Assembly (NCBI GenBank): GCA_964526385.1
Contig: CAZGJD010000004.1
Coordinates: 10,010 to 74,009 of the forward strand
Direction: 5' to 3'
DNA: 64,000 nt
Source: an uncultured Candidatus Poseidoniales archaeon
GTDB taxonomy: Archaea > Thermoplasmatota > Poseidoniia > Poseidoniales > Poseidoniaceae
Shown here: positions 1 through 64,000 of the stretch, one piece after another
Position numbering within the stretch: the first letter of the stretch is position 1
Layout of the letters: each line of letters begins with the position of its first letter
The notes under the pieces: generated by a model
Database searches by the model: none
What the model was told of the DNA's origin: nothing
Seen by the model: the letters and a program-made list of their open reading frames with translations, nothing else
Translations under genes and position numbers: made by a program

Positions 1-142
1 ATAGAATAGCAGATTCAAATAATGTTAGGATACCCAACAAACGCATTCCTTCTGTATACAATAGCGTTGTTTCAAACCCACCGTTTACGATAAAGAGTTT
101 TTCCAATTACATGAAGAAATATGCAAGCAGAAGGAAAAAAGG

Positions 143-985
143 TTGGTGAAGAAGGTGGAATCAATTACTGAACTCAAATCCTTTTCCTTCAGTTATCTTG
201 ATGCAACTTTTTCCCCATGTTCGGCTGAATTAGGCCCATTTAGCTCATTTATCATGTTCAACGACTACTTGGCCGCCGAAGAAGCAACGTTGGGAATGAT
301 GAATCTCTTCAATACCAAAAATCATTTTGAGATCTTGTCTTTTCCTAAAAGAAAAACTCGCTACACTGTTGAAATGCGGTTTGAAACGGATAAACATGAA
401 TATTTACTCACTCGATATTTTGTTGGGGTTACCTCTACTGAAAGTAAATTAGAACGGTTGGGGACTGGTATTTTTTTCTCCGGAAAAGACGCAATAACGA
501 AGTTGAAATCGATGGTGAAGCCGATAACGATCAATAATGGAGATTTCTATTCAAACCGCTGTGTTATTTTCAAACCGACCTCTGAAATTCAAAGGAAGGA
601 AATCGTTCGCACGGTTAATTCTTGGCTAAAAACAATCAATGCGGAAGGACGTGTTGAATTAGATTATGATTGCATATGGCGATTTATCAGAAATAATTTT
701 GACATCAAACAAGCTTGGACTTCAAATCGCATTCCAGCATATGTGAGGTTGTTGTATAACATCGCACAAGCTCTGATGAGAAAACGTATCTATGGTTACT
801 GTCCTCCTTCAATATCCTACATTGAATTACATTCCCTTTCAGTATTTGAATCGGTATCCGTACTACGACTTGCTAAAGAAATTTGTTCAACACATGGATT
901 GAATTTCGTAATGCTTTTTGGAGAATTTCAAGGCTCGGAGATGATTGAAATTACGACAATTCCTCATCTGGAGATAGATGAATAA
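143..985 (+). CDS. hypothetical protein; first visible gene of the MoxR-vWA-phosphatase cassette
   Basis: 280-codon ORF opening with TTG. The frame is open back to a TAG at 62-64, and the first in-frame ATG is at 254, so the start is uncertain. I recognise no catalytic motif. The C-terminal ISYIELHSLS...THGLNFVMLF weakly recalls a degenerate Walker-B/D-loop region of ABC/SMC-type ATPases, but there is no P-loop. Same strand as the six downstream genes. Confidence 0.45.
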   Translation: MVKKVESITELKSFSFSYLDATFSPCSAELGPFSSFIMFNDYLAAEEATLGMMNLFNTKNHFEILSFPKRKTRYTVEMRFETDKHEYLLTRYFVGVTSTESKLERLGTGIFFSGKDAITKLKSMVKPITINNGDFYSNRCVIFKPTSEIQRKEIVRTVNSWLKTINAEGRVELDYDCIWRFIRNNFDIKQAWTSNRIPAYVRLLYNIAQALMRKRIYGYCPPSISYIELHSLSVFESVSVLRLAKEICSTHGLNFVMLFGEFQGSEMIEITTIPHLEIDE

Positions 986-1004
986 TTGTTGAAAACCATC
1001 GGCC

Positions 1005-1016
1005 TTAATAATGTCC
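1005..1016 (+). promoter_or_regulatory. TTAATAATGTCC motif, copy 1 (TATA-like; candidate internal promoter or operator of the cassette)
   Basis: It lies in the 122-nt gap between cassette genes 1 and 2, about 100 nt upstream of TTG 1108. It is identical to the 12-mer at 5286-5297. Confidence 0.3.
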
Positions 1017-1107
1017 TTAATCCAAGTATTATAGCCGGCGAAGATAACTTATGTCTAACACTCTGTTAGTTATCGTTCAAGGTTGATTCAGAGAAGGTGA
1101 TTGGGTT

Positions 1108-2892
1108 TTGCGAGCAACCATTTTCAAGTCCACTCCTAAGCAAGAGAATGTACATTTAGACCTAGAAGAACGGCTTCGGTTTATCGGTAATGACGTGAAA
1201 ACGATCACTCTCAGAAGCACACATCACGGCTGTTCATTAATTCTTGATGCAATTGATTCGCTTGAATGCATAATCGCTTCGAGACCTGGTGCTGAAATCA
1301 TTTTTGAAAGTGCACCTAAGAAGCCGGTTGTTATTCGAGGAGAAGTTCATGACATAGTCTTGAAAGGTGGAGGAAAAGTCCACAGCCTTTATCGAAATAC
1401 TACCAACCGTACAATAGATTTTGACAATGGTAAATCAGTTCTTATAACAAATTCAGATGAAGTATTAGATGAAGAAGTTGATTCCATTATTTTGATACCG
1501 GAGGATATTTCTGACCTAAAAATTCGAAAGAATTACAATAACATATTGATAGTTGGAAATAGTAAATTGAAATCAATTACAGTACAAGGTGATGGTGTTA
1601 TCGGTAAATTATCGATAGAGTCATCTCCAAAACTAAAGCATTTAAAAATTGAAAAACGGGTAATGACTTGCTCAGTAAATGATTGTAGAGGCATAGAAAC
1701 AATTTCTGGATTCGGTGACAGGCTATTCATTTCCGGGAGAAGGAGAAGAAATCTTTGCATCGGAGGTTTCTGGTATCGAATTCCTGATTGGTATAGTGAA
1801 GTAGTATCTATGCTTGACTTGACACATTTCAATGGCCACCTAACCAGTGAACAGATTATGACATGTGAGGATCTTGGAGGCATCAATATCACACCTAGAA
1901 AATATGAGGGCAGGGGAGGAATGGTCGGCTTTTCTGAAACATTCGACATGCCAATTGATTCGATTCTAAACGGGATAGATGTTAAGAAATTTGTTGGGTT
2001 AATTCTCGAAAATCACGACAGATTTTTTGCCTTCGCGGCTTGGTGTTCTGGGAACCTTTCACGTTTCCAACAATATGTCGCGATGCGAGTTCTAGCATCT
2101 TTAGCTACAAACGGCTTTGACACGAATAAAATCCTCGACATCAGAAATTCACTACTTTACATGAACTCGACAATGCCTAACATTCTGAATGAATCTGTTA
2201 ACTCAGGGGACTTGGGAGGAAAATGGCGACCTATGTATTCGGGAGATTCTGAAAGTTGGGAAAATCCTTGTCACACAATTATGCCATTTGGGAGATTAGA
2301 TTTAGAGATATGGCTCAATTCTGAAGCCGATATTGAAGAAATGCTGGAGAGTAAATTCCAATTCAAGCAGATGTCAAATTCAAGTAAATATTTCAAGCCT
2401 TCAAGGAGTATTGCATTCAGAAGTTTAATTGTTACAATTCTGAGCGCATCAAATACATCCTCGAGAGATGTAGAAGCCGAAGAACGCTTAACAAAGTTAT
2501 CAGCATCCCTTTACAAAAATGAAATCATTAACAGTGACCCTTACATTTGTGAATACCTGATTTTTCACATCAACAAATCAAGAATTGTCAACAAGACGTT
2601 AATCAAAGAACTTGTCAAGGGTATTGAGAAAATAAATTGTCAGGCATGGAAGAAGGTCGCCCTATTGATTGGCATTATCGACCAGACAAATTCATCAAAA
2701 GCACGAGTCGCTTTGAAAAGACTCACTTCAGACAAGGAGTTTACTTTTGAAGAATCTGACCTCCTATACCGAATATCGTTAGAAGGGAAAGATGGGTTAG
2801 AAAATGGCACATTCGAAAGGCCAAAATGGCCTTACGTTAAAAATTGGAAAAAAATTAGGAGGAAGTTATTTGAATACAACGAGTATATCTAA
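1108..2892 (+). CDS. hypothetical 594-aa protein; N-terminal beta-solenoid/LRR-like region plus C-terminal all-helical region
   Basis: Long ORF with a TTG start 6 nt after GAAGGTGAT (1093-1101), which is complementary to the archaeal 16S 3' end. There is no in-frame ATG for about 185 codons. The N-terminal third has short alternating hydrophobic repeats (KLKSITVQGDGVIGKLSIESSPKLKHLKIEKRVMTCSVNDCRGIETISGFGDRLFISG). The C-terminal half is helix-like and low in Gly/Pro. No enzymatic motif seen. Confidence 0.6.
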   Translation: MRATIFKSTPKQENVHLDLEERLRFIGNDVKTITLRSTHHGCSLILDAIDSLECIIASRPGAEIIFESAPKKPVVIRGEVHDIVLKGGGKVHSLYRNTTNRTIDFDNGKSVLITNSDEVLDEEVDSIILIPEDISDLKIRKNYNNILIVGNSKLKSITVQGDGVIGKLSIESSPKLKHLKIEKRVMTCSVNDCRGIETISGFGDRLFISGRRRRNLCIGGFWYRIPDWYSEVVSMLDLTHFNGHLTSEQIMTCEDLGGINITPRKYEGRGGMVGFSETFDMPIDSILNGIDVKKFVGLILENHDRFFAFAAWCSGNLSRFQQYVAMRVLASLATNGFDTNKILDIRNSLLYMNSTMPNILNESVNSGDLGGKWRPMYSGDSESWENPCHTIMPFGRLDLEIWLNSEADIEEMLESKFQFKQMSNSSKYFKPSRSIAFRSLIVTILSASNTSSRDVEAEERLTKLSASLYKNEIINSDPYICEYLIFHINKSRIVNKTLIKELVKGIEKINCQAWKKVALLIGIIDQTNSSKARVALKRLTSDKEFTFEESDLLYRISLEGKDGLENGTFERPKWPYVKNWKKIRRKLFEYNEYI

Positions 2893-3988
2893 AGCGAAAA
2901 AAATATTGAAACATCAGCTGGCTATATTGTGGGACCACCCTGAGAAATCGGGCGTTGTTCCTCCAATGATGATATGGGGGCCACCAGGTATCGGTAAATC
3001 CACATTCATAAAGGAAATTTGCGAGGAGAACGGGATCGGATTTATCGATGTAAGACTAGCACAGAGAGAGCCTGTTGACATTCGAGGCCTGCCAGTCCCT
3101 AGAGATGACAAGCAGGGGATTGACTGGATTGTTTCCTCAGATTGGCCGAGATTAGAAGTCGAGGGTACACCTGAGAGAGGAATAATCCTGTTTGATGAGA
3201 TAACTGCAGCTGATAGTACATTACAGGTTGCTGCTTATGAATTCATTTTGGATAGGAGATTAGGCCAATTGTACGAAGTCCCCGAAGGTTGGTACATAGT
3301 TGCTGCTGGAAATAGAACCGGAGATTCTGCAGTAGCAAGAACCATGTCGAGTGCTCTTGCAAACAGATTCTGTCACATTGAAGTAGGATCAAATACTGAG
3401 AGCTGGTTAGATTGGGCTCTAATCAATAATATCGACCCGAGAGTTACTGGTTTCATCAGATTCTTACCGGATAACCTATTCTCTATGAAGGGTAACAAGG
3501 AAAGGGGCTGGCCGAGTCCAAGAAGTTGGGAAAGAGTGGCAATGGAAGTTGAATTGGCCGATAAATATCAACTAGAAAATGACATCTTACAAACGATAAT
3601 CGAAGGTCTGGTTGGAGAAGGCCCTGCTGTTGAATTCATGGGATTCCTGAACTGGTCAGAAAAGATTCCTGATGTTGGCAAGATGCTGAAGTCTGAAATC
3701 AAACCATCGATACCAAAAAGACCAGACCAAAAGTATGCAATGACCTCCGCAATCGTTCACTACCTTAGACAGCATGAGAGCCCTGAGGACTTAATTGATG
3801 GATACATGGATATCTTACTTGAATTCCCAAACGATTGGATGCAGTTGCTACAACATGACATAGAAATGGTGATGGATATTGAAGAAAAGGACGACTTCAT
3901 TGATGAATTAATGCTCCACGGCAAATACAAGGAAATGAGTTCCAGGATTATCGCTCATAAGCCTGCAAAAAAAGCGGCTGAGGCTTGA
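2870..3988 (+). CDS. MoxR-like AAA+ ATPase (AAA_5/CbbQ-NorQ-type)
   Basis: Walker A is MIWGPPGIGKST and Walker B is GIILFDEIT. Sensor-like AAGN and ALANRF elements are present, and it is a single AAA module with a C-terminal helical lid. The ORF is open from ATG 2804, which would overlap the upstream gene by 89 nt. TTG 2870 sits 7 nt after a perfect AGGAGG (2857-2862) and gives only a 23-nt overlap, so I prefer 2870. Confidence 0.85.
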   Translation: MNTTSISKAKKILKHQLAILWDHPEKSGVVPPMMIWGPPGIGKSTFIKEICEENGIGFIDVRLAQREPVDIRGLPVPRDDKQGIDWIVSSDWPRLEVEGTPERGIILFDEITAADSTLQVAAYEFILDRRLGQLYEVPEGWYIVAAGNRTGDSAVARTMSSALANRFCHIEVGSNTESWLDWALINNIDPRVTGFIRFLPDNLFSMKGNKERGWPSPRSWERVAMEVELADKYQLENDILQTIIEGLVGEGPAVEFMGFLNWSEKIPDVGKMLKSEIKPSIPKRPDQKYAMTSAIVHYLRQHESPEDLIDGYMDILLEFPNDWMQLLQHDIEMVMDIEEKDDFIDELMLHGKYKEMSSRIIAHKPAKKAAEA

Positions 3989-3990
3989 CC

Positions 3991-5271
3991 ATGTCAGATA
4001 TAGTCGAAGAGAAAGTGTCTTTTCACCAACCCTCTAAATCCGATATTACTGCCAAGGAAGAAGGGCTTCAGAATTGGTCTGAAGATCGTGTTAAAATGCT
4101 CCGAACCAGGCCCTTTATTGGCACTCTAGCAATGAATCTAGAACTTGTTCCTGTTGTAGACCACAGATGCCCGACAGCTTGCACGGATGGAAGAAAGATT
4201 TTCTTCAATCCACACTTTCTAAATTCACTATCCAATAGCGAGAGAATGACGATACTCGGTCACGAAATCTGGCACTGTGGATTATCTCACTTCACCAGAG
4301 AACATGGCAGAATAGAAGACCATGAAATGTGGAATCACGCAATTGACCATGAAGTAAATGCCCTACTAAAGGCCGATAATTTCGTGATTCCTGAACATGC
4401 TGTCTTGTATAGAGAGTATGAGGGAGAGTCTGCAGAAACAGTGTTCGAACTCATAAAAAACGGTACAATACAAATGCGTGGTGAATGTTTGGATGAACAT
4501 AAGACATCGGGAGACCCACGGAAGGGAAAGAACAGTGGAAAAGACGGATGGTCAACAATTTCTGTAGGTGAGGATGGAAGTATTGAAGCAAAAGTAGATT
4601 CTGATTTCACACCGAACAGAACTGATGATGTTTGGCGAGATTGGAAAAACAAAATGATGGCGGCGGCCCAACAATGTCAACAACGCGGAGTCGACATGGG
4701 CGCATACAAAGACAAACTGGAAGATTTATTCGCATCTGAAATGGATTGGAAAGAAATCCTTAGACAATACCTCACACCAATGTTTGACAGCACTAGGAAG
4801 TGGCTACCCCCAAACAGAAGACACGTTTACAAGAAGATGTACCTTCCTTCATTACGAAAGGACAAACAATTGAACATTGTAATTGCAATTGATACGAGTG
4901 GTTCTACAACAGGTGACATAGTCAAGACATTTGTTAGTGAAGTATTTGCTATCTTGAATTCGTTCGGAGGTTACTGCCTCAGGTTGATACAATGTGACTG
5001 GGACATTACAGAAGATACGATTTACAATTCTGAGAGACCTTTCATTCCAGAGGAATTTAAACTCAAAGGTGGCGGAGGTACAAGTTTTGTTCCCGTATTC
5101 AATTTGATCGATAATGACTTTGAAGACCCAGAAGTTTTGTTGTATCTTACCGATGGCTACGGTTCTGCACCTGGAAAAAAACCGAGATATCCTGTTATCT
5201 GGGGTGTGATTGAGAACGGAATAGTACCTGCTAATTGGGGAGAATCTCTTTCAATTAGATTAGGGAATTAA
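3991..5271 (+). CDS. vWA domain protein fused to an N-terminal HExxH putative metallopeptidase module (COG3864/DUF2201-like architecture)
   Basis: N-terminal ILGHEIWHCGLSHF (HExxH) is followed by NHAIDHEVN. The C-terminal part has a MIDAS-type IAIDTSGSTTGD and a later LTDGYG, typical of vWA folds. ATG 3991 lies 2 nt after the MoxR stop (TGA 3986-3988), with GAGG 7 nt upstream. The ORF track starts at TTG 3985. Confidence 0.8.
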   Translation: MSDIVEEKVSFHQPSKSDITAKEEGLQNWSEDRVKMLRTRPFIGTLAMNLELVPVVDHRCPTACTDGRKIFFNPHFLNSLSNSERMTILGHEIWHCGLSHFTREHGRIEDHEMWNHAIDHEVNALLKADNFVIPEHAVLYREYEGESAETVFELIKNGTIQMRGECLDEHKTSGDPRKGKNSGKDGWSTISVGEDGSIEAKVDSDFTPNRTDDVWRDWKNKMMAAAQQCQQRGVDMGAYKDKLEDLFASEMDWKEILRQYLTPMFDSTRKWLPPNRRHVYKKMYLPSLRKDKQLNIVIAIDTSGSTTGDIVKTFVSEVFAILNSFGGYCLRLIQCDWDITEDTIYNSERPFIPEEFKLKGGGGTSFVPVFNLIDNDFEDPEVLLYLTDGYGSAPGKKPRYPVIWGVIENGIVPANWGESLSIRLGN

Positions 5272-5285
5272 GAAATTCGTCACCT

Positions 5286-5297
5286 TTAATAATGTCC
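5286..5297 (+). promoter_or_regulatory. TTAATAATGTCC motif, copy 2
   Basis: It lies in the 121-nt gap between cassette genes 4 and 5, about 105 nt upstream of ATG 5393. Confidence 0.3.
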
Positions 5298-5392
5298 ACC
5301 CCGATATACTATTGCAAGAATTATTGGTGAGCGGTTTTTCACATTTAGGCCGTTTTTCGTACCGATAATTATCAGTTGGGGGAGATGAAAAA

Positions 5393-6034
5393 ATGAGTAA
5401 CGATAGTGATAACAAGATTTGGAGAATAGTGGCACGTGTTGATGACGAAATCATTGTCAAAGAAGCAAATAGGAAAGGTAAGGTAGTACGTTCAATTCGA
5501 AACGCAGTAGTTCAAAAATTGTGTAGGTCGGTGAATATCGATTATGAATATGGCTGGTGGAAGGGTAAGTCAAACATTCCCAAAGTCATGTTTGTGGACC
5601 TATTTCTAGGAGATGCTTTGCTCGTGATGGCAGACGATGCTATTGAAGTAGAAGTGCATAATGTTCCAAACCAGTTTTATTTGGTCGATGATGTCAGAGC
5701 AATCTTCTTTTCGGGGAGTAACATGAAGGCAGAGAACTTTGATTCATTTGGATTCTATCACTACGGTGAAGGTGATTCTGAGAAGTATCATCTACTCGGC
5801 AGAAATCTTACTATACCGTCTCATGTTACTGGTTCTAAATCATCTGAAAATGAAGAAGTAATAGCAATTTGTGATGCTGAAGAGGCTTCTACAGAATGCC
5901 CCAATTGCAATCAAACTGTTCCTTTTGGAACCCTTGTATTACTAACTGAGAATTACAGATTATTACCATCAAGTTGCTGTAACAAAATGTATTGGCACAG
6001 AACTGACGAGGGCTTTGGAGATGAGTGGGCGTGA
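5393..6034 (+). CDS. hypothetical protein with C-terminal Cys-rich (zinc-ribbon-like) tail
   Basis: 213-aa ORF with ATG 6 nt after GGGGGAGAT. The C-terminus has CPNCN...(about 25 aa)...CCNKMYWH. No other motif recognised. It overlaps the downstream phosphatase gene by 14 nt. Confidence 0.55.
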   Translation: MSNDSDNKIWRIVARVDDEIIVKEANRKGKVVRSIRNAVVQKLCRSVNIDYEYGWWKGKSNIPKVMFVDLFLGDALLVMADDAIEVEVHNVPNQFYLVDDVRAIFFSGSNMKAENFDSFGFYHYGEGDSEKYHLLGRNLTIPSHVTGSKSSENEEVIAICDAEEASTECPNCNQTVPFGTLVLLTENYRLLPSSCCNKMYWHRTDEGFGDEWA

Positions 6035-6848
6035 TACTTTGCAAGCTAAACGGGATCACAATATTGAACAAGAATTACAAACAACTCTCGATAATGGTGG
6101 GAACGTATGGGCTATTGGGGATGTTCACGGCCATGCTGACACGTTGGAAGCATTGTTAGAAAAATTGAATCTTCACTCACTGGACCGTGTTGTCCTTCTG
6201 GGAGACATGATAGATAGAGGGCCAAAATCAAATTCAGTAATTAAAATGGCAAGAAATAATCCACAAATTTTCTGCGTCTTAGGAAATCACGAAGACATGA
6301 TGCTGAAAAATTTTGACCCTACAGAGTTTGATTCCTTTTCTATCGACCAATTTGCTTGGATGTATAATGGGGGACGGGCCACTTTGAACTCCTACCTTGA
6401 AGAATTTACAAATAGTGATGGGTCGATAAATAAATACAAATTAAAAAAGAGAGGAGCTCAAGACTTAGCTTGGCTTGATTCTCTTCCACACCACATTGTC
6501 CTAGATGAGTTTAGATTAGTTCATGCAGGGTATATGCCTCATGACATTGAGCCAGACCTTCAAACAAAGGAGACTCTTTTGTGGATTAGAAAAGAGTTCC
6601 ACGAAACAATTTTCCCAATCGATTACGAAAGAACCGTGATCTTTGGACATTCGCCAATGCCATTCTTTGGATTAAAACAGTCTGAGGTTTGGGAATCCGA
6701 CGCTGAATTGCGAAATGGAAGAACAGCTGCAATAGGAATTGACTCCTGCTGTTATGGAGGAAAAGATCCTCAATTAACAGCTATTAATTTACAAACAGGA
6801 GAAATAATGAAACAAAAAATACAACACAAAAAGGAGGTATTAATATGA
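6021..6848 (+). CDS. PPP-family metallophosphoesterase (Ser/Thr phosphatase / ApaH-PrpA-like)
   Basis: Canonical PPP motifs appear in order: GDVHGH, GDMIDRGP, GNHE, then later VHAG and GHSP. The ORF track starts at TTG 6015; I prefer ATG 6021, which has GAGGG 9 nt upstream. Confidence 0.85.
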   Translation: MSGRDTLQAKRDHNIEQELQTTLDNGGNVWAIGDVHGHADTLEALLEKLNLHSLDRVVLLGDMIDRGPKSNSVIKMARNNPQIFCVLGNHEDMMLKNFDPTEFDSFSIDQFAWMYNGGRATLNSYLEEFTNSDGSINKYKLKKRGAQDLAWLDSLPHHIVLDEFRLVHAGYMPHDIEPDLQTKETLLWIRKEFHETIFPIDYERTVIFGHSPMPFFGLKQSEVWESDAELRNGRTAAIGIDSCCYGGKDPQLTAINLQTGEIMKQKIQHKKEVLI

Positions 6849-7180
6849 CAAAAAAGAATGAAATAAAAACAGAGCCAGCAACAGAAGAAAGCCTAATGAT
6901 TGGAAATGACGCACATCCTTTCGACCGAGATTTACCAAAGACGGTTAATTTTGAAGAACAAATGCACCCAGTATTAGTTGACGGAATCAAAGGTAAGGCT
7001 TGCACAGGAACCCTTGGAGGATATAGTGACAGGATATCAATCCAGTTAGAAGAAGAACACCCTGAACTTGGAATCAACTTTACTACCAAGTATTTCATTT
7101 TCGAAGAACCTGGAAAGGTAATGTGGGGACATCATCACGCAAGATTTCAAATTGATTTGATTGTGGAAGAAGAGGAATAA
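6845..7180 (+). CDS. hypothetical 111-aa protein; last gene of the cassette
   Basis: ATG overlaps the phosphatase stop (ATGA at 6845-6848) and is preceded by AAGGAGGT (6831-6838) at 6-nt spacing. No recognisable motif. Confidence 0.55.
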   Translation: MTKKNEIKTEPATEESLMIGNDAHPFDRDLPKTVNFEEQMHPVLVDGIKGKACTGTLGGYSDRISIQLEEEHPELGINFTTKYFIFEEPGKVMWGHHHARFQIDLIVEEEE

Positions 7181-7216
7181 GCAAATATTCACATTGGATA
7201 ATATCCACCACTTGAC

Positions 7217-8470
7217 ATGGGCGAGGCTACTGCACGCTACACAAACGCAGTACTTATCGATGATGAGCAGCGCACACATCTCGGTGATTTCCTAATTCAT
7301 GCAGACGGTACCTGGACCCAATCAAACGGAGATGAAGATGTTGTTCACAACATTGACGGGACGAAGAAATTGATTACTCGTTCTTTCCAGAATTGGCATA
7401 CTCACTTGCCTATGCAGTTGAATGCCCGTGATTTTTCTGATGGCTTGCCATTGGATGAATGGCTCGAGAAATCCATTTTTCCAACCGAGATGAATCTAAC
7501 AAAAGAATACGCACGAATAGGTGCTCTAGCTTCTGCGTTAGAGATGATCAAAACCGGTTCAACGTTTGCTTGTGACATGTATCATTTCCCTGAAGCGATT
7601 GTTGATGCGTTAAATGAGGCTGGACTTAGAGGGGTGGTATGTGGCCCACAAACTCTTTGGCCACCACAGGAAAATGGTGATGATGGTAGTGTCAGGAGAC
7701 TATTGGATAAACAATTAGCTTCTAACAGGCCTGAAAATAAAGTCCAGTATGGTGTTGCAACGCATGCTGTTTACACTTGCGACAAGGAAACACTTCTTGG
7801 TGGAAAAGAATTAGCTGAAAGGCATGATGCTCACCTTCACGTACATATCTCTGAAACAAGAAAAGAAGTTGCAGGGTGCCATGAAAAAACCGGCATGTAT
7901 CCAGTAGAATACCTCGACAGTCTAGATTACTTCATTCCTGACAAAACAATCTGCGCTCATGGTTCATGGGTAAAGAAATCAGAAATGAGAACAATGGCCT
8001 CAAGAGGTGCGACTTTAGTTCACTGCCCTTCCTCAAACATGAAACTAGCATGCGGAGGAACTGCTTCCATACCTGCATACAGAGATGCTGGAGTCAATAT
8101 CAGACTAGGAACTGACGGGCCTGCTTCAAGCGGTTCTGGACTCGATATGGCTCATGAAGCAAGAATGGCTTGTCTTGTACAGAGGCACGACCACTGGGAC
8201 GCTTCAGCAATGCTTGCAAAAGAAGCATTCGCAATTGCTACCACGGGTAGCCAAGATTGGGCCGTTTGGGACCTGAATGACATCAAGATGTCACCATATG
8301 GCAAAGATAACGAAAGGCACATCTCTAATCTAATTTACAACGGTGCAAAATGTCTGGACCTTTGGGTAGAAGGAGAGGCTTTGATGAAGGATTGTAAGGT
8401 CAATTCTATCGATGAAAGCAAACTTCTGACTGATTTCAATACGGCAGTGGATAATTACTATTCGTTTTAA
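7217..8470 (+). CDS. mtaD: amidohydrolase; 5-methylthioadenosine/S-adenosylhomocysteine (or 5'-deoxyadenosine) deaminase type
   Basis: Metal-ligand pattern NWHTHLPM, HVHISETRKEV, VHCPSSNMKLA and GTDGPASSG. Length (417 aa) and motif spacing match MtaD/DadD-type deaminases. Confidence 0.75.
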   Translation: MGEATARYTNAVLIDDEQRTHLGDFLIHADGTWTQSNGDEDVVHNIDGTKKLITRSFQNWHTHLPMQLNARDFSDGLPLDEWLEKSIFPTEMNLTKEYARIGALASALEMIKTGSTFACDMYHFPEAIVDALNEAGLRGVVCGPQTLWPPQENGDDGSVRRLLDKQLASNRPENKVQYGVATHAVYTCDKETLLGGKELAERHDAHLHVHISETRKEVAGCHEKTGMYPVEYLDSLDYFIPDKTICAHGSWVKKSEMRTMASRGATLVHCPSSNMKLACGGTASIPAYRDAGVNIRLGTDGPASSGSGLDMAHEARMACLVQRHDHWDASAMLAKEAFAIATTGSQDWAVWDLNDIKMSPYGKDNERHISNLIYNGAKCLDLWVEGEALMKDCKVNSIDESKLLTDFNTAVDNYYSF

Positions 8471-8484
8471 TTATTATATCCAAA

Positions 8485-9264
8485 TCAGTATCGTTTATTG
8501 AGGTCGTAACTTTGGTAAGAGAAATTTTGATTTTCTTCTAATGACGCCTGAGTAAGAATATCTGGCGCAATATATCTACCTCTACCGTATGCATCATTGT
8601 CGATTTGTTGCTGGTAATTATGCTTTGAAACTGCAGATTGCATTTCTTCTTGAAACTTCTTTTCTTGAATATCTTTCATCATCTTTCTCTGTATTAAGAA
8701 TGAATTCAAGAACAAAGCGAGTCCAATTAATTGAACATTCACATCAGTCAAAACGATATCTGAAGGTATTTGACCATTCATGATGAAATATCCATAAATT
8801 ACAAACAGTGTTCCAAGGGCTGCTGAACCAAATAAATACAGATTTTTTCTCATATATCGGTTGATCAAGAAAGAAATCCCAACCAAGATTCCGCCCATTA
8901 TTTCAGTTCCAGAATCATATCCGTTAGCTTCCAAGACAGATATTATGAAGAGCATAGTTTGAAGGGAAATATATGCAGTAACTGCAAGAGATAGAAGATT
9001 TACTGCTGTGAACATCAATAATCCAATTCCAAGTGTTATTACAATCGTCACATCTCCCTGAGGATATGGTATCATTTCACCAATTTCACTGTAAATTATT
9101 GCGCTTGATAAATGACCAATTGCACACCCAGTTAAGAACGAAAGAATCTTGATTCTTTTTGCACCTTTTAACATTAGGTAAGCACCTAAAATTATCAAAA
9201 TTACTCCAAAGGTAGGACCGCCCCAGGAGTCAATTTGTGCCCATATTTCAGCAGATAATCCCAT
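8485..9264 (-). CDS. polytopic membrane protein, unknown function
   Basis: 259 aa with about 7 hydrophobic segments and a polar Q/N/Y-rich C-terminal tail. Confidence 0.6.
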   Translation of the reverse strand: MGLSAEIWAQIDSWGGPTFGVILIILGAYLMLKGAKRIKILSFLTGCAIGHLSSAIIYSEIGEMIPYPQGDVTIVITLGIGLLMFTAVNLLSLAVTAYISLQTMLFIISVLEANGYDSGTEIMGGILVGISFLINRYMRKNLYLFGSAALGTLFVIYGYFIMNGQIPSDIVLTDVNVQLIGLALFLNSFLIQRKMMKDIQEKKFQEEMQSAVSKHNYQQQIDNDAYGRGRYIAPDILTQASLEENQNFSYQSYDLNKRY

Positions 9265-9280
9265 GCCAAATTCCTCAAAG

Positions 9281-10405
9281 TTACATCATCCAGAAACTCA
9301 TGGCTAAAATGATGTAACATGCTAACAACATTATACCCTCTAACCAATTTGATTTTCCATCATTCAGGATGAAATTAACAACCAGAACTGACATGAAGGT
9401 AGCCACAGTTTCCAAAGGTCCGAATTCAAGTGATAGATTCACTCCCATCAACCAAGCAAAAATTACCATCAATGGGGCTACAAAAACCGCTATCTGTACA
9501 CTTGAACCAATTGCAATAGCGAGAGATAAGTCCATTTTGTTTTTACCCGCTACAATAACTGCGGTGAAGTGTTCGGCTGCATTTCCAAAGAATGGGAGTA
9601 AGATAACTCCTATGAAAAGAGCAGGCAAATTCCACTCATTTGCGGCCGAATCGATTGAGTGAACGAGAATTTCAGCCATCCACCCTACCAAAACCGTCGC
9701 TAAAATGAGTAATGTCCAAGCATCCTTAGAGGTCATCTTAGGTTCTTCATGCTCAATTTTCTCGTCGGAATCAAAAATTTCAGAATGCGTCTTTAATTGG
9801 AACAATAGTGCTAATGCATAAATTACCAACAAGACTAATGAAGCATATCTAGATAATCGGACAATACTTTCAAATCCTCCTCCGCCAAGATTTACCGCAG
9901 CTGGGATGAGCATAGCAAGGACCGCAATAAGTAACATCGAACCACTTGAATCCAATGCTGATTGGTTGAAACTCTGGTTCTTGTGATTAATCCCCCCCCA
10001 TAAAACTGCTAATCCCAAAACAAGTAACATATTCCCGAGAATACTCCCCACAAGGCTTGCCTGAACGACGGTTATCATCGTTTCAGCTTGGTCAGCGTGT
10101 GTAGCTGCCGTGTAAATTGCTAAACCAGCAATTATGATTTCAACAGCATTACCAAATGTGGCATTAAGAAGACCACCAAGAGATTGACTAGTACGTAGCG
10201 AAATTTCCTCAGTAGCATGACCCATCAACAATGCTAACGGCATGATAGCAACCATAGAAAATAGAAAACTGAATGCGGGATCGTGTGCGATTATAGAAAA
10301 ATATGCCGTTATCGGAACTGCAACAAGTAACCAGTTCAACTTATTTTCAGCAGGACTGAATGCCTGAAGTACGCTAATTTCTGAAGATGTATGTTCTTCA
10401 GACAC
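9281..10405 (-). CDS. Ca2+/H+ antiporter (CaCA/CAX family)
   Basis: Two alpha-repeat signatures, GNAVEIIIAG and GNAAEHFTAV, sit in the two halves of an 11-TM-like protein separated by an acidic loop (DSDEKIEHEEPK). Confidence 0.85.
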   Translation of the reverse strand: MSEEHTSSEISVLQAFSPAENKLNWLLVAVPITAYFSIIAHDPAFSFLFSMVAIMPLALLMGHATEEISLRTSQSLGGLLNATFGNAVEIIIAGLAIYTAATHADQAETMITVVQASLVGSILGNMLLVLGLAVLWGGINHKNQSFNQSALDSSGSMLLIAVLAMLIPAAVNLGGGGFESIVRLSRYASLVLLVIYALALLFQLKTHSEIFDSDEKIEHEEPKMTSKDAWTLLILATVLVGWMAEILVHSIDSAANEWNLPALFIGVILLPFFGNAAEHFTAVIVAGKNKMDLSLAIAIGSSVQIAVFVAPLMVIFAWLMGVNLSLEFGPLETVATFMSVLVVNFILNDGKSNWLEGIMLLACYIILAMSFWMM

Positions 10406-10409
10406 AAAA

Positions 10410-13634
<3,225 letters not shown>

Positions 13635-13707
13635 GATTTGGTTATGAGGATACCGCCGAAGGCGGTACAAAATGTGCGTAATTTGCGTGTGTTCTGTAGT
13701 TTTCAAA

Positions 13708-14424
13708 TTAAGCTTCATCGTCATTATTATTATCTGTTGAAGTAGATATAGGCTCCGATTTATCAAGTCGCTGAATTTCTGCTCTTGCTTTAATGAATCT
13801 TACAATAAAGGTGTATGCTCCACCTAGTCCAGATATGGCGATAATTATCGATATTGGATTTATTTCAATATCGTTCCAAGTGCCAAACGAATCTTCACCA
13901 ATGTAAGCCATGACTGCACAGGAAATTAAAGCGATGAACGTCAAAACCATCCTGTCGGCTCTACTGAAGCCACCATAATTTCTGGCCCCTGAAACCGCCT
14001 GTGCTTGTGTGCCCAAATAGGAGCCAAACATTGTCAACATCGCTGCAAGCCAGGCTAGTTCTACATGCCCAAACCAATACATATTGTATCCAAGAGCAAG
14101 AATCCAGACAACATCGAGGACCCTGTCAAGCGTATGATCAAGATAATCACCCCATCGAGTGACCTTTCCTGTAGCTCTTGCTAAATTTCCATCCAATCCA
14201 TCGAGAGCCATTGCCATTGCCATCAAGAAAGCTGCACCTAAAAACATCAATGCACCATCTGTTCCTGCTTCTGCACTCATCATCATGTAGGCTGAAAGTA
14301 ATCCTGTTGGAAGGGTTAGCCAAGTCAAAACAGCAGGTTCAACACCGTGTAATTTAGTTACCAAAGGATCGCTCATTTTCTTGAACATGTTGCGTCCTTT
14401 TTCTAAGGCCATGATATACTCCAA
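13708..14424 (-). CDS. CDP-alcohol phosphatidyltransferase family protein (archaetidylserine/-inositol-phosphate synthase type)
   Basis: Signature DGLDGNLARATGKVTRWGDYLDHTLDRVLD (D-G-x2-A-R-x8-G-x3-D-x3-D) in a multi-TM protein. Confidence 0.85.
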   Translation of the reverse strand: MEYIMALEKGRNMFKKMSDPLVTKLHGVEPAVLTWLTLPTGLLSAYMMMSAEAGTDGALMFLGAAFLMAMAMALDGLDGNLARATGKVTRWGDYLDHTLDRVLDVVWILALGYNMYWFGHVELAWLAAMLTMFGSYLGTQAQAVSGARNYGGFSRADRMVLTFIALISCAVMAYIGEDSFGTWNDIEINPISIIIAISGLGGAYTFIVRFIKARAEIQRLDKSEPISTSTDNNNDDEA

Positions 14425-14442
14425 ACCAAGACGCCTTTTGTA

Positions 14443-14931
14443 TTATATCTTAGAAATCCAGTCGATGGCATCAGATGGGCCAGTAAAATTTGGGCAACCG
14501 GAGTTTATCCAATCAACTATGTTTTCAGGATCTTCGATTTTGGGACGATTATCATCCAATAGATCTGGCCATACACCTCCAAGTAATTCAAATTCAACAT
14601 TTTGTTCGACCTTACTTTTTGGATATTTCCTGGTAGTCAATCTCTTTCTCAGAATTTCTGGCTCACAGCGCAGAATAATAATTGCGTCAACTGGTAAGAG
14701 GTGGGATAGATGGCCATCAATCAAGGTAATATCTTCTGGTTTGACCCATTGTTTCGACAATTTTTCTGTATCAATTGGAGCGGAGCCGTCCGATTCAACC
14801 GGGCCTATACAGCCATACTTTAACGCTAAATCATGAACCGTAAGGACAGGATACGGTGATTTTGAACATAATGTAGTCTTGCCACAACCAGGCGTACCAG
14901 TTACGGCAATCGTTTTTATTTCAGGCTCCAT
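14443..14931 (-). CDS. Fap7/AK6-like nucleoside-triphosphatase (putative adenylate kinase)
   Basis: N-terminal P-loop IAVTGTPGCGKTTL; its 162-aa size is typical of archaeal AK6/Fap7. Confidence 0.7.
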   Translation of the reverse strand: MEPEIKTIAVTGTPGCGKTTLCSKSPYPVLTVHDLALKYGCIGPVESDGSAPIDTEKLSKQWVKPEDITLIDGHLSHLLPVDAIIILRCEPEILRKRLTTRKYPKSKVEQNVEFELLGGVWPDLLDDNRPKIEDPENIVDWINSGCPNFTGPSDAIDWISKI

Positions 14932-15033
14932 TCGTAATTCGCTAAATCGTATCCAAATTTAACACATTTCGTATTTTTCTAGTTTTGTTCATTCAACCGA
15001 TGATGTGAAAAGCGACTACTCTCAGGTTGGAAC

Positions 15034-15723
15034 ATGTTCGGAACGACTAATCCAGAACAAGCGATTAGTCAATTGGAAGCATATCATAGAGAAGGTCGCT
15101 CTGAGAGGGCCGAAGTAATGGCATCAGCTTTAGTTGACCAGTTAATGGCTCAAAAACCAAGAGATGAGACAACACAAGATTTCCTTGTTAGAGGTCTTCG
15201 AATACTCGCTGCAGTTCTTAATAGTAGAGCAAAATACAAGCGGGCAAGGACAACAATCGCAATTCTACACAAGCAAAGGAATATCCTTGGGAAATCAGTT
15301 GGTCATGATTTTATAACCGCTGCCGCAGATTATCATTTGGCTGGATTTATTCATTCTAATGCTGGTAAAAAGAGAGCGGCTGCAAAAGCATTTGCAAAAT
15401 GTGAGAAATTGCAACCCGGACATATCGCGGCCGCCTTAGATTTGGCTGAGCAGTGTGGTAATAAGAAAACCTTAGCTAAACTAGTTCCAATAGCAGGTCC
15501 CGTAATTAGTAAAAATGGAACTTTTGTTTTAGAGATTGAATCTAGACCTCCTGCAGACGCAAAAAGAATCGGGCAGATCCTCGGTGGGGACATCCAATCG
15601 GATATAGAATCTCAAATATCCGCAATAATTTCAGGTGAGCAGGCTGCTAATGCGAGATTACAGGCTGCTGTTGACTCATTGGTGCCGGCACACGACTATC
15701 ACGAATACAGTTCAAGCAACTGA
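15034..15723 (+). CDS. hypothetical helical (TPR-like) protein
   Basis: 229 aa, Ala/Leu-rich helical repeats, no catalytic motif. Confidence 0.5.
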   Translation: MFGTTNPEQAISQLEAYHREGRSERAEVMASALVDQLMAQKPRDETTQDFLVRGLRILAAVLNSRAKYKRARTTIAILHKQRNILGKSVGHDFITAAADYHLAGFIHSNAGKKRAAAKAFAKCEKLQPGHIAAALDLAEQCGNKKTLAKLVPIAGPVISKNGTFVLEIESRPPADAKRIGQILGGDIQSDIESQISAIISGEQAANARLQAAVDSLVPAHDYHEYSSSN

Positions 15724-15726
15724 TGT

Positions 15727-15804
15727 TGGTAGCGGGAGATGGATTTGAACCATCGATCTACGGGTTATGAGCCCGTCGGTCGAACCATGCTAACCTATCC
15801 CGCT
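15727..15804 (-). tRNA. tRNA-Met (CAT), archaeal initiator type, with genomically encoded CCA
   Basis: The reverse complement folds as a clean cloverleaf: acceptor AGCGGGA/TCCCGCT, D arm GGTT..GACC, anticodon arm ACGGG-CTCATAA-CCCGT, T arm GATGG-TTCAAAT-CCATC, discriminator A plus CCA. The A1:U72 pair and three G:C pairs closing the anticodon stem are initiator hallmarks. Confidence 0.85.
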
Positions 15805-15827
15805 ATGTGTCTCCCTGCGAGGGTCCC

Positions 15828-15838
15828 TATTTTTGAAA
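15828..15838 (-). promoter_or_regulatory. candidate TATA box for the tRNA-Met gene
   Basis: On the minus strand, TTTCAAAAATA is centred about 28 nt upstream of tRNA position +1. This matches archaeal TATA-to-TSS spacing. Confidence 0.35.
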
Positions 15839-15903
15839 CCACCGACTTAATCAATCGAAAATAAACGGGAAGTTTTTGGGTAGGAGCACTATAGGAGTAA
15901 CCG

Positions 15904-16698
15904 ATGAAGTCCCACTTGCAACTCATAGTTGTCGCGTTGAGCCTGCTCTCGGCCGGATTATCTGGCTGTATTGGGGGGGATGACGATATGGGAGGGGAAT
16001 ATACTGGACCTATTGACTTGATTGTTTACTATGAGGCTACATCTGGCATGATTGAGACATCTTTCAACAACGGACAGGCAGGTCCTGCCACCGGAGTGAC
16101 GATCGAGTTTGACTATGCGGATACAACCTCAGAGGTCGCACCCATCACGAAGATTATACTAGACCCTGACGATGGTAGCACTCCCATTGAAGCAGACCCC
16201 TCAGATAATGCAGTAATTTCCTACACCTGGCTAACACACGGAATTTTTGATGTGAAGATGAGTGTTGAGGACGAGAAAGGAAATACTCATTCAACTACTG
16301 TAGATATTAGGGTAGACCTGCACATAGTTTGGACAGATACGAACACTGGTTCGGCTTCAATGACATTTGATGCTACTCCTGATTGTGAGGATGGCCTGCC
16401 TTTGCCTGACCGAATTACAATTTCATCCACGGTTGAAAATCAAGGAGGTTTATTCGGAGGTAATTCAGAAGTTGAATGGGAATTATTGAACCCTGATGGA
16501 ACACAAATCGCAACTAATGCAGGAACAATTCCAAATGGTGGTGAAGAAACCTGGGATTACACTACACGCGACATCGTATCTGGAGATTGGGGATTGAATG
16601 TAGAAGTTACCGATGGAGATAATGTGAATGTCGAAAACGATGTGACTATAGCCTATCAAGAAGGGCTCGAAGGGCCAACTAACCCTAGGCCACAGTGA
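15904..16698 (+). CDS. secreted lipoprotein-like protein with Ig/PKD-like beta domains
   Basis: Signal peptide ending in the lipobox-like LSAGLSGC. The protein is acidic, Thr/Asp/Gly-rich and beta-rich. Confidence 0.6.
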   Translation: MKSHLQLIVVALSLLSAGLSGCIGGDDDMGGEYTGPIDLIVYYEATSGMIETSFNNGQAGPATGVTIEFDYADTTSEVAPITKIILDPDDGSTPIEADPSDNAVISYTWLTHGIFDVKMSVEDEKGNTHSTTVDIRVDLHIVWTDTNTGSASMTFDATPDCEDGLPLPDRITISSTVENQGGLFGGNSEVEWELLNPDGTQIATNAGTIPNGGEETWDYTTRDIVSGDWGLNVEVTDGDNVNVENDVTIAYQEGLEGPTNPRPQ

Positions 16699-16797
16699 AA
16701 GTAAAGTGAAAGTGAAAGAAATCTGTTCAGCAACTCGTTTACAAGACTTTATTACGGCTTGACTACTTTCATATAATTGTGAAGAGACCTTCTTCTC

Positions 16798-16806
16798 TTA
16801 ATATAT
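16798..16806 (+). promoter_or_regulatory. candidate TATA box for radA (would imply a leaderless or near-leaderless mRNA)
   Basis: TTAATATAT is centred about 26 nt upstream of the radA ATG (16828). Confidence 0.3.
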
Positions 16807-16827
16807 GGAAGCACATTCGAAGGAATC

Positions 16828-17850
16828 ATGGCAGGAAAGTCAAAGACAACCAAACAGAAAAAAGAAGAAGTGCCTGAAGTAGAGGTTATATCAATGGAGG
16901 AAGAATTAGAGCCTGAGGTCAAAATCGAAGATCTACCAGGTGTAGGTCCGGCAACAGCTGAAAAACTACGTGAAGCGGGTTTTGACGAGATGTTAGCCCT
17001 CGCAGTAATGAGCCCCCCAGACCTTGCTGAACAAGCGGAATTAGGAGAAGCTGTCGCAGGTAAAATTATCCAAGCAGCTAAGAAAATGGCAAACATTGGA
17101 GGATTCGTTTCAGGTTCAGCCCTTCTGGAAAGAAGAAGAGAAGTAATGAAATTATCAAGTATGGTGCAATCAATCGATGATTTATTGGCAGGAGGATTTG
17201 AAACACAATCCTTGGTAGAAGTATACGGTGAATTCGGCTCTGGAAAGACACAAATCGGACACCAGTTAGCTGTAAATTGTACAATGCCAATCGAACAAGG
17301 CGGACTGGACGGAGATGTATTTTACATCGATACTGAAGATACTTTCAGACCAGAACGAATTACACAAATGGCAAGGGGGCATGGATTAGATCCTGAAGCC
17401 GTGCTAGAAAGGATTCACGTAGCAAGAGCGTACAACTCTGCACACCAAATGCTACTCGCTGAAGAAATCAAGAGAATGAGCAGAGGAATTAATGTCAAAA
17501 TGATTATTGTCGACTCTTTAACAAGTCACTTCAGAGCAGAATTTGTAGGACGTGGAATGTTAGCAAACAGGCAACAAAAACTCAACAGACACTTGAAAGA
17601 TCTGAAGCAACTCGCGGACGTGAACAATGCTTTAGTTTTGGTTACCAATCAAGTAATGAGCAAGCCAGATGCACTATGGGGAGACCCTACAAAGCCCATT
17701 GGTGGCCACGTTCTAGCACACGCATCGACATTCAGATTATACCTTAGAAAGGCTAAGGGTGGAAGAAGAATTGCAAGACTAGTTGACTCTCCAAATCTAC
17801 CAGATGGAGAATGTGTTTACCAAGTCTGTGAAGATGGTCTTCGAGATTGA
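16828..17850 (+). CDS. radA: DNA repair and recombination protein RadA
   Basis: N-terminal HhH ([17 protein letters not shown]), Walker [10 protein letters not shown], Walker B IIVDSL, and full-length RadA/Rad51 pattern. Confidence 0.95.
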
Positions 17851-17928
17851 TAATTTGGTGACGTAATCGCTATGTCAGGGCTCTAAGTTATCGGCACCTT
17901 CAAATTAGGTGTAATCGGAATTAGGCCT

Positions 17929-19062
17929 ATGCGACACCTCATTGAGCGTGTATTGGAGCTTGCCGAAGAGGAAGATGGACCAGTAATTCGCCCATCTAGC
18001 GTAGAAGAGATGGAATCGAACGATGCTGAATTGAGGAAACTGCTGGAATCATTACAGCCAAGGATACGCGTATATGGAGTAGGTGGAGCGGGCTGTAACG
18101 CAGTTAGTCGTTTACACGAAGAAGGCTTGTTTGAAAACAAATATGTCACTGGACACGCAATAAACACAGATGCCCAAGCACTTTTGATGAGCCCACTGGA
18201 AAATAAAGTCCTCATTGGAAGAACTGCTCGGGGAAGAGGAGCTGGCGGAGATCCCACAAAGGGAGAAACTGCTGCCTTGGAAAGTGAAAACAATCTAAAA
18301 AAGATTACACAAGATACTCAGTTAGCAATCATTACAGCGGGAATGGGTGGTGGTTCAGGAACTGGCGCAGCTGGTCACATTGCAAGGCTGGCGAAGGAGC
18401 AGGGAGCTTTGACGCTCGCAGTTGTGACATATCCATTTAATTCTGAAGGTTCATTAAGAAAGCAAAATGCTGAATGGGGACTTGAAAGATTGAGAGAATA
18501 TTGCGACACAATATTAGTAATTCCAAACGAACGCTTGTTAGAAATTGAGGGCGTTAGAGACCTACCCATAGCAAGTGCTTTCAGAGTTGGTGACGAATTA
18601 CTCGTAAGAGCGATAAGTGGTGTAACCGAACTATTGACAACTGATGGAATGGTTAACCTTGACTTTGAGGACTTGAAGGCTGTAATCCATTCAGGTTCGG
18701 GTGTTGCAATGATTGGGCTTGGTGCTGCAAGTGGTCCTGGCAGAGCTGAAGCCGCTACGTTAGAAGCGCTTCATTCACCTTTGTTGGAGCTTGATATCTC
18801 AGATGCTCGTGGCGCTTTGATTAATGTTGTTGGTGGGCAATCGCTTACGCTTGGAGAAGCTGAAAGATGTGCACAATTAATTCAGGAAAGGGTGTCTGAT
18901 AACGCTCGAATAATTTGGGGAGCGGCAGTCGATGAATCTCTCGGAGAAGACATTCGTGTCATGTTAGTGCTAACTGGAGTCAGATCTAACCAGATTCATG
19001 GAGCTAGTGAAAACAGACAGCTACGTGCTCTAAAGTCAAGAAATATTGAATTCGTAAATTGA
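17929..19062 (+). CDS. ftsZ: cell division protein FtsZ
   Basis: Tubulin signature AGMGGGSGTGAAG, GVGGAGCNAV, and the NTDAQAL motif. Confidence 0.95.
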   Translation: MRHLIERVLELAEEEDGPVIRPSSVEEMESNDAELRKLLESLQPRIRVYGVGGAGCNAVSRLHEEGLFENKYVTGHAINTDAQALLMSPLENKVLIGRTARGRGAGGDPTKGETAALESENNLKKITQDTQLAIITAGMGGGSGTGAAGHIARLAKEQGALTLAVVTYPFNSEGSLRKQNAEWGLERLREYCDTILVIPNERLLEIEGVRDLPIASAFRVGDELLVRAISGVTELLTTDGMVNLDFEDLKAVIHSGSGVAMIGLGAASGPGRAEAATLEALHSPLLELDISDARGALINVVGGQSLTLGEAERCAQLIQERVSDNARIIWGAAVDESLGEDIRVMLVLTGVRSNQIHGASENRQLRALKSRNIEFVN

Positions 19063-19686
19063 TTAGTCCTTTGATACAAAATAAATTATCACAATAAGGC
19101 TGAAAAGTCCAAGACCGCTAATGATGTAAAATGTATCTTTATTGTGATACTTTTCGTCAGAACCAATTACAGGTGATTCAACTTCTCCTGTAAAATTTAT
19201 TCCCTTGACAACTAAACTGTTTGAATTCCATTCATCTCCAGAACTTTCACCGTTACCGTTTACTGCGTTTCCGTGAATGATAAAAGAGGAATAAATAGAA
19301 TCGTCGGAAGGAGCAATCCAGGTAGCATTCCATGTTCTTTGAGAATTAATGGACACATTGTGAGTATATCCTCCTTCGATAAATTGCCACCCATCACCAA
19401 TAATTTCACCCTTTGATACAATTACCCTAAAACCTCCTTTAGCGTCATTCATGTTCTGACTTTCTTGGATTGGGCTTTCTATTTTCAGTGTGAAATTGTA
19501 ACTCTGCGATGAATTATACATCTCAGGTAGACCTGTTATACTGACTGTGGTTGTATCATCAATCCCACCGTGACATACACAACCATCATCTCCCCTGTCA
19601 TCAATTCCAGTTGGAAGACTGTTTACTGGGGTGACGAATACTAAACAAATTAGAAAAACAGTCACCCTTGTCATATTTACTGCCAA
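19063..19686 (-). CDS. secreted, C-terminally membrane-anchored protein of unknown function
   Basis: N-terminal signal peptide, beta-rich ectodomain with DDGCVCHGG near the N-terminus, and a C-terminal TM (FYIISGLGLFSLIVIIYFV). Confidence 0.55.
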   Translation of the reverse strand: MAVNMTRVTVFLICLVFVTPVNSLPTGIDDRGDDGCVCHGGIDDTTTVSITGLPEMYNSSQSYNFTLKIESPIQESQNMNDAKGGFRVIVSKGEIIGDGWQFIEGGYTHNVSINSQRTWNATWIAPSDDSIYSSFIIHGNAVNGNGESSGDEWNSNSLVVKGINFTGEVESPVIGSDEKYHNKDTFYIISGLGLFSLIVIIYFVSKD

Positions 19687-19711
19687 GAGGTTTAATGGTT
19701 CAATCTTTTCA

Positions 19712-20719
19712 TCATATGTCGGATAGGTGTGATGAATTTTTCAAAAGCGATTCCCCCTTTTCCCTGATTACCCATTTCGTAGCACGGCCCTTACCCACAG
19801 ATTCGACAATTTCTCTTTCCTTCAGATGTTTCATGTGATAGGACAGAAGTTGTCTACTCGTCTGTAATTTAGTTCTCAAATCTCCCGATTTAATTCCTAT
19901 ATTTCCGGACTCGGATAAGATTTCTAAAATTGCAATCTGCATTCCAGTTGCTGGGCTCTGAAGTTCTTTCAACCTTGTTTGATCTATTCCTGAAGTTGCA
20001 AATCTTCTGACTTTAGAATCTAACCATGTGATTATCCTTCCTTCCCTTTCAAGAATTTGAATATGATGGGCTGTCACTCCATTACCTAATCCTAGAGCAT
20101 TTTTTAATGCTGAGAAATGTATTCCAGGATGGGCTTCTATAAATCCCAATATTCTCCCTCTAGTAAAAACCCCTCTCTCACCTCGGTTGGTTACTGCTAG
20201 TAAAGGACCCAATAGTGCTAGCAATATTGAGTAACGTGCTGATTCACTAATGATTATGGCAGTTGCAGTAGATGTAAGTAGAGCTACAGACATTATTGCC
20301 ATCATGGTTAAGATTACAATCTGTGTTGCTGGAAAAATAATTTCGTCGATATCTGATTCCAGAACTGGTTCATTTGCCGGGGAACTGTCAGATACATCGG
20401 CTGACTCTTTATTGAATTCTGCGTCATTAGACTCGGCCTCGTCACCAGCAAGAGCACTTGCTTCAGGTTCCGAAGTTCCATTTTCATCCGATTGGGAACT
20501 TGTAGTTTGGGCAGAATCATTTACTCCATTCTTTTCAATATAATCATACCATGAATCCTTAATCTCATCACTTTGGGAAATTGAAGGTATGGTTAGCAAC
20601 AAAAGTAGGACTGCTAACAGTCTCCAACCTGTTACCTCATTGCCCAACATATACCGCCATCTCTGTTCTACATTAGACACTCGTGGTAAATAGGTTTGAC
20701 CATTGTCTGATACATGCAT
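19712..20719 (-). CDS. membrane-associated transcriptional regulator with two winged-helix (ArsR/MarR-like) domains
   Basis: N-terminal TM, acidic Ser/Glu/Asp-rich linker and a second TM. Two wHTH-like units follow (HFSALKNALGLGNGVTAHHIQILEREGRI and SGDLRTKLQTSRQLLSYHMKHLKEREIV). Confidence 0.6.
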   Translation of the reverse strand: MHVSDNGQTYLPRVSNVEQRWRYMLGNEVTGWRLLAVLLLLLTIPSISQSDEIKDSWYDYIEKNGVNDSAQTTSSQSDENGTSEPEASALAGDEAESNDAEFNKESADVSDSSPANEPVLESDIDEIIFPATQIVILTMMAIMSVALLTSTATAIIISESARYSILLALLGPLLAVTNRGERGVFTRGRILGFIEAHPGIHFSALKNALGLGNGVTAHHIQILEREGRIITWLDSKVRRFATSGIDQTRLKELQSPATGMQIAILEILSESGNIGIKSGDLRTKLQTSRQLLSYHMKHLKEREIVESVGKGRATKWVIREKGESLLKNSSHLSDI

Positions 20720-20759
20720 TCAATAACTATTACAATCCGAAAGTAATCGGAGAGATTGG

Positions 20760-21185
20760 ATGTTACCGTTTGAAGAACCTGACATGACTGAGGATGAAGA
20801 AGAAATTGACCCTTTCAAGGAATTAGAAATTGGTAACAGTAATACACAGCAAAGTTCAGTAGACCCATTAGCTGCATTCGAAGATAATAATCCGCTAGCT
20901 GCATTTGAGGAAGATGACCCTTTGTCAGCATTTGATGAACCAAATGATTCGCAAGATGAAGACGTTGTTATCTCTTTTCACGATGAAGAAATACCTGAAA
21001 TCAAAAACGATACCTCGCCAAAAGGAGATAAAGCCGAATCGACCTACAAACTACTCCTAGAAACAGTTTGGGTAGACGATATACTAGATCCATCTGAAGT
21101 AGAACTACTTGCAAGAAAGAGAAAGGAATTAGGATTATCATTCATGCGACATCTGCAATTGGTTCGAGAAATTATTGAGGGATAG
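20760..21185 (+). CDS. acidic protein with three DPL(A/S)AF(E/D) repeats and a TerB-like C-terminal helix pair
   Basis: DPLAAFEDNNPLAAFEEDDPLSAFDE; the C-terminus is LLLETVWVDDILDPSEVELLARKRKELGLS. Confidence 0.5.
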   Translation: MLPFEEPDMTEDEEEIDPFKELEIGNSNTQQSSVDPLAAFEDNNPLAAFEEDDPLSAFDEPNDSQDEDVVISFHDEEIPEIKNDTSPKGDKAESTYKLLLETVWVDDILDPSEVELLARKRKELGLSFMRHLQLVREIIEG

Positions 21186-21187
21186 AT

Positions 21188-22243
21188 TTGGCTCCCACAC
21201 CCTTCGAGCATGGACTTGCACTTGCATGGTCAGATGGTGCTTTATCGAGAGAAGGAGCAAAAATGTTGGAAGAATTACAAGAGAAACTCAAAATGAGCGA
21301 CGATGAAAGAAGTATTCAAGAAGAGGCGTGGCTTAATGAAATATCAAAAAATGACCGCAGGTCGTTCGGTGATGGAGACCAAATACTCAGGGAATGGCTT
21401 GATACTTTGAGTGATTATGAATCCATGGCTTCTGCAATAAAGTCCATGGGAAGGTCTGCGCTTGATGTTGGATTGTCTAAGCAAGGCTGGGTTGAGGCAT
21501 ACTCATTTGCAGAGGGGCTTGGGCTTGGAAATGATTTAGCCACAGGAGTCTGGTTGGAGGAAGAAGTTGAACCTATCAAAGAATGGCCTCCTGCATTAGA
21601 CCCTCTAGCAATAATTCTTGGTTTAGCCGTTTCAATGACTGATTTCTTTCCAAAGAAGGAAGTAGAGTACATAGACGGGAACCCATCAATCATTGTATCA
21701 TTAGAAAATACAAAACCTTCTCAGATTAATTGGATGAACGAATTATCCCCATTGAATGGACACTCTTGCGCCTGGGGAATGAGTGATAGTGGTCAGATTT
21801 CAGGTTTTGAGGTTCCTCAAGGTGATTTGGTCTACCACAACACAATACTTTCTTCGTGGATAAGAAAGGTTATTTCGATGCGTAATAATCGTGGAGAAAA
21901 TTCACTCAGTGGATTACCAAACAACTTTACCGTGATGCCGTCTTCTGCAAATTTATCAATTTCTGACAATAAAATAACTCTGTCCGTGATTGTAGACTTA
22001 GGAGAAAGTGGTTTGGTAAAACCGTTTGCAAGCGTTACTATTTCCGATTCAGTAAACCCGGATAAAGCTCCAGAAAATTTACCGGCAAGTTGGATTGCAA
22101 TTCATGACGGACTAGGTCAGTTACTAATGCACGCGATTGATACTCTTCCAAAACAGATACTCCTCGCCTCAGGTTTAAGCGATTTAGCAATAGAAAAAAT
22201 CACCCTTTCCGATGGCTGGATTGTTGTTCAAACCGAATCGTGA
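21188..22243 (+). CDS. hypothetical protein with TerB-like N-terminal domain
   Basis: N-terminal LALAWSDGALSREGAKMLEELQEKLKMSDDE resembles the TerB/DjlA-N pattern (A-x-A-D-G-x-hydrophobic-x2-E). The remaining roughly 270 aa are unrecognised. The start is a TTG 2 nt after the upstream stop. Confidence 0.5.
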   Translation: MAPTPFEHGLALAWSDGALSREGAKMLEELQEKLKMSDDERSIQEEAWLNEISKNDRRSFGDGDQILREWLDTLSDYESMASAIKSMGRSALDVGLSKQGWVEAYSFAEGLGLGNDLATGVWLEEEVEPIKEWPPALDPLAIILGLAVSMTDFFPKKEVEYIDGNPSIIVSLENTKPSQINWMNELSPLNGHSCAWGMSDSGQISGFEVPQGDLVYHNTILSSWIRKVISMRNNRGENSLSGLPNNFTVMPSSANLSISDNKITLSVIVDLGESGLVKPFASVTISDSVNPDKAPENLPASWIAIHDGLGQLLMHAIDTLPKQILLASGLSDLAIEKITLSDGWIVVQTES

Positions 22244-22722
22244 ATCACAGTTTCGTGTGTGATTTTGCAATCCTTGCGAATGCTTTGTGAAACACTACAG
22301 TATTTTTGATGAGATTTCTCGACAACTCTCTCTACTAGTTTCTTTGGAACATCTCCTACTACGTGATATACCATGTGAATAGTAGTAAAATATCTTGGTG
22401 GCTCGTTGTTTCTAGTAGATGACAATTCAACCCAAACCTTTGAAAAATTTCTGTCTTTCAAACCAATGACTACGTCAACGATAGAACAGGCACCTATCGA
22501 TTGCAAAGCTATCTGCATAGGGCTAGGACCATTTTCCCAATCTATTTCGATAATTTGTTCGTTTGAATTCACTCCAATGAGATTTGTACCACCGGTCCAC
22601 TCAACTCGCCCTTCCATGTACATGCCAAAGTGGAGTGTGAAATGAAACCACCGTCGACCGCTTTGTTGATGAAGGGGGTATAAGTCCCGCAACATGAGCA
22701 ACATGTCAGGAACACCTATCAC
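22228..22722 (-). CDS. OsmC/Ohr-family peroxiredoxin-like protein
   Basis: It has the two conserved Cys contexts (SIGACSIVD and KYCSVSQS) and the usual size. The true start is probably an internal Met (e.g. 22704, 22695 or 22623), since 22722 would overlap icd divergently. Confidence 0.65.
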
Positions 22723-23929
22723 AATGGAAAATGGAGTGCTAAAAGTACCTAATGACCCAGTAGTTTACTACATCGAGGGTGATGGAATTGGTGTTGATAT
22801 TACCCCTGTTATGATTGATGTTGTAGATGCTGCAGTTAGCAAAGCATACAACGGTGAAAAGAAAATACACTGGACTGAAACCTTAGCAGGAGAAAAGGCA
22901 TTCCACCAAACTGGTGAATGGCTACCAAAAGAAACTCTTGACCTCATGCGAAGCGGTCTAGTTTCAATCAAAGGGCCGTTAACAACCCCTGTAGGAGGTG
23001 GGATTAGGTCACTTAATGTTGCTTTAAGGCAGGAATTGGATTTGTATGCCTGTGTAAGACCAGTAAGATGGTATGAAGGGACTCCATCACCAGTAAAATC
23101 TCCTCAAGATGTTGACATGATAATTTTCCGAGAAAACAGTGAAGATGTCTACGCAGGAATTGAATGGGAGGCTGGTTCTGATGGAGTTAAGAAAGTGATT
23201 GACTTCTTAGTTAATGAAATGGGTGTCTCTAAGATTAGATTCCCCGAAACCTCCGGGATCGGCATCAAACCAATTAGTAAAGAAGGTACCGCGAGGATTG
23301 TCCGAGCTGCAATTCAGTATGCGGTTGATAATGACAAAGATAGCGTAACATTAGTTCACAAAGGAAATATCATGAAATTTACAGAAGGTGGATTCAGAGA
23401 CTGGGGCTATCAAATTGCAAAGGAAGAATTTGGTGCTAAGGAATTAGATGGTGGCCCATGGTGTGTTTTGACAAATCCTCAAACTGGAAATACGATAACA
23501 ATCAAAGACGTCATCGCTGATGCTATGCTACAGCAAATAATTACCAGGCCTGCAGAGTACGGAGTTTTAGCCACCATGAACCTGAATGGCGACTATATTT
23601 CCGATGCACTCGCAGCACAAGTTGGTGGAATTGGTATTGCTCCTGGTGCTAATATTAACTATGATACTGGTATATCGATTTTTGAGGCGACACACGGAAC
23701 AGCACCAAAGTATGCTGGTCAAGACAAGGTGAATCCTGGTTCTCAAATTCTATCCGCTGAAATGATGCTAAGGCACATGGGATGGGCCGAGGCTGCAGAC
23801 CTGATAGTCAAGGGAATGGAATCTGCAATTTCCGCAAAAACTGTGACATATGATTTTGAAAGACTAATGGATGATGCTACTCTATTATCCTGCTCAGAAT
23901 TTGGGAATGCAATGATTTCACACATGTAA
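22694..23929 (+). CDS. icd: NADP-dependent isocitrate dehydrogenase
   Basis: [57 protein letters not shown]; full-length similarity pattern to bacterial Icd. Confidence 0.95.
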
Positions 23930-23939
23930 TAAAGCTAAA

Positions 23940-26900
23940 TCAATTATTGATATCACGGCTGTTAGCAATTACACCAAATCCAAACCTTTCCTCAACTGCA
24001 CGTGCAACCAGTGTAAAGTCTGAATCTCTTGTTGCGACCAAAATACTGCCAATCTCATCGAGAGGTTGATCCGCCATTGCAGCCGCTATACACATAATCG
24101 ATTGGTCTGGAGTTTCTGGATAAATATCCCTGTTTGCAATAACTGACCTCGCAGGCTCTCCATGCTGTCTCTTCATTGCTGTAATCTCGTCATAAACTTC
24201 AGAATGATCAAGTAAGAATTGCTTCAACTCTTCTCTGATTTCTTCATCATTAGCTTCATCTTCGATGTGAAGATTTAATGGTTTCCAAGTTGAGAAGTCT
24301 TTTACAACTTGGTTTGCCATAGATTCCAACTCATCCTTAGTGATAATCTCATCAAGTTTATTTTTGTCTACCAGCGTCTCAGAAAATCTTGATTTCATAT
24401 TTTGTACATCTTGAGCAAGTCCTACAAGTTCTTTGCTCACAACCTTCGGAATCCAGAGATGTACCCTCTTTTCATCAGCTCTATGTTTGAGAATTCGATG
24501 GAAGCGCCCTCTTCCGCCTACGTCAAGTGAAACCTCAGAGGAGATACCCAATAAATTTGAGACTCGATACTGTAATTCATCCATCAAGATATTTGTATCA
24601 ATAATTATCAATGGTGATAATTTCAAATGTTTCAGATATGTTCTTTGTTTGACAGGAAGATTATTTCTATGAGTAGCAAATAATCCTTGTTCGGCTTGTG
24701 CAAGTCTCTTCCTGTCCATAAGAGACAGTTTTGGAGAACTTTGGGCTCTCTCAAGTAACATCAACCCATCGAGCGGTCTTTCAGCCGATGCTTCGCTTGC
24801 AATGTTGTAAATTTCTTCAGTTGAAGGTTCATGAATCATTACATTAGCATATCTGTTTTCATACGAATATCTATTTACTCTTCTTCTATCTCTCTGAATT
24901 GAATTCAGTGCCGCTTTAACTCTGCCTGTGAATGGTTCTGCAGGCAGAGATCTGGACTGAGCATAATTCCTTAGTATATCCAATTCTTCTTCAGAAAATT
25001 TAGATTTTTCAACCTGATTAATCTTTCCAAATTGGTCTTCTTCTTCAACCAACACGGTTTTCCTAACAAATGATTTCAACATTTTAGTAGCATCGTCTGT
25101 GCTTTTTCCAGTTGTAGCAATCTTTGAAACTTTAAGATAGAGCTGGAATCTCTTAGTTAGAGCAGTCTTCAGAGCAGGTTCTTTTTCTAACAAATCGACT
25201 GCTTCATTCCACTGTTCCGAATGTGCATAATGAATCAAAGCTTTTCTGTAAAGCAATATCTTGTGCTCATAATCGAAGTCTTTGTGGTCACCTGCACGTT
25301 TGTAATCTCTTGCTGCATTCAATTCTTCTTTGTTTGATAGGTGTCTTGCAGCCCGTGCCAAAGTATGCCACGGAGATTGTGGGTCATTTTCTTGATACCA
25401 TTTTACTAAGTTTGGAACTCCAATATCATATTCCAGGACCAAATGTTTGACGGCTTGCATCATTGGTAATGCCGTCTCAGAGGAGGATAGTAAACCATCC
25501 AACAGTTTTACGACATTATCCTTTTTGTAACCAGTTTGTAATAACCACGATGCTCTATTTAGTCGGAGAGTATCAATAACGGCTCCAAATAATCGTGACT
25601 CTAAATTAGATAGTTTGCCTTCGTCAAGACTTGATGCGAGTATGTCTATGACTTTCGAGTCGGCTAATCCATCCCCTCCATCTTTCAGTGCTTGACGACA
25701 ATTGTTGAACGCTTTGATCCCGTTTTTATCCAGAGTTGAGATTAACCAATTATCGTCGGATTGTGCAGCACCATCCAATAGTAGTATCAGTCCTCTACTA
25801 GCGTCTGAAATTGAATCGGGTGCTTCAGCATCTTCGACGGTGGAAAGAGCGTCCCTTCTTGCTTTTCTAACCTCTTGGAAATCTCCACCTTTGAAATTCG
25901 CAGGAAGTAAATGAGCAACCAATAATGTCGAGTATGGGTGGTCAGCACATCTTTCTTCATTTCCAAGTAGGATTTCAGAAAGTCTCTGCAAATCTAAATT
26001 TTCAGTAAACACATCTATTAGTTGATCTGCTGAAACTTGACCACCTGACTCATGAATTCTCTTTGCAACTACATACTTGAGGCCGTGGGAAAAATCATCA
26101 TCTTCAATTATTTCTAATAGAGAATCTAGGGATAGTGAATCTAATTGCCCCTCCAACCATTTACCTGCTCCATCACCTAGTTGTTTAACCATGGAGATAA
26201 GTGCAGATATGTCAGCATCCGACTCTATTGATAGCGTGTCGAGTAAGGAAAGTGCCATTTCGGATTCTCCTTCTTTGACCAGTGCAGATAATTTCCACCA
26301 AGTCAATTTCTCTTTATTTTTGGAATCTGTGATGTAGGTAAGACCTGCATCCAATTCCTTACTGGACAATTTCTCCGCATCAGCCGGCAATAGGTTCCAT
26401 GCAGCCGTTTTTCTTGCTAGCGTTAATTCATCGTCGCCTGAGAGTTTCCTAGATTTATTCCAACTTTTTGACTCCCCGCTACGTAATTTGAGCAAGTCGT
26501 TCAATGCTTCAGATAATTTTGAATTTGATTTTTTTAGTTCCTTCAGGTTTTCAGAAGCATCATTCCCCATATGCATATTCAACAATGCACTAATTACGCT
26601 TAATTCGCCATCAAGGGATTCAAGGTCTTCAAAATCTCTAAGTCCTTTCTTACTGCTAAGTTGGTTCTTAGCTCTCTGCACTGCTATTTTCAAAGGTGCG
26701 TTGTTAATTCCTTTTTCAAATGTTTCCAGCGTCTTTGCAAGACTTGCAGAATTCATTGGGTCGATGAAGGCCACTTTAGAATCCACTTCATCAGAAATTG
26801 CTTCCTCATTTGCTAATTTTGGAAATGACATAAACTGAGCCAAAATTGGAGTACATTCCGCCATCTTATGCCAGACCTCATGAACACCTGAACTCGCACA

Positions 26901-27311
26901 ACTTTCTCTTAGTTGCTCTATCAATTGGTCGTTACCTTCGTCCCAATCATCTGAAAATAGTGATTTCCTTATTTGCAGAACTGCTAATCTGAAAGCTTCA
27001 GTTTCGGCGCCTGCGATAATTACTTCCTCCGTTTCAGGAAGCCACTGCAGGGGGCCAGTATTTTGAGAAACACCTCTTCTACTTCTTGAAGTGCTCCTTG
27101 CTCTCATCATCTGTGGTTGATTGGTATTATCATCTTCGTTTGGAATGTGTAACTCATAAAGACCAGACAACAGAAGGGATTTCCACGGTTTTTCAAGCAT
27201 TTTCCATTCAGGTAATTTTAGTACCTTCCTTTGCCGTGCTTGAGGAGACAGATTATCTATCATAGCGGACTTGAGGCAAACGAGTAGATTCGATTCCTGT
27301 ATCACGCTCAC
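23940..27311 (-). CDS. 1123-aa helical-repeat (TPR/HEAT-like) protein with C-terminal PIN-domain nuclease
   Basis: The C-terminal roughly 230 aa carry the PIN acidic quartet in order: LIIIDTNIL, IPKVVSKELVGL, ETPDQSIM, LVATRDSDF. The N-terminal roughly 850 aa are helical with TPR-like stretches (KILLYRKALIHYAHSEQWNEAVDLLEK). Confidence 0.75.
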   Translation of the reverse strand: MSVIQESNLLVCLKSAMIDNLSPQARQRKVLKLPEWKMLEKPWKSLLLSGLYELHIPNEDDNTNQPQMMRARSTSRSRRGVSQNTGPLQWLPETEEVIIAGAETEAFRLAVLQIRKSLFSDDWDEGNDQLIEQLRESCASSGVHEVWHKMAECTPILAQFMSFPKLANEEAISDEVDSKVAFIDPMNSASLAKTLETFEKGINNAPLKIAVQRAKNQLSSKKGLRDFEDLESLDGELSVISALLNMHMGNDASENLKELKKSNSKLSEALNDLLKLRSGESKSWNKSRKLSGDDELTLARKTAAWNLLPADAEKLSSKELDAGLTYITDSKNKEKLTWWKLSALVKEGESEMALSLLDTLSIESDADISALISMVKQLGDGAGKWLEGQLDSLSLDSLLEIIEDDDFSHGLKYVVAKRIHESGGQVSADQLIDVFTENLDLQRLSEILLGNEERCADHPYSTLLVAHLLPANFKGGDFQEVRKARRDALSTVEDAEAPDSISDASRGLILLLDGAAQSDDNWLISTLDKNGIKAFNNCRQALKDGGDGLADSKVIDILASSLDEGKLSNLESRLFGAVIDTLRLNRASWLLQTGYKKDNVVKLLDGLLSSSETALPMMQAVKHLVLEYDIGVPNLVKWYQENDPQSPWHTLARAARHLSNKEELNAARDYKRAGDHKDFDYEHKILLYRKALIHYAHSEQWNEAVDLLEKEPALKTALTKRFQLYLKVSKIATTGKSTDDATKMLKSFVRKTVLVEEEDQFGKINQVEKSKFSEEELDILRNYAQSRSLPAEPFTGRVKAALNSIQRDRRRVNRYSYENRYANVMIHEPSTEEIYNIASEASAERPLDGLMLLERAQSSPKLSLMDRKRLAQAEQGLFATHRNNLPVKQRTYLKHLKLSPLIIIDTNILMDELQYRVSNLLGISSEVSLDVGGRGRFHRILKHRADEKRVHLWIPKVVSKELVGLAQDVQNMKSRFSETLVDKNKLDEIITKDELESMANQVVKDFSTWKPLNLHIEDEANDEEIREELKQFLLDHSEVYDEITAMKRQHGEPARSVIANRDIYPETPDQSIMCIAAAMADQPLDEIGSILVATRDSDFTLVARAVEERFGFGVIANSRDINN

Positions 27312-27407
27312 CCCTCCCTAGCCATTGCGAAAAGTTGACCTCTTTAGAGCCACCGCTGGTTAATACACTGCAAACAACCATGAGTAGTAACTCAACAGGC
27401 GTTATTC

Positions 27408-27830
27408 ATGGGGGTAGCAAACACCATCATTTTGCTACTACATCCGATAACTGCAAGTTTGATTATCGCCTACATCTGGTGGCAGTATGGTTGGAAGGAA
27501 AAGTCAAGGACTTTGAAAGGAAAAGAAAGGATGGAAAATCTCGAGAGACATGAAAAAACTGGCGAGAGAATCCTAATATTAGCTTCAATATCAGTTCTAA
27601 TCGCTTTTTTAGCGAGATATTATACAGGACTTGGATTAATTCCTCAGAGTCTCCACGGATTTACTGGACCCATTGGGATAATATTGCTGTGGGTAATGAC
27701 AAGATGGGGCAAGAAATCTCGCAAGGATAAAATTGCAAAAACAAAACATGGTAGGGCTGCAGACCTTCTAGTTATCTTGATGTTTTTACATTCATTCCTT
27801 GGCTTCCTCTACATTTTCGAAGTTGTTTGA
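27408..27830 (+). CDS. small 4-TM membrane protein
   Basis: 140 aa with four hydrophobic segments and conserved-looking His residues. The 3' end overlaps the convergent MMPL gene by 39 nt. Confidence 0.5.
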   Translation: MGVANTIILLLHPITASLIIAYIWWQYGWKEKSRTLKGKERMENLERHEKTGERILILASISVLIAFLARYYTGLGLIPQSLHGFTGPIGIILLWVMTRWGKKSRKDKIAKTKHGRAADLLVILMFLHSFLGFLYIFEVV

Positions 27831-30122
27831 TTTTGGTGACAACCACTTTGGTGACCACCAATTCCATTTACCCATCAACCTCATTGTTGAGGGAACAACC
27901 AATGCCCTGACAATTGTTGCATCCAGAAGGATGGCAAGAGCAAGTCCTAGACCGATCTGTTTGAGAATAACTACCGAAGATAAGCCAAATGCCAAGAATA
28001 CCACGACCATAATAGCCGCAGCACCAGTAATCAATCGTCCAGTTTTCTGAAGCCCATTGGCTACAGCTTGTGTGTTATCACCTGTTACTTCCCACTCTTC
28101 ATGAATTCTAGACAACATTAGAACTTCATAGTCCATGGATAAACCAAAAACGATACAGAACATTATGACTGGATTTGTAGCTTCGATTGGCTGTGGTGTG
28201 AAATTAAGAAGTTCGGCGCCGTTACCCCATTGGAAAACAAAGACTAACATTCCAAAGGAAGCAGAAATGGATAGAATGTTCATCACAATCGCCTTTATTG
28301 GAATAATTACACTCCTTACTTGAATGTAAATCAGAATAATGGTTGAAGTGAAAATAAACGCAATAGCGATTGGAAGGTTTTCAACAATTGCATCGAGGAC
28401 GTCGACACTGTATGCTGCGAAACCTGCTACCAGCAGTTTCCCGTCACTACCGACTAGAAGATCATCCATCAAAGACGACCGTTCATCCCGTACATCATTA
28501 ACGAAATTTCTGCTGTCCTCGCCAGTGATTGGACCGTTCAACGAAAACACAACATAAGTTACGTTATCGGATAAGAATTGGCTTCTGATGTATTCCCTAG
28601 TTGCTACATCTTGCGCAGACAAACTTGAGTTTGGAGCTTGCCAGTACTCTACTGCCATCGATTCATTTACGCCTGGATAAGGTATTGCGTAACCAAAGGT
28701 TTCTATCACCCTTTCATCACCTAACTGAGCAGTCATCCATTTGTGCATTCCTCGTATATTTTGCTCAGACAGTGGGTCCTCTCCATCAAAATCTACAACT
28801 ATTGTAGCGGAGTTTACTGCGCCTTCTGGCCACTTCTCATCCATGTGCTCAAAACCAACTCTAGTTTCATCATCAGGTGGCAATGCATCTCTTGAAGCAA
28901 TAGAAAAATCTGCTTGTAGGAAAGGTAGGCCAGCGCCTAATAATATGATGAGAGTTGGGATTAAGACAGCCCAAGGTCTATCCATAACTGTGGTCGCAAT
29001 CTTCGACCAAACTCCATCTCCGTCATCATTATCAGTGCTGAATGCGAATGGAATTTTCAACTTAAACAATCTATCACCAAGCATTGCTAAAACGGCTGGC
29101 AACACCACTATGGAGAATATCATAGCAACCGATACAGCAAGAGTTCCTCCAATTCCTAAACTCGGTAAGCCCGTATTTTCAAAGAAGAGCATCCCCATCA
29201 AACCAATTGCAACAGTCACACCACTGAAGAATACTGCCTTACCTGCAGTACCGACGGTCATTGCCGTAGATGTTCGAAGATCTCTCCCGCGATTGAGTTC
29301 TTCTCTGAAACGATTGACCATGAAAAGCGAATAATCAACAGATACACCAATGCCAATCAGTGTGATGATATTCAATGCATATTGAGTTACATCTGTTGTA
29401 TTTGAAAGCCAAATTGTAATTCCCATTGCCGATAACACTGTCAAAATTGCAACACCCAAAGGTAACAATGCTGCGATTAGTGTTCCAAATACAATACCCA
29501 ATATTATCAAAGTTAAGGGGCCTGATACAAGTTCTGCTTTGATAAGGTCGTCCTGAATTCTTGTATCGAATGTAACATCAATTGCGATATTCCCTGTTCT
29601 CCACGAATCAAAATCTGAATCGATCTCAATGGATTCGTAATTATCTGCATAGAGTGCTTTCGCATCCTTTCTATCCAGATTAATGATTACTCGATTCTTT
29701 GCCCAAAAACCATCATCTTCTTGCTTGACAAACTCTTCACGTTCATCACCAGTTTGGTTCCAAGAATATTCAACTTCAACATCATCTAATTTAGCGAATG
29801 GAGCGAGTGCAGCAATAACCTCGTCCCTCCATTCTTGTGATGAATCATTCAAAGAATCATGGTGAACGAGAAATGTGAATCCTTGAACGTCTTCTTCCTC
29901 GCCAAAGAATGCATCTTCCAGTAAATCTCCCGCTTCAATTGACTCAAGGTCGCCTTCACCCCAGGATTCAGCCCAATTTGGACCCATCAAAACCAGAGAA
30001 GACATTAGAATGCAAGACAGCATTCCTATTACTAGCACTGATTTGCGGTAATCGTAGGTAAATTCTCCTAATTTGAAGAAAATGCGATCTTTGAGCATGG
30101 CTGGGTCTGTCACACTTTCCAT
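27792..30122 (-). CDS. MMPL/RND-superfamily transporter
   Basis: Two 6-TM bundles, each preceded by a large soluble loop; SVDYSLFMVNRFREE and GLSMDYEVLMLSRIHEE are typical MMPL motifs. I prefer ATG 30122 (MESVTDPAMLKD...) over the ORF limit at 30224, which would overlap the upstream gene. Confidence 0.85.
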   Translation of the reverse strand: MESVTDPAMLKDRIFFKLGEFTYDYRKSVLVIGMLSCILMSSLVLMGPNWAESWGEGDLESIEAGDLLEDAFFGEEEDVQGFTFLVHHDSLNDSSQEWRDEVIAALAPFAKLDDVEVEYSWNQTGDEREEFVKQEDDGFWAKNRVIINLDRKDAKALYADNYESIEIDSDFDSWRTGNIAIDVTFDTRIQDDLIKAELVSGPLTLIILGIVFGTLIAALLPLGVAILTVLSAMGITIWLSNTTDVTQYALNIITLIGIGVSVDYSLFMVNRFREELNRGRDLRTSTAMTVGTAGKAVFFSGVTVAIGLMGMLFFENTGLPSLGIGGTLAVSVAMIFSIVVLPAVLAMLGDRLFKLKIPFAFSTDNDDGDGVWSKIATTVMDRPWAVLIPTLIILLGAGLPFLQADFSIASRDALPPDDETRVGFEHMDEKWPEGAVNSATIVVDFDGEDPLSEQNIRGMHKWMTAQLGDERVIETFGYAIPYPGVNESMAVEYWQAPNSSLSAQDVATREYIRSQFLSDNVTYVVFSLNGPITGEDSRNFVNDVRDERSSLMDDLLVGSDGKLLVAGFAAYSVDVLDAIVENLPIAIAFIFTSTIILIYIQVRSVIIPIKAIVMNILSISASFGMLVFVFQWGNGAELLNFTPQPIEATNPVIMFCIVFGLSMDYEVLMLSRIHEEWEVTGDNTQAVANGLQKTGRLITGAAAIMVVVFLAFGLSSVVILKQIGLGLALAILLDATIVRALVVPSTMRLMGKWNWWSPKWLSPKSNNFENVEEAKE

Positions 30123-30195
30123 AAATAACCGCCTGAAAATTAGTATATGAAATAATGTATCAAGTCGGTCAATATTTATTACAAAAAACCTCGAC

Positions 30196-31212
30196 TCAGC
30201 GAAGCATTTTGCTATCTCTATCACTCCAAAGTTCTAGCCATTTTTGCAAGTTGTTTTCTTTATCTGTTTCGATCAACTCACGACTAGATCCATCTGCAGG
30301 TTGTATGCGACATCCGCAGGCGTTTGCATGGCCTCCGCCAGTCTCATCAAGAAGTGTAGCCAACATAGACAAATCGTAGGGATTATCTTCTCCTCTGAAT
30401 GAGTTCGCATAGAATGATGCACCCAGTGCTGGGTAATTTGGATCTGAAATACTACCGTCCATGTATCCATGGATTACGCAACATGCGATTGCCTCAGATC
30501 CTGCGATTGCCGTAACAAGGTATCCGTTACTTCTAATTCCAGTTTCACTCAAATCACATATTGCTAACCTGTTAACAATTCTGGTATTTTCTTTTACGGC
30601 CTTAATCTGAATTTCGCGCTCCCGCAATAAATCGTCGAGAAGTGATTTATGGCTTTCCAAAATCTCTGTTAACGAAATTCCTGAGGCAAACTGATTCATC
30701 ACAACCTCCATGTGCCCGGGGTTCGAAAGAGATAATGAGCGAGATAAGCGAATAACAGGACCGTCCTGCATAAAATCTTCAAGAGAAATTCCGCCAGAAT
30801 CCAACTGGTCAACGATTGGCATTACTTCTTCCAAGTGAGAAAGGTCTAGTTCATTTCTCATAAGGTCATATGCAGCTCTTGCAGCAGATGGCGTGTCTTT
30901 CCAGTGACAAATTCCTCCTCTCTTAACGAATGCAAGTTCCTCTTGTTTTGATGGTTTATTAGTGAGGTGATGGTCTAAATAAAGTCCACAATCCGGATGA
31001 AAGGGTAAATCACAAATTGCAGTATTTTCATCAATCAAATGGTCCACTATTCCTGCTCGAATAAGCGCTGGGTGTGCGAAATGAACCTGCAAACTAGGTT
31101 TGCTTGACTTGAGAACCGCTGCGGCCATCAAACCATCCAAGTCAGAATCCGCGACAACTCTTACGATATTATCGAGGACGGACATATTCTCGTCCAAAAA
31201 TACCAGTTTCAT
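30196..31212 (-). CDS. DHH/DHHA1-family phosphoesterase (NrnA/RecJ-like)
   Basis: Motifs ADSDLDG, LYLDHH, and GGGHANACG (DHHA1). The ORF is open to 31254, so the start is uncertain (31254, 31212 or 31185). Confidence 0.75.
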   Translation of the reverse strand: MKLVFLDENMSVLDNIVRVVADSDLDGLMAAAVLKSSKPSLQVHFAHPALIRAGIVDHLIDENTAICDLPFHPDCGLYLDHHLTNKPSKQEELAFVKRGGICHWKDTPSAARAAYDLMRNELDLSHLEEVMPIVDQLDSGGISLEDFMQDGPVIRLSRSLSLSNPGHMEVVMNQFASGISLTEILESHKSLLDDLLREREIQIKAVKENTRIVNRLAICDLSETGIRSNGYLVTAIAGSEAIACCVIHGYMDGSISDPNYPALGASFYANSFRGEDNPYDLSMLATLLDETGGGHANACGCRIQPADGSSRELIETDKENNLQKWLELWSDRDSKMLR

Positions 31213-31266
31213 GAATATGTTGTTAAAATCGGAGAGCATAAGAATAAGTGACAATCCGATTTGATT

Positions 31267-31680
31267 ATGGAAACCTCATGCGGTGTTGTATTGGTAAACT
31301 TTGGTTCCATCCTACTTTTACAATACCCTCAAGGGCACTGGGATTTCCCCAAAGGTCATGTTGAGTCTTCAGATGAATCAAAAACTGCCACTGCCGCAAG
31401 AGAATTAAGGGAAGAAACAGGCATATCAGAAATTACTTTCATTCCAGAATTTGAATATAGAACCTCATATTCCTTTAGACACAAAGGAAAGATTGTGAAC
31501 AAACAGGTGTTTTGGTTTATTGCTGAGACCGAAACATTGGCTGTAAATATTAGTCATGAACACCGAGAACACCTTTGGTTAGAATGGGAAAGCGCAATGT
31601 CCCAACTGACCCATGAAGAGAGTAAAGGTGTTCTTGCCGCAGTTATGCAACACATGTCAGAAATTGGAAAATTGGATTAA
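31267..31680 (+). CDS. NUDIX hydrolase (Ap4A-hydrolase-like)
   Basis: Nudix box GHWDFPKGHVESSDESKTATAARELREETGI. The ORF track starts at TTG 31261. Confidence 0.8.
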   Translation: METSCGVVLVNFGSILLLQYPQGHWDFPKGHVESSDESKTATAARELREETGISEITFIPEFEYRTSYSFRHKGKIVNKQVFWFIAETETLAVNISHEHREHLWLEWESAMSQLTHEESKGVLAAVMQHMSEIGKLD

Positions 31681-32336
31681 ATGTTCCGACTTTGACGTTT
31701 CGTCATTTCAACTGTTCCTTTGCTCCTTTTTCCCTTTGGAATCCATAACGTTTCTTCTTCTCCTAATCTGTATGAAATCCAGCGTGTCATTACGAATATC
31801 CAATCCGACAAACGATTGACGTATTGTAGCGATAGTGGACGGAGCTCACTCTTCATGCCAACCATTGATCTCTCCAATCTTCGAGCAACTGTTCTAACCA
31901 AGTGTAATGTTGCGATTGGCCCCGATCCTGTGGGAAGTATAAAACTCTCAATAGGACTTAATTCCTCATTCCAGGTGTCCATTTCTTCACATAATCTATC
32001 AGAATCCGCTTGGTCGAGTAATTCCATATATTCAGGTATATTCTCTAACGGACATGCTAGTTCAGCGCCTAAGTCAAATAATTCGCTTTGAATACGACCC
32101 AATGCTGTCCTACAAACATCTTGAACCCGCCTTACTGTAATCCTTTCTCCACCATCGTTGTGCGTCGAGACCAGCCTATTCACTTCCATCAAAACCATTC
32201 CGACAATAGCATTCAATTCGTCGGCTAAACCCACTATCTCAATTCGCGATGTGCTCTTTTCAACCCTGCTGCCATCGACGAGCGAGGTTTCTCCGCCGTC
32301 GCCGGCACCAGTATGTACCTTGGTAATTCGGACCAT
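31677..32336 (-). CDS. ATP:cob(I)alamin adenosyltransferase, PduO type
   Basis: N-terminal ITKVHTGAGDGGETSLVDGSRVEKSTSRIEIVGLADELNA and overall helical-bundle length match PduO/MMAB-type enzymes. Confidence 0.85.
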   Translation of the reverse strand: MVRITKVHTGAGDGGETSLVDGSRVEKSTSRIEIVGLADELNAIVGMVLMEVNRLVSTHNDGGERITVRRVQDVCRTALGRIQSELFDLGAELACPLENIPEYMELLDQADSDRLCEEMDTWNEELSPIESFILPTGSGPIATLHLVRTVARRLERSMVGMKSELRPLSLQYVNRLSDWIFVMTRWISYRLGEEETLWIPKGKRSKGTVEMTKRQSRNI

Positions 32337-32348
32337 AGCTATCCGAAC

Positions 32349-32831
32349 CTATGCTTCAACAAGAGGCCTGCGGCCGTTAATCCCCGTATCCATTGGATGC
32401 CACCACTCAATATCTTCCTCGCCTTGACACCAAGAATACATCACTAGATAACCATCGACAACGCCATGCCATTCCAATAAACCAGGTTCAAAACCAGCAA
32501 TTCTTGCCCCCAAAGATTCCAGCCTATCTCCAATTAACTGCCATTCTTTGACGATATTGCTCAATTGATTCGCTAACTCTTGAACATGTTCATGGAAAGG
32601 AGGTAGGGCTTCAACAATTACCTCTAATTCTTCGGTTAAATCATGAGCATAGTCCTGAAGTGATTGTAATTCAAAAAGTAACTTTTTCGCAATTGGTAAT
32701 TCATTTCGAGCCTCCTCAATTGTTACAACTTTGCATCCTTCTGGAATTGCTAGCAATGCCATTTCATCTAACAATTCTGTTAGACTCATAGGTTGACCAG
32801 CAAGTGGAGGAAGTTGGAGATCGTCATCCAT
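32349..32831 (-). CDS. DUF2203-like protein
   Basis: The pattern TIEEARNELPIAKKLL...coiled coil...LLEWHGVVDGYLVMYSWCQGEEDIEWWHPMDTGINGRRPL resembles the DUF2203 family as I remember it. Confidence 0.5.
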   Translation of the reverse strand: MDDDLQLPPLAGQPMSLTELLDEMALLAIPEGCKVVTIEEARNELPIAKKLLFELQSLQDYAHDLTEELEVIVEALPPFHEHVQELANQLSNIVKEWQLIGDRLESLGARIAGFEPGLLEWHGVVDGYLVMYSWCQGEEDIEWWHPMDTGINGRRPLVEA

Positions 32832-32869
32832 AGTAGCCCACTTTCAATGAGACTTATTCAATTATGTGG

Positions 32870-33154
32870 TTAAATCGTATCAGAAGGTATTGTTTTCTCT
32901 TCGATATTTGAAAAACGGTCTGACAATTTGAAAGCGACTAATACAAGAAGACTAACCCAGACTACAATCTCAATACCTATGACAATCCAAGCAAATATTC
33001 CCATAGAATCAAGAATAATGTTTGCGTCGTAAGGAATTCCATATTTCGCCATGTACACAGACTGTGAAAATAGCGATGCTCCAAACCACACGAAAATAGC
33101 ATACCAACAGATAGTTGTTAGAGGCCAGTCTTCCGCTTGCTCTTCCTTGTCCAC
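32870..33154 (-). CDS. small membrane protein
   Basis: 94 aa with three hydrophobic segments. Confidence 0.45.
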   Translation of the reverse strand: MDKEEQAEDWPLTTICWYAIFVWFGASLFSQSVYMAKYGIPYDANIILDSMGIFAWIVIGIEIVVWVSLLVLVAFKLSDRFSNIEEKTIPSDTI

Positions 33155-33232
33155 GAGATTACATGGTCTTCAAGGATATTAAATGGTTCGTTTTATTGTA
33201 TCAAGATGATAATATTTCGTAATCGAATACTT

Positions 33233-33943
33233 TCATCCATTCAAATCGGATAACGCCGAGTCTATTGTCTGAATCCATTCTGGTGCTATTGCTTCCTCGC
33301 CACCGGATTCTTTCAATCGATTTTCGTAGTGTTTTGCTTCATCCGAGTTGTTCAAAAATTTGTGAATTTTGTGCAGAGCCAACCAAGCCATTGGATTCAG
33401 ATGTTCTTCTTCGAGGTCCCAAGCTTTTTCAAAACACGCAATCGCTCCCCTTTCGTTTGTAACTTGCCCTTTTTGTAGTGCGAAAAGACCCGCTTTTGAC
33501 CAAGCAAGTGGAAGCCTTCCTATCAGTAACCCTCTGAAAACCAGCCATACCTGGCAAAGACCAATTACAACTATCATTAGGAATGCAAAAATTTCCTCTA
33601 ATGTAGATAAATTTGGCCATTGATTTGACATAAAAGCCGTCACTGCTACAGAAAAAAGAACTCCTGCGAATGGAGCAACTATTACTTCCTCCCTAGTGAC
33701 TAGCATATTTCTTACTCCTCTAAAAAGCCCAAAAGACCCAAGTGTCAACAAAACCGCAATGTGTGCGTTAACACTTGTGGGGCGAGGTGCTGTTTCACCG
33801 ATTGCAAACAAAAATGCGATAATTATCAAAATGAAACCAAATCTTTTCGAAGGCCCAGGGAAAGGTTGTCGAGGGCTTAGTAGCAATAGGCAGACTGCAA
33901 CGGAGAATTCCAAAAGTAAGAACCACCATGTCTCCATAACCAT
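33233..33943 (-). CDS. membrane protein with C-terminal TPR-like soluble domain
   Basis: About 6 TM segments, then IACFEKAWDLEEEHLNPMAWLALHKIHKFLNNSDEAKHYENRL. Confidence 0.5.
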   Translation of the reverse strand: MVMETWWFLLLEFSVAVCLLLLSPRQPFPGPSKRFGFILIIIAFLFAIGETAPRPTSVNAHIAVLLTLGSFGLFRGVRNMLVTREEVIVAPFAGVLFSVAVTAFMSNQWPNLSTLEEIFAFLMIVVIGLCQVWLVFRGLLIGRLPLAWSKAGLFALQKGQVTNERGAIACFEKAWDLEEEHLNPMAWLALHKIHKFLNNSDEAKHYENRLKESGGEEAIAPEWIQTIDSALSDLNG

Positions 33944-33972
33944 TCCTAACCATTTTAATTATTGATACTTTG

Positions 33973-34386
33973 TTAGTCCTTATGGTATGAACTGCCTTTC
34001 AAAATTTCAGATGCTCGGTATAATTGTTCAACTAAGATTACCGATGCTAACTCATGTGGAAATGTTAATTTTGATAGAGAAATTTTCTGATTTGGAAGTC
34101 TCTTTGGAAAACCGCTTGCAGGCCCAACTGCGAGATTAACGTCATCTGATGATAATTGCCAAGCCTTAAACTTTGTAGCAAAATTTCGAGAAGTCAAAAA
34201 GTCGCCACCCTCATCCAACAATATTGTGTTTTCACTTAGTTTTTTTAGATATTCAGTTGGTGTCAATTTCGAATTATGATACTCAATTTTTAATTTATTT
34301 CCAAGCCTTTTGGAATAGTCATCAATCAATTCTGACATTCTCTTGTCTGAAGGTTTGCCATGAAGATGAACGATTACGCGCCCCAT
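33973..34386 (-). CDS. rlmH: SPOUT methyltransferase RlmH (23S rRNA pseudouridine N3-methyltransferase type)
   Basis: The C-terminal LSLSKLTFPHELASVILVEQLYRASEILKGSSYHK closely follows the RlmH signature (..LS.LT.PH...R..L.EQ.YRA..I..G..YHK). Confidence 0.8.
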   Translation of the reverse strand: MGRVIVHLHGKPSDKRMSELIDDYSKRLGNKLKIEYHNSKLTPTEYLKKLSENTILLDEGGDFLTSRNFATKFKAWQLSSDDVNLAVGPASGFPKRLPNQKISLSKLTFPHELASVILVEQLYRASEILKGSSYHKD

Positions 34387-34782
34387 GTCCCACCCAACAC
34401 GTTCACCCCCAAGACTATTGACATCGACCCTTTAGAAGCGATAATGGGATGGTGGCCATTCGGGAGAAAATCTCACAGCAGGAAAATTCCTGATGTAATT
34501 AGACGAGATACGCGTACTTGGTTAACTGATTTGCAAGAACTTTGTGAAAAAAATTTCGACAACCCTGAAGAGGCACGGCGACAAATCAGACAAATGGCCA
34601 ATGAATGGAAAGACGCTAATGCACAAGGAATAATGGATGATTCGTTATTTGAGGGGCTAAATATGCGGGCATACAGGTTACTGAATTGTAAAGATGATGA
34701 ATTTAGCGAATGGTTGGATAACCTCAGTTTTTGGAAACCTGGCTGGCGGCCAGAAGGACTTAACAATACGGATGAATCATGA
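34360..34782 (+). CDS. hypothetical protein
   Basis: 140-aa charged/helical ORF. It is preferred over the Ser/Leu-rich antisense ORF at 34473-34880. The start may be downstream of 34360, which overlaps the rlmH 5' end. Confidence 0.4.
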   Translation: MKMNDYAPHVPPNTFTPKTIDIDPLEAIMGWWPFGRKSHSRKIPDVIRRDTRTWLTDLQELCEKNFDNPEEARRQIRQMANEWKDANAQGIMDDSLFEGLNMRAYRLLNCKDDEFSEWLDNLSFWKPGWRPEGLNNTDES

Positions 34783-34805
34783 AGGAGACCTATTTGGCGT
34801 AATCC

Positions 34806-35498
34806 ATGGGGAGCACTGGGAAGCTGCACATGTTGTACACTTGCCCCTTCTGTTGGAAGGTAAGAAGCCTCCTTGAGCACTTGGGCATAGAATATGAAGC
34901 GGTTCAGGTAAATCCGATGAAAAGCAAGAAATTACCAAGCGCGCCAGAATGGAAAAAGGTTCCAGTTTGGGTTGATTCAAATGAAAATATTCACGTTGAT
35001 TCTACACCAATAATGAAAGAAATTGATTCGGTACATAATGCAGGTAAACTATGGAAGAACGATGATGAAAATCGCCGTGACAAGTGGATGAACTGGGTAG
35101 ATACAAAACTTTCAAAGGCCACAATACCAATATTATACGGTTCCATTGGATCTGCACTAATCACAACAAGAAAGGTTTCAAAATTAGAAAATTTTGGTTT
35201 CTTATCTAAGAGGATATACGCATGGGCAGGGTTCCCAATAATGTGGGGAATCATTGCGAGAAAGCGTGTCAAAAACGATGGTCGAACTCCGAAAAAATTG
35301 TGGCACGACCTGTTGACAGAATGGACAAATTCATTTGATGGAAAGACATTTTTTGGAGGAGAAGTACCTAACTTAGTAGATATTGCGGCCTTTGGATATG
35401 TTCGCTCAATCTCTCCCTATCCACAATTTTCTCAAATTGAAGAACACAAAAATGGCATGGAGTGGTATAGAGCCGTCGAAAAGACAATGAGGGTTTGA
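34806..35498 (+). CDS. glutaredoxin/GST-N-domain protein (PGES2-like CPFC thioredoxin fold)
   Basis: N-terminal LYTCPFCWKVRSLLEHLGIEYEAVQVNP...VPVWVD, followed by a GST-C-like helical region. Confidence 0.6.
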   Translation: MGSTGKLHMLYTCPFCWKVRSLLEHLGIEYEAVQVNPMKSKKLPSAPEWKKVPVWVDSNENIHVDSTPIMKEIDSVHNAGKLWKNDDENRRDKWMNWVDTKLSKATIPILYGSIGSALITTRKVSKLENFGFLSKRIYAWAGFPIMWGIIARKRVKNDGRTPKKLWHDLLTEWTNSFDGKTFFGGEVPNLVDIAAFGYVRSISPYPQFSQIEEHKNGMEWYRAVEKTMRV

Positions 35499-35499
35499 A

Positions 35500-36321
35500 A
35501 TGACGTCAAACAACGGGTCTCTTGACCTGAATTTGCTCCCAATCAACTCGTGTAAAATATTCCTTGGAACAAACAAGGGTGGATGGGTCCACGCAAATGA
35601 ACGACCTAGGCATCAAGTATCTCTGCCGGCATTTCAAATCTCAGGCGACATAATCACCAAAAAACAATTCAACTCAGTTATGGGAATTGATGGCTCCGTA
35701 GAAGGTTATCAAGACATGGTTACAACGGATATGATAGCAGATTTCTGCAATAAATTGTCGACTGAATATCAACACGAAGTCAGATTACCATCACAATCTG
35801 AATGGGAAGCTGCTAAGCAGAATTTGCACCTACCTCCCGGCTGGACTGAACTATTAGCTGATGAGGCAACTGGCAATCACAGAGGAGCTACTTTGGACGG
35901 TAGGCCAAGAACTGGAGAAATGATTGGCCCACTATCAGGGCACAGGACCTCCCAATCGGCCCATCCAACAAAAAAAGGAATCTACGCGAAAGTCACAACT
36001 CCGGGTGATAGGCCTCTTCCAAAGGTTGGTTTCAGAGTCGTAGTTTCTCCAGTCCGTACAGGGGAAGTCAAGCGTGTTCCTGAAAATGCAAATCTTGTAA
36101 CCAACATTAAAAGCGAAATTTTTTGGATATCACTTATTGGAATTATTCCAAGTTTCTGTATCCCAATTATCAGGGGCTTTGGCTCGTATGCTATTGATGG
36201 TTGGGCAAACCTCCTATTCGGAGGGTTGTGTGTTGGTTTTGTTTCGGGAGCATTTTGGAGGCCAAAAAGACCCACGTGGTATCTTGACGAAAACGACCAA
36301 ATCATTCAGATGAAAGATTAG
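35500..36321 (+). CDS. possible SUMF1/FGE-like domain protein with C-terminal TM helices
   Basis: Only weak resemblance (LPSQSEWEAAKQ, GFRVV). There are two C-terminal hydrophobic segments. Confidence 0.35.
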   Translation: MTSNNGSLDLNLLPINSCKIFLGTNKGGWVHANERPRHQVSLPAFQISGDIITKKQFNSVMGIDGSVEGYQDMVTTDMIADFCNKLSTEYQHEVRLPSQSEWEAAKQNLHLPPGWTELLADEATGNHRGATLDGRPRTGEMIGPLSGHRTSQSAHPTKKGIYAKVTTPGDRPLPKVGFRVVVSPVRTGEVKRVPENANLVTNIKSEIFWISLIGIIPSFCIPIIRGFGSYAIDGWANLLFGGLCVGFVSGAFWRPKRPTWYLDENDQIIQMKD

Positions 36322-38611
36322 CCCAATAAGATTCTTTTCTGATTGCGTCCAATGCACAGATAGCTGCCATGTTCAGTATATGCCTTACACCATCTGCCCT
36401 CGCCAATAGTTGAACAGGCCTATTCAATCCATCAAGAATGGGCCCAGTCATTTCAGCATCTCCCAATTTTTCTAATAATTTGTAAGCGATATTGGCTGAG
36501 ACTAAATTTGGACAAATCAATACATTTGCCGGTCCATCAAATTCCATGAAAGGATATTCTGTTTGGACATCCATATCCAGAGCCGTGTCTGCCTGCATTG
36601 GTCCATCAATAATCAAGGATGGGTCCATTTCTCTAGCCAATTCAACAGCATCTTCAATTCTCTCCGAACGTTGACTTCTACTGCTACCAAAATTAGAGAA
36701 TGATAACATCGCTACTTTGGGCTCAACGCCAAATCTTCTAGCCACCTTTGCTGTTTGGACTGCAATGTCAGCAAGAGCCCGGCTATCTGGGTATACGTTA
36801 ACTGTAGCATCGCCTAAGAAAATCAATCTTCCCTTAACTACCATCATGTAACAACCTATTGCGCAGTGACTGTCTTCATCTGAACCGATGACTTCTAAAC
36901 AAGGTCGCAAGACATCCGCATAATTTCTGCTTACCCCTCCCAAAAATCCATCAGCATCTCCAGATTCTACCATCTGCGCTGCAAAATATGACCTACTCTT
37001 GAGGAGTCTTTGGGCGTCGACAATTGTCATTCCCTTTCTCGATCTATTTTCAAATAAGGCGATATCATAATTTCCGATTCTTCGCTCGTCATATCTTGGG
37101 TTGATAATTTCGCAGTCAATCTCTATACCTAGTTCATCCATTTTTGTTTTGATACTGTCTATATTTCCAAGCAATATAGGTTCGCATATTTTTTGCTCCA
37201 TACATTGGGCAGCTGCTCGAATGACTTTTTCGTTATCACCCTCTGGAAATACAATTTTCTTTCCCTTTCCTTTGACTTGATTGAATACTCCTCGCATCAC
37301 TGAATATGACATTCCAAGTCTCGCTTCCAATGATTCCCTGTATCGTTGTTTGTCAAATTCTTCTAGACTAAGGGCCGCTATCCCTTCATTAACCGCGGCC
37401 TCTGCAACATCTGCTGCTTCCCAAATCAGCACCCTTCTATCGAATGGTTTCGGAATAATGTATTCCGGACCATATTGCATTTCTTCACCAGCATAAGCGT
37501 GAGCTATGTAATCTGGAACTGGTTCTTTAGCAAGGGCCGCTAAAGCTTTGGTTGCAGCCATTTTCATACCTTGAGTAATGTCTCTAGCCCGTACATCCAA
37601 TGCACCTCTAAATATGTAAGGAAACCCAAGAACATTGTTTACCTGATTTGGGAAATCTGACCTTCCTGTTGCGATAATTGCGTCGTCACGTACTGCAAGT
37701 ACTTCATCAGGCATAATTTCTGGAGTTGGATTTGCTAGAGCAAATATTATTGGTTTGGGAGCCATTTTTGAGACCATATCACCTGTAACTAATCCGCCTC
37801 TTGACAATCCAAGAAACACGTCTGCGCCGACTAGTGCATCTGCTAAATCTCCTTCAGGCCTGTCTGCCGCATAACGTGCTTTGTATTCATTTAACTCGCC
37901 TGCTTCTAATCGTTTTTTTGTCATGATACCTTGGGAATCACACATCAAAATATTATCTATATTCACTCCTAATGCCACATAGTGGTTTGCGCAAGCTATT
38001 GCTGAAGCACCAGCACCGGCAACTACTACCTTGATTTGTGAAATGTCTTTTTCTTGCAGTTCTACAGAATTTAGTAATGCGGCTCCAGATATTATGGCTG
38101 TACCATGTTGGTCATCATGCATAACCGGGATATTAGTAGCTTCAGCGATACGCCTTTCGATTTCAAAACATTCTGGAGCCTTTACGTCCTCGAGATTAAT
38201 GCCGCCGAAAGTAGGAGCGATATTACAAACTGTTTTGATGAATTCTTCTGGGTCCTCGGTATCTACTTGAATGTCGAAAACATCGATATCTGCGAATGTC
38301 TTCAAAAGTAATCCTTTTCCTTCCATTACAGGTTTGGATGCCAATGCACCGATATTACCCAAACCTAACACTGCGGTGCCATTTGATATCACGGCAACTA
38401 AGTTCCCTTTTGAAGTGTAACGATAAGCGTCATCAGGATTTTCTGCAATTTCAAGACAAGGATAAGCAACTCCCGGAGAATATGCTAACGATAGTTCTTG
38501 GGCTGTTGAATGAGGCTTTGTTGGAACTACCTTGATCTTCCCTCTAGGGTTAGATTCATGATAATCTAAGGATTCTTTTTTTAATGTATTTTCACGCCAA
38601 TCTTGATCCAT
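36302..38611 (-). CDS. maeB: NADP-dependent malic enzyme with C-terminal phosphotransacetylase-like domain
   Basis: LSLAYSPGVA, FGGINLEDVKAPECFEIE, VVAGAGASAIA. The 769-aa two-domain MaeB architecture is present. Confidence 0.9.
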   Translation of the reverse strand: MDQDWRENTLKKESLDYHESNPRGKIKVVPTKPHSTAQELSLAYSPGVAYPCLEIAENPDDAYRYTSKGNLVAVISNGTAVLGLGNIGALASKPVMEGKGLLLKTFADIDVFDIQVDTEDPEEFIKTVCNIAPTFGGINLEDVKAPECFEIERRIAEATNIPVMHDDQHGTAIISGAALLNSVELQEKDISQIKVVVAGAGASAIACANHYVALGVNIDNILMCDSQGIMTKKRLEAGELNEYKARYAADRPEGDLADALVGADVFLGLSRGGLVTGDMVSKMAPKPIIFALANPTPEIMPDEVLAVRDDAIIATGRSDFPNQVNNVLGFPYIFRGALDVRARDITQGMKMAATKALAALAKEPVPDYIAHAYAGEEMQYGPEYIIPKPFDRRVLIWEAADVAEAAVNEGIAALSLEEFDKQRYRESLEARLGMSYSVMRGVFNQVKGKGKKIVFPEGDNEKVIRAAAQCMEQKICEPILLGNIDSIKTKMDELGIEIDCEIINPRYDERRIGNYDIALFENRSRKGMTIVDAQRLLKSRSYFAAQMVESGDADGFLGGVSRNYADVLRPCLEVIGSDEDSHCAIGCYMMVVKGRLIFLGDATVNVYPDSRALADIAVQTAKVARRFGVEPKVAMLSFSNFGSSRSQRSERIEDAVELAREMDPSLIIDGPMQADTALDMDVQTEYPFMEFDGPANVLICPNLVSANIAYKLLEKLGDAEMTGPILDGLNRPVQLLARADGVRHILNMAAICALDAIRKESYWANLSSE

Positions 38612-38786
38612 AGCGTTCCCTCAAACTCATACTCGGCAACATGAAGCGTTTGACCTTTGTGTGGTTTTTTGAAAAAATAATGCGATATGGCTTATCAAAA
38701 TACATCACCGTATCTCAAAATTTGATGATATTTTATCTCACAACCATGACACGACTTCAAATACCATTGATTGTGAATTGGTCTCT

Positions 38787-41700
38787 ATGAAAAAGCGTAG
38801 CAGGGTTTATTATGCCGGCCTCGCATCGTCAAAATCAATTTCACTTGTAGCTTTGATGTTGATTGCTTCATTATCTCCGTTACTTACTGCTCCCATAGTA
38901 AAGGCTCATGAGGGACCGAATGAAACGATATGGCCCAAGGAGGGTTCAGAAGACACTGGGTGGCATTACCTAAATGCAACGGGTGCTAATCCCTCCAATG
39001 GCTCTCAAGCCATCGCTGACTGGATGTTAAATTTCGCACCCGGCGCTCAATTAGAGAACGTCACAATGGAAATTCGGGTAGATGGTTCAGAAGATGTGAC
39101 AGCGTATAACCCGATGTTGATTTCCCCAGATACCGGCCAAGTTCTATTCGATTGGAATGGTAATGGTTGGCTTGGACAAACCTTTGAGTTCGATGCCAAC
39201 AATCCCCATCAGGGAAGATTATCTCCAAATGCAGATGTTGGAGCCACAGTTACCCTTCCTTCAGGGTCCGAAATTACTGATTTCATCCTTGAAGTTCTGT
39301 CTCCTGCAGACCCATTTACCTCGCTAATGCCAGTTGATGTCGACATCTCTGATTATGCCATTCACCCAGGTGACGGCAGAATGTATCTGGCGATTGAAGA
39401 TTACATTCTGATTCTCGATGCTAATTCTTCTCCAAATATCATTGATTTATTTAGAATCAATAACGCTGATGCTGATTCGATAATTTATGACCTCGAGATT
39501 GATACGACAAACAACCGAATGTTAGTAGCAACTTCGAATGATGGTATTCAATCAGTTAATTTGTCCGATACCTCATTCAACAGTGAACTACCTGAAGAGC
39601 CCTCTGGTAATAGTTTCACAGAACTTCACATTACCTCGACGGGAGTGCTAATGGCAATTAGCGAATCTGGTATTTTTAGGATAAATACCGCTGGAACAGG
39701 ATGGACTCTGGAACAAGCTGTAGACCCTGCAAACTGGCCGGCTGGAATCCCGTCCACTTCATTTGAGCACAACAACATCTTGTATGTAGCAATTAACGGA
39801 GGAGGTGTTGCAAGATGGGACATCACATCAAACTCGCCTCTATCGCCGTGGACGACTGCAAATGTTTTGCATTCGGATTACGTAACTGAATTCCTATTAG
39901 TTGGAAATCAGTTATTCATTTCATCGGAAGACAACGGTATTGCAAGGCATGACTTGAACGGCAATTTCTGGCTTGCTAATTGGAATAGTGGTAACTGGCT
40001 TACGTCTGATACTGTAGTGGGAATGACAATTACAAGCAATCAAGTACAAATCTTGACCACTGAAAATGTTCAATATTACAATACAAATTCGGGATCCTTC
40101 ACATCATCTACCTCGCTATCATCACTCGGATTCTTCAATGAAGGTTCAGACATACTATTTTGGCCGTCAACTGGTAGTAGAAGCCCAACTTCTGACACGG
40201 TTTTAGTTACTGACGGAAGTGCTACATTGGCAAAACTCGAGCCTGCTAACAGTCCAATATACGCCGGAGACTTGGTAATTGGTAGTGGGCCATCTTCAGG
40301 AAGCATGAACGATGCAATGCAATTCAACGGAGTGATATATGTTGGAAGTGAAAATTATCTCGACAGATACTCGATAAACCAAGCTAGATGGTTAACGTCA
40401 GTTGATGCTGGTTCAGAAATAACAGCGTTGGTAAACGATGGATTGAACATATATGTTGGTACAGAGGATGCTGGAGTCAAAGTTGTAAATCAGCAAGGTA
40501 TTATTATCGATACGTGGGATACAAATGACGGGTTTCCTGCAAACTCAATCACCGGAATAGATGTTGAAGGTGATTACGTCGCAGTCATACATCAACGAGA
40601 TGGTGCGACTGTTTTCAATAAATCAGACCCTTCCTCTGTGATTAATCTAGCCACTGGAAACAGCGAAATTGACTCCAACTCACCAACGGGTGTTGCTATT
40701 CATAATGGAGTTGCATACATTGGAACTGCAGACGATGGTTTGAATAGGTATGTAATCAGAAATAACACCTTCCTTGGCTCATGGGTCTCAACAGGAATAA
40801 ACGATGTAGACTATGCACCAGTAGCAGTATTCGGAACAAATCCACAGATACTACACCTTGGATTGCCTGGTTACGGTGTCGCGCGCAAAGACCTATCAAC
40901 TGGAGAAATCCTAACACCTTTGACTCAAGTTCCAGACAGAGGAAGTCCCGGTCAATACGAAATTTTGCCTAACAACTTCATTCTATCAATCGCAGCAAAC
41001 CAAAACCAAGGCACTCTCTTCATTGGAACTACAGATGGCGCCGTGATGTGGGATGGTAGTGGCGCTACAGATTTGACCACTGGCGGGTTCAATGGCGGAT
41101 GGGCTACTAATCCTTCACAACATTTTGGTTTCGTATTTGATGGTAGTACAACTTATTCTGCAACTAACATTGGGGTTTGTTACTATTCGCAAACAACAAT
41201 TCAGGATTGCATCAATGCTCAGGATGGAATGCCAAATTGGGGCGTTTATTCAATTGGAATAAACAGCACAACCGTATTCGGAGGGACTAATTCAGGAGTA
41301 GGGTTAATCGATAAATCATCAAAAACCGTTACCGGAACTTGGTCCGCAGGAGTTGTTTCGAATAATGCCTTGATCGAGATTATTGACGGTATCGCCTTCA
41401 TTGGTTTGGATGGACTTGGAGTTGCAAGATATGATATTGCAAATGATTCCTGGTTGACAACTTGGACAGAAAACAATGTTCTGGATGCTGGAAATGAAGA
41501 CATTACTGGAATGGTCGCTGACATCAGGCCCGGACATATTTGGGTTGGCGGAGCAGATGGTTTCCAATTAATCAACACCACGACCGGTGCAGAAGTTTAT
41601 GATATTGAGAAAACAAATTCTCTCTACATTGGCTCCGGCGACCCGTTTGACATGATGATTTACGGAGATACCCTATATTATCATCAACAATTCAGTTCCG

Positions 41701-44700
41701 ATAGTGTATACAGGATAGATATCGTAAATTTCACGAGCAAATCCATCCTAGATGCAGGCGCCCAAGTTGATGAAAATGGTGGCGACGTGTATACTTTGAA
41801 TATAATCGACGACCTACTGCATGTTTCGGTCGCAAGTGGCCAATGGTGGAATACTGAGGGAAGCGGTGGTATAGCAATATACAACCTTACATCAAACAAT
41901 TGGGAAAGTGAGCTTTTGGCCGAAGGTTCAGTTAACAGGGTAACATCCCACATCTCTTCAAACGGAATTGAATGGATTTCATGGGGAGAAGAAAAGCTGG
42001 AAGCATTTTACTCCAACGGTACGAAAATCGGACAATGGGATGATGCCGATATTGCATTCCCAGTCAGAGAGATTGTCGAGTATGACGGAGAAACTCTCTT
42101 TGCTACTGAGGACGGGGTTTCTAGATATAATGAGTCATCAATGCAGTGGCTTTCAACATGGCAACCCGGCTCTGGGCTTCCTAGCAGCGCAGATGATATC
42201 GTTTACGAGATGTGGACTGATGGGGGTAGCCTCGTTATCGGAACTGCGGCTCCTCAAGGTTGGAACGGAATAGATGGCGAAATATTACACCTTGATTCGA
42301 CAGGAACTTGGACCTCCTGGGATGGAGGTAGCAATGGAATTCCAAATGGATATCCAGTAGCCATGGAAGAGTGTAATGGTATGCTTCATGTGGCAATAAC
42401 CGCAAACAATGGTGGTGTTGCACGATTTGACCTTGCAAATAACACAATAAAGACATCTTTTACTGTCCAAAGACTAGATGACGGTTCAGCAGCAGCTGTT
42501 GCTTGTGATGATGCAAATAACATTCTTTACATAGGATACCGTGATCAAGGAGAGCCAATATCCAGATATGATTACAACACCAATAGTTGGCTGTCTTCTC
42601 TAACTTCTGCATCGCATAATATACCAAGCGACCCACTCTGGTGGGGAGCAATGGAATATTCGAATGGGAAATTAGCAATAGGATACGACATAGGTTCAAC
42701 AGGCGACAACGTGATTGGAGGCGGTTATGTCTTGATTTCCGCCAATGGCGCTACAGCAGGTATGGCGAGCATACTTTCAACAGGCTCTGCAGTAACGTCA
42801 ATTGATTGGATGGGAACGACTTTGTTAATTGGGCAAGCAGGTGGGACATCTGGATATTCTCATGTTGATACTTTGAACCAACTTGGACAGAATGTAATTT
42901 ACTCTTATCCAAGCCTAGTAAGCGGATTAATCACCGCTATTGCCGGTAATTCAACTCACCTTTGGGCAGCATCTGGTTCTTGGCAAAATACAGGCAGTGG
43001 ATTATTACAGGGAATCAGGAATGCTGACGGTTCAGTGACATGGCAGAAGGGTTGGACTATTCCAGCAAGTGCAGACCCATATGATATGGAATTAGTTGGT
43101 GAAATGCTTTACATTACCACAGATAATAGAGGCTTAAGCGTTCTTAACACTACTTCGGGTACCTTACAAAAATTATCCAATGGCATACACAGTTTCCACG
43201 ACCAAATTAAAAAAATCGGAGATGATTTATTTATTGGTTTGCAAGGCACAACCTCTACATCGGCGGGAATACAGGTCTACAATACTACCACCAAAAACTA
43301 CACTAGTGGAAAATTGATCGCTGGTTTACCATCTGATAATATCAATGGTTTTGTTTCAAGCTCTTCATCAAGCGGACAAGAGATGATTTACATCGCAACA
43401 GACAATGGAATAGGAAGGTGGAATAGCACCGGTTTCAAGTGGGAAACATCAATCACAGCACTCGATGGATTACCCATATCGTATACAGAGGACATCGTAG
43501 AGGACGGAAACGGTATTCTGTGGATTGCTACTCCCGCTGGACTATCGACCTACGACCCAGCTAATGGAGCAATATCGACAATTACGCCTTCAAACGGATT
43601 GATGGGGACTTCTACCTGGGGTTTAACCACATCAACAATTAATATTCAAGGCCAAGGTTCTCAAGAATACGTTTTCGTTTCACATGACGGTAGAGGAACT
43701 GATAGGCCCGGCGTATCGCAGGTAAATCCAAACTCGAATTCCGTTTCGGCTCAGCATCAATTTGACCAGTTACCATCAAATTCTGTCACTGCTGTGACAT
43801 CTGACCTGTGGGGAGTTCACATTGCTACGGACACTGGTCCGCTAACCCAGTGGGTTAGGGGAACGAACCAATTTTACTCAAGTGCTAATGTAGCATTAAT
43901 GGAAGATTGGCCAGTTTATTCAATGAGGTCTGATGGTAATTATCTAATCGCATTTGGTACAGATGGAGCTACGGTTTTGTCTGTAGGGAATGGATTTAGT
44001 TCTTCATCGATTCATTCAACCTATCAAGAATTTGATACAAATGGTGGAAGTGTTATCTCTAACTCTCTAGTCGTCATCACAACCTCTGATGGGCTCAAAA
44101 TTTACGATTTGAACAGTGGGGGGGAATATGAGACCACTACCTTGAGAAGAGCAGACCCACTCTCCTTAGGATTCCAAATGCAGTTCCAAGATGTTTCTAA
44201 TTACACCCACCCCGGCATGCAAGTCAATCTCGTTGAACAAGGCTCGAGCATCAATGTTTCAGAACAAGGATTTTCGGATTTGCATGGCATATTGATGCAA
44301 ACTGCCCCTCTTACATTTTCGTCGCCTGTTGGTGGCTCTGCGACATGGGCGAAGTTGGTGGAAATGAAGTGGAATGCTACGCTAAATCTCTCTTCAGACC
44401 CAAATTTACAATCAAGTCTGCAATATATCGTTGATAACGGGATTTTACTTAATGGTACGAGACACGTAAATCTTAGACTTCAGTCCAACGTCAACAGTAG
44501 CATGTGGGTAAAATTATCTTATGACTGGTATAGAACGGAAACGCCGATTCAAGGTATTTCTCTTTGGGATAGACCAGATGATGGTGGTTCTACATTAATG
44601 GCAAACTGGACTTTGGTACACGATGAGGATTTCTCACGGTATCTAGTCTTCCTCAACGAAGGGCCATGGGATTCCCAACCAACGATAGCTGACCTCCAGC

Positions 44701-47090
44701 CAAGAACACCTGATGCGTCGGTAAGCATTCACTCTCGCCTACAGACCGAAATATCGACCATGAACAGTATTGCTTTACAAGATGGAGTTGAGTATTATGC
44801 AGTTGTTGTTGTAGAATATAACGATGGAAGATTCGGCACACCATCTGCACCGTTTGGCCCTGCAACTCCAACAGATGAAGTCCCTGCTCCTCCGGAATGG
44901 GCTAACGCCTACACCGGTGAAGAATATGTTGCAGAGGATGGTGAGGTTTTCCTTGAATGGTCTCAATGTACCGCACTTGATCTCTCCAGCACAAGAGTCT
45001 ACGCTTCAAAGACAGACATTAGCGACGTTATTGGTTTACAAGTTCATTCTGAACTTGGTCCGCAGGTTGGCAATACTTCCACCATAATGTTAGAATCTGA
45101 TTCTGTATTTTGGTTAGGGCTCACATGCTTAGACAACAGTGGCCAGGAAGACCTTGCAAATGCTACTATTATCGGGCCAATTGTACCTAATGGTGGCATC
45201 AATGATGGCGTTCCTCCTCCAAAATTATCTGGAGTCTGGGCAGAAGATGTACCAAATGATGATGGGGGTCGCGTTCAGATAGGATGGATTGAATCCTCCG
45301 AAATCGATTGTGCTTTCGTTCGTGTTTACATGAGACCGATTTTAGATAATGAGGTAAATCCACCAACAAATGTTGACGATTTCTCATCTGCAGGAGTCGT
45401 GCCTGATTGTGATACAAATATGACCGTTGTTGACTCACTAAACGATTTCCCACTTGTTGATGGTCAAGATTACTGGATTGGAGCAGTAGCATTCGATAAG
45501 TGGTTAAATGGGGATACTGGAGATGTTACCATCCTTCAAGTTACTCCATATGTTAACAACATAAACGGTGCTTCAATACCGGAAAGAATTACTGAATTGA
45601 ATGCTTGGGACCATCCAGATGATGATGGGACTGCAATAGACGTCTCTTGGGCCCCATCTGAGGTCGATGATTTCGATTATTATGTAATCTGGGTTTCTGA
45701 ACATGACCTTTCAAACATCAGCGATTTTTGGCAAATATCTGGAACTGAGCCCGGCATTTGTGGTTGCGTAGTAATGGACAAACAGTGGATTGACACCTCC
45801 AAGAGTCCAATACAGCTAACTATCAACACCGCACTGTATGGAGGCGATGGTATAGGGGAAAGCCTCCCAGGCCAAATTGTTCCAAATGTTGAACTAAATG
45901 TAGCGATTACAGTACACGATATCAAAGGTAATGTCTTCCTCGATGATTTGAATACCGCAGTTGTTACTCCTGTAAACAATCTCAGAGACAGCCAGGCTCC
46001 TGCTAAATTGGAAGATATTTCTCTATATGACAGACCTAATGATGATGGCACGGCTGTAATGTTAGAGTTTGCATTGTCGGAGGATAGTGATGTTGCTTAT
46101 TACGAAATTTATGCGGCTGCCTACTCATTTACTTCTGTCGGGCAGGGCGGTGCTAATGGACCTACACTGCCAATTATGACTGTTGATAGAGACCCTCAAA
46201 TGCCAATTACGATCGAAATTCTTGCATTCGACACACTGGTTGTACCAAACCTGCCGGTAACTGTTGCTGTGGTTCCAGTCGATTGGGCGGGTAACGCAAT
46301 AAGAACAGACCTAGTTACAGCTACTGAAATTTCAATAGATGACGGAGTTGATGGAAATGGAGCATATCTTCCGGACATTGCTGGAATTGAGTTATCTTGG
46401 AATAATGGAGACATTATTGTTTCATGGGAACATACAGATGATTCATCTGTCAGAGGATATCAGATTTATATCTCAAGTGACGAATTCTCTTCAACAAATG
46501 ACGCTGATTTTGTAGGAGAGCAAGTGGTATCAAACTCCTTTACCATTTCAAGCCTAGATTATCCTGATTTAACAAATGATTCTTCGTGGTGGGTAGCAGT
46601 TTCAGCAATGGATGAAGTGTTCAACAAAGAAGATGTAGAATCGGTAATGATTGCCGCAGAAACAGATTCAGAGGTTGGGTCTGACCCTGAAGAAAGCCCG
46701 ACCAATGATCTCGGTGAAATTCTCACAACGGATAACCTTCTAATGGCCATGGCAGCACTAGTCATCCTAGTCCTGGTAGTCCTCGTTACGAGAGGCGGTG
46801 GAAGAAGTAAGAAGACCCGAGCGAAAGATTACGAATTACAAGAAGCGACTTGGGGTATACAAGCAAGAGAAGGATGGGATGATGTTGGAGCGTTTGGTGG
46901 TTTGAATACATCTCCAGTTGCTCCTCCACCACCTGCTGTTAAGCCGGTTGTCCAAAATGACATTTTTGCTGCAGCGGAAAGAATCCAGCAACCTGTGCAA
47001 AACCAACCTCAATTCGGTTTTGAACGACCACAACAACAGCAAACTCGACAGAATGAGATAGACACTTCTTTCTTGGATGACCTATTGTGA
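38787..47090 (+). CDS. giant (about 2770 aa) surface protein: signal peptide, many beta-propeller blades, five FN3-like modules, a C-terminal TM anchor and a Gln/Pro-rich tail
   Basis: The start is MKKRSRVYYAGL...; the ORF is open from TTG 38778. A recurrent blade motif G(V/I/L)(A/S/G/N)R(Y/W/F/H/K)(D/N/V) occurs (GVARWD, GIARHD, GLNRYV, GVARKD, GVARYD, GVSRYN, GVARFD, GIGRWN), as in Reg_prop-type propellers. C-terminal modules carry the D(R/H)P(D/N)DDG(G/T) motif. The TM is LLMAMAALVILVLVVLV. Confidence 0.85.
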   Translation: MKKRSRVYYAGLASSKSISLVALMLIASLSPLLTAPIVKAHEGPNETIWPKEGSEDTGWHYLNATGANPSNGSQAIADWMLNFAPGAQLENVTMEIRVDGSEDVTAYNPMLISPDTGQVLFDWNGNGWLGQTFEFDANNPHQGRLSPNADVGATVTLPSGSEITDFILEVLSPADPFTSLMPVDVDISDYAIHPGDGRMYLAIEDYILILDANSSPNIIDLFRINNADADSIIYDLEIDTTNNRMLVATSNDGIQSVNLSDTSFNSELPEEPSGNSFTELHITSTGVLMAISESGIFRINTAGTGWTLEQAVDPANWPAGIPSTSFEHNNILYVAINGGGVARWDITSNSPLSPWTTANVLHSDYVTEFLLVGNQLFISSEDNGIARHDLNGNFWLANWNSGNWLTSDTVVGMTITSNQVQILTTENVQYYNTNSGSFTSSTSLSSLGFFNEGSDILFWPSTGSRSPTSDTVLVTDGSATLAKLEPANSPIYAGDLVIGSGPSSGSMNDAMQFNGVIYVGSENYLDRYSINQARWLTSVDAGSEITALVNDGLNIYVGTEDAGVKVVNQQGIIIDTWDTNDGFPANSITGIDVEGDYVAVIHQRDGATVFNKSDPSSVINLATGNSEIDSNSPTGVAIHNGVAYIGTADDGLNRYVIRNNTFLGSWVSTGINDVDYAPVAVFGTNPQILHLGLPGYGVARKDLSTGEILTPLTQVPDRGSPGQYEILPNNFILSIAANQNQGTLFIGTTDGAVMWDGSGATDLTTGGFNGGWATNPSQHFGFVFDGSTTYSATNIGVCYYSQTTIQDCINAQDGMPNWGVYSIGINSTTVFGGTNSGVGLIDKSSKTVTGTWSAGVVSNNALIEIIDGIAFIGLDGLGVARYDIANDSWLTTWTENNVLDAGNEDITGMVADIRPGHIWVGGADGFQLINTTTGAEVYDIEKTNSLYIGSGDPFDMMIYGDTLYYHQQFSSDSVYRIDIVNFTSKSILDAGAQVDENGGDVYTLNIIDDLLHVSVASGQWWNTEGSGGIAIYNLTSNNWESELLAEGSVNRVTSHISSNGIEWISWGEEKLEAFYSNGTKIGQWDDADIAFPVREIVEYDGETLFATEDGVSRYNESSMQWLSTWQPGSGLPSSADDIVYEMWTDGGSLVIGTAAPQGWNGIDGEILHLDSTGTWTSWDGGSNGIPNGYPVAMEECNGMLHVAITANNGGVARFDLANNTIKTSFTVQRLDDGSAAAVACDDANNILYIGYRDQGEPISRYDYNTNSWLSSLTSASHNIPSDPLWWGAMEYSNGKLAIGYDIGSTGDNVIGGGYVLISANGATAGMASILSTGSAVTSIDWMGTTLLIGQAGGTSGYSHVDTLNQLGQNVIYSYPSLVSGLITAIAGNSTHLWAASGSWQNTGSGLLQGIRNADGSVTWQKGWTIPASADPYDMELVGEMLYITTDNRGLSVLNTTSGTLQKLSNGIHSFHDQIKKIGDDLFIGLQGTTSTSAGIQVYNTTTKNYTSGKLIAGLPSDNINGFVSSSSSSGQEMIYIATDNGIGRWNSTGFKWETSITALDGLPISYTEDIVEDGNGILWIATPAGLSTYDPANGAISTITPSNGLMGTSTWGLTTSTINIQGQGSQEYVFVSHDGRGTDRPGVSQVNPNSNSVSAQHQFDQLPSNSVTAVTSDLWGVHIATDTGPLTQWVRGTNQFYSSANVALMEDWPVYSMRSDGNYLIAFGTDGATVLSVGNGFSSSSIHSTYQEFDTNGGSVISNSLVVITTSDGLKIYDLNSGGEYETTTLRRADPLSLGFQMQFQDVSNYTHPGMQVNLVEQGSSINVSEQGFSDLHGILMQTAPLTFSSPVGGSATWAKLVEMKWNATLNLSSDPNLQSSLQYIVDNGILLNGTRHVNLRLQSNVNSSMWVKLSYDWYRTETPIQGISLWDRPDDGGSTLMANWTLVHDEDFSRYLVFLNEGPWDSQPTIADLQPRTPDASVSIHSRLQTEISTMNSIALQDGVEYYAVVVVEYNDGRFGTPSAPFGPATPTDEVPAPPEWANAYTGEEYVAEDGEVFLEWSQCTALDLSSTRVYASKTDISDVIGLQVHSELGPQVGNTSTIMLESDSVFWLGLTCLDNSGQEDLANATIIGPIVPNGGINDGVPPPKLSGVWAEDVPNDDGGRVQIGWIESSEIDCAFVRVYMRPILDNEVNPPTNVDDFSSAGVVPDCDTNMTVVDSLNDFPLVDGQDYWIGAVAFDKWLNGDTGDVTILQVTPYVNNINGASIPERITELNAWDHPDDDGTAIDVSWAPSEVDDFDYYVIWVSEHDLSNISDFWQISGTEPGICGCVVMDKQWIDTSKSPIQLTINTALYGGDGIGESLPGQIVPNVELNVAITVHDIKGNVFLDDLNTAVVTPVNNLRDSQAPAKLEDISLYDRPNDDGTAVMLEFALSEDSDVAYYEIYAAAYSFTSVGQGGANGPTLPIMTVDRDPQMPITIEILAFDTLVVPNLPVTVAVVPVDWAGNAIRTDLVTATEISIDDGVDGNGAYLPDIAGIELSWNNGDIIVSWEHTDDSSVRGYQIYISSDEFSSTNDADFVGEQVVSNSFTISSLDYPDLTNDSSWWVAVSAMDEVFNKEDVESVMIAAETDSEVGSDPEESPTNDLGEILTTDNLLMAMAALVILVLVVLVTRGGGRSKKTRAKDYELQEATWGIQAREGWDDVGAFGGLNTSPVAPPPPAVKPVVQNDIFAAAERIQQPVQNQPQFGFERPQQQQTRQNEIDTSFLDDLL

Positions 47091-47781
47091 TGGACTGATG
47101 AGTGGCCCGAAAAGCGCTGTCTTTACCACGGTGAGAGCCAAAAACGGGACTTTGTTTCACTTACCACAACATCTTGAACGCCTAGAAAAACATGCAAAAA
47201 TTCTCGGTATAGAATTACCGGATATTGAAATTCCCGAAGGTCTTGAAGGCTTAGTTAGAATCCAAATAGACAAAAATGGAATCAGTTATGATGTGAAACC
47301 GTTCTACCAGGAAGCACACATGGAAGCTGAAGGAATTTCATTTCCTGCGCCAAGATGGACTCGGAAAATTAACGGAACAAAGCACGGTGATTGGGAGCCT
47401 TATCGAGATATTACTAACCAAGTTTTTCAAAAAGGAGCTGATGTTGGCATCTTAATCCATGATTATTGTATCATCGATGGCGATAGAGTTACTCCGATTG
47501 TGTTAGACAATGATGGTATAGTTTGGATTTGTGAGGCATCACTTGGTGGTGTTGATTCAGTAACTTTTGCTGTTTGTAAACCATTCATTGAAAATGCTGG
47601 TTATGTAATATCAACAGGCAGATTAAATGAAAAATTAGTTGCGAACTGCAAGGAAATTGTCCTTCTTGGCTCTGGCATGGGTGCTGCTAGACTTGTGACA
47701 CTAGACGATGTGGATATTGGTGACGGGTCCAATAACCTCCAATCTATCTGCATAGAGGCATTAGGTGAGGATTGGCCATGA
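47077..47781 (+). CDS. pabC: class IV aminotransferase-fold protein, aminodeoxychorismate lyase-like
   Basis: LFHLPQHLERLEKHAKILGIEL and the overall fold-type-IV pattern. It lies immediately upstream of and overlaps the pabB-pabA fusion. The start overlaps the giant gene's stop by 14 nt; an alternative ATG is at 47098. Confidence 0.55.
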   Translation: MTYCDGLMSGPKSAVFTTVRAKNGTLFHLPQHLERLEKHAKILGIELPDIEIPEGLEGLVRIQIDKNGISYDVKPFYQEAHMEAEGISFPAPRWTRKINGTKHGDWEPYRDITNQVFQKGADVGILIHDYCIIDGDRVTPIVLDNDGIVWICEASLGGVDSVTFAVCKPFIENAGYVISTGRLNEKLVANCKEIVLLGSGMGAARLVTLDDVDIGDGSNNLQSICIEALGEDWP

Positions 47782-49727
47782 TTGATAGGTTGATATCCAC
47801 AAAAGGTGATAAGATATTATTTCTTTCCGGTGGTCCAAAATCACACCTTGCGACAAAAAACCTGTTTGCATCAGACCTTAACTTTCGGGTGGTAATTAAG
47901 CAACCGGAGATTGCACCACAAAGGACGCATTCTCCTCTTAATGGTGAAACCATTTTGGAGGGTAAAAAGCCTAATTTCAATGTTGAATTGCAAAATAGAT
48001 GCGGAGATATGTGGGAAACTATCGACCGATTTACTGAATCGAAATTAAATCAACTATTTCGGAAACTGGTACCACATACGCCTCTTGGAAGTAAGTGGGC
48101 AGGAGCCTTGGCGTATGATCTAGTACAGTGGACTCAGCCAATTAAACTTCAATATCCACCCCAAAAAGACACTGTTTTGGGAATTTTATGGTTGGTAGAT
48201 GAGTGGATTGAAGGAGACTGCATTATACCAGAAATTGACAATCCACAAAAAGTTGCAGACGAAACAACGTCACATTCTGAAGAGGAGCATGCAAAAATAG
48301 TTTCAAGAATTCAAGAATCGATTAATGCCGGAGAATTATATCAGTTAAACTTTGGAAGAACCTGGAACGGTAGCCTTGCGGAAGATCCAGCAACAATTTT
48401 TCATAGGCTTGCAATTAGTAACCCTGCACCGTTCAGTGGTTATATCGAAGCCCCAGATTTAGGTATTGCATTGGCTTCATCCTCACCTGAAATACTGCTT
48501 CAAACAAAAAGTGAGCATGTTATGACAGCACCAATTAAAGGAACAAGACCGAGGGGGGCAGATATCGACCAAGAAGCACTTCTCAGACAAGAATTAGTCT
48601 ACGATAAAAAAGAAAGAGCAGAACACAGAATGCTTGTTGATTTAGAAAGAAATGACCTTTCAATAGTATGCAACGCTGGGTCTGTAAAACAGACAAGATT
48701 TGATGTTGAAGCATACTCGAACGTTCAACATTTAGTTTCGCAAATTTCTGGAACTCTTAAGCAGGGTTGTGACGGATTGGATGCGCTACAAGCCCTTTTC
48801 CCGGGTGGAAGCATAACAGGATGTCCAAAAACTGTAGTGTGCGCTGCAATAGACGAGCTAGAAGGTAAGCCAAGGTCGTTTTGGACTGGATCAATGGGGT
48901 GGATAGATGTTCATTCTGGAGATTCTACTTGGAATATTATGATTAGAACTCTTGAGGCTCGAAAAGAAGATGATTCCTGGCATGGCTACGTTATGGCGGG
49001 TGGAGGCATCACCATTGACAGCAATCCGAACTCTGAGGTTGCAGAAGCCACATGGAAGGCGTCAGCTCTTAGGCGGGCATGTGGCTGGTTGAATGCCGAC
49101 AGTATTTCTGTGCCACAGGGAGATCTAGGCATTTACCCTCTTTATCTTGAGCAGAAGTTGCCCGAAGTCTTGAATAAATTTGACCTCGATGTAGCATTTA
49201 TTGACAATCTTGATTCTTTTAGTTATAATATCATTCACTATCTTGAAATTTTAGGCTGTAAAGTAGAAATTATTGATGGCAGGGGACCGGTAAGAGATTT
49301 CAGTCATGACGCAGTAATCATAGGACCAGGCCCTGGAAGGCCGGAAATTTCACCACTTAGTTTGCACGCCGCAAAACTTGATATTCCAGTTTTAGGAATT
49401 TGCTTTGGCCATCAAGCAATCGGATTAACAAGGGGGATGAAGCTTGAAGAGAGTCCGTTTGGAGCCGTTCACGGAGTCCCATCTGAGGTCCATTCGAACG
49501 GTTTGGGTTTGATTGAACGAGGAAAACATCTCATGACTAGATATAACTCACTTGTTCTTTCAGGTAATGGAAATTTGGAGATAACATCAACTGATGAAAC
49601 CGGTACGCTTCCTATGGAAATAATGGATGGCAAAACCTTCGGGATACAATTCCATCCCGAATCTATCGGGTCTGAAAACGGGATTGAAATCATAAGACGA
49701 TTTTTGCATATAGTAGCGCATTCTTGA
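47772..49727 (+). CDS. pabB: aminodeoxychorismate synthase, fused component I (chorismate-binding) and glutamine amidotransferase
   Basis: The chorismate-binding motifs are LYQLNFGR, MTAPIKGTRPRG, ERAEHRMLVDLERND and PGGSITGCPK. The C-terminal class-I GATase has LGICFGHQAI and GIQFHPES. Confidence 0.85.
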   Translation: MAMIDRLISTKGDKILFLSGGPKSHLATKNLFASDLNFRVVIKQPEIAPQRTHSPLNGETILEGKKPNFNVELQNRCGDMWETIDRFTESKLNQLFRKLVPHTPLGSKWAGALAYDLVQWTQPIKLQYPPQKDTVLGILWLVDEWIEGDCIIPEIDNPQKVADETTSHSEEEHAKIVSRIQESINAGELYQLNFGRTWNGSLAEDPATIFHRLAISNPAPFSGYIEAPDLGIALASSSPEILLQTKSEHVMTAPIKGTRPRGADIDQEALLRQELVYDKKERAEHRMLVDLERNDLSIVCNAGSVKQTRFDVEAYSNVQHLVSQISGTLKQGCDGLDALQALFPGGSITGCPKTVVCAAIDELEGKPRSFWTGSMGWIDVHSGDSTWNIMIRTLEARKEDDSWHGYVMAGGGITIDSNPNSEVAEATWKASALRRACGWLNADSISVPQGDLGIYPLYLEQKLPEVLNKFDLDVAFIDNLDSFSYNIIHYLEILGCKVEIIDGRGPVRDFSHDAVIIGPGPGRPEISPLSLHAAKLDIPVLGICFGHQAIGLTRGMKLEESPFGAVHGVPSEVHSNGLGLIERGKHLMTRYNSLVLSGNGNLEITSTDETGTLPMEIMDGKTFGIQFHPESIGSENGIEIIRRFLHIVAHS

Positions 49728-49753
49728 AGTGGGGTCTCTTTATCGCTTGATAC

Positions 49754-50140
49754 ATGCCGACCTGTCGCCATTGCTACAGTACATATCCGCGTGAACAATT
49801 TATACACGGTAACGGTCCTAAAACGCAAGTATGCGTAAGGTGCGGTCTTGAAAAGGGCCTCGTCACCAAGCACGAAATTGCTTCCTTCTATGATGATTCA
49901 GTGGCAAATGCAAGATTTTCCGCCCTCGCAAGAAGATGGTCCCCCCTAATGTGGCTAAGCATTCTATGGATTGTATGGATAATGTATCTTGGCGATGTTG
50001 ACCCATGGGGCCTGTACACACTTATTCTTCTTGGCGTTTTTACTCTAATCGTGCCTGTTTACATGATATTCTATTCATCAAGGCACTTGGCTGTAATGTC
50101 AAGGCTTACGCCTGATTACGAAAGACCGAAAGGTCACTGA
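49754..50140 (+). CDS. zinc-ribbon membrane protein
   Basis: N-terminal CRHC...CVRC, followed by two TM helices. Confidence 0.5.
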   Translation: MPTCRHCYSTYPREQFIHGNGPKTQVCVRCGLEKGLVTKHEIASFYDDSVANARFSALARRWSPLMWLSILWIVWIMYLGDVDPWGLYTLILLGVFTLIVPVYMIFYSSRHLAVMSRLTPDYERPKGH

Positions 50141-50161
50141 TTACAATAGGCTGGTGGATTT

Positions 50162-51799
50162 GTGTCTAATGATTCATCAGAAGACGGTATTCTGGATGCG
50201 ATTGTTTTCGATGAAACAAATAGCCAAAAGCAAATCCTTGCAATTATTTTAGCGACCTTAATGGTCTCCACAGTCGTTCTTTATTTTGCAACAAACTCCG
50301 ATAAAACAACTTCATTCTTTTTTGGTGAAGAGGAAGAAAGTAGAAGCGATATTTTCGTAACTGGCCCGGATGGTTATCCTGTTGATGTTGAACCTATTGA
50401 CATGAGTTTCATCGCAAGTGACGTTGGTGAAGACGCCCCTGAGCCAAGTATAGGAATCACCTCTACGGGGTGCGTGTTTTTCATAGCGCTTGAAAAGGTA
50501 ATGCGATCATGCGATAGTGGGATTTCTTGGGAAGAAGTACAGGGCCCGGCCTGCTCACCAACCACTAGTGACCCTTATGGTTGGGTAGACCCAATAACCG
50601 ACAGAGTTTTTGGAGTCCAAATGATTGGTCTTGAAACATCTTGGATTTGTTGGAGCGATGATGATGGTGAAACTTGGCAAGGAAATCCACACGATTCGGG
50701 CACTACTCCAATCAACGACCACATCAAGTTAGCAACAGGACCATGGACGGACGCTGGGTTGTATGGAAGTATAGGCCAAATAACAGGTAACGCAATTTAC
50801 GAAACTGCTGTCTATTATTGTTACAATAAATTAGCTGGAATATTTTGCTTTACAAGTTTTGACGGAGGAGCAACCTTCGAAGCTGGCGGACAAATTATCG
50901 GATTGGCCACCACAAACGGAGGATTGCATGGTGCGATAACAACTGCCCCAGATGGAACTGTGTATGTTACTCCTCGTGTCGAGACACCAACTGTTATCGT
51001 TTCGAAAGATAACGGATTTTCTTGGTTTGAAAGGACCATGGGGGAAGATGTGAGCACACCTTATCCAAGGAAAAACTCTGAGGTATCCACCGACACCCAA
51101 TCTAATGCTTATCACGTTTGGACAGGTGCTGATGAAGGAATATACCTTTCTAGAAGCATCGATTCTGGAGAAAGCTGGGAGCAAGAAAGCCTCAGAATCA
51201 GCCCAATTGAAGTTATCTCAACCGCATTTCCTCAAACGGATGCCGGGGACTCAGGCAGATTTGCAGTCACCTATCTTGGAAGCGAAAACGCATCACTTCT
51301 TGAAACTCCCAACCTAGACGGAAACCCTTGGGACGGAAATGGACATTATGCTCCCAACGAAGTACATTATCACCTATATGTAACATTCAGCCTCAACGCA
51401 CTTGATGAAAACCCAATCTTCCACACGAGAAGAATCTCAAGCGACCCTATCCAAATTGGAGCGATTTGCCTTAACAGCGGAGACTGTAGAAGCGACCAAG
51501 GTGGATCTAACAGGAACCTCCTTGATTTCAACGACCTTCATATCGATAGAGAAGGGCGTGTTTACATCGCAATTGCAGATGGTTGTACTGGAGAGTGTGC
51601 GACAATGGATTCCCCGACTCCGGCTGATTCTAGAGACCGAAGAGGGATCATGTACATGCTTGACTTTGGGCCGAGCCTCTTGGTCGAATATGGAGTATTA
51701 GAATCTCCAAACCCTGTCGTAGAATCACAAAATAATACTGATTCCTTCGAAAATTACAGCTCTAATTTAATCGCAACTAGAGAAGATTTTGAAGCGTGA
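50162..51799 (+). CDS. membrane-anchored BNR/Asp-box repeat (sialidase-fold) protein
   Basis: GTG start and an N-terminal TM anchor. There are five Asp-box-like S-x-D-x-G-x-(T/S)-(W/F) motifs: SCDSGISW, SDDDGETW, SFDGGATF, SKDNGFSW, SIDSGESW. Confidence 0.7.
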   Translation: MSNDSSEDGILDAIVFDETNSQKQILAIILATLMVSTVVLYFATNSDKTTSFFFGEEEESRSDIFVTGPDGYPVDVEPIDMSFIASDVGEDAPEPSIGITSTGCVFFIALEKVMRSCDSGISWEEVQGPACSPTTSDPYGWVDPITDRVFGVQMIGLETSWICWSDDDGETWQGNPHDSGTTPINDHIKLATGPWTDAGLYGSIGQITGNAIYETAVYYCYNKLAGIFCFTSFDGGATFEAGGQIIGLATTNGGLHGAITTAPDGTVYVTPRVETPTVIVSKDNGFSWFERTMGEDVSTPYPRKNSEVSTDTQSNAYHVWTGADEGIYLSRSIDSGESWEQESLRISPIEVISTAFPQTDAGDSGRFAVTYLGSENASLLETPNLDGNPWDGNGHYAPNEVHYHLYVTFSLNALDENPIFHTRRISSDPIQIGAICLNSGDCRSDQGGSNRNLLDFNDLHIDREGRVYIAIADGCTGECATMDSPTPADSRDRRGIMYMLDFGPSLLVEYGVLESPNPVVESQNNTDSFENYSSNLIATREDFEA

Positions 51800-53083
51800 T
51801 TAATTTTTAGAATGTATTTTGATGACGTCATTGTCTTTACACTCATAGTCTGCACCAACAACTCTTCTCGACCTTGAATCAACCGCCTTGATGAATCCAT
51901 CTCCAAGGTCTGAATGCACTTTGTATGCAAGAGATTTTGCTGCGAGCAAATTTGGTACAACAAATGCGTCCGGCAGGATTCTACCTTCTCCATCTTTCCA
52001 AGCATTCTCATCAGCAACTGGATAAACAACGACATGGTCAAGGGCTTTGAATAATACATCAGAAATCAGTTTTGATACTCCAGTAGTTCCTAAATTGGCC
52101 AATTTTTGCTTCATTGTTGAGAGGGCTGATAATTGAGCATCGGACAAATTTGACTCGTCGACAATTCTGAAGTCATTATCCCCTGAATTATACTCGACCA
52201 ATCCACTTGAATCCGCTCTTCTGAGAGCCAATTCCATGTCCGCCATGGTAGGTTGAACGATACCGTCAATGGATAGGACATTCCATGTTTCTTTATCTAC
52301 CGAATCTGCTTTGTTTGCAGCAACATGTATAGGAAATAACTGTCTTCTTATCTCTACTGCAAGTAGCCTAATTTTAGTTTCATCCCAAATCCACGGGGTA
52401 TCAATGTCGCCATTTTTTGTTCTCATAGAGTCCAATACTTGCAAAACTTGGGGTAAGGTAGCACCTAAGCCAGTGAACCTTTCATGTAGGAATTTGCTAA
52501 ACCCTTTCTCCCCTTCAGCTTGTACTTTTTTCGATGCTCTAGACCATCCATCGTTTAGCAAGCCAAATATCCATGAATCTAATTCAGTAGTTAGAAACTC
52601 TGTTTCGGATAACAATGATGATTCGATATCATCAACTTGGGTTATTGGATTGCCTTCTATGTCAGTTGTACCTGCCGCATCGACTACCTGAATTAGAGCA
52701 TCACAGTTTGCCAAATCAGATAGGAATGCATTGCCACGACCTCTTCCCTCGGATGCACCTGGAACTAGACCCGCAACGTCGACTAAGAAGGTTGGTACTA
52801 GGCGCTTAAACCCAACACAGCTTCCTGTTCTAGGCTCACAAATGCTTCCTTTTCTTTCGTCGCTCTCGCCAAAAGGAGGTAGACGTCCATCACCCTCTAA
52901 TTTCTCCCTCAATTCTTTGCAAGGACATGAATTAGGAGATTCTATGAATGCAACTCCAACATTGGGCTCAATTGTACAAAATGGATAGTTGGCAATATCT
53001 ACCTTAGCAAGTGTTGCTGCGCTAAAGAATGTTGATTTCCCGACATTCGGCTTACCTACTAAGCCAATTCGCATCAGCTTCAC
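51800..53083 (-). CDS. ychF: Obg-like GTPase/ATPase of the YchF/OLA1 family with C-terminal TGS-like domain
   Basis: G1 is GLVGKPNVGKST, G2 region YPFCTIEPN, G3 DVAGLV, and NKAD (G4). Confidence 0.8.
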   Translation of the reverse strand: MKLMRIGLVGKPNVGKSTFFSAATLAKVDIANYPFCTIEPNVGVAFIESPNSCPCKELREKLEGDGRLPPFGESDERKGSICEPRTGSCVGFKRLVPTFLVDVAGLVPGASEGRGRGNAFLSDLANCDALIQVVDAAGTTDIEGNPITQVDDIESSLLSETEFLTTELDSWIFGLLNDGWSRASKKVQAEGEKGFSKFLHERFTGLGATLPQVLQVLDSMRTKNGDIDTPWIWDETKIRLLAVEIRRQLFPIHVAANKADSVDKETWNVLSIDGIVQPTMADMELALRRADSSGLVEYNSGDNDFRIVDESNLSDAQLSALSTMKQKLANLGTTGVSKLISDVLFKALDHVVVYPVADENAWKDGEGRILPDAFVVPNLLAAKSLAYKVHSDLGDGFIKAVDSRSRRVVGADYECKDNDVIKIHSKN

Positions 53084-55614
53084 GCCTGAGTGATTCTATC
53101 AATCAGGTCAGCTTTGGTGCCATTCGTTGCCAAATCCATAGATTCGGCAAGTTCAACCAGTTCTGCCTTCTTCATCTTCATCAAATCTGACTTGTTTGAA
53201 GTCTTGTCGCCTCCGTCAAGTAAGGTCTTAGCTTGCGCAGCCCACTGGTCACGCTTAATTCTTCCAGGGAAGAACTCAATTGCTTCGTTCACTGTATCCT
53301 CAAGTTTACTATCCATCTTAGAAATCTGTGCATAGGTAAAAATTCCCAGAGCATTTAACTTCTCTTCGATGAATGGGCCTACTCCCTTAATGGCTTGTAG
53401 GTCTTCCTTATCAGAGGACTTTGCGGTACCTAAAACACTAAAATCAATCTTCGAAGCGTTTGCTTTGACTCGCTCTAGTTCTTCTCTCTTCTTGAGTTCG
53501 GCTTCAGTAGGGGCGTCTGTAGACTCCTCTTCGGATTCTTCAGGAGTTCCTACTGCCTCTTCACCCTCAGAAGATTCACCTTCTTCAGTCGTTTCTTCTT
53601 CGACTTCCCCAACGGATTCCTCTTCAACAACTTCTTCTTCATTGGATTCTTCTTCGTATGGAACGAATTCGATACCTAGGGAATTTCGAATGTTTAATAG
53701 TGCGATGTCCAACTCTGGTAGATTTATTCTGCCGTCGGAATTGATGTCCATAACCTTGACCAAGTTTTCAATGTCCCATGGGGGAAGGTCAGCGATGTCT
53801 GCAACTCTAAGTGCGTTTGCAAACTCGAACATGTCAATTTCTCCGGAGCCATCTACATCAGCCCAAGCAAAGAATTGGGCAGTTGTCGTTCCTCTACCGC
53901 AAAGCCACTTGGTCAAAGTGACCAAATCTTCATCGAAGGTGACTGGGAATTCATCAACCTCATCGTTGTGAAGAGATGTTGAGACTTCAATCACTGTCGA
54001 ACCACCTTCACCCTCTTCATCACTCTCACCGATGATCAGTGTTGTGTCAACTCCGACCCCTCTGCCAAGGAGGGAGCGAATTGTTGTTGTTCCATCGACT
54101 AAGTTGTATGTTGATATATCGCTCACAGAGGAAACTGGGCTCTCAGAATTCTCTCCGAATAATAGAGTCTTGACTACGCAGTTACCTGCCATGATGAATC
54201 CAAGGACAACTCCATAGAAAGCGAATGCTCCAACCAAAGCGAATCCTGCAATGCTTGCAGACGGGTCTTCGACCTCAGCCTCGATTAGAGCGTTTTCTGA
54301 CCACCCATACATCAAGAAAAGAATGGTTGAGACTAGACCACCTGCTATTACAAACCATGAAGCCATGCTTGCGGAACCTGTGAGCTGTTTCCTACCAGAC
54401 AATGGATAAGAATGGAACAATGCGCCTAGGCAGAATAATCCTCCTGTTACGTACATGAATGACGAATTTATTGCGTCCGCAACGTTTGCCATTGACCCGT
54501 CCCCAATCATTACATTCAATCCAGTGAAATAACCAATCACTGCAAATAATGGAAGCATGATTGCGCCTGCTGCAACTGCAGTTGCACCTGGACTGTCGAC
54601 AACCGCACTTGCGTTTCCCTTGATAGTAGCAATCATGTTTGATGATGCTGCAAAAACCGGGAATAATCCAAGGGTTACCAAGATGGCCCCGATGGACTGA
54701 GTGAAGTTGTCTGCGTGATTTGACTCTGAAAGGAAGAACGGAGGGATTGTAACGAATAGCAAGAACATCGATGCTTTGGTCAAGCTTCCTGACCAAATTG
54801 GCTGTCCTGTCACGTGCGAAAGAATGTGATATCCAACTCCAAACATTAGTGCCAATGGAGCCCATGTAGACAGCATGATATCTGCGACCCAAACGGTTGA
54901 TGTCCAGTCTAAGGACTGACCTAGAGCTGTGCTAATCTTACCAAATATTACAGTCAGCAATGCAAGCAGAAGGAACCAAGATGGGACTGAGATAGGAGAG
55001 GTCCCTCTGTCTCCAAGGGTTATCATAGAATTAACCATAAGACTCAGTGCTAATAACGCAGAAACTATGCCATACAAAGCCATCTGGGTCGTTTCGAAAG
55101 TAATAACGTCAAAGTGATCTAGTACAGTTAGAACAAGTCCCACAAATACTTGACCTGTCCAAGCAAGAGCAATGAACGATGCATTTGCTTCACTCGCTAA
55201 CTTTGCGTTGCAGGTTCTTGCGTGTGCGACCAATGCTCCTCCAACAAGGATTGCGAAAATTGCAGTACTCATTGCTACAGAGTTAAAGTAAGCAAGTGCA
55301 CTTCCATCATCGTACCCCCAACCGATATTGGAGAGGGAATCTAGTGCTGTTGAATCGTATGTGTGCCAAGCCGATAAGAAGCCTCCAATCCCTGCTAAAA
55401 GAAGCCAGAAAACTCCTGTCTGCATCCAAGTCTTGGCTCCATTACCTTCCTTCTCTTGAAATAAATCTGTAGCTGGCCCTGCCGCTTTTGTAAGCAAGAA
55501 TAATCCGAATTGTCGGAGTGGTTGTGTCATTCCGCCCACTCCTTTTTGGACGATGTTTGAAAATAGTAAGTAAGTTACGAGAATTATTGCGCCGGTTGTA
55601 ACTGCTCCTGACAT
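53080..55614 (-). CDS. polytopic membrane protein fused to two EF-hands, an acidic linker, an HhH module and a SAP motif
   Basis: The N-terminal roughly 500 aa have about 12 TM segments. The EF-hand loops DVDGSGEIDMFE and DINSDGRINLPE are canonical. A Glu-rich linker follows. DLQAIKGVGPFIEEKLNALGIFTYAQI...GRIKRDQWAAQAK is an HhH-type module. The C-terminal KKAELVELAESMDLATNGTKADLIDRI is a SAP motif. Confidence 0.75.
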   Translation of the reverse strand: MSGAVTTGAIILVTYLLFSNIVQKGVGGMTQPLRQFGLFLLTKAAGPATDLFQEKEGNGAKTWMQTGVFWLLLAGIGGFLSAWHTYDSTALDSLSNIGWGYDDGSALAYFNSVAMSTAIFAILVGGALVAHARTCNAKLASEANASFIALAWTGQVFVGLVLTVLDHFDVITFETTQMALYGIVSALLALSLMVNSMITLGDRGTSPISVPSWFLLLALLTVIFGKISTALGQSLDWTSTVWVADIMLSTWAPLALMFGVGYHILSHVTGQPIWSGSLTKASMFLLFVTIPPFFLSESNHADNFTQSIGAILVTLGLFPVFAASSNMIATIKGNASAVVDSPGATAVAAGAIMLPLFAVIGYFTGLNVMIGDGSMANVADAINSSFMYVTGGLFCLGALFHSYPLSGRKQLTGSASMASWFVIAGGLVSTILFLMYGWSENALIEAEVEDPSASIAGFALVGAFAFYGVVLGFIMAGNCVVKTLLFGENSESPVSSVSDISTYNLVDGTTTIRSLLGRGVGVDTTLIIGESDEEGEGGSTVIEVSTSLHNDEVDEFPVTFDEDLVTLTKWLCGRGTTTAQFFAWADVDGSGEIDMFEFANALRVADIADLPPWDIENLVKVMDINSDGRINLPELDIALLNIRNSLGIEFVPYEEESNEEEVVEEESVGEVEEETTEEGESSEGEEAVGTPEESEEESTDAPTEAELKKREELERVKANASKIDFSVLGTAKSSDKEDLQAIKGVGPFIEEKLNALGIFTYAQISKMDSKLEDTVNEAIEFFPGRIKRDQWAAQAKTLLDGGDKTSNKSDLMKMKKAELVELAESMDLATNGTKADLIDRITQA

Positions 55615-55623
55615 AATTCCACC

Positions 55624-55965
55624 TCAGTCCGAAAGGACTCCTCCGATTAAGTTAGAAATTATCATTCCTGTTCCAACAAGAATTCCAATCAGATAATACC
55701 AAATTCCTGAGCCACCTAAGTTATCCATCAATGGCACAATTTCCCCAATGACAGGCATCTCATTCCAACCGAAAATATTGCTGTACATAGCAAGCAACCC
55801 TGCTAACCCAACAAACATTATCACGATAATCATTCTTGATGAAGATGGTTCAGCAACACCTTCAGAAACATCTGGCAAAATTGTAGAATTGGCCATTTTA
55901 TCACCTTGCTCCCCATAGGGGTAAATAATCCCACTAGTGGTAGAGTCATAAAGATTGACCAGCAA
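55624..55965 (-). CDS. small membrane protein
   Basis: 113 aa with two to three TM segments; gaps of 9 nt and 4 nt to its neighbours. Confidence 0.5.
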   Translation of the reverse strand: MLVNLYDSTTSGIIYPYGEQGDKMANSTILPDVSEGVAEPSSSRMIIVIMFVGLAGLLAMYSNIFGWNEMPVIGEIVPLMDNLGGSGIWYYLIGILVGTGMIISNLIGGVLSD

Positions 55966-55969
55966 ATTG

Positions 55970-57145
55970 TTATGGTGAGCGGAGATGATTCATCTGGTTC
56001 CCTCTACGATTCATCCCTACACCCAGAGGTATTGGGAATTCTTCATCAAGAGAAATCTCCGTCCTCCACACTTTTTTACAGTCACAATCGAGACCCTCAA
56101 ATTCCTCTAAAACGCCACTTACTGAATATCTCTCAATAGCTGCAACAACCTCTTCATCGCATGTTCCACAATTATGAGAACCGCGTATTTTACCACCAGC
56201 GGTAGGGTGAATGATTAGTCTTGAAACTTGGTCACTTGATCCGTTACCGGAATTTGTTGGGTGAATGTGAGGATGTGCACGATGAATTAATTCGACAAGG
56301 GACCAAAGCCATGGTGGGCGATATTCATTATTTCTGAATAATCTATCGATGACGGTTCCTTTCTGTATATTCATCGGATTTACACTAATTTCATCGCTTT
56401 TATCGGCGACGTCTAAAATCCACTTTACACCGTGGTTTAGCGCATCGCCCTCACTCATAAAAGGAGGTTTGAACATTAAGTATGTCTTTACTCTTAGACC
56501 AAATTTATTCAGATTTTCTACTGCCCTATCCCAACTTTTTACGCTAAATCCTTTGTTAACATGAAACTTCAAAACCTCATCATCGTAGGCTTCTAAACCA
56601 ATTGCAACTGAAAATTTAGGGTTAATTGAGGTCGCCCACTCAAGTTTCTCTACAGTGAGTTGTTCAGTTCTACTTTCAACAACTAATTCCTTTCCAAGTT
56701 GATGACAATCTTTGAGGACCCGCTCTTGGAAATCTACTGGTATTTCTCTATCTTCTAAGAGGCTACCCGAGGTATAGACCTTCACCATTCCCATGTTCTC
56801 AAAATCATCGAATTTAGAAAGGGCGTTTTCCCATTGGGAGTGTAAATCATCACTTGTTACATCATCTCTCGTATCGTTGAAATATCCACAGAACGTGCAA
56901 CCGCTCGACCACCACCAATGACAGCCTTTTGTTCGCAAAATGACTGTTAATGCGGTCGTTGGTGTACCATCTGCAAGTGTTTCTGGGGTGTAATAAACCG
57001 TAGCGGGGTACTTAGCATCCCAGGAATTCTTCCTCTCTTGCGCCCATGCCGCATTGGCTGGAGCCTTGATCAAATCATGTATCTTTAGTGGTTTTTCATC
57101 CGCAGAACCAACCATCGTGAGTTTTTTACTAACCATGCGTAACAC
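55970..57145 (-). CDS. radical-SAM-like Fe-S protein, archaeosine-biosynthesis RaSEA (TIGR01210/COG1244) type
   Basis: The Cys cluster LRTKGCHWWWSSGCTFCGYF matches my recollection of the RTxGCxW....GCxMCGY motif of this archaeal family. This was not verified by search. Confidence 0.55.
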   Translation of the reverse strand: MLRMVSKKLTMVGSADEKPLKIHDLIKAPANAAWAQERKNSWDAKYPATVYYTPETLADGTPTTALTVILRTKGCHWWWSSGCTFCGYFNDTRDDVTSDDLHSQWENALSKFDDFENMGMVKVYTSGSLLEDREIPVDFQERVLKDCHQLGKELVVESRTEQLTVEKLEWATSINPKFSVAIGLEAYDDEVLKFHVNKGFSVKSWDRAVENLNKFGLRVKTYLMFKPPFMSEGDALNHGVKWILDVADKSDEISVNPMNIQKGTVIDRLFRNNEYRPPWLWSLVELIHRAHPHIHPTNSGNGSSDQVSRLIIHPTAGGKIRGSHNCGTCDEEVVAAIERYSVSGVLEEFEGLDCDCKKVWRTEISLDEEFPIPLGVGMNRRGNQMNHLRSP

Positions 57146-57155
57146 TCCTTTTTTG

Positions 57156-58223
57156 TCAATCCAAATTTTGCATCAAAGAATCTTCAAAGAAACCAACCAT
57201 TCTTGTTTCATACTCAACCGTGTCGGTTAACATAAGTGTAACATGCTCATCACTTGCCATGCCTTCGCCAATGTCGTATCTAATTACTGAATCCTTAAAC
57301 CAACACTCAATATTTTCTTCAATTCCGTTTTCCAATGCCTCGTCACACATCTTTTGCCCGTGATGTTGACGCACTCTCTTGTCTTGATTGCCGTGTGTAA
57401 CGTAAATGTGCCTATCTCCAACTTCTGTCCCTGCTTCTAGTGGATAATATTCAATCAAATTCTGATTAGCAATTATCTTTCCAGCAAAAATTCCTGCTCC
57501 GCCCAAGAAAGTTGGATACCCCTGGAATTCTAGTTCTTCAACAACTATATCTCCCATATTTGAATATCCAGAATCGAGCCAGATTGATTGAATTCTTTCA
57601 TCTAAGGAAAATGCGATCGCTACCGTTCCTGCACCCATTGAATTTCCGAACAATCCTATTTTTTCAGGTTCAGCGTCCTGTTCTTCTATAAGCCAATCAA
57701 AGACTGAGATAACATCAACCCATTCATCTTGGCCACCCGAAACACGATTATCATCAATCGATGATTCGCCATGGTCTCTCAAGTCGAATACAATCACGTT
57801 AAATCCCGCATTAGCCATCATACCAGCAGGCAATAATATGGCTCCGTCTGATTTACATCCTCTGATTCCGTGAACGAAAATAATCCAAGGCATAGATTGA
57901 TTTTGATTGAGATACCAAGCTGAAAGATGGATATCTTCTCCATCTACGGGGATAGTAGCATTTTCATAACCATCCCACCAATACTCTGATAGGCCCGTCA
58001 TAATTTCATCTGAGATATTTTCACTATTTTCAGACTCATTCAGTGGGACCTCACTCCTCAATGGAGCAAATTCAGTAGGGGTGTTTTGGTCGAAATTACC
58101 CCAGCAGTCTGTATTGGTAAACGCTACACCATTGTACACAACTGAGCCTGCGAAATAATAGCCTACAGGCATAATCACGATTAGCATCAAAATAAATGGG
58201 AATAATTCATTTTTCATTTTCAT
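57156..58223 (-). CDS. alpha/beta-hydrolase (membrane-anchored serine hydrolase)
   Basis: N-terminal TM, nucleophile elbow GNSMGAG, and HGIRG oxyanion-region motif. Confidence 0.7.
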   Translation of the reverse strand: MKMKNELFPFILMLIVIMPVGYYFAGSVVYNGVAFTNTDCWGNFDQNTPTEFAPLRSEVPLNESENSENISDEIMTGLSEYWWDGYENATIPVDGEDIHLSAWYLNQNQSMPWIIFVHGIRGCKSDGAILLPAGMMANAGFNVIVFDLRDHGESSIDDNRVSGGQDEWVDVISVFDWLIEEQDAEPEKIGLFGNSMGAGTVAIAFSLDERIQSIWLDSGYSNMGDIVVEELEFQGYPTFLGGAGIFAGKIIANQNLIEYYPLEAGTEVGDRHIYVTHGNQDKRVRQHHGQKMCDEALENGIEENIECWFKDSVIRYDIGEGMASDEHVTLMLTDTVEYETRMVGFFEDSLMQNLD

Positions 58224-59063
58224 CTAAATCCCTCTATACAAAATAGTCGAGCCTGCTTTTACAAACTCTCCTTTTGGATGTTGTTTATTATTTTCTTCAG
58301 CGCTAATTACGCAAGGAGTGAATTCGTTTGCTGGAACCCTAACGTCGACACGACTGCCTAAGCGTATCATTCCAAACCTCTGCCCTCTCCTCATTTCATC
58401 ACCTTCTGAAGTCCATGGGATGATAGTTCGTGCTAAGGCTCCTGAAATTTGGTTTACTTCGACAATCAATCCATCTTCTCGCTTGAAAAGTGTTCGAACT
58501 CTCTCGTTGTATTCACTTTCTTTTCTGAAAGCAGGTAAGAAAGGACCTCGTCTCTGTCCCTTCCCAGTTCTGTGCTCCATCCTTGTGATCAACCCTTCAA
58601 TTGGGGACCGGTTCACATGGACATCTAGTGGAGACATAAAAACTGCTGTGCGCCAAACGTCGATTTCAGATTCTTCTCCTTCTGGTACTGCTTCCCATCT
58701 TTGTTCGGTTTCAAATGTTAGTGGATCTTCACAAGGTTGTTCAAACCAGGTTCCCGTGTGCTCGTCCTCAACCGATTTTGAAAGTTCATCTTTAGATGGT
58801 CTCCTACCAGTCGCCCTTTCACGTTTAACAAACATCACGTGCCCATCAGCAGGAGAAACCACTATTCCTTCATCTCTTGGTATAGGTCTATCAGGATCTC
58901 GCCAGAAGTTTGCAAAAAAGGCAGATAACATCAACATTAAAATTCCAAGCGCAGGAGCTATACCGTACAGTGGGTCAACAAACCATGAGACAAGTATGAA
59001 TCCTGTTCCCATTAACGCTGGTGTGATTACAGGAAGAAATCCTCCTTGGGCAAGTAATGCCAA
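58224..59063 (-). CDS. psd: phosphatidylserine (archaetidylserine) decarboxylase proenzyme, short archaeal/bacterial Asd type
   Basis: FWRDPDRPIP, VVSPADGHV, FMSPLDVHVNRSP, and the self-cleavage region GMIRLGSRVDV. Confidence 0.85.
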   Translation of the reverse strand: MALLAQGGFLPVITPALMGTGFILVSWFVDPLYGIAPALGILMLMLSAFFANFWRDPDRPIPRDEGIVVSPADGHVMFVKRERATGRRPSKDELSKSVEDEHTGTWFEQPCEDPLTFETEQRWEAVPEGEESEIDVWRTAVFMSPLDVHVNRSPIEGLITRMEHRTGKGQRRGPFLPAFRKESEYNERVRTLFKREDGLIVEVNQISGALARTIIPWTSEGDEMRRGQRFGMIRLGSRVDVRVPANEFTPCVISAEENNKQHPKGEFVKAGSTILYRGI

Positions 59064-59072
59064 GGTCTCACC

Positions 59073-60050
59073 TCATTGAGATTCCCAAGGGTCTTCTGTT
59101 GTTCTCCAGGTGACTTCAGGTTCTTTCTCAGTGACCTCACTCTCAGCTTCTTCTGGTTCTGAATCAGTTGCTTGTTCAGTTTCCACAGGCGCCTCTACAG
59201 GAGCATCTCCACCAGATACGAAATCGGCAGCAGCCGCCCCTAACTCTGAGCCTTTGAGGTACTTGTTTCCGTCCATGTCATAAGCCTTAGCGAATTCAAT
59301 GAAAGCGTCTCTATCGGTGATGTCGTTCTTTTCCATGACACCCTGAAGAACTGGTTCTGACCAACTCCAATCATCATCTGATGATCCGTCTGCCTGAGTT
59401 GCGTCGCTTGAGTTCTCAGTTTCTTCTTTTTCTTTTTCATCAACTTCTTGTGCTTCTTCAAGAGTCATTTCTGCGGCTCTTGCCTCTACCATTTCTTCCA
59501 TTCTTTCAGCGATTGCTCGACCCATATGTTGCGATTGCCTCTCTGCTTCAGCAGCTGTCTCAATCATCTCATATCTTCTCTGAATTGCCTTGTTGAGGTC
59601 CTCGAATAATGACATATGTTCCATGTACCATGTGTCTCTTGTATTCAATTCGACTACCGCCAAACGCAAGTCGTTATCCAATTCTTCTGCGATAGAGAAT
59701 ACCTTGCCAAGTCTATCTTTCTCTCTGGCATATTTCTCTTCCATCTTCTGCAATTCAGGCTCAAGATGCTCGACTTGCTTGCCCGTTTTGCTGGCCTTCA
59801 TTTCGAGATCTCTGATTCTTGCATCTTTTTCATTGAGTAAGGCTTCAAGGCTTTCTTTTTCGATTTCTCTTTCGACTATTTCCTTTTCCAAAACTTCAAC
59901 TTCTGCTTTGGTGTCAAGTAATTCTTTCTCTTGTTGCTCGTATGCAGCATATAATTTCAATAAACGGTCGGTCTCTTCTTCAAGACGTTCTGTCAATTCT
60001 TTGATTTGTGATTCTGGAGTGATGGTTCCGGTTTCGGACATAATTCTCAC
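59073..60050 (-). CDS. acidic coiled-coil protein with C-terminal EF-hand-like loop
   Basis: Long heptad-like Glu/Lys/Leu region. The EF-like loop is DMDGNKYLKGSE, and the tail is very acidic. Confidence 0.55.
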   Translation of the reverse strand: MRIMSETGTITPESQIKELTERLEEETDRLLKLYAAYEQQEKELLDTKAEVEVLEKEIVEREIEKESLEALLNEKDARIRDLEMKASKTGKQVEHLEPELQKMEEKYAREKDRLGKVFSIAEELDNDLRLAVVELNTRDTWYMEHMSLFEDLNKAIQRRYEMIETAAEAERQSQHMGRAIAERMEEMVEARAAEMTLEEAQEVDEKEKEETENSSDATQADGSSDDDWSWSEPVLQGVMEKNDITDRDAFIEFAKAYDMDGNKYLKGSELGAAAADFVSGGDAPVEAPVETEQATDSEPEEAESEVTEKEPEVTWRTTEDPWESQ

Positions 60051-60139
60051 CTTAGGCTACGCCTAATTATTATCCACATTGGCCTTACATATCAAGCCGA
60101 CGCATGAACATGACATTTTTTCCCAAATATTTCAAGCAT

Positions 60140-61099
60140 TCAAATTCCATCAGTTGCATTCACTAATTCTCTTGCTATACTGACTTCTCCCATAGAATGC
60201 CCTGCATCAGGAACGATTATCAGTTCGCTGGTTTCCATGGATTTATGCAATTCCCAGGCGCTCTTAGTGGGGCATACAACATCATATCTTCCCTGGACAA
60301 TTGTGGTTGGAATGGATTTAACCTTCTCGATATTATTCAAAATATATGCTTCTTCGACAAAAATTGCATTGATAAAATAATGACATTCAATTCTGGCAAA
60401 AGCTACAGCGAAGTCCAAATCTTCAGCTTTGTCGAGATACTCTGGGTCAGGGAATAGCCTACTTGTAGCCATTTCCCACCTTGTCCATTCTCGTGCAGCA
60501 GCTCGTCTTGTATCTACATCATCACTCGTAAGACGAGAATAATAGGCTTTAATCAAGTTATTTTGCTCTTCGAGCGGAATGTGGTCACGATATGAGTCAA
60601 AAGCGTCAGGGAAAATGTGGCTTGCACCGTCTTGATAAAACCAATGAAGTTCACTTTTGCGACACATGAAAATTCCTCTCAACGTTAGACTTAGAACCCG
60701 CTCTGGATGATTTTGAGCATAGATCAAGGATAACGTTGAACCCCATGAACCGCCGAAAACGTGCCATTTATCAATACCGAAATTTTCTCTGAGTAATTCC
60801 ATGTCCGATACTGACGCTTGCGTATTATTATCTTTCAGTTCTGCATATGGAGTTGATTTCCCACAACCTCTCTGATCAAACTGTATGATGTCGAATTTAT
60901 CAGGATTGAAATATCTTCTGTAAGATGGCTGACTTCCTCCACCGGGACCGCCGTGGATTACTATTACTGGAATTCCTTTGGGATTTCCTGCTCTCTCCCA
61001 ATGAATCGTATGTAAGGATGAAACTTCCAAAAATCCGGTTGAATAAGCCTCAATTTTTGGATACAGCACGCTGTCGATTGAATCTGTTGAGATTTGCAT
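60140..61099 (-). CDS. pip: prolyl aminopeptidase (proline iminopeptidase)
   Basis: HGGPGGG, FDQRGCGKS, GGSWGSTL, RIECHYF. There is near full-length correspondence to bacterial Pip. Confidence 0.95.
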   Translation of the reverse strand: MQISTDSIDSVLYPKIEAYSTGFLEVSSLHTIHWERAGNPKGIPVIVIHGGPGGGSQPSYRRYFNPDKFDIIQFDQRGCGKSTPYAELKDNNTQASVSDMELLRENFGIDKWHVFGGSWGSTLSLIYAQNHPERVLSLTLRGIFMCRKSELHWFYQDGASHIFPDAFDSYRDHIPLEEQNNLIKAYYSRLTSDDVDTRRAAAREWTRWEMATSRLFPDPEYLDKAEDLDFAVAFARIECHYFINAIFVEEAYILNNIEKVKSIPTTIVQGRYDVVCPTKSAWELHKSMETSELIIVPDAGHSMGEVSIARELVNATDGI

Positions 61100-61177
61100 G
61101 TACCTCGCAAATATTCAAAGGACATGTTATTTTCTATTTTGGGAGATGTTTATCGACAAGGGTTTTTTCGGGAAAAC

Positions 61178-61798
61178 ATGGGCAAAAGGAAGGCCACTGA
61201 CGTGTTTTCAGATTGGGCTAAAATTGGTAAGGACGAAGGTATGGAAAGAGGCCATGGGCCATCGGTTTCAGCGATGCTCGACCTTGCCCTACCAAAACTC
61301 CGAGATGACTTTACAGCAATCGATATCGGTTGTGGAAATGGTTGGGTTGTAAGACTTCTTCACGACATAGGTGCTTCGCATGCGGAAGGGGTTGATGGAG
61401 CTGTTGAGATGATAAATAAAGCCAAAGAAATCGACCCTGAAGGACTTTATTCTCTTGCAACTCTTCCAGACTGGCAACCCGGAAAAAAATTTGATTTCGT
61501 TCATACGATGGAATTTTTATATTATCTGAACAAACCAGAAGACTTTCTCAAAATAGTAAAAGAAAACTGGATGAAAGAGGGAGGTATTTTTGTGGCTGGA
61601 GTTGACCATTATCTCGAAAATGAAGATTCTCTCACTTGGCCAGAACATGTAGGAGTACACATGACTACGTACTCAATAAACGAATGGAAGGACCATATGG
61701 TAAATGCTGGTTTTTCTGATGTTGAATTACACCAAGTCGCAAGTAGTGAGAAATTTGTTGGAACTTTAGTTATGCTTGGCCGAGTTGATGCCCTTTAG
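61178..61798 (+). CDS. class I SAM-dependent methyltransferase
   Basis: Motif I is AIDIGCGNGW. I prefer ATG 61178 (MGKRKATDVF...) over the ORF limit at 61094, which overlaps the divergent pip start. Confidence 0.7.
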   Translation: MGKRKATDVFSDWAKIGKDEGMERGHGPSVSAMLDLALPKLRDDFTAIDIGCGNGWVVRLLHDIGASHAEGVDGAVEMINKAKEIDPEGLYSLATLPDWQPGKKFDFVHTMEFLYYLNKPEDFLKIVKENWMKEGGIFVAGVDHYLENEDSLTWPEHVGVHMTTYSINEWKDHMVNAGFSDVELHQVASSEKFVGTLVMLGRVDAL

Positions 61799-64000
61799 GC
61801 CCACATAACTTGATGTTACCACTGAAGAAGGGGCATTGATTGCAAGTTTCAATCTCTTCGATAGGAAGCCTTTCTGGAGCATTAGAATCGGTGCTTGTCG
61901 CACTAATTTCTCCAATCCAAAGTATAAGTTCTTGCAAATCATTCATTGCGGATAGATATTCATCATCTCGCATTCTAATCATTCTACCTGATGCCGCAAC
62001 ATGAATGGCTGGAGGCAGGATTGTTCTTCTTTGGTTTAGGGGTTTAGTTGATTCAGATTCTTCAAGAGCCATGCAATAAAGAGCTAACTGTAATCTATGT
62101 TTTCTGAGGATTTCTTCTTCGGCAGGAGTCTCCGCATAGGGGCTATGTTCGTTTCTTGTCCTCTGTAATCTGTGTCCATTGTCAGGATCCTCAGAATTGA
62201 AATTTTCAAGACAGCCTGTCGTTTTCGAATCAACTACCTGTAACCACTTACTACCATCTTTGTTCTCAAGAGCCAGCACCAAATCTATTCTTCCGTTGAA
62301 TATAGTCTCTATCGTATTGATATCTGAGACTTTCAAGTCACCTTTAGGAGTCCATACATTCCTCGAAAGGCCTTCTGGTGAGTTTCTTATCGAGAGATAA
62401 AATGGTAATTCTGTTCTCAACCCTTCAACCTTGAATCCATCAAATTCTTTGCCGAGAGTCAGGAATCCGAGATTTCCATTCCTCGTAATTTCACCTAATT
62501 CATGTAACCTTTGTTTTGTATTTTCGAGTATTTGATGGTCCGTAATCGTGCTTTGAGCCAATACTTCGGAGAGAACTTTCTCGTCACTGAGTTTATCTTC
62601 CTGTTTAGATACCCATGTAGAATCTAAGTCACTGACTTCTGAACCAGGGTTTGCCAAGCCTATCTCAAGAAGACGATGGAATAACGAACCAAACTCAGTT
62701 GCTTTTGGCCAATTAGATCTCGCTTCGCTGGACGGAATGAAATCAAACCTCTCCGAGTTCCAATTTGAAACCGATGATAACCAATAACGTCTCCTGCATG
62801 ACCAAGCATTATCTAGCGAATGAGAAGCAAGTGGAAGTGTGAAATTACTATTTTGAACACTGTAATCCTCGGGCACCTCTTCCACGTTTTGAATTATTTC
62901 ATATCGTGCTTTCCACGTATCGACAATCGAAATTGTTTCTCCGATTTCAAAACATTCTGGCTGGTGGAAAATTGAAATTGATTGAACTGAATTTGAACTG
63001 AGGTATGAATTTTGATAAAGCGCCCCAGGATTTAGGGTTAAGGTGTTATTCGTTTGGTCAATACCCCCATTTGACCAAGGACAGCCCTCATTTCCAGCTT
63101 TTATGCTAGAATAAGCCAAACCATCTAGGAACATTGTACCCATCGTTTGTCGCCCATCGCCACGTCTAATCTCAACCGCTCCAGATGGGGCAGTCTTGGT
63201 CTTTTCAGGAATGCCTCCTGCGATTATCAACCTCTTTTCCGCTCTGGTTAATGAAACGTAAAATTGACGCCTTCTTTCAGCCAGTTGTTGACCATTGTCA
63301 AACATACTTGCAAGAGTCCATGAACCACTTTCGGGCTTTTCATCTCCTTTCCAAGGGTGTATTCGTCCTGCGACTATATTTGGAGTAACAAGGACATTAT
63401 CATTCGATGCAAATGAAGAATCCCTGGTGCCTGTTGAGAACAAGTCATACAGCACAACAATCGGTGATTCAAGACCCTTTGAACTGTGTATTGTCAAAAT
63501 CTCAACGGCCCCACTAGTGCTTGGAGAACTACTCTTTGGGCCATCAGTTCCAAGGTCGAACAGTCGCTTTAGCCTATTACTAATTATTGCGGGGTCGTCT
63601 CCAACGAGTTTAGAGATTTTATCATATAAATCCAGCCAATTTTCCACATCTTGTCTATCGCCTTCTTTAGGATAGAAATATAATAAATCGGAATAATCAA
63701 CAACCGTATCAATCGCTTTTCTGATATTTCCTTGCTCCGATAATTGTTTTACTTTGGTTAGAAGAATTCTGACACTTTCATTAGGACTGTTTTGAATTAA
63801 CAAATCTAGTTGATTTGCTTCATTATTTGAGATAAAGTTAGAAATCTCTTCATCGGTTAAACCCACAATAACAGAACGAGCAACTCCCAGAGATGCTACG
63901 CGATTGTACGGGTGGATAAGAAGTTCAAGCATTGCCATCATTGGTTTTATTACTGGTCTGTGCAAGAGCAATCCTTGTTTGTCTGCCATGGCAGGTACAC
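61770..64000 (-). CDS. UvrD/Rep-family helicase C-terminal half fused to a Cas4/AddB-type PD-(D/E)XK nuclease with a 4-Cys cluster (partial; N-terminus beyond the window)
   Basis: The frame is open to the window edge. Helicase motifs V/VI are TIHSSKGLE and YVSLTRAEKRLII. The nuclease motifs are GRIDLV...VVDSKT...QLALYCMALEE. The Cys residues are WSCRRRYW plus the C-terminal CNQCPFFSGNIKLCG. Confidence 0.75.
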   Translation of the reverse strand, partial: VPAMADKQGLLLHRPVIKPMMAMLELLIHPYNRVASLGVARSVIVGLTDEEISNFISNNEANQLDLLIQNSPNESVRILLTKVKQLSEQGNIRKAIDTVVDYSDLLYFYPKEGDRQDVENWLDLYDKISKLVGDDPAIISNRLKRLFDLGTDGPKSSSPSTSGAVEILTIHSSKGLESPIVVLYDLFSTGTRDSSFASNDNVLVTPNIVAGRIHPWKGDEKPESGSWTLASMFDNGQQLAERRRQFYVSLTRAEKRLIIAGGIPEKTKTAPSGAVEIRRGDGRQTMGTMFLDGLAYSSIKAGNEGCPWSNGGIDQTNNTLTLNPGALYQNSYLSSNSVQSISIFHQPECFEIGETISIVDTWKARYEIIQNVEEVPEDYSVQNSNFTLPLASHSLDNAWSCRRRYWLSSVSNWNSERFDFIPSSEARSNWPKATEFGSLFHRLLEIGLANPGSEVSDLDSTWVSKQEDKLSDEKVLSEVLAQSTITDHQILENTKQRLHELGEITRNGNLGFLTLGKEFDGFKVEGLRTELPFYLSIRNSPEGLSRNVWTPKGDLKVSDINTIETIFNGRIDLVLALENKDGSKWLQVVDSKTTGCLENFNSEDPDNGHRLQRTRNEHSPYAETPAEEEILRKHRLQLALYCMALEESESTKPLNQRRTILPPAIHVAASGRMIRMRDDEYLSAMNDLQELILWIGEISATSTDSNAPERLPIEEIETCNQCPFFSGNIKLCGPKGHQLGQA

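What the first reader, a model, noticed from the sequence alone, without database searches (positions are those of the whole stretch)
143..7180. Seven-gene MoxR AAA+ / vWA-HExxH peptidase / PPP phosphatase cassette with four orphan partners: candidate undescribed NTP-dependent system
Seen in the sequence: seven same-strand ORFs, most with coupled junctions.
- Gene 2 and the MoxR gene overlap, with AGGAGG at 2857-2862 placed 7 nt before TTG 2870.
- The MoxR stop (3986-3988) is 2 nt from ATG 3991.
- The 213-aa gene overlaps the phosphatase gene by 14 nt.
- The phosphatase and the 111-aa gene share ATGA at 6845-6848, behind AAGGAGGT.
- Only two gaps of about 120 nt exist (986-1107 and 5272-5392).

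Every recognisable catalytic motif is intact: Walker A GPPGIGKS and Walker B ILFDEIT; HEIWH; MIDAS DTSGST; GDVHGH/GDMIDRG/GNHE.

Established knowledge: MoxR ATPases work with vWA partners as remodellers (RavA-ViaA, CbbQ-CbbO, NorQ-NorD). vWA proteins also nucleate conflict systems. As I recall, these include the TerY-P triad (vWA + PP2C phosphatase + Ser/Thr kinase, antiphage in the 2020 Gao et al. survey) and the vWA-MoxR-VMAP ternary systems (Kaur, Burroughs, Iyer and Aravind 2020).

Inference: this cassette mixes elements of both but matches neither. The phosphatase is PPP-type rather than PP2C, and no kinase is visible. The vWA is fused to a putative metallopeptidase. The remaining four proteins (280, 594, 213 and 111 aa) have no motif I can place. 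A plausible logic is an ATP-driven remodeller gating a latent peptidase, with a sensor (the 594-aa repeat protein) and a phosphatase as reset or effector. The cassette may extend upstream of coordinate 1.
Basis: partly seen in the sequence, partly recalled or inferred. Interest (0 to 1): 0.85.

Follow-up and report, generated by a model that had tools for sequence, protein, structure and literature searches.

The report
Accessory AAA+/vWA-protease cassette in marine archaea
A real, strain-variable gene cassette of at least eight genes in Marine Group II archaea, built around a phage-type ATPase/vWA-protease pair plus a private repeat protein; it matches no named system and is most plausibly an ATP-gated virus or mobile-element conflict system, which is unproven.

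Summary
All seven ORFs, junctions and motifs are as described.

It has three co-oriented sub-operons:
- A: ABC plus the "280-aa orphan", which is a degenerate P-loop-less ABC paralog.
- B: g594 (beta-solenoid plus alpha-solenoid, no structural homolog), a midasin/MoxR-like AAA+, and a zincin-vWA protein (DUF2201).
- C: g213, a PPP phosphoesterase, and g111.

The AAA+/zincin-vWA pair is not new. It is homologous to phage N4 gp24/gp25 (core N4-like genes, function unknown) and is common in phages and plasmids. What is new is triad B: every g594-family member checked (65 hits in 1.84 billion proteins) is followed by this pair, with variable partners.

In Poseidoniaceae the cassette sits between PGK and an amidohydrolase. 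30 of 43 informative loci carry it; the rest are empty, deleted or hold other genes. A strain 98.7% identical in the flank lacks 7.9 kb. All genes are under purifying selection, and ABC/g280/g594 diverge fastest.

No PADLOC system matches. VMAP, TerY-P, PARIS/AbiL and SbcCD membership tests fail. Best reading: an accessory conflict system, a new variant of AAA+-vWA ternary systems (confidence about 0.5).

The parts
3..149 (+). 3' end (last 48 codons) of the upstream ABC ATPase gene (module A). The full gene is about 323-351 aa in relatives and is cut by the window edge.
   Evidence: Frame-3 translation RIADSNNVRIPNKRIPSVYNS...RRKKGW* matches the C-terminus of the L010/L004 ABC protein. Pfam: AAA_23, SMC_N, AAA_15. 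PADLOC: AbiLi 9e-13, plus GajA, PtuA, AriA. PDB profile hits: SMC3, Rad50, AriA and PtuA heads.
143..985 (+). g280: degenerate, P-loop-less paralog of the neighbouring ABC ATPase head (module A). It is translationally coupled to ABC by a 7-nt overlap.
   Evidence: hhalign of the g280 family against the ABC family: E = 8.9e-6, probability 83%, 266 colinear columns spanning both proteins. There is no Walker A in the alignment. No hits in Pfam, PADLOC or PDB.
986..1107 (+). Intergenic gap between modules A and B, with a TATA/BRE-like element (GGCCTTAATAATGTCC, 12-mer at 1005-1016). In other lineages this is the insertion point of variable small genes (x123, x175, a DSP phosphatase).
   Evidence: Extra genes at this boundary are seen in L006-9, L016/17, L046, L053 and L075.
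1108..2892 (+). g594: the private third component of the triad (module B). An N-terminal beta-solenoid (about residues 1-225, the most variable part) is joined to a C-terminal alpha-solenoid (the most conserved part).
   Evidence: AF2 model: pLDDT 80.5, pTM 0.80. Foldseek against PDB and BFVD: no hit with E < 1e-3. The family has 65 hits in 1.84e9 proteins. It is always followed by the AAA+ and DUF2201 genes. Variability profile.
2870..3988 (+). AAA+ ATPase of the AAA_5/midasin/MoxR-like type, homolog of phage N4 gp24 (module B). Its start overlaps the end of g594.
   Evidence: phrog_1297 2e-80. A profile including phage members has midasin AAA as its best PDB hit, 1.3e-12. Walker A G37-K43-S44, Walker B D109-E110, N148, R166 and R218 are invariant. 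EcP1 and Presley annotations read 'similar to gp24 of N4'.
3991..5271 (+). Zincin metallopeptidase (DUF2201_N) fused to a C-terminal vWA/MIDAS domain (DUF2201), homolog of phage N4 gp25 (module B).
   Evidence: Pfam 1e-37 and 5e-19. phrog_1314 5e-89. H91-E92-x-x-H95, H100, the D301-x-S303-x-S305 MIDAS motif, T364 and D388 are invariant across archaeal and phage members. Found in 639 phage records, 118 plasmid records and at least 600 IMG/VR loci.
5272..5392 (+). Intergenic gap between modules B and C, with a conserved BRE/TATA-like element (CACCTTTAATAATGTCC, 12-mer at 5286-5297) about 105 nt upstream of g213.
   Evidence: GGGTT(T/A)ATAA lies at about -105 of g213 in all ten lineages inspected.
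5393..6034 (+). g213: orphan protein with a conserved N-terminal domain (KIWRI.AR.DDEII.K ... GWWKG) and a C-terminal CPxC...CC zinc ribbon (module C).
   Evidence: Alignment. No Pfam, PADLOC or PDB match. The AF2 model is unusable, pLDDT 49. The family has 11 clusters.
6015..6848 (+). PPP-family (lambda-PP/ApaH/PrpA-like) metallophosphoesterase (module C). The start is TTG 6015 or ATG 6021.
   Evidence: Metallophos 4e-16. NCBIfam: ApaH 6e-17, PrpA/B 3e-12, Pnkp 2e-10. phrog_246 NinI-like 2e-43. Nearest PDB entries: Ap4A hydrolases, lambda phosphatase, Pnkp phosphatase. GDVHGH, GDMIDRG and GNHE motifs are present.
6845..7180 (+). g111: small, highly conserved orphan, translationally coupled to PPP through ATGA (module C). 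It is retained intact alone in L063 and truncated in L038, so its membership in the system is the least certain.
   Evidence: Alignment with 81% mean column identity. No PDB hit. L063 carries an intact 101-aa copy behind a promoter-like box. The L038 deletion endpoint lies at window 7044/7045.

Best explanation
The region is a non-essential, vertically inherited but repeatedly lost accessory cassette of Poseidoniaceae (Marine Group II archaea). It is inserted between the housekeeping genes PGK and an amidohydrolase and consists of three co-oriented sub-operons.

The conserved heart is a triad:
- a lineage-private solenoid protein (g594);
- a midasin/MoxR-like AAA+ ATPase;
- a protein that joins an intact zincin protease to a vWA/MIDAS domain.

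The last two are homologs of phage N4 gp24/gp25.

Proposed mechanism (inferred by analogy with midasin-MIDAS, CbbQ-CbbO and the predicted vWA-MoxR ternary conflict systems):
1. The MIDAS site of the vWA domain grips an acidic peptide of a partner or target.
2. The AAA+ ring uses ATP to remodel that complex.
3. g594 acts as the specificity/scaffold subunit. Its variable beta-solenoid end recognises a trigger, most plausibly a virus or mobile-element product. Its conserved alpha-solenoid end docks on the ATPase/vWA core.
4. Remodelling licenses the zincin to cleave its substrate.

In Poseidoniaceae two accessory modules are added. One is a Rad50/AriA-like ABC ATPase heterodimerised with an inactive paralog (g280), a second fast-evolving nucleotide-dependent sensor or clamp that co-diverges with g594. 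The other is a PPP phosphoesterase with two small partners (g213 with a Zn ribbon, and g111), acting as a reset or second effector on phosphoproteins or on NpnN/nucleotide signals.

Shown: gene content, motifs, modular architecture, triad conservation, homology to gp24/gp25, strain-level presence/absence, purifying selection, two rate classes.

Inferred: physical complex formation, the trigger, the protease substrate, and the anti-virus role.
For: 1. The triad is the conserved unit. Every g594-family member examined is immediately followed by the AAA+ and DUF2201 genes: the Poseidoniaceae loci plus five divergent lineages L023, L032, L033-35, L036 and L037. Upstream and downstream partners differ.
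2. Catalytic residues are intact and invariant in the AAA+, the zincin and the MIDAS site. dN/dS is 0.03-0.08 for all genes.
3. The cassette is accessory. Among PGK-anchored loci of the cassette-bearing clade, 30 carry it, 4 are empty, 2 keep only g111 or a g111 remnant, and 7 hold other cargo. 29 loci of a sister clade have PGK directly next to the amidohydrolase.
4. L038 is 98.7% identical to the window from 7045 onward but lacks 7.9 kb, leaving a g111 stump. L063 is an independent deletion with a different endpoint.
5. There are two rate classes. Mean pairwise distances are ABC 0.56, g280 0.47 and g594 0.39, against 0.16 for the AAA+. ABC, g280 and g594 co-diverge after controlling for the AAA+ (partial r 0.59-0.79, permutation p about 5e-4). 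The most variable part of g594 is its beta-solenoid.
6. Partner families are of the type seen in conflict systems. The ABC ATPase is closest to AbiLi, GajA, PtuA and AriA. L023 has an IetA-like AAA (6e-26). L037 has a CARF protein in the same array (2e-14). L075 has a DSP-PTPase of the polymorphic-toxin type.
7. The AAA+/vWA pair is a mobile-element module: N4-like core genes, phage G, conjugative plasmids. The AAA+ profile is closest to midasin, an AAA+ known to work through a MIDAS domain.
Against: - No component set matches any PADLOC system.
- No known defence systems flank the cassette in this window, which is otherwise core chromosome.
- Alternative cargo at the same locus shows no recognised defence genes.
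- The enzymes (AAA+, vWA-zincin, PPP, g111) are as conserved as housekeeping genes. The cassette has been kept at one locus across genus-level divergence, which is less typical of defence islands.
- No experimental function exists for any DUF2201/gp24-gp25 homolog, so the mechanism is analogy only.
- Modules A and C are absent from the divergent triad loci, so their functional coupling to B is not proven. The co-divergence signal could partly reflect saturation non-linearity.
- g111 survives alone in L063.
Confidence: 0.5

Rival explanations
1. This is a variable hotspot holding three independent small systems that are merely neighbours: (A) an ABC/pseudo-ABC pair, (B) the g594-AAA+-vWA-zincin triad, and (C) g213-PPP-g111. 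Each works on its own.
For: - The module boundaries coincide with the only two intergenic gaps, and each has its own conserved BRE/TATA-like box.
- B occurs without A and C in L023, L033, L036 and L037.
- L075 has B without A.
- L079 has a PPP paralog plus small genes in inverted orientation next to PGK.
- g111 persists alone in L063.
- Variable genes insert at the A/B boundary.
Against: - Within Poseidoniaceae, B is followed by module C genes wherever the contig reaches far enough downstream, and A precedes B in every locus that reaches upstream except L075. Order and orientation are fixed.
- The L038 deletion removes all three together.
- ABC and g280 (module A) co-diverge with g594 (module B) beyond shared phylogeny.
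- A phosphatase, either PPP or DSP, recurs with the triad in different positions.
Confidence: 0.22
2. This is a housekeeping-type chaperone/maturation machine. Like RavA-ViaA, CbbQ-CbbO or NorQ-NorD, the AAA+-vWA pair with adaptors assembles or repairs a cellular complex or metalloenzyme. The peptidase would act in quality control and the phosphatase in regulation.
For: - The AAA+, vWA-zincin, PPP and g111 are as conserved as the flanking housekeeping genes (63-77% against 76-84%) and are under strong purifying selection.
- The chromosomal position is stable across genera.
- It is adjacent to a metal-dependent amidohydrolase.
- Characterised MoxR-vWA pairs are remodellers (established knowledge; summarised in PMC7159879).
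Against: - The cassette is dispensable at strain level (L038, 98.7% identical in the flank, lacks it).
- It is absent from 13 of 43 informative loci of its own clade and from all 29 loci of the sister clade. In those, the amidohydrolase still sits next to PGK, so the amidohydrolase is not a dedicated client.
- The partners ABC, g280 and g594 evolve very fast.
- The nearest relatives of the pair are in phages and plasmids, not next to metabolic clients.
Confidence: 0.13
3. This is a domesticated or decaying remnant of a virus or other mobile element (or a selfish addiction module). The gp24/gp25-like pair and the NinI-like phosphatase would serve the element rather than the host.
For: - Three proteins hit phage families strongly: phrog_1297 2e-80, phrog_1314 5e-89, and phrog_246 (NinI-like) 2e-43.
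- The pair is a core module of N4-like phages and also occurs on conjugative plasmids.
- Presence/absence polymorphism.
Against: - There is no integrase, capsid, terminase, replication gene or tRNA attachment site in or next to the cassette.
- GC content is unremarkable.
- The best viral homolog is only 32% identical, and none of 80 viral loci carries any of the other six genes.
- g594 has no viral hit.
- The cassette sits at the same chromosomal site across genus-level divergence, with dN/dS of 0.03-0.08.
Confidence: 0.1

Closest known systems
Phage N4 gp24 (AAA+ ATPase) / gp25 (vWFA, Pfam DUF2201_N + DUF2201) pair
   Same: - Both proteins are homologous over their full length (phrog_1297 2e-80, phrog_1314 5e-89).
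- Gene order is the same: ATPase upstream of the vWA protein on one strand.
- The Walker motifs, HExxH and MIDAS motifs are invariant.
   Different: - Identity is only about 25-32%.
- In phages and plasmids the two genes usually have about 1 kb (one gene) between them and sit among replication or T4SS genes. None has g594, ABC, g280, g213, PPP or g111 nearby.
- The function of gp24/gp25 is unknown (PMC4193335).
vWA-MoxR ternary conflict systems (VMAP, iSTAND, FtsH and beta-propeller classes) predicted by Kaur, Burroughs, Iyer and Aravind 2020 (PMC7159879)
   Same: - An AAA+ of the MoxR-related clade, a vWA/MIDAS protein and a constant 'third component' carrying a variable, non-enzymatic region.
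- Peptidase and calcineurin-type phosphoesterase domains among the associated activities.
- Variable partners around a constant core.
- L023 even adds a classical AAA ATPase, as the FtsH class does.
   Different: - g594 gives no Pfam hit, and its C-terminal 370 residues are all-alpha rather than the alpha+beta VMAP-C.
- The peptidase is N-terminal to the vWA domain rather than in the C-terminal effector position.
- The ATPase is gp24/midasin-like rather than a canonical MoxR.
- The hosts are unicellular planktonic archaea, not multicellular bacteria.
Midasin (Rea1) AAA ring with its MIDAS domain; also CbbQ-CbbO, RavA-ViaA and NorQ-NorD remodellers
   Same: - Midasin AAA modules are the best solved-structure match to the ATPase profile (1.3e-12).
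- The logic is an AAA_5-type motor acting through a MIDAS-bearing partner.
   Different: - Midasin is a single giant eukaryotic polypeptide, whereas here there are separate small proteins.
- None of those systems carries a fused zincin.
- Canonical MoxR structures were not retrieved at E <= 1e-3.
PARIS (AriA/AriB), AbiL (AbiLi/AbiLii), Septu/retron PtuA and Gabija GajA ABC-ATPase defence modules
   Same: - The upstream ABC ATPase is most similar to these ATPases (AbiLi 9e-13; AriA and PtuA in the PDB).
- It is translationally coupled to a partner of about 280-294 aa.
   Different: - The partner is an inactive ABC paralog, not a Toprim/DUF4435 or HNH nuclease.
- The ATPase is a head-only protein of about 325-350 aa.
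- In the window clade the Walker B Glu is Asp, and the H-loop His is Arg.
TerY-P triad (vWA TerY + PP2C phosphatase + Ser/Thr kinase)
   Same: A vWA protein is genetically linked to a protein-phosphatase-type enzyme.
   Different: - The phosphatase is PPP-type (or DSP-type in L075), not PP2C.
- No kinase domain appears in any cassette protein.
- The vWA domain is DUF2201-type and fused to a zincin.

Membership tests
DUF2201 / N4 gp25-like zincin-vWA proteins with a gp24-like ATPase | Pfam DUF2201_N plus DUF2201 above the gathering threshold | tested here: met
   130.4 bits (cutoff 23.2) and 68.9 bits (cutoff 26.4). phrog_1314 5e-89.
DUF2201 / N4 gp25-like zincin-vWA proteins with a gp24-like ATPase | Conserved HExxH zincin motif and a complete MIDAS motif (DxSxS...T...D) | tested here: met
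   H91, E92, H95, H100, D301, S303, S305, T364 and D388 are invariant in a 9-sequence archaeal plus phage alignment.
DUF2201 / N4 gp25-like zincin-vWA proteins with a gp24-like ATPase | A gp24-type AAA+ ATPase encoded upstream on the same strand | tested here: met
   The ATPase matches phrog_1297 at 2e-80. 67 of 80 viral loci have the ATPase upstream on the same strand. Phage records annotate these genes as N4 gp24/gp25 homologs.
MoxR AAA+ family (strict: Pfam AAA_3/AAA_5) | Score above the Pfam gathering threshold for AAA_3 or AAA_5 | tested here: not met
   AAA_5 scores 19.1 bits against a cutoff of 22, and only the P-loop region matches. There is no AAA_3 hit. The L037 homolog has only a weak AAA_5 hit.
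MoxR AAA+ family (broad: AAA_5/midasin/dynein-related clade that pairs with MIDAS domains) | Profile similarity to members of the clade beyond the P-loop, and pairing with a vWA/MIDAS protein | tested here: met
   The profile hits midasin AAA modules at E = 1.3e-12, covering Walker A through the sensor-1/Arg region (profile positions 18-179). The vWA gene lies 2 nt downstream.
VMAP-type vWA-MoxR ternary system (Kaur et al. 2020) | A third component with the VMAP-C alpha+beta domain (7 strands, 6-7 helices) at its C-terminus | tested here: not met
   g594 has no Pfam family at E <= 0.1. The Pfam copy does contain other families from that work (nSTAND3, nSTAND6). From memory, and not verified here, it also contains the VMAP models. 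In the AF2 model the C-terminal 370 residues are all-helical. The definition is from PMC7159879.
VMAP-type vWA-MoxR ternary system (Kaur et al. 2020) | Variable effector domains fused C-terminal to the vWA domain | tested here: not met
   The vWA domain is the C-terminal domain (residues 296-422) and the zincin is N-terminal (33-289).
VMAP-type vWA-MoxR ternary system (Kaur et al. 2020) | A three-gene core (third component + MoxR + vWA) conserved with variable partners | tested here: met
   The g594-AAA+-vWA triad is conserved in all lineages examined, with different neighbours. This is an architectural analogy only.
TerY-P triad | A PP2C phosphatase and a Ser/Thr kinase next to a TerY-type vWA protein | tested here: not met
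   The phosphatase is Metallophos/PPP-type. No kinase or PP2C domain appears in any cassette protein.
PARIS / AbiL two-gene ABC-ATPase systems | An ABC ATPase of the AAA_15/AAA_21 type | tested here: met
   Pfam AAA_23, AAA_15, SMC_N and AAA_21. PADLOC AbiLi 9e-13 and AriA 9e-9. PDB AriA 1.5e-7.
PARIS / AbiL two-gene ABC-ATPase systems | A Toprim/DUF4435 (AriB/AbiLii) effector partner | tested here: not met
   g280 and its 294-aa homolog hit no PADLOC or Pfam model. Instead g280 aligns end to end with the ABC ATPase itself.
Mre11-Rad50 / SbcCD | A Rad50-type ABC ATPase with a long coiled coil and zinc hook, adjacent to an Mre11-type nuclease | tested here: not met
   The ABC protein is only 323-351 aa, i.e. 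head only. The Metallophos protein carries the PPP hallmarks GDxHG, GDxxDRG and GNHE, and its nearest relatives are ApaH and lambda-PP. The two genes are about 5 kb apart.
PPP-family (lambda-PP/ApaH/PrpA-like) phosphoesterases | The motifs GDxHG, GDxxDRG and GNH(D/E), and a Metallophos domain above threshold | tested here: met
   GDVHGH, GDMIDRG and GNHE are in the sequence. Metallophos scores 60.5 bits against a cutoff of 21.5. The substrate (protein or nucleotide) is not testable here.
Any catalogued anti-phage system (PADLOC-DB v2.0.0) | The set of component HMMs of a named system is present | tested here: not met
   Only generic ATPase-level hits were found. The vWA-zincin, g594, g280, PPP and g111 had no PADLOC hit at E <= 0.1, and g213 had only a non-significant KwaB hit (E = 0.016). 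DefenseFinder was not available.

The most novel reading that the evidence does not exclude
The g594-AAA+-zincin/vWA triad is a previously unrecognised type of ATP-gated proteolytic immune system. In Poseidoniaceae it is elaborated with an ABC/pseudo-ABC sensor pair and a phosphoesterase trio. It would have been built by domesticating the phage N4 gp24/gp25-type module, and it would be the first lineage-specific antiviral system defined for the uncultured, globally abundant Marine Group II archaea. Its study would also reveal what the enigmatic core genes gp24/gp25 of N4-like phages do.
Probability: 0.35. Interest if true: 0.8.

Novelty: new variant of a known kind. Interest (0 to 1): 0.6.

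Why it matters
Marine Group II archaea are among the most abundant planktonic archaea, are uncultured, and have almost no described virus-defence repertoire.

This cassette is a clean, strain-variable locus with intact enzymes. Its presence or absence can be followed directly in ocean metagenomes and metatranscriptomes.

It also ties a widespread but functionally blank module of mobile elements to a cellular context with identifiable partners. That module is the N4 gp24/gp25 pair (DUF2201), a core gene pair of Schitoviridae that is also found in jumbo phages and on conjugative plasmids. The cellular context gives a concrete hypothesis: an AAA+ motor gating a MIDAS-tethered zincin.

If the conflict reading is right, it extends the predicted vWA-AAA+ 'ternary' immune architecture to archaea and adds a new sensor fold. 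If it is wrong, it is still an unusual accessory proteolytic/remodelling machine.

Tried and rejected
- RADAR-like idea (AAA+ next to an adenosine-deaminase-fold amidohydrolase). Rejected: the amidohydrolase sits next to PGK at all empty sites and is 82-99% conserved, so it is an ancestral housekeeping neighbour.
- SbcCD/Mre11-Rad50 idea (ABC plus Metallophos). Rejected on size, motifs and gene spacing.
- g280 as a Toprim/DUF4435 effector. No support; it is an inactive ABC paralog.
- VMAP identity of g594. No Pfam hit and the wrong secondary structure.
- g594 in phages or viral contigs. No tblastn hit in 50,697 phage records, no IMG/VR relative, no BFVD fold match.
- Fold identification of g594 against the PDB. 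Only generic ARM/HEAT resemblance (best E = 3.8e-3, TM about 0.2).
- The search for homologous proteins on g280 returned only two near-identical clusters. Its divergent relatives had to be taken from the fetched loci.
- AF2 model of g213. pLDDT 49, unusable, so no fold search was run. g213 and g111 profiles found nothing in the PDB.
- The 133-aa Zn-ribbon protein after the L023 triad is not related to g213.
- The shared 12-mer TTAATAATGTCC in both gaps is not significant on its own: 10 of 100 shuffles give at least 2 hits at one mismatch or fewer. The promoter reading rests on cross-lineage conservation instead.
- Alternative cargo at the PGK locus was scanned for known defence genes, and none was found.
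- Literature searches for DUF2201, PF09967, PF13203, COG3864, N4 gp24/gp25 function and Poseidoniales defence found nothing functional.
- Close viral relatives of the vWA-zincin using the single protein: none. With the profile: many, but at most 32% identical.

Full report
**1. Observation**

The seven + strand ORFs are present at the stated coordinates.
- AGGAGG at 2857-2862 lies 7 nt before TTG 2870.
- TGA 3986-3988 is followed by 'cc' and then ATG 3991.
- The g213 stop (6032-6034) overlaps ATG 6021 by 14 nt. An alternative TTG start exists at 6015.
- AAGGAGGT at 6831-6838 precedes ATGA at 6845-6848.
- The only gaps are 986-1107 and 5272-5392.

All quoted motifs are in the translations. Pfam gives DUF2201_N (1e-37) plus DUF2201 (5e-19) for the 426-aa protein, Metallophos (4e-16) for the 277-aa protein, and a weak generic AAA hit for the 372-aa protein. 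It gives nothing for the 280-, 594- and 111-aa proteins and only a sub-threshold zinc-finger hit for the 213-aa protein. PADLOC finds no system.

These are real genes. The array recurs on many independent contigs. Against a relative about 91% identical (L010), dN/dS is 0.03-0.08 for every gene, the same range as the adjacent housekeeping amidohydrolase at 0.038.

**2. The cassette is larger and modular**

Related contigs show an additional gene upstream, a 323-351-aa ABC ATPase whose stop overlaps the start of the 280-aa gene. Window 3-149 encodes its last 48 residues.
- Pfam: AAA_23, SMC_N, AAA_15.
- PADLOC: AbiLi 9e-13, then GajA, PtuA and AriA.
- Family profile against the PDB: SMC3, Rad50, AriA and PtuA heads.

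The '280-aa orphan' aligns colinearly and end to end with this ABC family (hhalign E = 8.9e-6, 266 columns) but has no P-loop. It is a degenerate paralog, presumably forming an asymmetric head heterodimer.

The two ~120-nt gaps are the boundaries of three translationally coupled sub-operons:
- A = ABC + g280
- B = g594 + AAA+ + zincin-vWA
- C = g213 + PPP + g111

Each sub-operon is preceded by a BRE/TATA-like box. The box upstream of ABC is conserved in most lineages, and GGGTT(T/A)ATAA lies about 105 nt upstream of g213 in all ten lineages inspected. A similar box upstream of g594 is seen only in the window clade, L017/L018 and L023. In other species, variable small genes are inserted exactly at the A/B boundary: x123, x175, and in L075 a dual-specificity phosphatase.

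**3. What the parts are**

*AAA+ ATPase.* It strongly matches phage family phrog_1297 (2e-80). A profile including phage members has the AAA modules of midasin as its best solved-structure hit (1.3e-12). It is sub-threshold for Pfam AAA_5. It is therefore MoxR-like only in the broad AAA_5/midasin sense. Walker A, Walker B, the sensor residues and the arginines are invariant.

*Zincin-vWA protein.* It matches phrog_1314 (5e-89). Homologs occur in 639 phage records (N4-like podoviruses, Bacillus phage G, Thermus phiFa), 118 plasmid records and at least 600 IMG/VR loci. Phage annotations identify the pair as homologs of N4 gp24/gp25. These are among the 14 core genes of N4-like phages and have no known function (PMC4193335). 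HExxH (plus H100) and a complete MIDAS motif are invariant across archaeal and phage members.

*g594.* A confident AF2 model (pLDDT 80.5, pTM 0.80) shows an N-terminal beta-solenoid (about residues 1-225) and a C-terminal alpha-solenoid. Foldseek finds nothing significant in the PDB or BFVD. Residues 90-180 are the most variable and the C-terminal part is the most conserved.

*PPP enzyme.* It belongs to the lambda-PP/ApaH/PrpA/Pnkp-phosphatase group.

*g213 and g111.* g213 has a conserved N-terminal domain plus a CPxC...CC ribbon. g111 is small and 81% column-identical across species. Both remain orphans.

**4. Distribution**

The g594 family is tiny: 21 clusters by word-seeded search and 65 hits, many of them fragments, in an exhaustive HMM search of 1.84 billion representatives. 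In GTDB genomes it is found only in Poseidoniales MAGs.

In Poseidoniaceae the gene order is fixed:
PGK - ABC - g280 - (variable genes) - g594 - AAA+ - zincin-vWA - g213 - PPP - g111 - amidohydrolase - membrane protein - Ca/cation antiporter.

In five more divergent lineages (L023, L032, L033-35, L036, L037) the g594 homolog is again immediately followed by the AAA+ and DUF2201 genes. Modules A and C are absent and other, mostly unknown, genes take their place. These include an IetA-like classical AAA plus a 265-aa protein in L023, and a CARF protein and DUF2130 in L037.

The triad is therefore the conserved functional core. Viruses and plasmids carry only the pair. None of 80 viral loci has any of the other six genes, and the best viral identity is 32%.

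**5. Accessory status**

I used PGK as an anchor to fetch 80 metagenomic loci and classified what follows PGK in each.

| Clade | Outcome | Loci |
|---|---|---|
| Cassette-bearing clade (PGK mostly >= 72% identical) | carry the cassette (L075 lacks ABC/g280) | 30 |
| | PGK directly followed by the amidohydrolase | 4 |
| | only g111 or a g111 stump | 2 |
| | other cargo | 7 |
| | too short to tell | 5 |
| Sister clade (PGK 64-67%) | PGK directly followed by the amidohydrolase | 29 (all that are long enough) |

L038 is 98.7% identical to the window from 7045 to 10634, but upstream it joins directly onto the PGK 3' flank. That is a 7.9-kb deletion leaving the last 136 nt of g111. L063 is an independent deletion that fuses the promoter-like region after PGK to an intact g111.

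The cassette is thus dispensable and has been lost repeatedly. The amidohydrolase is an ancestral neighbour, not a client. The rest of the window is ordinary chromosome: FtsZ, malic enzyme, a chorismate-utilising synthase, MMPL, giant surface proteins and an AddA-like helicase-nuclease.

**6. Evolutionary rates**

Relative to the window, species with PGK at 76-80% and amidohydrolase at 82-84% identity fall into two classes:

| Class | Gene identities |
|---|---|
| Slow | AAA+ 73-76%, zincin-vWA 69-72%, PPP 63-66%, g111 65-77% |
| Fast | ABC 29-33%, g280 28-34%, g594 38-42%, g213 44-50% |

Mean pairwise distances are 0.56, 0.47 and 0.39 for ABC, g280 and g594, against 0.16 for the AAA+. ABC, g280 and g594 co-diverge after controlling for AAA+ distance (partial r 0.59-0.79, permutation p about 5e-4). 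The caveat is that saturation non-linearity may contribute to this signal. The pattern, a constant enzymatic core with fast-evolving non-enzymatic or sensor-like subunits, is what is expected of conflict systems, but it is not proof.

**7. Mechanism (inference)**

The inference draws on midasin-MIDAS, CbbQ-CbbO and the predicted vWA-MoxR ternary systems (PMC7159879).
1. The vWA MIDAS site binds an acidic element of a partner or target.
2. The AAA+ ring remodels that complex using ATP.
3. g594 provides specificity through its variable beta-solenoid and docks through its conserved alpha-solenoid.
4. The outcome is licensing of the zincin to cleave a substrate.

The ABC/pseudo-ABC pair would be a second nucleotide-dependent sensor or clamp, as AriA and PtuA are in PARIS and Septu. 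The PPP enzyme with g213 and g111 would be a reset or second effector. A different phosphatase type (DSP) placed next to g594 in L075 suggests that dephosphorylation chemistry is functionally tied to the triad.

I rate the accessory conflict-system reading at about 0.5. The rivals are three independent neighbouring modules (0.22), a housekeeping remodeller (0.13) and a mobile-element remnant (0.10).

**8. Comparison with known systems and novelty**

Membership is met for the DUF2201/gp25 plus gp24 pair and for PPP phosphoesterases. It is not met for strict MoxR, VMAP ternary systems, TerY-P, PARIS/AbiL or SbcCD, nor for any PADLOC system (see the membership table).

The architecture works like a vWA-AAA+ ternary system but differs in four ways: a new third component, an N-terminal zincin on the vWA protein, a gp24-type motor, and archaeal planktonic hosts. 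I class it as a new variant of a known kind.

No literature on this cassette or on DUF2201 function was found.

Noticed in passing
phage records (H2, H4, H8, H11 and others); L028 4447-4947: RefSeq and PHROGs (phrog_1314) label the DUF2201 zincin-vWA proteins of phages as 'HNH endonuclease'. The proteins have no HNH domain in Pfam. In Vibrio phage SBP1 a separate small HNH gene sits between the ATPase and the 'metallopeptidase', which may be the source of a propagated mis-annotation.
   Followed up: partly
L075 2428-3003: In a cassette variant lacking ABC and g280, a 191-aa dual-specificity/PTP-type phosphatase lies directly upstream of g594 (Pfam Tc-R-P 1e-10, DSPc 3e-9, PTP-SAK 3e-9). This is a second, unrelated phosphatase type linked to the triad.
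   Followed up: partly
L023 7439-9781: In the most divergent Poseidoniales locus the triad is preceded by a classical AAA ATPase (500 aa; PADLOC IetA 6e-26, TRIP13 1e-15) and an unknown 265-aa protein, in place of ABC and g280. A 133-aa Zn-ribbon protein follows the vWA gene.
   Followed up: partly
L037 1511-5605: A divergent triad (634-aa g594-like protein, AAA_5-weak ATPase, DUF2201 protein) lies in a same-strand array with a CARF-domain protein (PADLOC CARF3 2e-14; Pfam Cas_NE0113), a DUF2130 protein and two unknowns. This hints at a link to cyclic-oligonucleotide signalling.
   Followed up: no
L010 6134-7105 and alignment A3: In the window's clade the ABC ATPase has Asp instead of the catalytic Walker B Glu (LIDDFD against LIDE in other species). 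All members have Arg where the ABC H-loop His normally sits. The ATPase may bind ATP but hydrolyse it slowly.
   Followed up: no
window 1005-1016 and 5286-5297: An identical 12-mer, TTAATAATGTCC, occurs in both intergenic gaps. It is TATA-box-like, and a related box (GGGGTTTAATAATCTCC) precedes the lone g111 in L063. It is not significant on its own: 10 of 100 shuffles give at least 2 hits.
   Followed up: partly
L079 2697-4903; L072 and L078: In some relatives PGK is followed by a PPP paralog (46-48% identical) on the opposite strand. In L079, small proteins related to x123 and x175 follow it. This is a different arrangement of the same gene families at the same locus.
   Followed up: no
L026 6838-7746; L068 and L070: About 0.9 kb of extra sequence, possibly another gene, lies between PGK and the ABC gene in some lineages. 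In L013 the ABC gene appears split into two tblastn pieces (7856-8257 and 8364-8819), possibly by a frameshift or assembly error.
   Followed up: no
window 10410-13766 (-) and 10387-10896 (+): A 1118-aa predicted surface protein has an Ig-like domain and a long poly-Asp run followed by a basic tail. The opposite-strand 169-aa 'poly-Ser' ORF is its mirror-image artefact.
   Followed up: no
window 38778-47090 (+): A 2770-aa ORF with no Pfam domain at E <= 1e-5. A 1123-aa ORF at 23940-27311 (-) also has no Pfam hit. These are probably the giant surface proteins typical of Marine Group II archaea.
   Followed up: no
window 15727-15804 (-): A single tRNA-Met (CAT) is the only RNA-family hit in the window. 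It is not adjacent to the cassette, so there is no tRNA-linked integration site.
   Followed up: yes
L118 4924-8194 (Burkholderia ambifaria conjugative plasmid): An ATP-binding protein, a 309-aa hypothetical protein and a VWA-like (DUF2201) gene sit immediately upstream of the T4SS genes (VirB2, VirB3, VirB4). The gp24/gp25-type module is therefore also carried by conjugative elements.
   Followed up: no

Follow-up and report, generated by a model that had tools for sequence, protein, structure and literature searches.

The locus at 23940..27311 (reverse strand) of the window, a stretch of 64,000 nucleotides from an uncultured Candidatus Poseidoniales archaeon, raises the question of what is done by a protein of 1123 residues that an initial annotation, made from the sequence alone, had read as a helical scaffold that ends in a PIN nuclease interrupted by a long insertion, and for which it had proposed either a large RNA-processing scaffold or a single-gene sensor-effector. 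Both the reading frame (1123 aa plus stop, with a GTG start at 27309-27311) and the domain reading were borne out by our analysis. Database records contain a 1121-aa protein 99% identical to the product of this frame, in addition to more than 140 orthologues, and the protein, whose gene we refer to as the solenoid-PIN gene, is real and previously unnamed. The gene is monocistronic, as had been suggested, and its flanks are indeed icd and a small membrane-protein gene, although it is icd that is convergent (stops 10 bp apart) and not the latter. The membrane-protein gene, a conserved neighbour (DUF4079-like, 140 aa; 27408..27830, forward strand), is divergently transcribed, its start lying 96 bp away across an intergenic region common to both genes (27312..27407). 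This adjacency is conserved in 17 of the 19 genera carrying the solenoid-PIN gene, but the DUF4079-like gene is independent of it because it is retained where the solenoid-PIN gene has been lost. No structured RNA was found near the gene except one tRNA 8 kb off.

A PIN-like nuclease domain occupies the C-terminal 226 residues and, like all parts of the protein described below, is encoded on the reverse strand. Strand 1, which terminates in the invariant D905-T906-N907, makes up its first half (residues 898-967; 24411..24620) together with strand 2 (LWIP) and the helix bearing E961. An acidic insertion of five helices follows strand 2 (968-1050; 24162..24410; pI 4.6; domain model pLDDT 86.7). 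In the second half (1051-1123; 23943..24161), strand 3, as a hairpin, is followed by YPE..D1069, by strand 4 with ATR-D1096-S-D1098-F at its end, and by strand 5. The domain model (pLDDT 86.7, pTM 0.86) shows the elements along the chain in the canonical order b1-a-a-b2-a-[insert]-b3-a-b4-a-a-b5-a, and the acidic residues occupy the places of the VapC-like class: D905 at the end of S1, E961 in the helix after S2, D1069 after S3 and D1096 (with D1098) after S4. The four acidic motifs quoted in the initial annotation are thus all present and in the right order, namely IIIDTN (D905, 24597-24599), IPKVVSKEL (E961, 24429-24431), TPDQSI (D1069, 24105-24107) and ATRDSDF (D1096 and D1098, 24024-24026 and 24018-24020), and the helical insertion of about 100 aa that it had placed between the second and third acidic residues corresponds to residues 968-1050.

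Conservation of these residues among orthologues, the point on which that annotation had made its reading depend, was pronounced. Across 34 orthologues of 20 genera, with identities as low as 28%, D905, D1069, D1096 and D1098 never vary, and E961 is conserved in all orthologues but one metagenome-assembled genome (G037), which carries E961Q. Just 32 of the 1123 positions are invariant in the same 34 orthologues, and the chance of at least four of the five named acidic positions being invariant was 2.7e-6. Invariant residues are densest in the second half of the domain (11 per 100), and the insertion has none, yet it is under purifying selection (omega 0.01-0.08). These data bear on the possibility that the protein is a structural scaffold whose PIN-like module binds without catalysing, a pseudo-nuclease like those of SMG5, Utp23 and DIS3L. 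Many eukaryotic scaffold-linked PIN domains are inactive (PMC5499597) and the E961Q substitution would fit such a role, but Glu is kept at 961 in the four remaining genomes of the genus to which G037 belongs, the acidic residues are all invariant or near-invariant throughout the order and it is the catalytic half in which invariant residues are most concentrated, so that we regard a non-catalytic module as very unlikely.

The domain belongs to the VapC-like structural class and lies nearest to the uncharacterised PIN_8/PIN_12 (DUF4935) group. Recurring Pfam matches to it all fell within the PIN clan (CL0280; of 23 orthologues, 12 matched PIN_12, 3 PIN and 2 PIN_4), and all native PIN matches stayed below their gathering thresholds (best E 0.0011-0.002); PIN_12 scored 16.4-19.3 bits against a cut-off of 32, short of the Pfam threshold for PIN_8/PIN_12, and the domain is therefore a remote relative and not a member of the Pfam-defined family. 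Constructs with the insertion deleted brought little gain in Pfam PIN matches, one of them passing barely above the PF01850 cut-off (23.8 vs 23.6 bits). Comparison by hhalign with a 28-sequence PIN_8/PIN_12 alignment gave a probability of 80.7% (E 1.3e-5), collinear over 182 columns, paired D1069 and ATRD with the invariant D and VTxD of that group and placed the insertion where the family has its own. This result needed the family alignment, as single PIN_12 sequences gave no power. The first halves alone (898-967) matched with 92.4% probability (E 5e-7; reversed control 0.1%), and the second half alone was not significant (E 0.038). In addition, the top two fold matches in BFVD were a 'PIN domain-containing protein' (probability 0.99) and a phage 'PIN like domain' protein (TMq 0.44, 248 columns), and a Foldseek search of the domain against the PDB returned no significant match (best E 0.35; Rrp44 at rank 36, TMq 0.33).

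These matches do not sustain the earlier call of an SMG6/PIN_4-type domain. PIN_12 was found in 12 of 23 orthologues vs 2 for PIN_4 (PF13638), whose matches never passed threshold (E 0.002-0.003), and the LWxPxxVxxE[LF] element characterises the PIN_8/PIN_12 group. A phylum sample of 201 genomes contained a single PIN_4 protein. A long helical insert after strand S2 has been described as a trait of the PIN_12/DUF4935 family (Matelska et al. 2017, PMC5499597), and the insertion of about 100 aa is such a family trait, not a peculiarity of the solenoid-PIN protein. The assignment also weighs on a DNA-directed alternative, a structure-specific nuclease of FEN-like logic in replication, repair or recombination, for which the solenoid would be a platform for DNA or replisome partners. 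The FEN/XRN 5' nucleases belong to the PIN-like superfamily, several of them occur at low ranks among the BFVD fold matches, and the Arg-rich loop described below could bind DNA equally. However, in its topology and its Glu helix after strand 2 the domain conforms to the VapC-like class and not to the FEN class (class definitions in PMC5499597), the model has neither a helical arch after strand 1 nor an H2TH/H3TH module, and the best profile and fold matches are to PIN_8/PIN_12 and not to FEN, making this alternative quite improbable.

The remainder of the protein is helical, in agreement with the initial annotation of some 850 aa of helical sequence before the PIN domain and of no NTPase motif: the N-terminal region is all-helical in the model, as expected of an alpha-solenoid, and the whole 1123-aa protein contains no Walker A, TM segment or Zn motif and gave no match to an NTPase family. 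A short basic helical segment at the N-terminus (residues 1-53; 27153..27311; pI 9.4) carries the conserved motifs 'QExnLxxCL' and 'LEKPWKSLLL' and is followed by a disordered Arg-rich loop MRARSTSRSRRG (54-86; 27054..27152; pI 11.4; pLDDT <50), in which R79 is invariant order-wide and which is a candidate nucleic-acid-binding arm. Residues 87-860 (24732..27053) form an all-alpha solenoid scaffold (full-length model pLDDT 79.8), with conservation peaking at residues 500-860 (for example NAARDY, RFQLYL and EPFxGRVKAA) and a single protruding beta-hairpin at residues 750-772 (24996..25064; strands 750-758 and 764-772 in the model). Two lead-in helices (861-897; 24621..24731), with R890 invariant, join it to the nuclease domain. 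An HExxH motif at residue 144 was rejected, since other orthologues have GVHPVW there; H144 itself is invariant.

The solenoid, of about 860 aa, has no Pfam or NCBIfam family, no sequence relative in the PDB and no other sequence relative, and profile searches of PDB sequences with the protein's regions returned nothing relevant. The 'TPR-like units' of the initial annotation hold loosely, in that weak matches to ARM_TT21 (5 of 18 orthologues) and TPR_7 (3 of 18) occur at residues ~650-750, but profile self-alignment detected no internal repeats of either the 34-aa TPR or the ~40-aa HEAT kind. With the whole model, the best Foldseek matches in the PDB were TPR/HEAT solenoids (CTR9, IFT-A, CAND1, SKI3 and importins), with probabilities up to 1.0 yet TM values of just 0.10-0.17, and they are generic. 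The pTM of the full-length model (0.45) leaves the arrangement of the domains relative to each other uncertain.

The distribution of the gene is that of a core gene of this order. It was found in single copy in 138 of 151 Poseidoniales genomes, representing 20 of 22 genera, and in no genome outside Poseidoniales in the phylum sample; a search of 1.84 billion representative proteins gave only matches that looked like family members or fragments. In the two remaining genera the loss is clean, as the syntenic block is intact and holds no ORF of ~1100 aa, and the presence of a hidden divergent orthologue was rejected on the same grounds. Stand-alone PIN paralogues were likewise rejected: the short extra matches in G130 and G093 lie at contig ends, and the second match in G042 and G038 merely complements a truncated main match. 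Genes for DUF4079, DHH, NUDIX, PduO and RlmH proteins adjoin the gene order-wide, and sequences group by taxonomy in the gene tree, as expected under vertical inheritance. dN/dS was 0.03-0.08 in all three parts of the protein (for the same genome pair, 0.019 for icd and 0.026 for DUF4079), and the gene is under strong purifying selection, on a par with icd. Between families, identity falls to 28-30% vs 75-85% for icd, which shows fast long-range evolution, and this, together with its dispensability in two genera, is atypical of a central housekeeping enzyme. The initial annotation had set against its own reading a universal single-copy orthologue with known ribosome-biogenesis relatives, a description that fits by half: the gene is near-universal and single-copy within the order, but it has no known relatives of that kind.

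The same data speak to a single-protein immune sensor-effector, in which the solenoid would sense a protein or nucleic acid of a virus, for example a magrovirus, and free the PIN domain to degrade host or viral RNA, with NLR/Avs-like logic, without an NTPase and fixed in the core genome. The architecture of a repeat scaffold plus a nuclease suits this proposal, as do the nearest PIN relatives (PIN_8/PIN_12), which are patchy, monocistronic bacterial genes (PMC5499597), the fast divergence between families (28-30% identity) and the dispensability in two genera. However, a near-universal, single-copy and syntenic gene whose tree follows taxonomy, with dN/dS as low in the solenoid as in the nuclease (0.03-0.08) and no sign of an arms race, behaves as a housekeeping gene would, not as a defence gene would. 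Furthermore, PADLOC-DB v2 matched neither the solenoid-PIN protein nor genuine PIN_8/12 proteins, the neighbours are metabolic housekeeping genes and not a defence island, and there is no NTPase switch. We therefore hold a sensor-effector to be unlikely. Of the two functions first proposed, near-universality, synteny, tree, selection, PADLOC search and neighbourhood thus disfavour this one and favour the large RNA-processing scaffold, more precisely a housekeeping scaffold plus nuclease.

A housekeeping role could also mean the replacement of a universal PIN-type enzyme, either as a PRORP-like protein-only RNase P or as a giant Nob1 for 16S 3'-end maturation. The architecture is analogous to that of PRORP (PPR repeats plus an NYN domain), and eukaryotic Nob1 also has a split PIN domain. 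However, all 21 Poseidoniales genomes examined, that of the window among them, have RNase P RNA (RF00373), which exceeds the family cut-off in 20; a small, conventional PIN_6 protein of the Nob1 type occurred in 16 of the 21 and in all eight high-quality ones, and the two genera lacking the solenoid-PIN gene retain both (tested in G002). We accordingly rejected both replacements, which are extremely improbable.

The explanation we favour, and hold to be moderately probable, is a cytoplasmic, Poseidoniales-specific housekeeping endonuclease, scaffold-guided and metal-dependent, that acts probably on RNA. The acidic cluster would bind Mg2+ or Mn2+ and cleave phosphodiester bonds, most likely in RNA as with other VapC-like PIN domains, a preference suggested by structural class only. 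The solenoid and the conserved Arg-rich loop (54-86) may constitute a platform for recognition of substrates or partners, which would deliver a particular RNA or ribonucleoprotein to the active site, and the acidic helical insert above that site may gate access. The PIN_8/PIN_12 relatives have no known function and none could therefore be transferred. A more specific form of this explanation, which we consider tentative and rather unlikely, is that the protein is the order's own scaffold-guided RNA-surveillance endonuclease, an analogue of the SMG6/Swt1 type, in which the solenoid and the Arg arm would dock on a ribosome or an RNP and the RNA so bound would be cleaved by the gated DUF4935-type PIN. 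If this is true, the PIN_8/PIN_12 branch would gain its first function, and an RNA-decay pathway specific to the order would come to light in one of the most abundant archaeal groups of the ocean.

The Poseidoniales (Marine Group II archaea) rank with the most abundant archaea of the plankton but are uncultured, and because of this nearly all of their lineage-defining genes are unannotated. The solenoid-PIN gene is one of these, encoding a large protein under housekeeping-level constraint in 20 of 22 sampled genera and detected in no other lineage, and its annotation can be upgraded from 'hypothetical protein' to 'solenoid-PIN nuclease, Poseidoniales-specific'. With it the PIN_8/PIN_12 (DUF4935) branch gains a new architecture, in which the PIN sits at the C-terminus of a solenoid, and a core gene in archaea, which offers a more tractable entry to the function of this branch than its patchy bacterial members. 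Additionally, the unclassified helical region of ~860 residues could define a new family.

Lastly, the protein can be compared with known systems. It differs from STAND/NLR-like sensor-effectors in having no central P-loop NTPase (no Walker A or NTPase family match), and no PADLOC-DB v2 model of the known anti-phage defence systems matched this core gene with its housekeeping neighbours. As in PRORP, a single polypeptide combines helical repeats with a PIN-like metallonuclease, but PRORP carries an NYN domain instead of one of the VapC-like class, and the solenoid-PIN protein has neither a PPR signal nor a Zn-binding linker. Rrp44 (Dis3), with its N-terminal PIN, is the sole PIN-containing entry among the PDB fold matches, of which it has the highest TMq (0.33), and SKI3-type TPR scaffolds are among the best solenoid matches, both likenesses being statistically weak and generic; unlike Dis3, the solenoid-PIN protein has no RNB domain and no evidence links it to the exosome. 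PIN_8 (PF18476) and PIN_12 (DUF4935, PF16289) share with it the collinear order DTN ... LWxPxxVxxE[LF] ... helical insert ... D ... [VA]TxD, hhalign probabilities of 81-92%, the phage 'PIN like domain' protein as the best-TM fold match and monocistronic genes. Their members (~320-500 aa), however, are mostly bacterial and patchy, with the PIN N-terminal and then an alpha/beta region, whereas here a core archaeal gene places the PIN C-terminal to an 860-aa solenoid with nothing after it. SMG6/EST1, the eukaryotic NMD endonuclease (PIN_4), is alike in plan, with helical-repeat partner recognition followed by a C-terminal PIN endonuclease, but its helical part has no sequence or fold relationship to the solenoid and the Poseidoniales PIN carries a DUF4935-type insert; archaea are not known to have NMD machinery. 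By analogy, the working principle would resemble that of eukaryotic scaffold plus PIN endonucleases (SMG6, Swt1 and the Dis3 N-terminus) more closely than that of toxin or defence PINs.

The solenoid-PIN protein, 1123 aa long, is encoded on the minus strand by an ORF (23940..27311) that starts with GTG. Because it is convergent with icd (22694-23929, plus strand; 10 bp between the stops) and divergent from the gene of a DUF4079-like membrane protein of 140 aa with four TM segments (27408-27830, plus strand), the gene is monocistronic, as the initial annotation had proposed. That annotation had wrongly taken the small membrane-protein gene to be convergent; its ATG lies 96 bp from the solenoid-PIN start, across a head-to-head intergenic region of 96 bp (27312-27407). 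In the full-length AlphaFold model, built on an 18-sequence alignment (mean pLDDT 79.8, pTM 0.45), a short basic helical head (residues 1-53) and an Arg-rich disordered loop (MRARSTSRSRRG; residues 54-86, pLDDT below 50, pI 11.4) are followed by an all-helical solenoid (residues 87-860) with a single beta-hairpin at 750-772, and two lead-in helices (residues 861-897) precede an alpha/beta domain (residues 898-1123). The protein sequence lacks a Walker A motif, TM segments and Cys clusters, in agreement with the earlier description of a helical region devoid of an NTPase motif, and a Pfam and NCBIfam scan of the whole protein gave no match above threshold. Comparison of the solenoid with PDB folds, one of the checks suggested earlier for the N-terminal region, did return TPR/HEAT solenoids (CTR9, IFT-A, CAND1, SKI3, importins), but these were just generic matches, with high probabilities and TM-scores of only 0.10-0.17. 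Furthermore, no relative of the solenoid was found among PDB sequences. The TPR-like units reported previously are reflected in weak ARM_TT21/TPR_7 matches around residues 650-750 in a minority of orthologues, but no internal sequence repeat was detectable.

Five converging lines of sequence and model evidence place the C-terminal domain among the PIN-like nucleases of the DUF4935 type. When 23 diverse orthologous domains were scanned one by one, the only recurring families were those of the PIN clan, PIN_12 (PF16289, DUF4935) in 12/23, PIN in 3/23 and PIN_4 in 2/23, every match being below threshold; the SMG6/PIN_4 type proposed initially is thus not the best fit. In addition, PIN_8 (PF18476) and PIN_12 proteins of other Thermoplasmatota share the layout DTN, LWMPyqVgaEF, long helical insert, GD..IW and FVTnD, which is paralleled here by IIDTN, LWIPKVVSKEL, insert, PDQSIM and VATRDSDF. 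Alignment of the domain with a 28-sequence PIN_8/PIN_12 alignment using hhalign gave 80.7% probability (E 1.3e-5), and relaxed settings yielded 182 collinear columns that pair D1069 with the invariant Asp of PIN_8/PIN_12 and ATRD with VTxD. The first halves alone reached 92.4% (E 5e-7; reversed control, 0.1%), and the second halves alone were not significant (E 0.038) but in the correct register. The domain-only model (pLDDT 86.7, pTM 0.86) has the element order b1-a-a-b2-a-[five-helix insert]-b3-a-b4-a-a-b5-a and places each of the acidic residues at a canonical PIN position. Foldseek of the domain against the PDB gave no significant match, Rrp44 being the sole PIN-bearing one (rank 36, TMq 0.33); PIN_8, PIN_12 and DUF4935 have no solved structures (PMC5499597). 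The two leading fold matches in BFVD were a Medusavirus protein annotated 'PIN domain-containing protein' (prob 0.99) and one of a siphovirus annotated 'PIN like domain', which aligned over 248 columns with a TMq of 0.44. The long insertion noted initially is present in the model as five helices, but it is a family trait, since such an insert has already been described for DUF4935, a family classed in the VapC-like group with its function listed as unknown (PMC5499597).

The residues of the putative active site are strongly conserved. An order-wide alignment of 34 true orthologues from 20 genera, with identities down to 28%, contains only 32 invariant positions, and these include D905-T906-N907, D1069, D1096, D1098 and F1099; the probability that at least four of the five named acidic positions are invariant by chance is 2.7e-6. 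Invariant residues are densest in the second PIN half (11 per 100) and absent from the insert (0). The fifth acidic residue, E961, deviates in two orthologues, one of which is an alignment slip (DGE). The real replacement, E961Q, occurs in one MAG only (G037; locus L038 on G037:C3, genus g19), where RSQLL replaces RNELR, and four further g19 genomes retain Glu. The protein joins a private solenoid to a remote PIN_8/PIN_12-like domain with maintained catalytic residues, and a scaffold carrying an inactive pseudo-nuclease is very improbable. We predict that the protein is an active endonuclease that depends on metal and, by analogy with other VapC-like PINs, most likely cleaves RNA; a DNA nuclease we consider improbable. 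Specificity would come from the solenoid and the Arg-rich arm, and the acidic insert may act as a gate to the active site.

Within the order Poseidoniales (Marine Group II, MGII) the gene is core rather than patchy: it is carried by 138/151 genomes, 53/58 high-quality genomes and 20/22 genera. It is single copy in its own genome, and additional short matches in genomes G130 and G093 are contig-end fragments. The family profile found no match in about 165 other Thermoplasmatota genomes outside the order (two of the same class). When 1.84 billion representative proteins were searched with a HMMER profile, only 232 matched, and the best 150 of these all appear to be orthologues, either full-length or fragmentary. 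Similarly, 59 loci with the family in genome contigs belong to Poseidoniales or unclassified archaeal MAGs, except for one 'Yoonia' contig. This contig (L087; CAXRJJ010000099.1, 'MAG: Yoonia sp.') is 27 kb long, carries a full-length orthologue of 38% identity and is almost certainly archaeal DNA mis-binned into an alphaproteobacterial MAG. In another genome (G102:C42:24664-28012) the orthologue is broken into neighbouring open frames, one of 493 aa (residues 4-450) and one of 697 aa (residues 459-1121), which reflects either an error of assembly or a pseudogene with a frameshift or stop. Genera group by family in the maximum-likelihood tree, where 7/8 sampled Poseidoniaceae rows form one clade (99/100); the eighth is a non-orthologous ORF, one of two such rows included (L027, L030). 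These two (G126:C34 and G004:C4) are unrelated giant ORFs of 1252 aa and 1923 aa that adjoin the orthologue in two genera. Pairwise dN/dS was 0.03-0.08, alike in solenoid, PIN core and insert; the neighbours gave 0.019 (icd) and 0.026 (DUF4079 gene) for the same genome pair. All these data show a new core family that is restricted to the order and strongly constrained. The two genera without the gene are clean losses, because the surrounding gene order is intact there, with the DUF4079 and DHH genes in place, and the ~1100-aa ORF is absent. These losses, together with the fast long-range divergence, weigh against a central essential role.

The neighbourhood is also conserved, the gene standing at the border of a block whose synteny is kept throughout Poseidoniales. 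Its members are the adjoining DUF4079 gene, a bacterial-type RlmH-type SPOUT methyltransferase (33973-34386, minus strand), two small genes with no assigned function, a PduO-type adenosyltransferase and an order-wide divergent pair (30196-31680) encoding a 352-aa DHH/DHHA1 phosphoesterase, whose nearest solved relative is the pGpG phosphodiesterase PggH (E 1.3e-7), and a 139-aa NUDIX protein, whose nearest solved relatives are Ap4A hydrolases (E 1.5e-13). In some genera an MMPL transporter gene (27792-30224, minus strand) lies between the DUF4079 and DHH genes; it was seen in L024, L026, L028 and L029, elsewhere within the locus in L041, and is missing from most others, so that this spot is an indel site within an otherwise rigid block. 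The head-to-head DUF4079/solenoid-PIN arrangement is kept in 17/19 genera. The DUF4079 gene persists where the solenoid-PIN gene was lost and is absent from G037, the sole MAG with E961Q. On the other side, icd is the neighbour in Poseidoniaceae, and its distance to the solenoid-PIN 3' end varies from 10 bp to >10 kb. No structured RNA was found near the gene, and a single tRNA gene (15730-15804, minus strand) is the only Rfam match of the 64-kb window. Mobile or defence-related genes were likewise not found nearby, and neither the solenoid-PIN protein nor genuine PIN_8/12 proteins matched PADLOC models.

Between the RNA-processing scaffold and the sensor-effector that were first put forward, our best reading, by a modest preference, is that the protein acts constitutively in the processing, turnover or surveillance of RNA, because both the population genetics and the synteny are housekeeping-like. 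A core-encoded immune sensor is less favoured and appears unlikely.

Lastly, the protein resembles known systems in two respects. Like PRORP, it joins helical repeats to a PIN-like nuclease, but it does not replace RNase P, since RNase P RNA is present in 21/21 Poseidoniales genomes, its own included. Like Nob1, it has a split PIN, and here too a replacement was rejected, as the usual ~160-200-aa PIN_6 protein occurs in 16/21 genomes and in 8/8 high-quality ones. A scaffold combined with a PIN nuclease is a kind of protein already known; the novelty lies in the family itself, in an architecture new to the DUF4935 branch and in the standing of its gene as a core gene that defines the MGII lineage.
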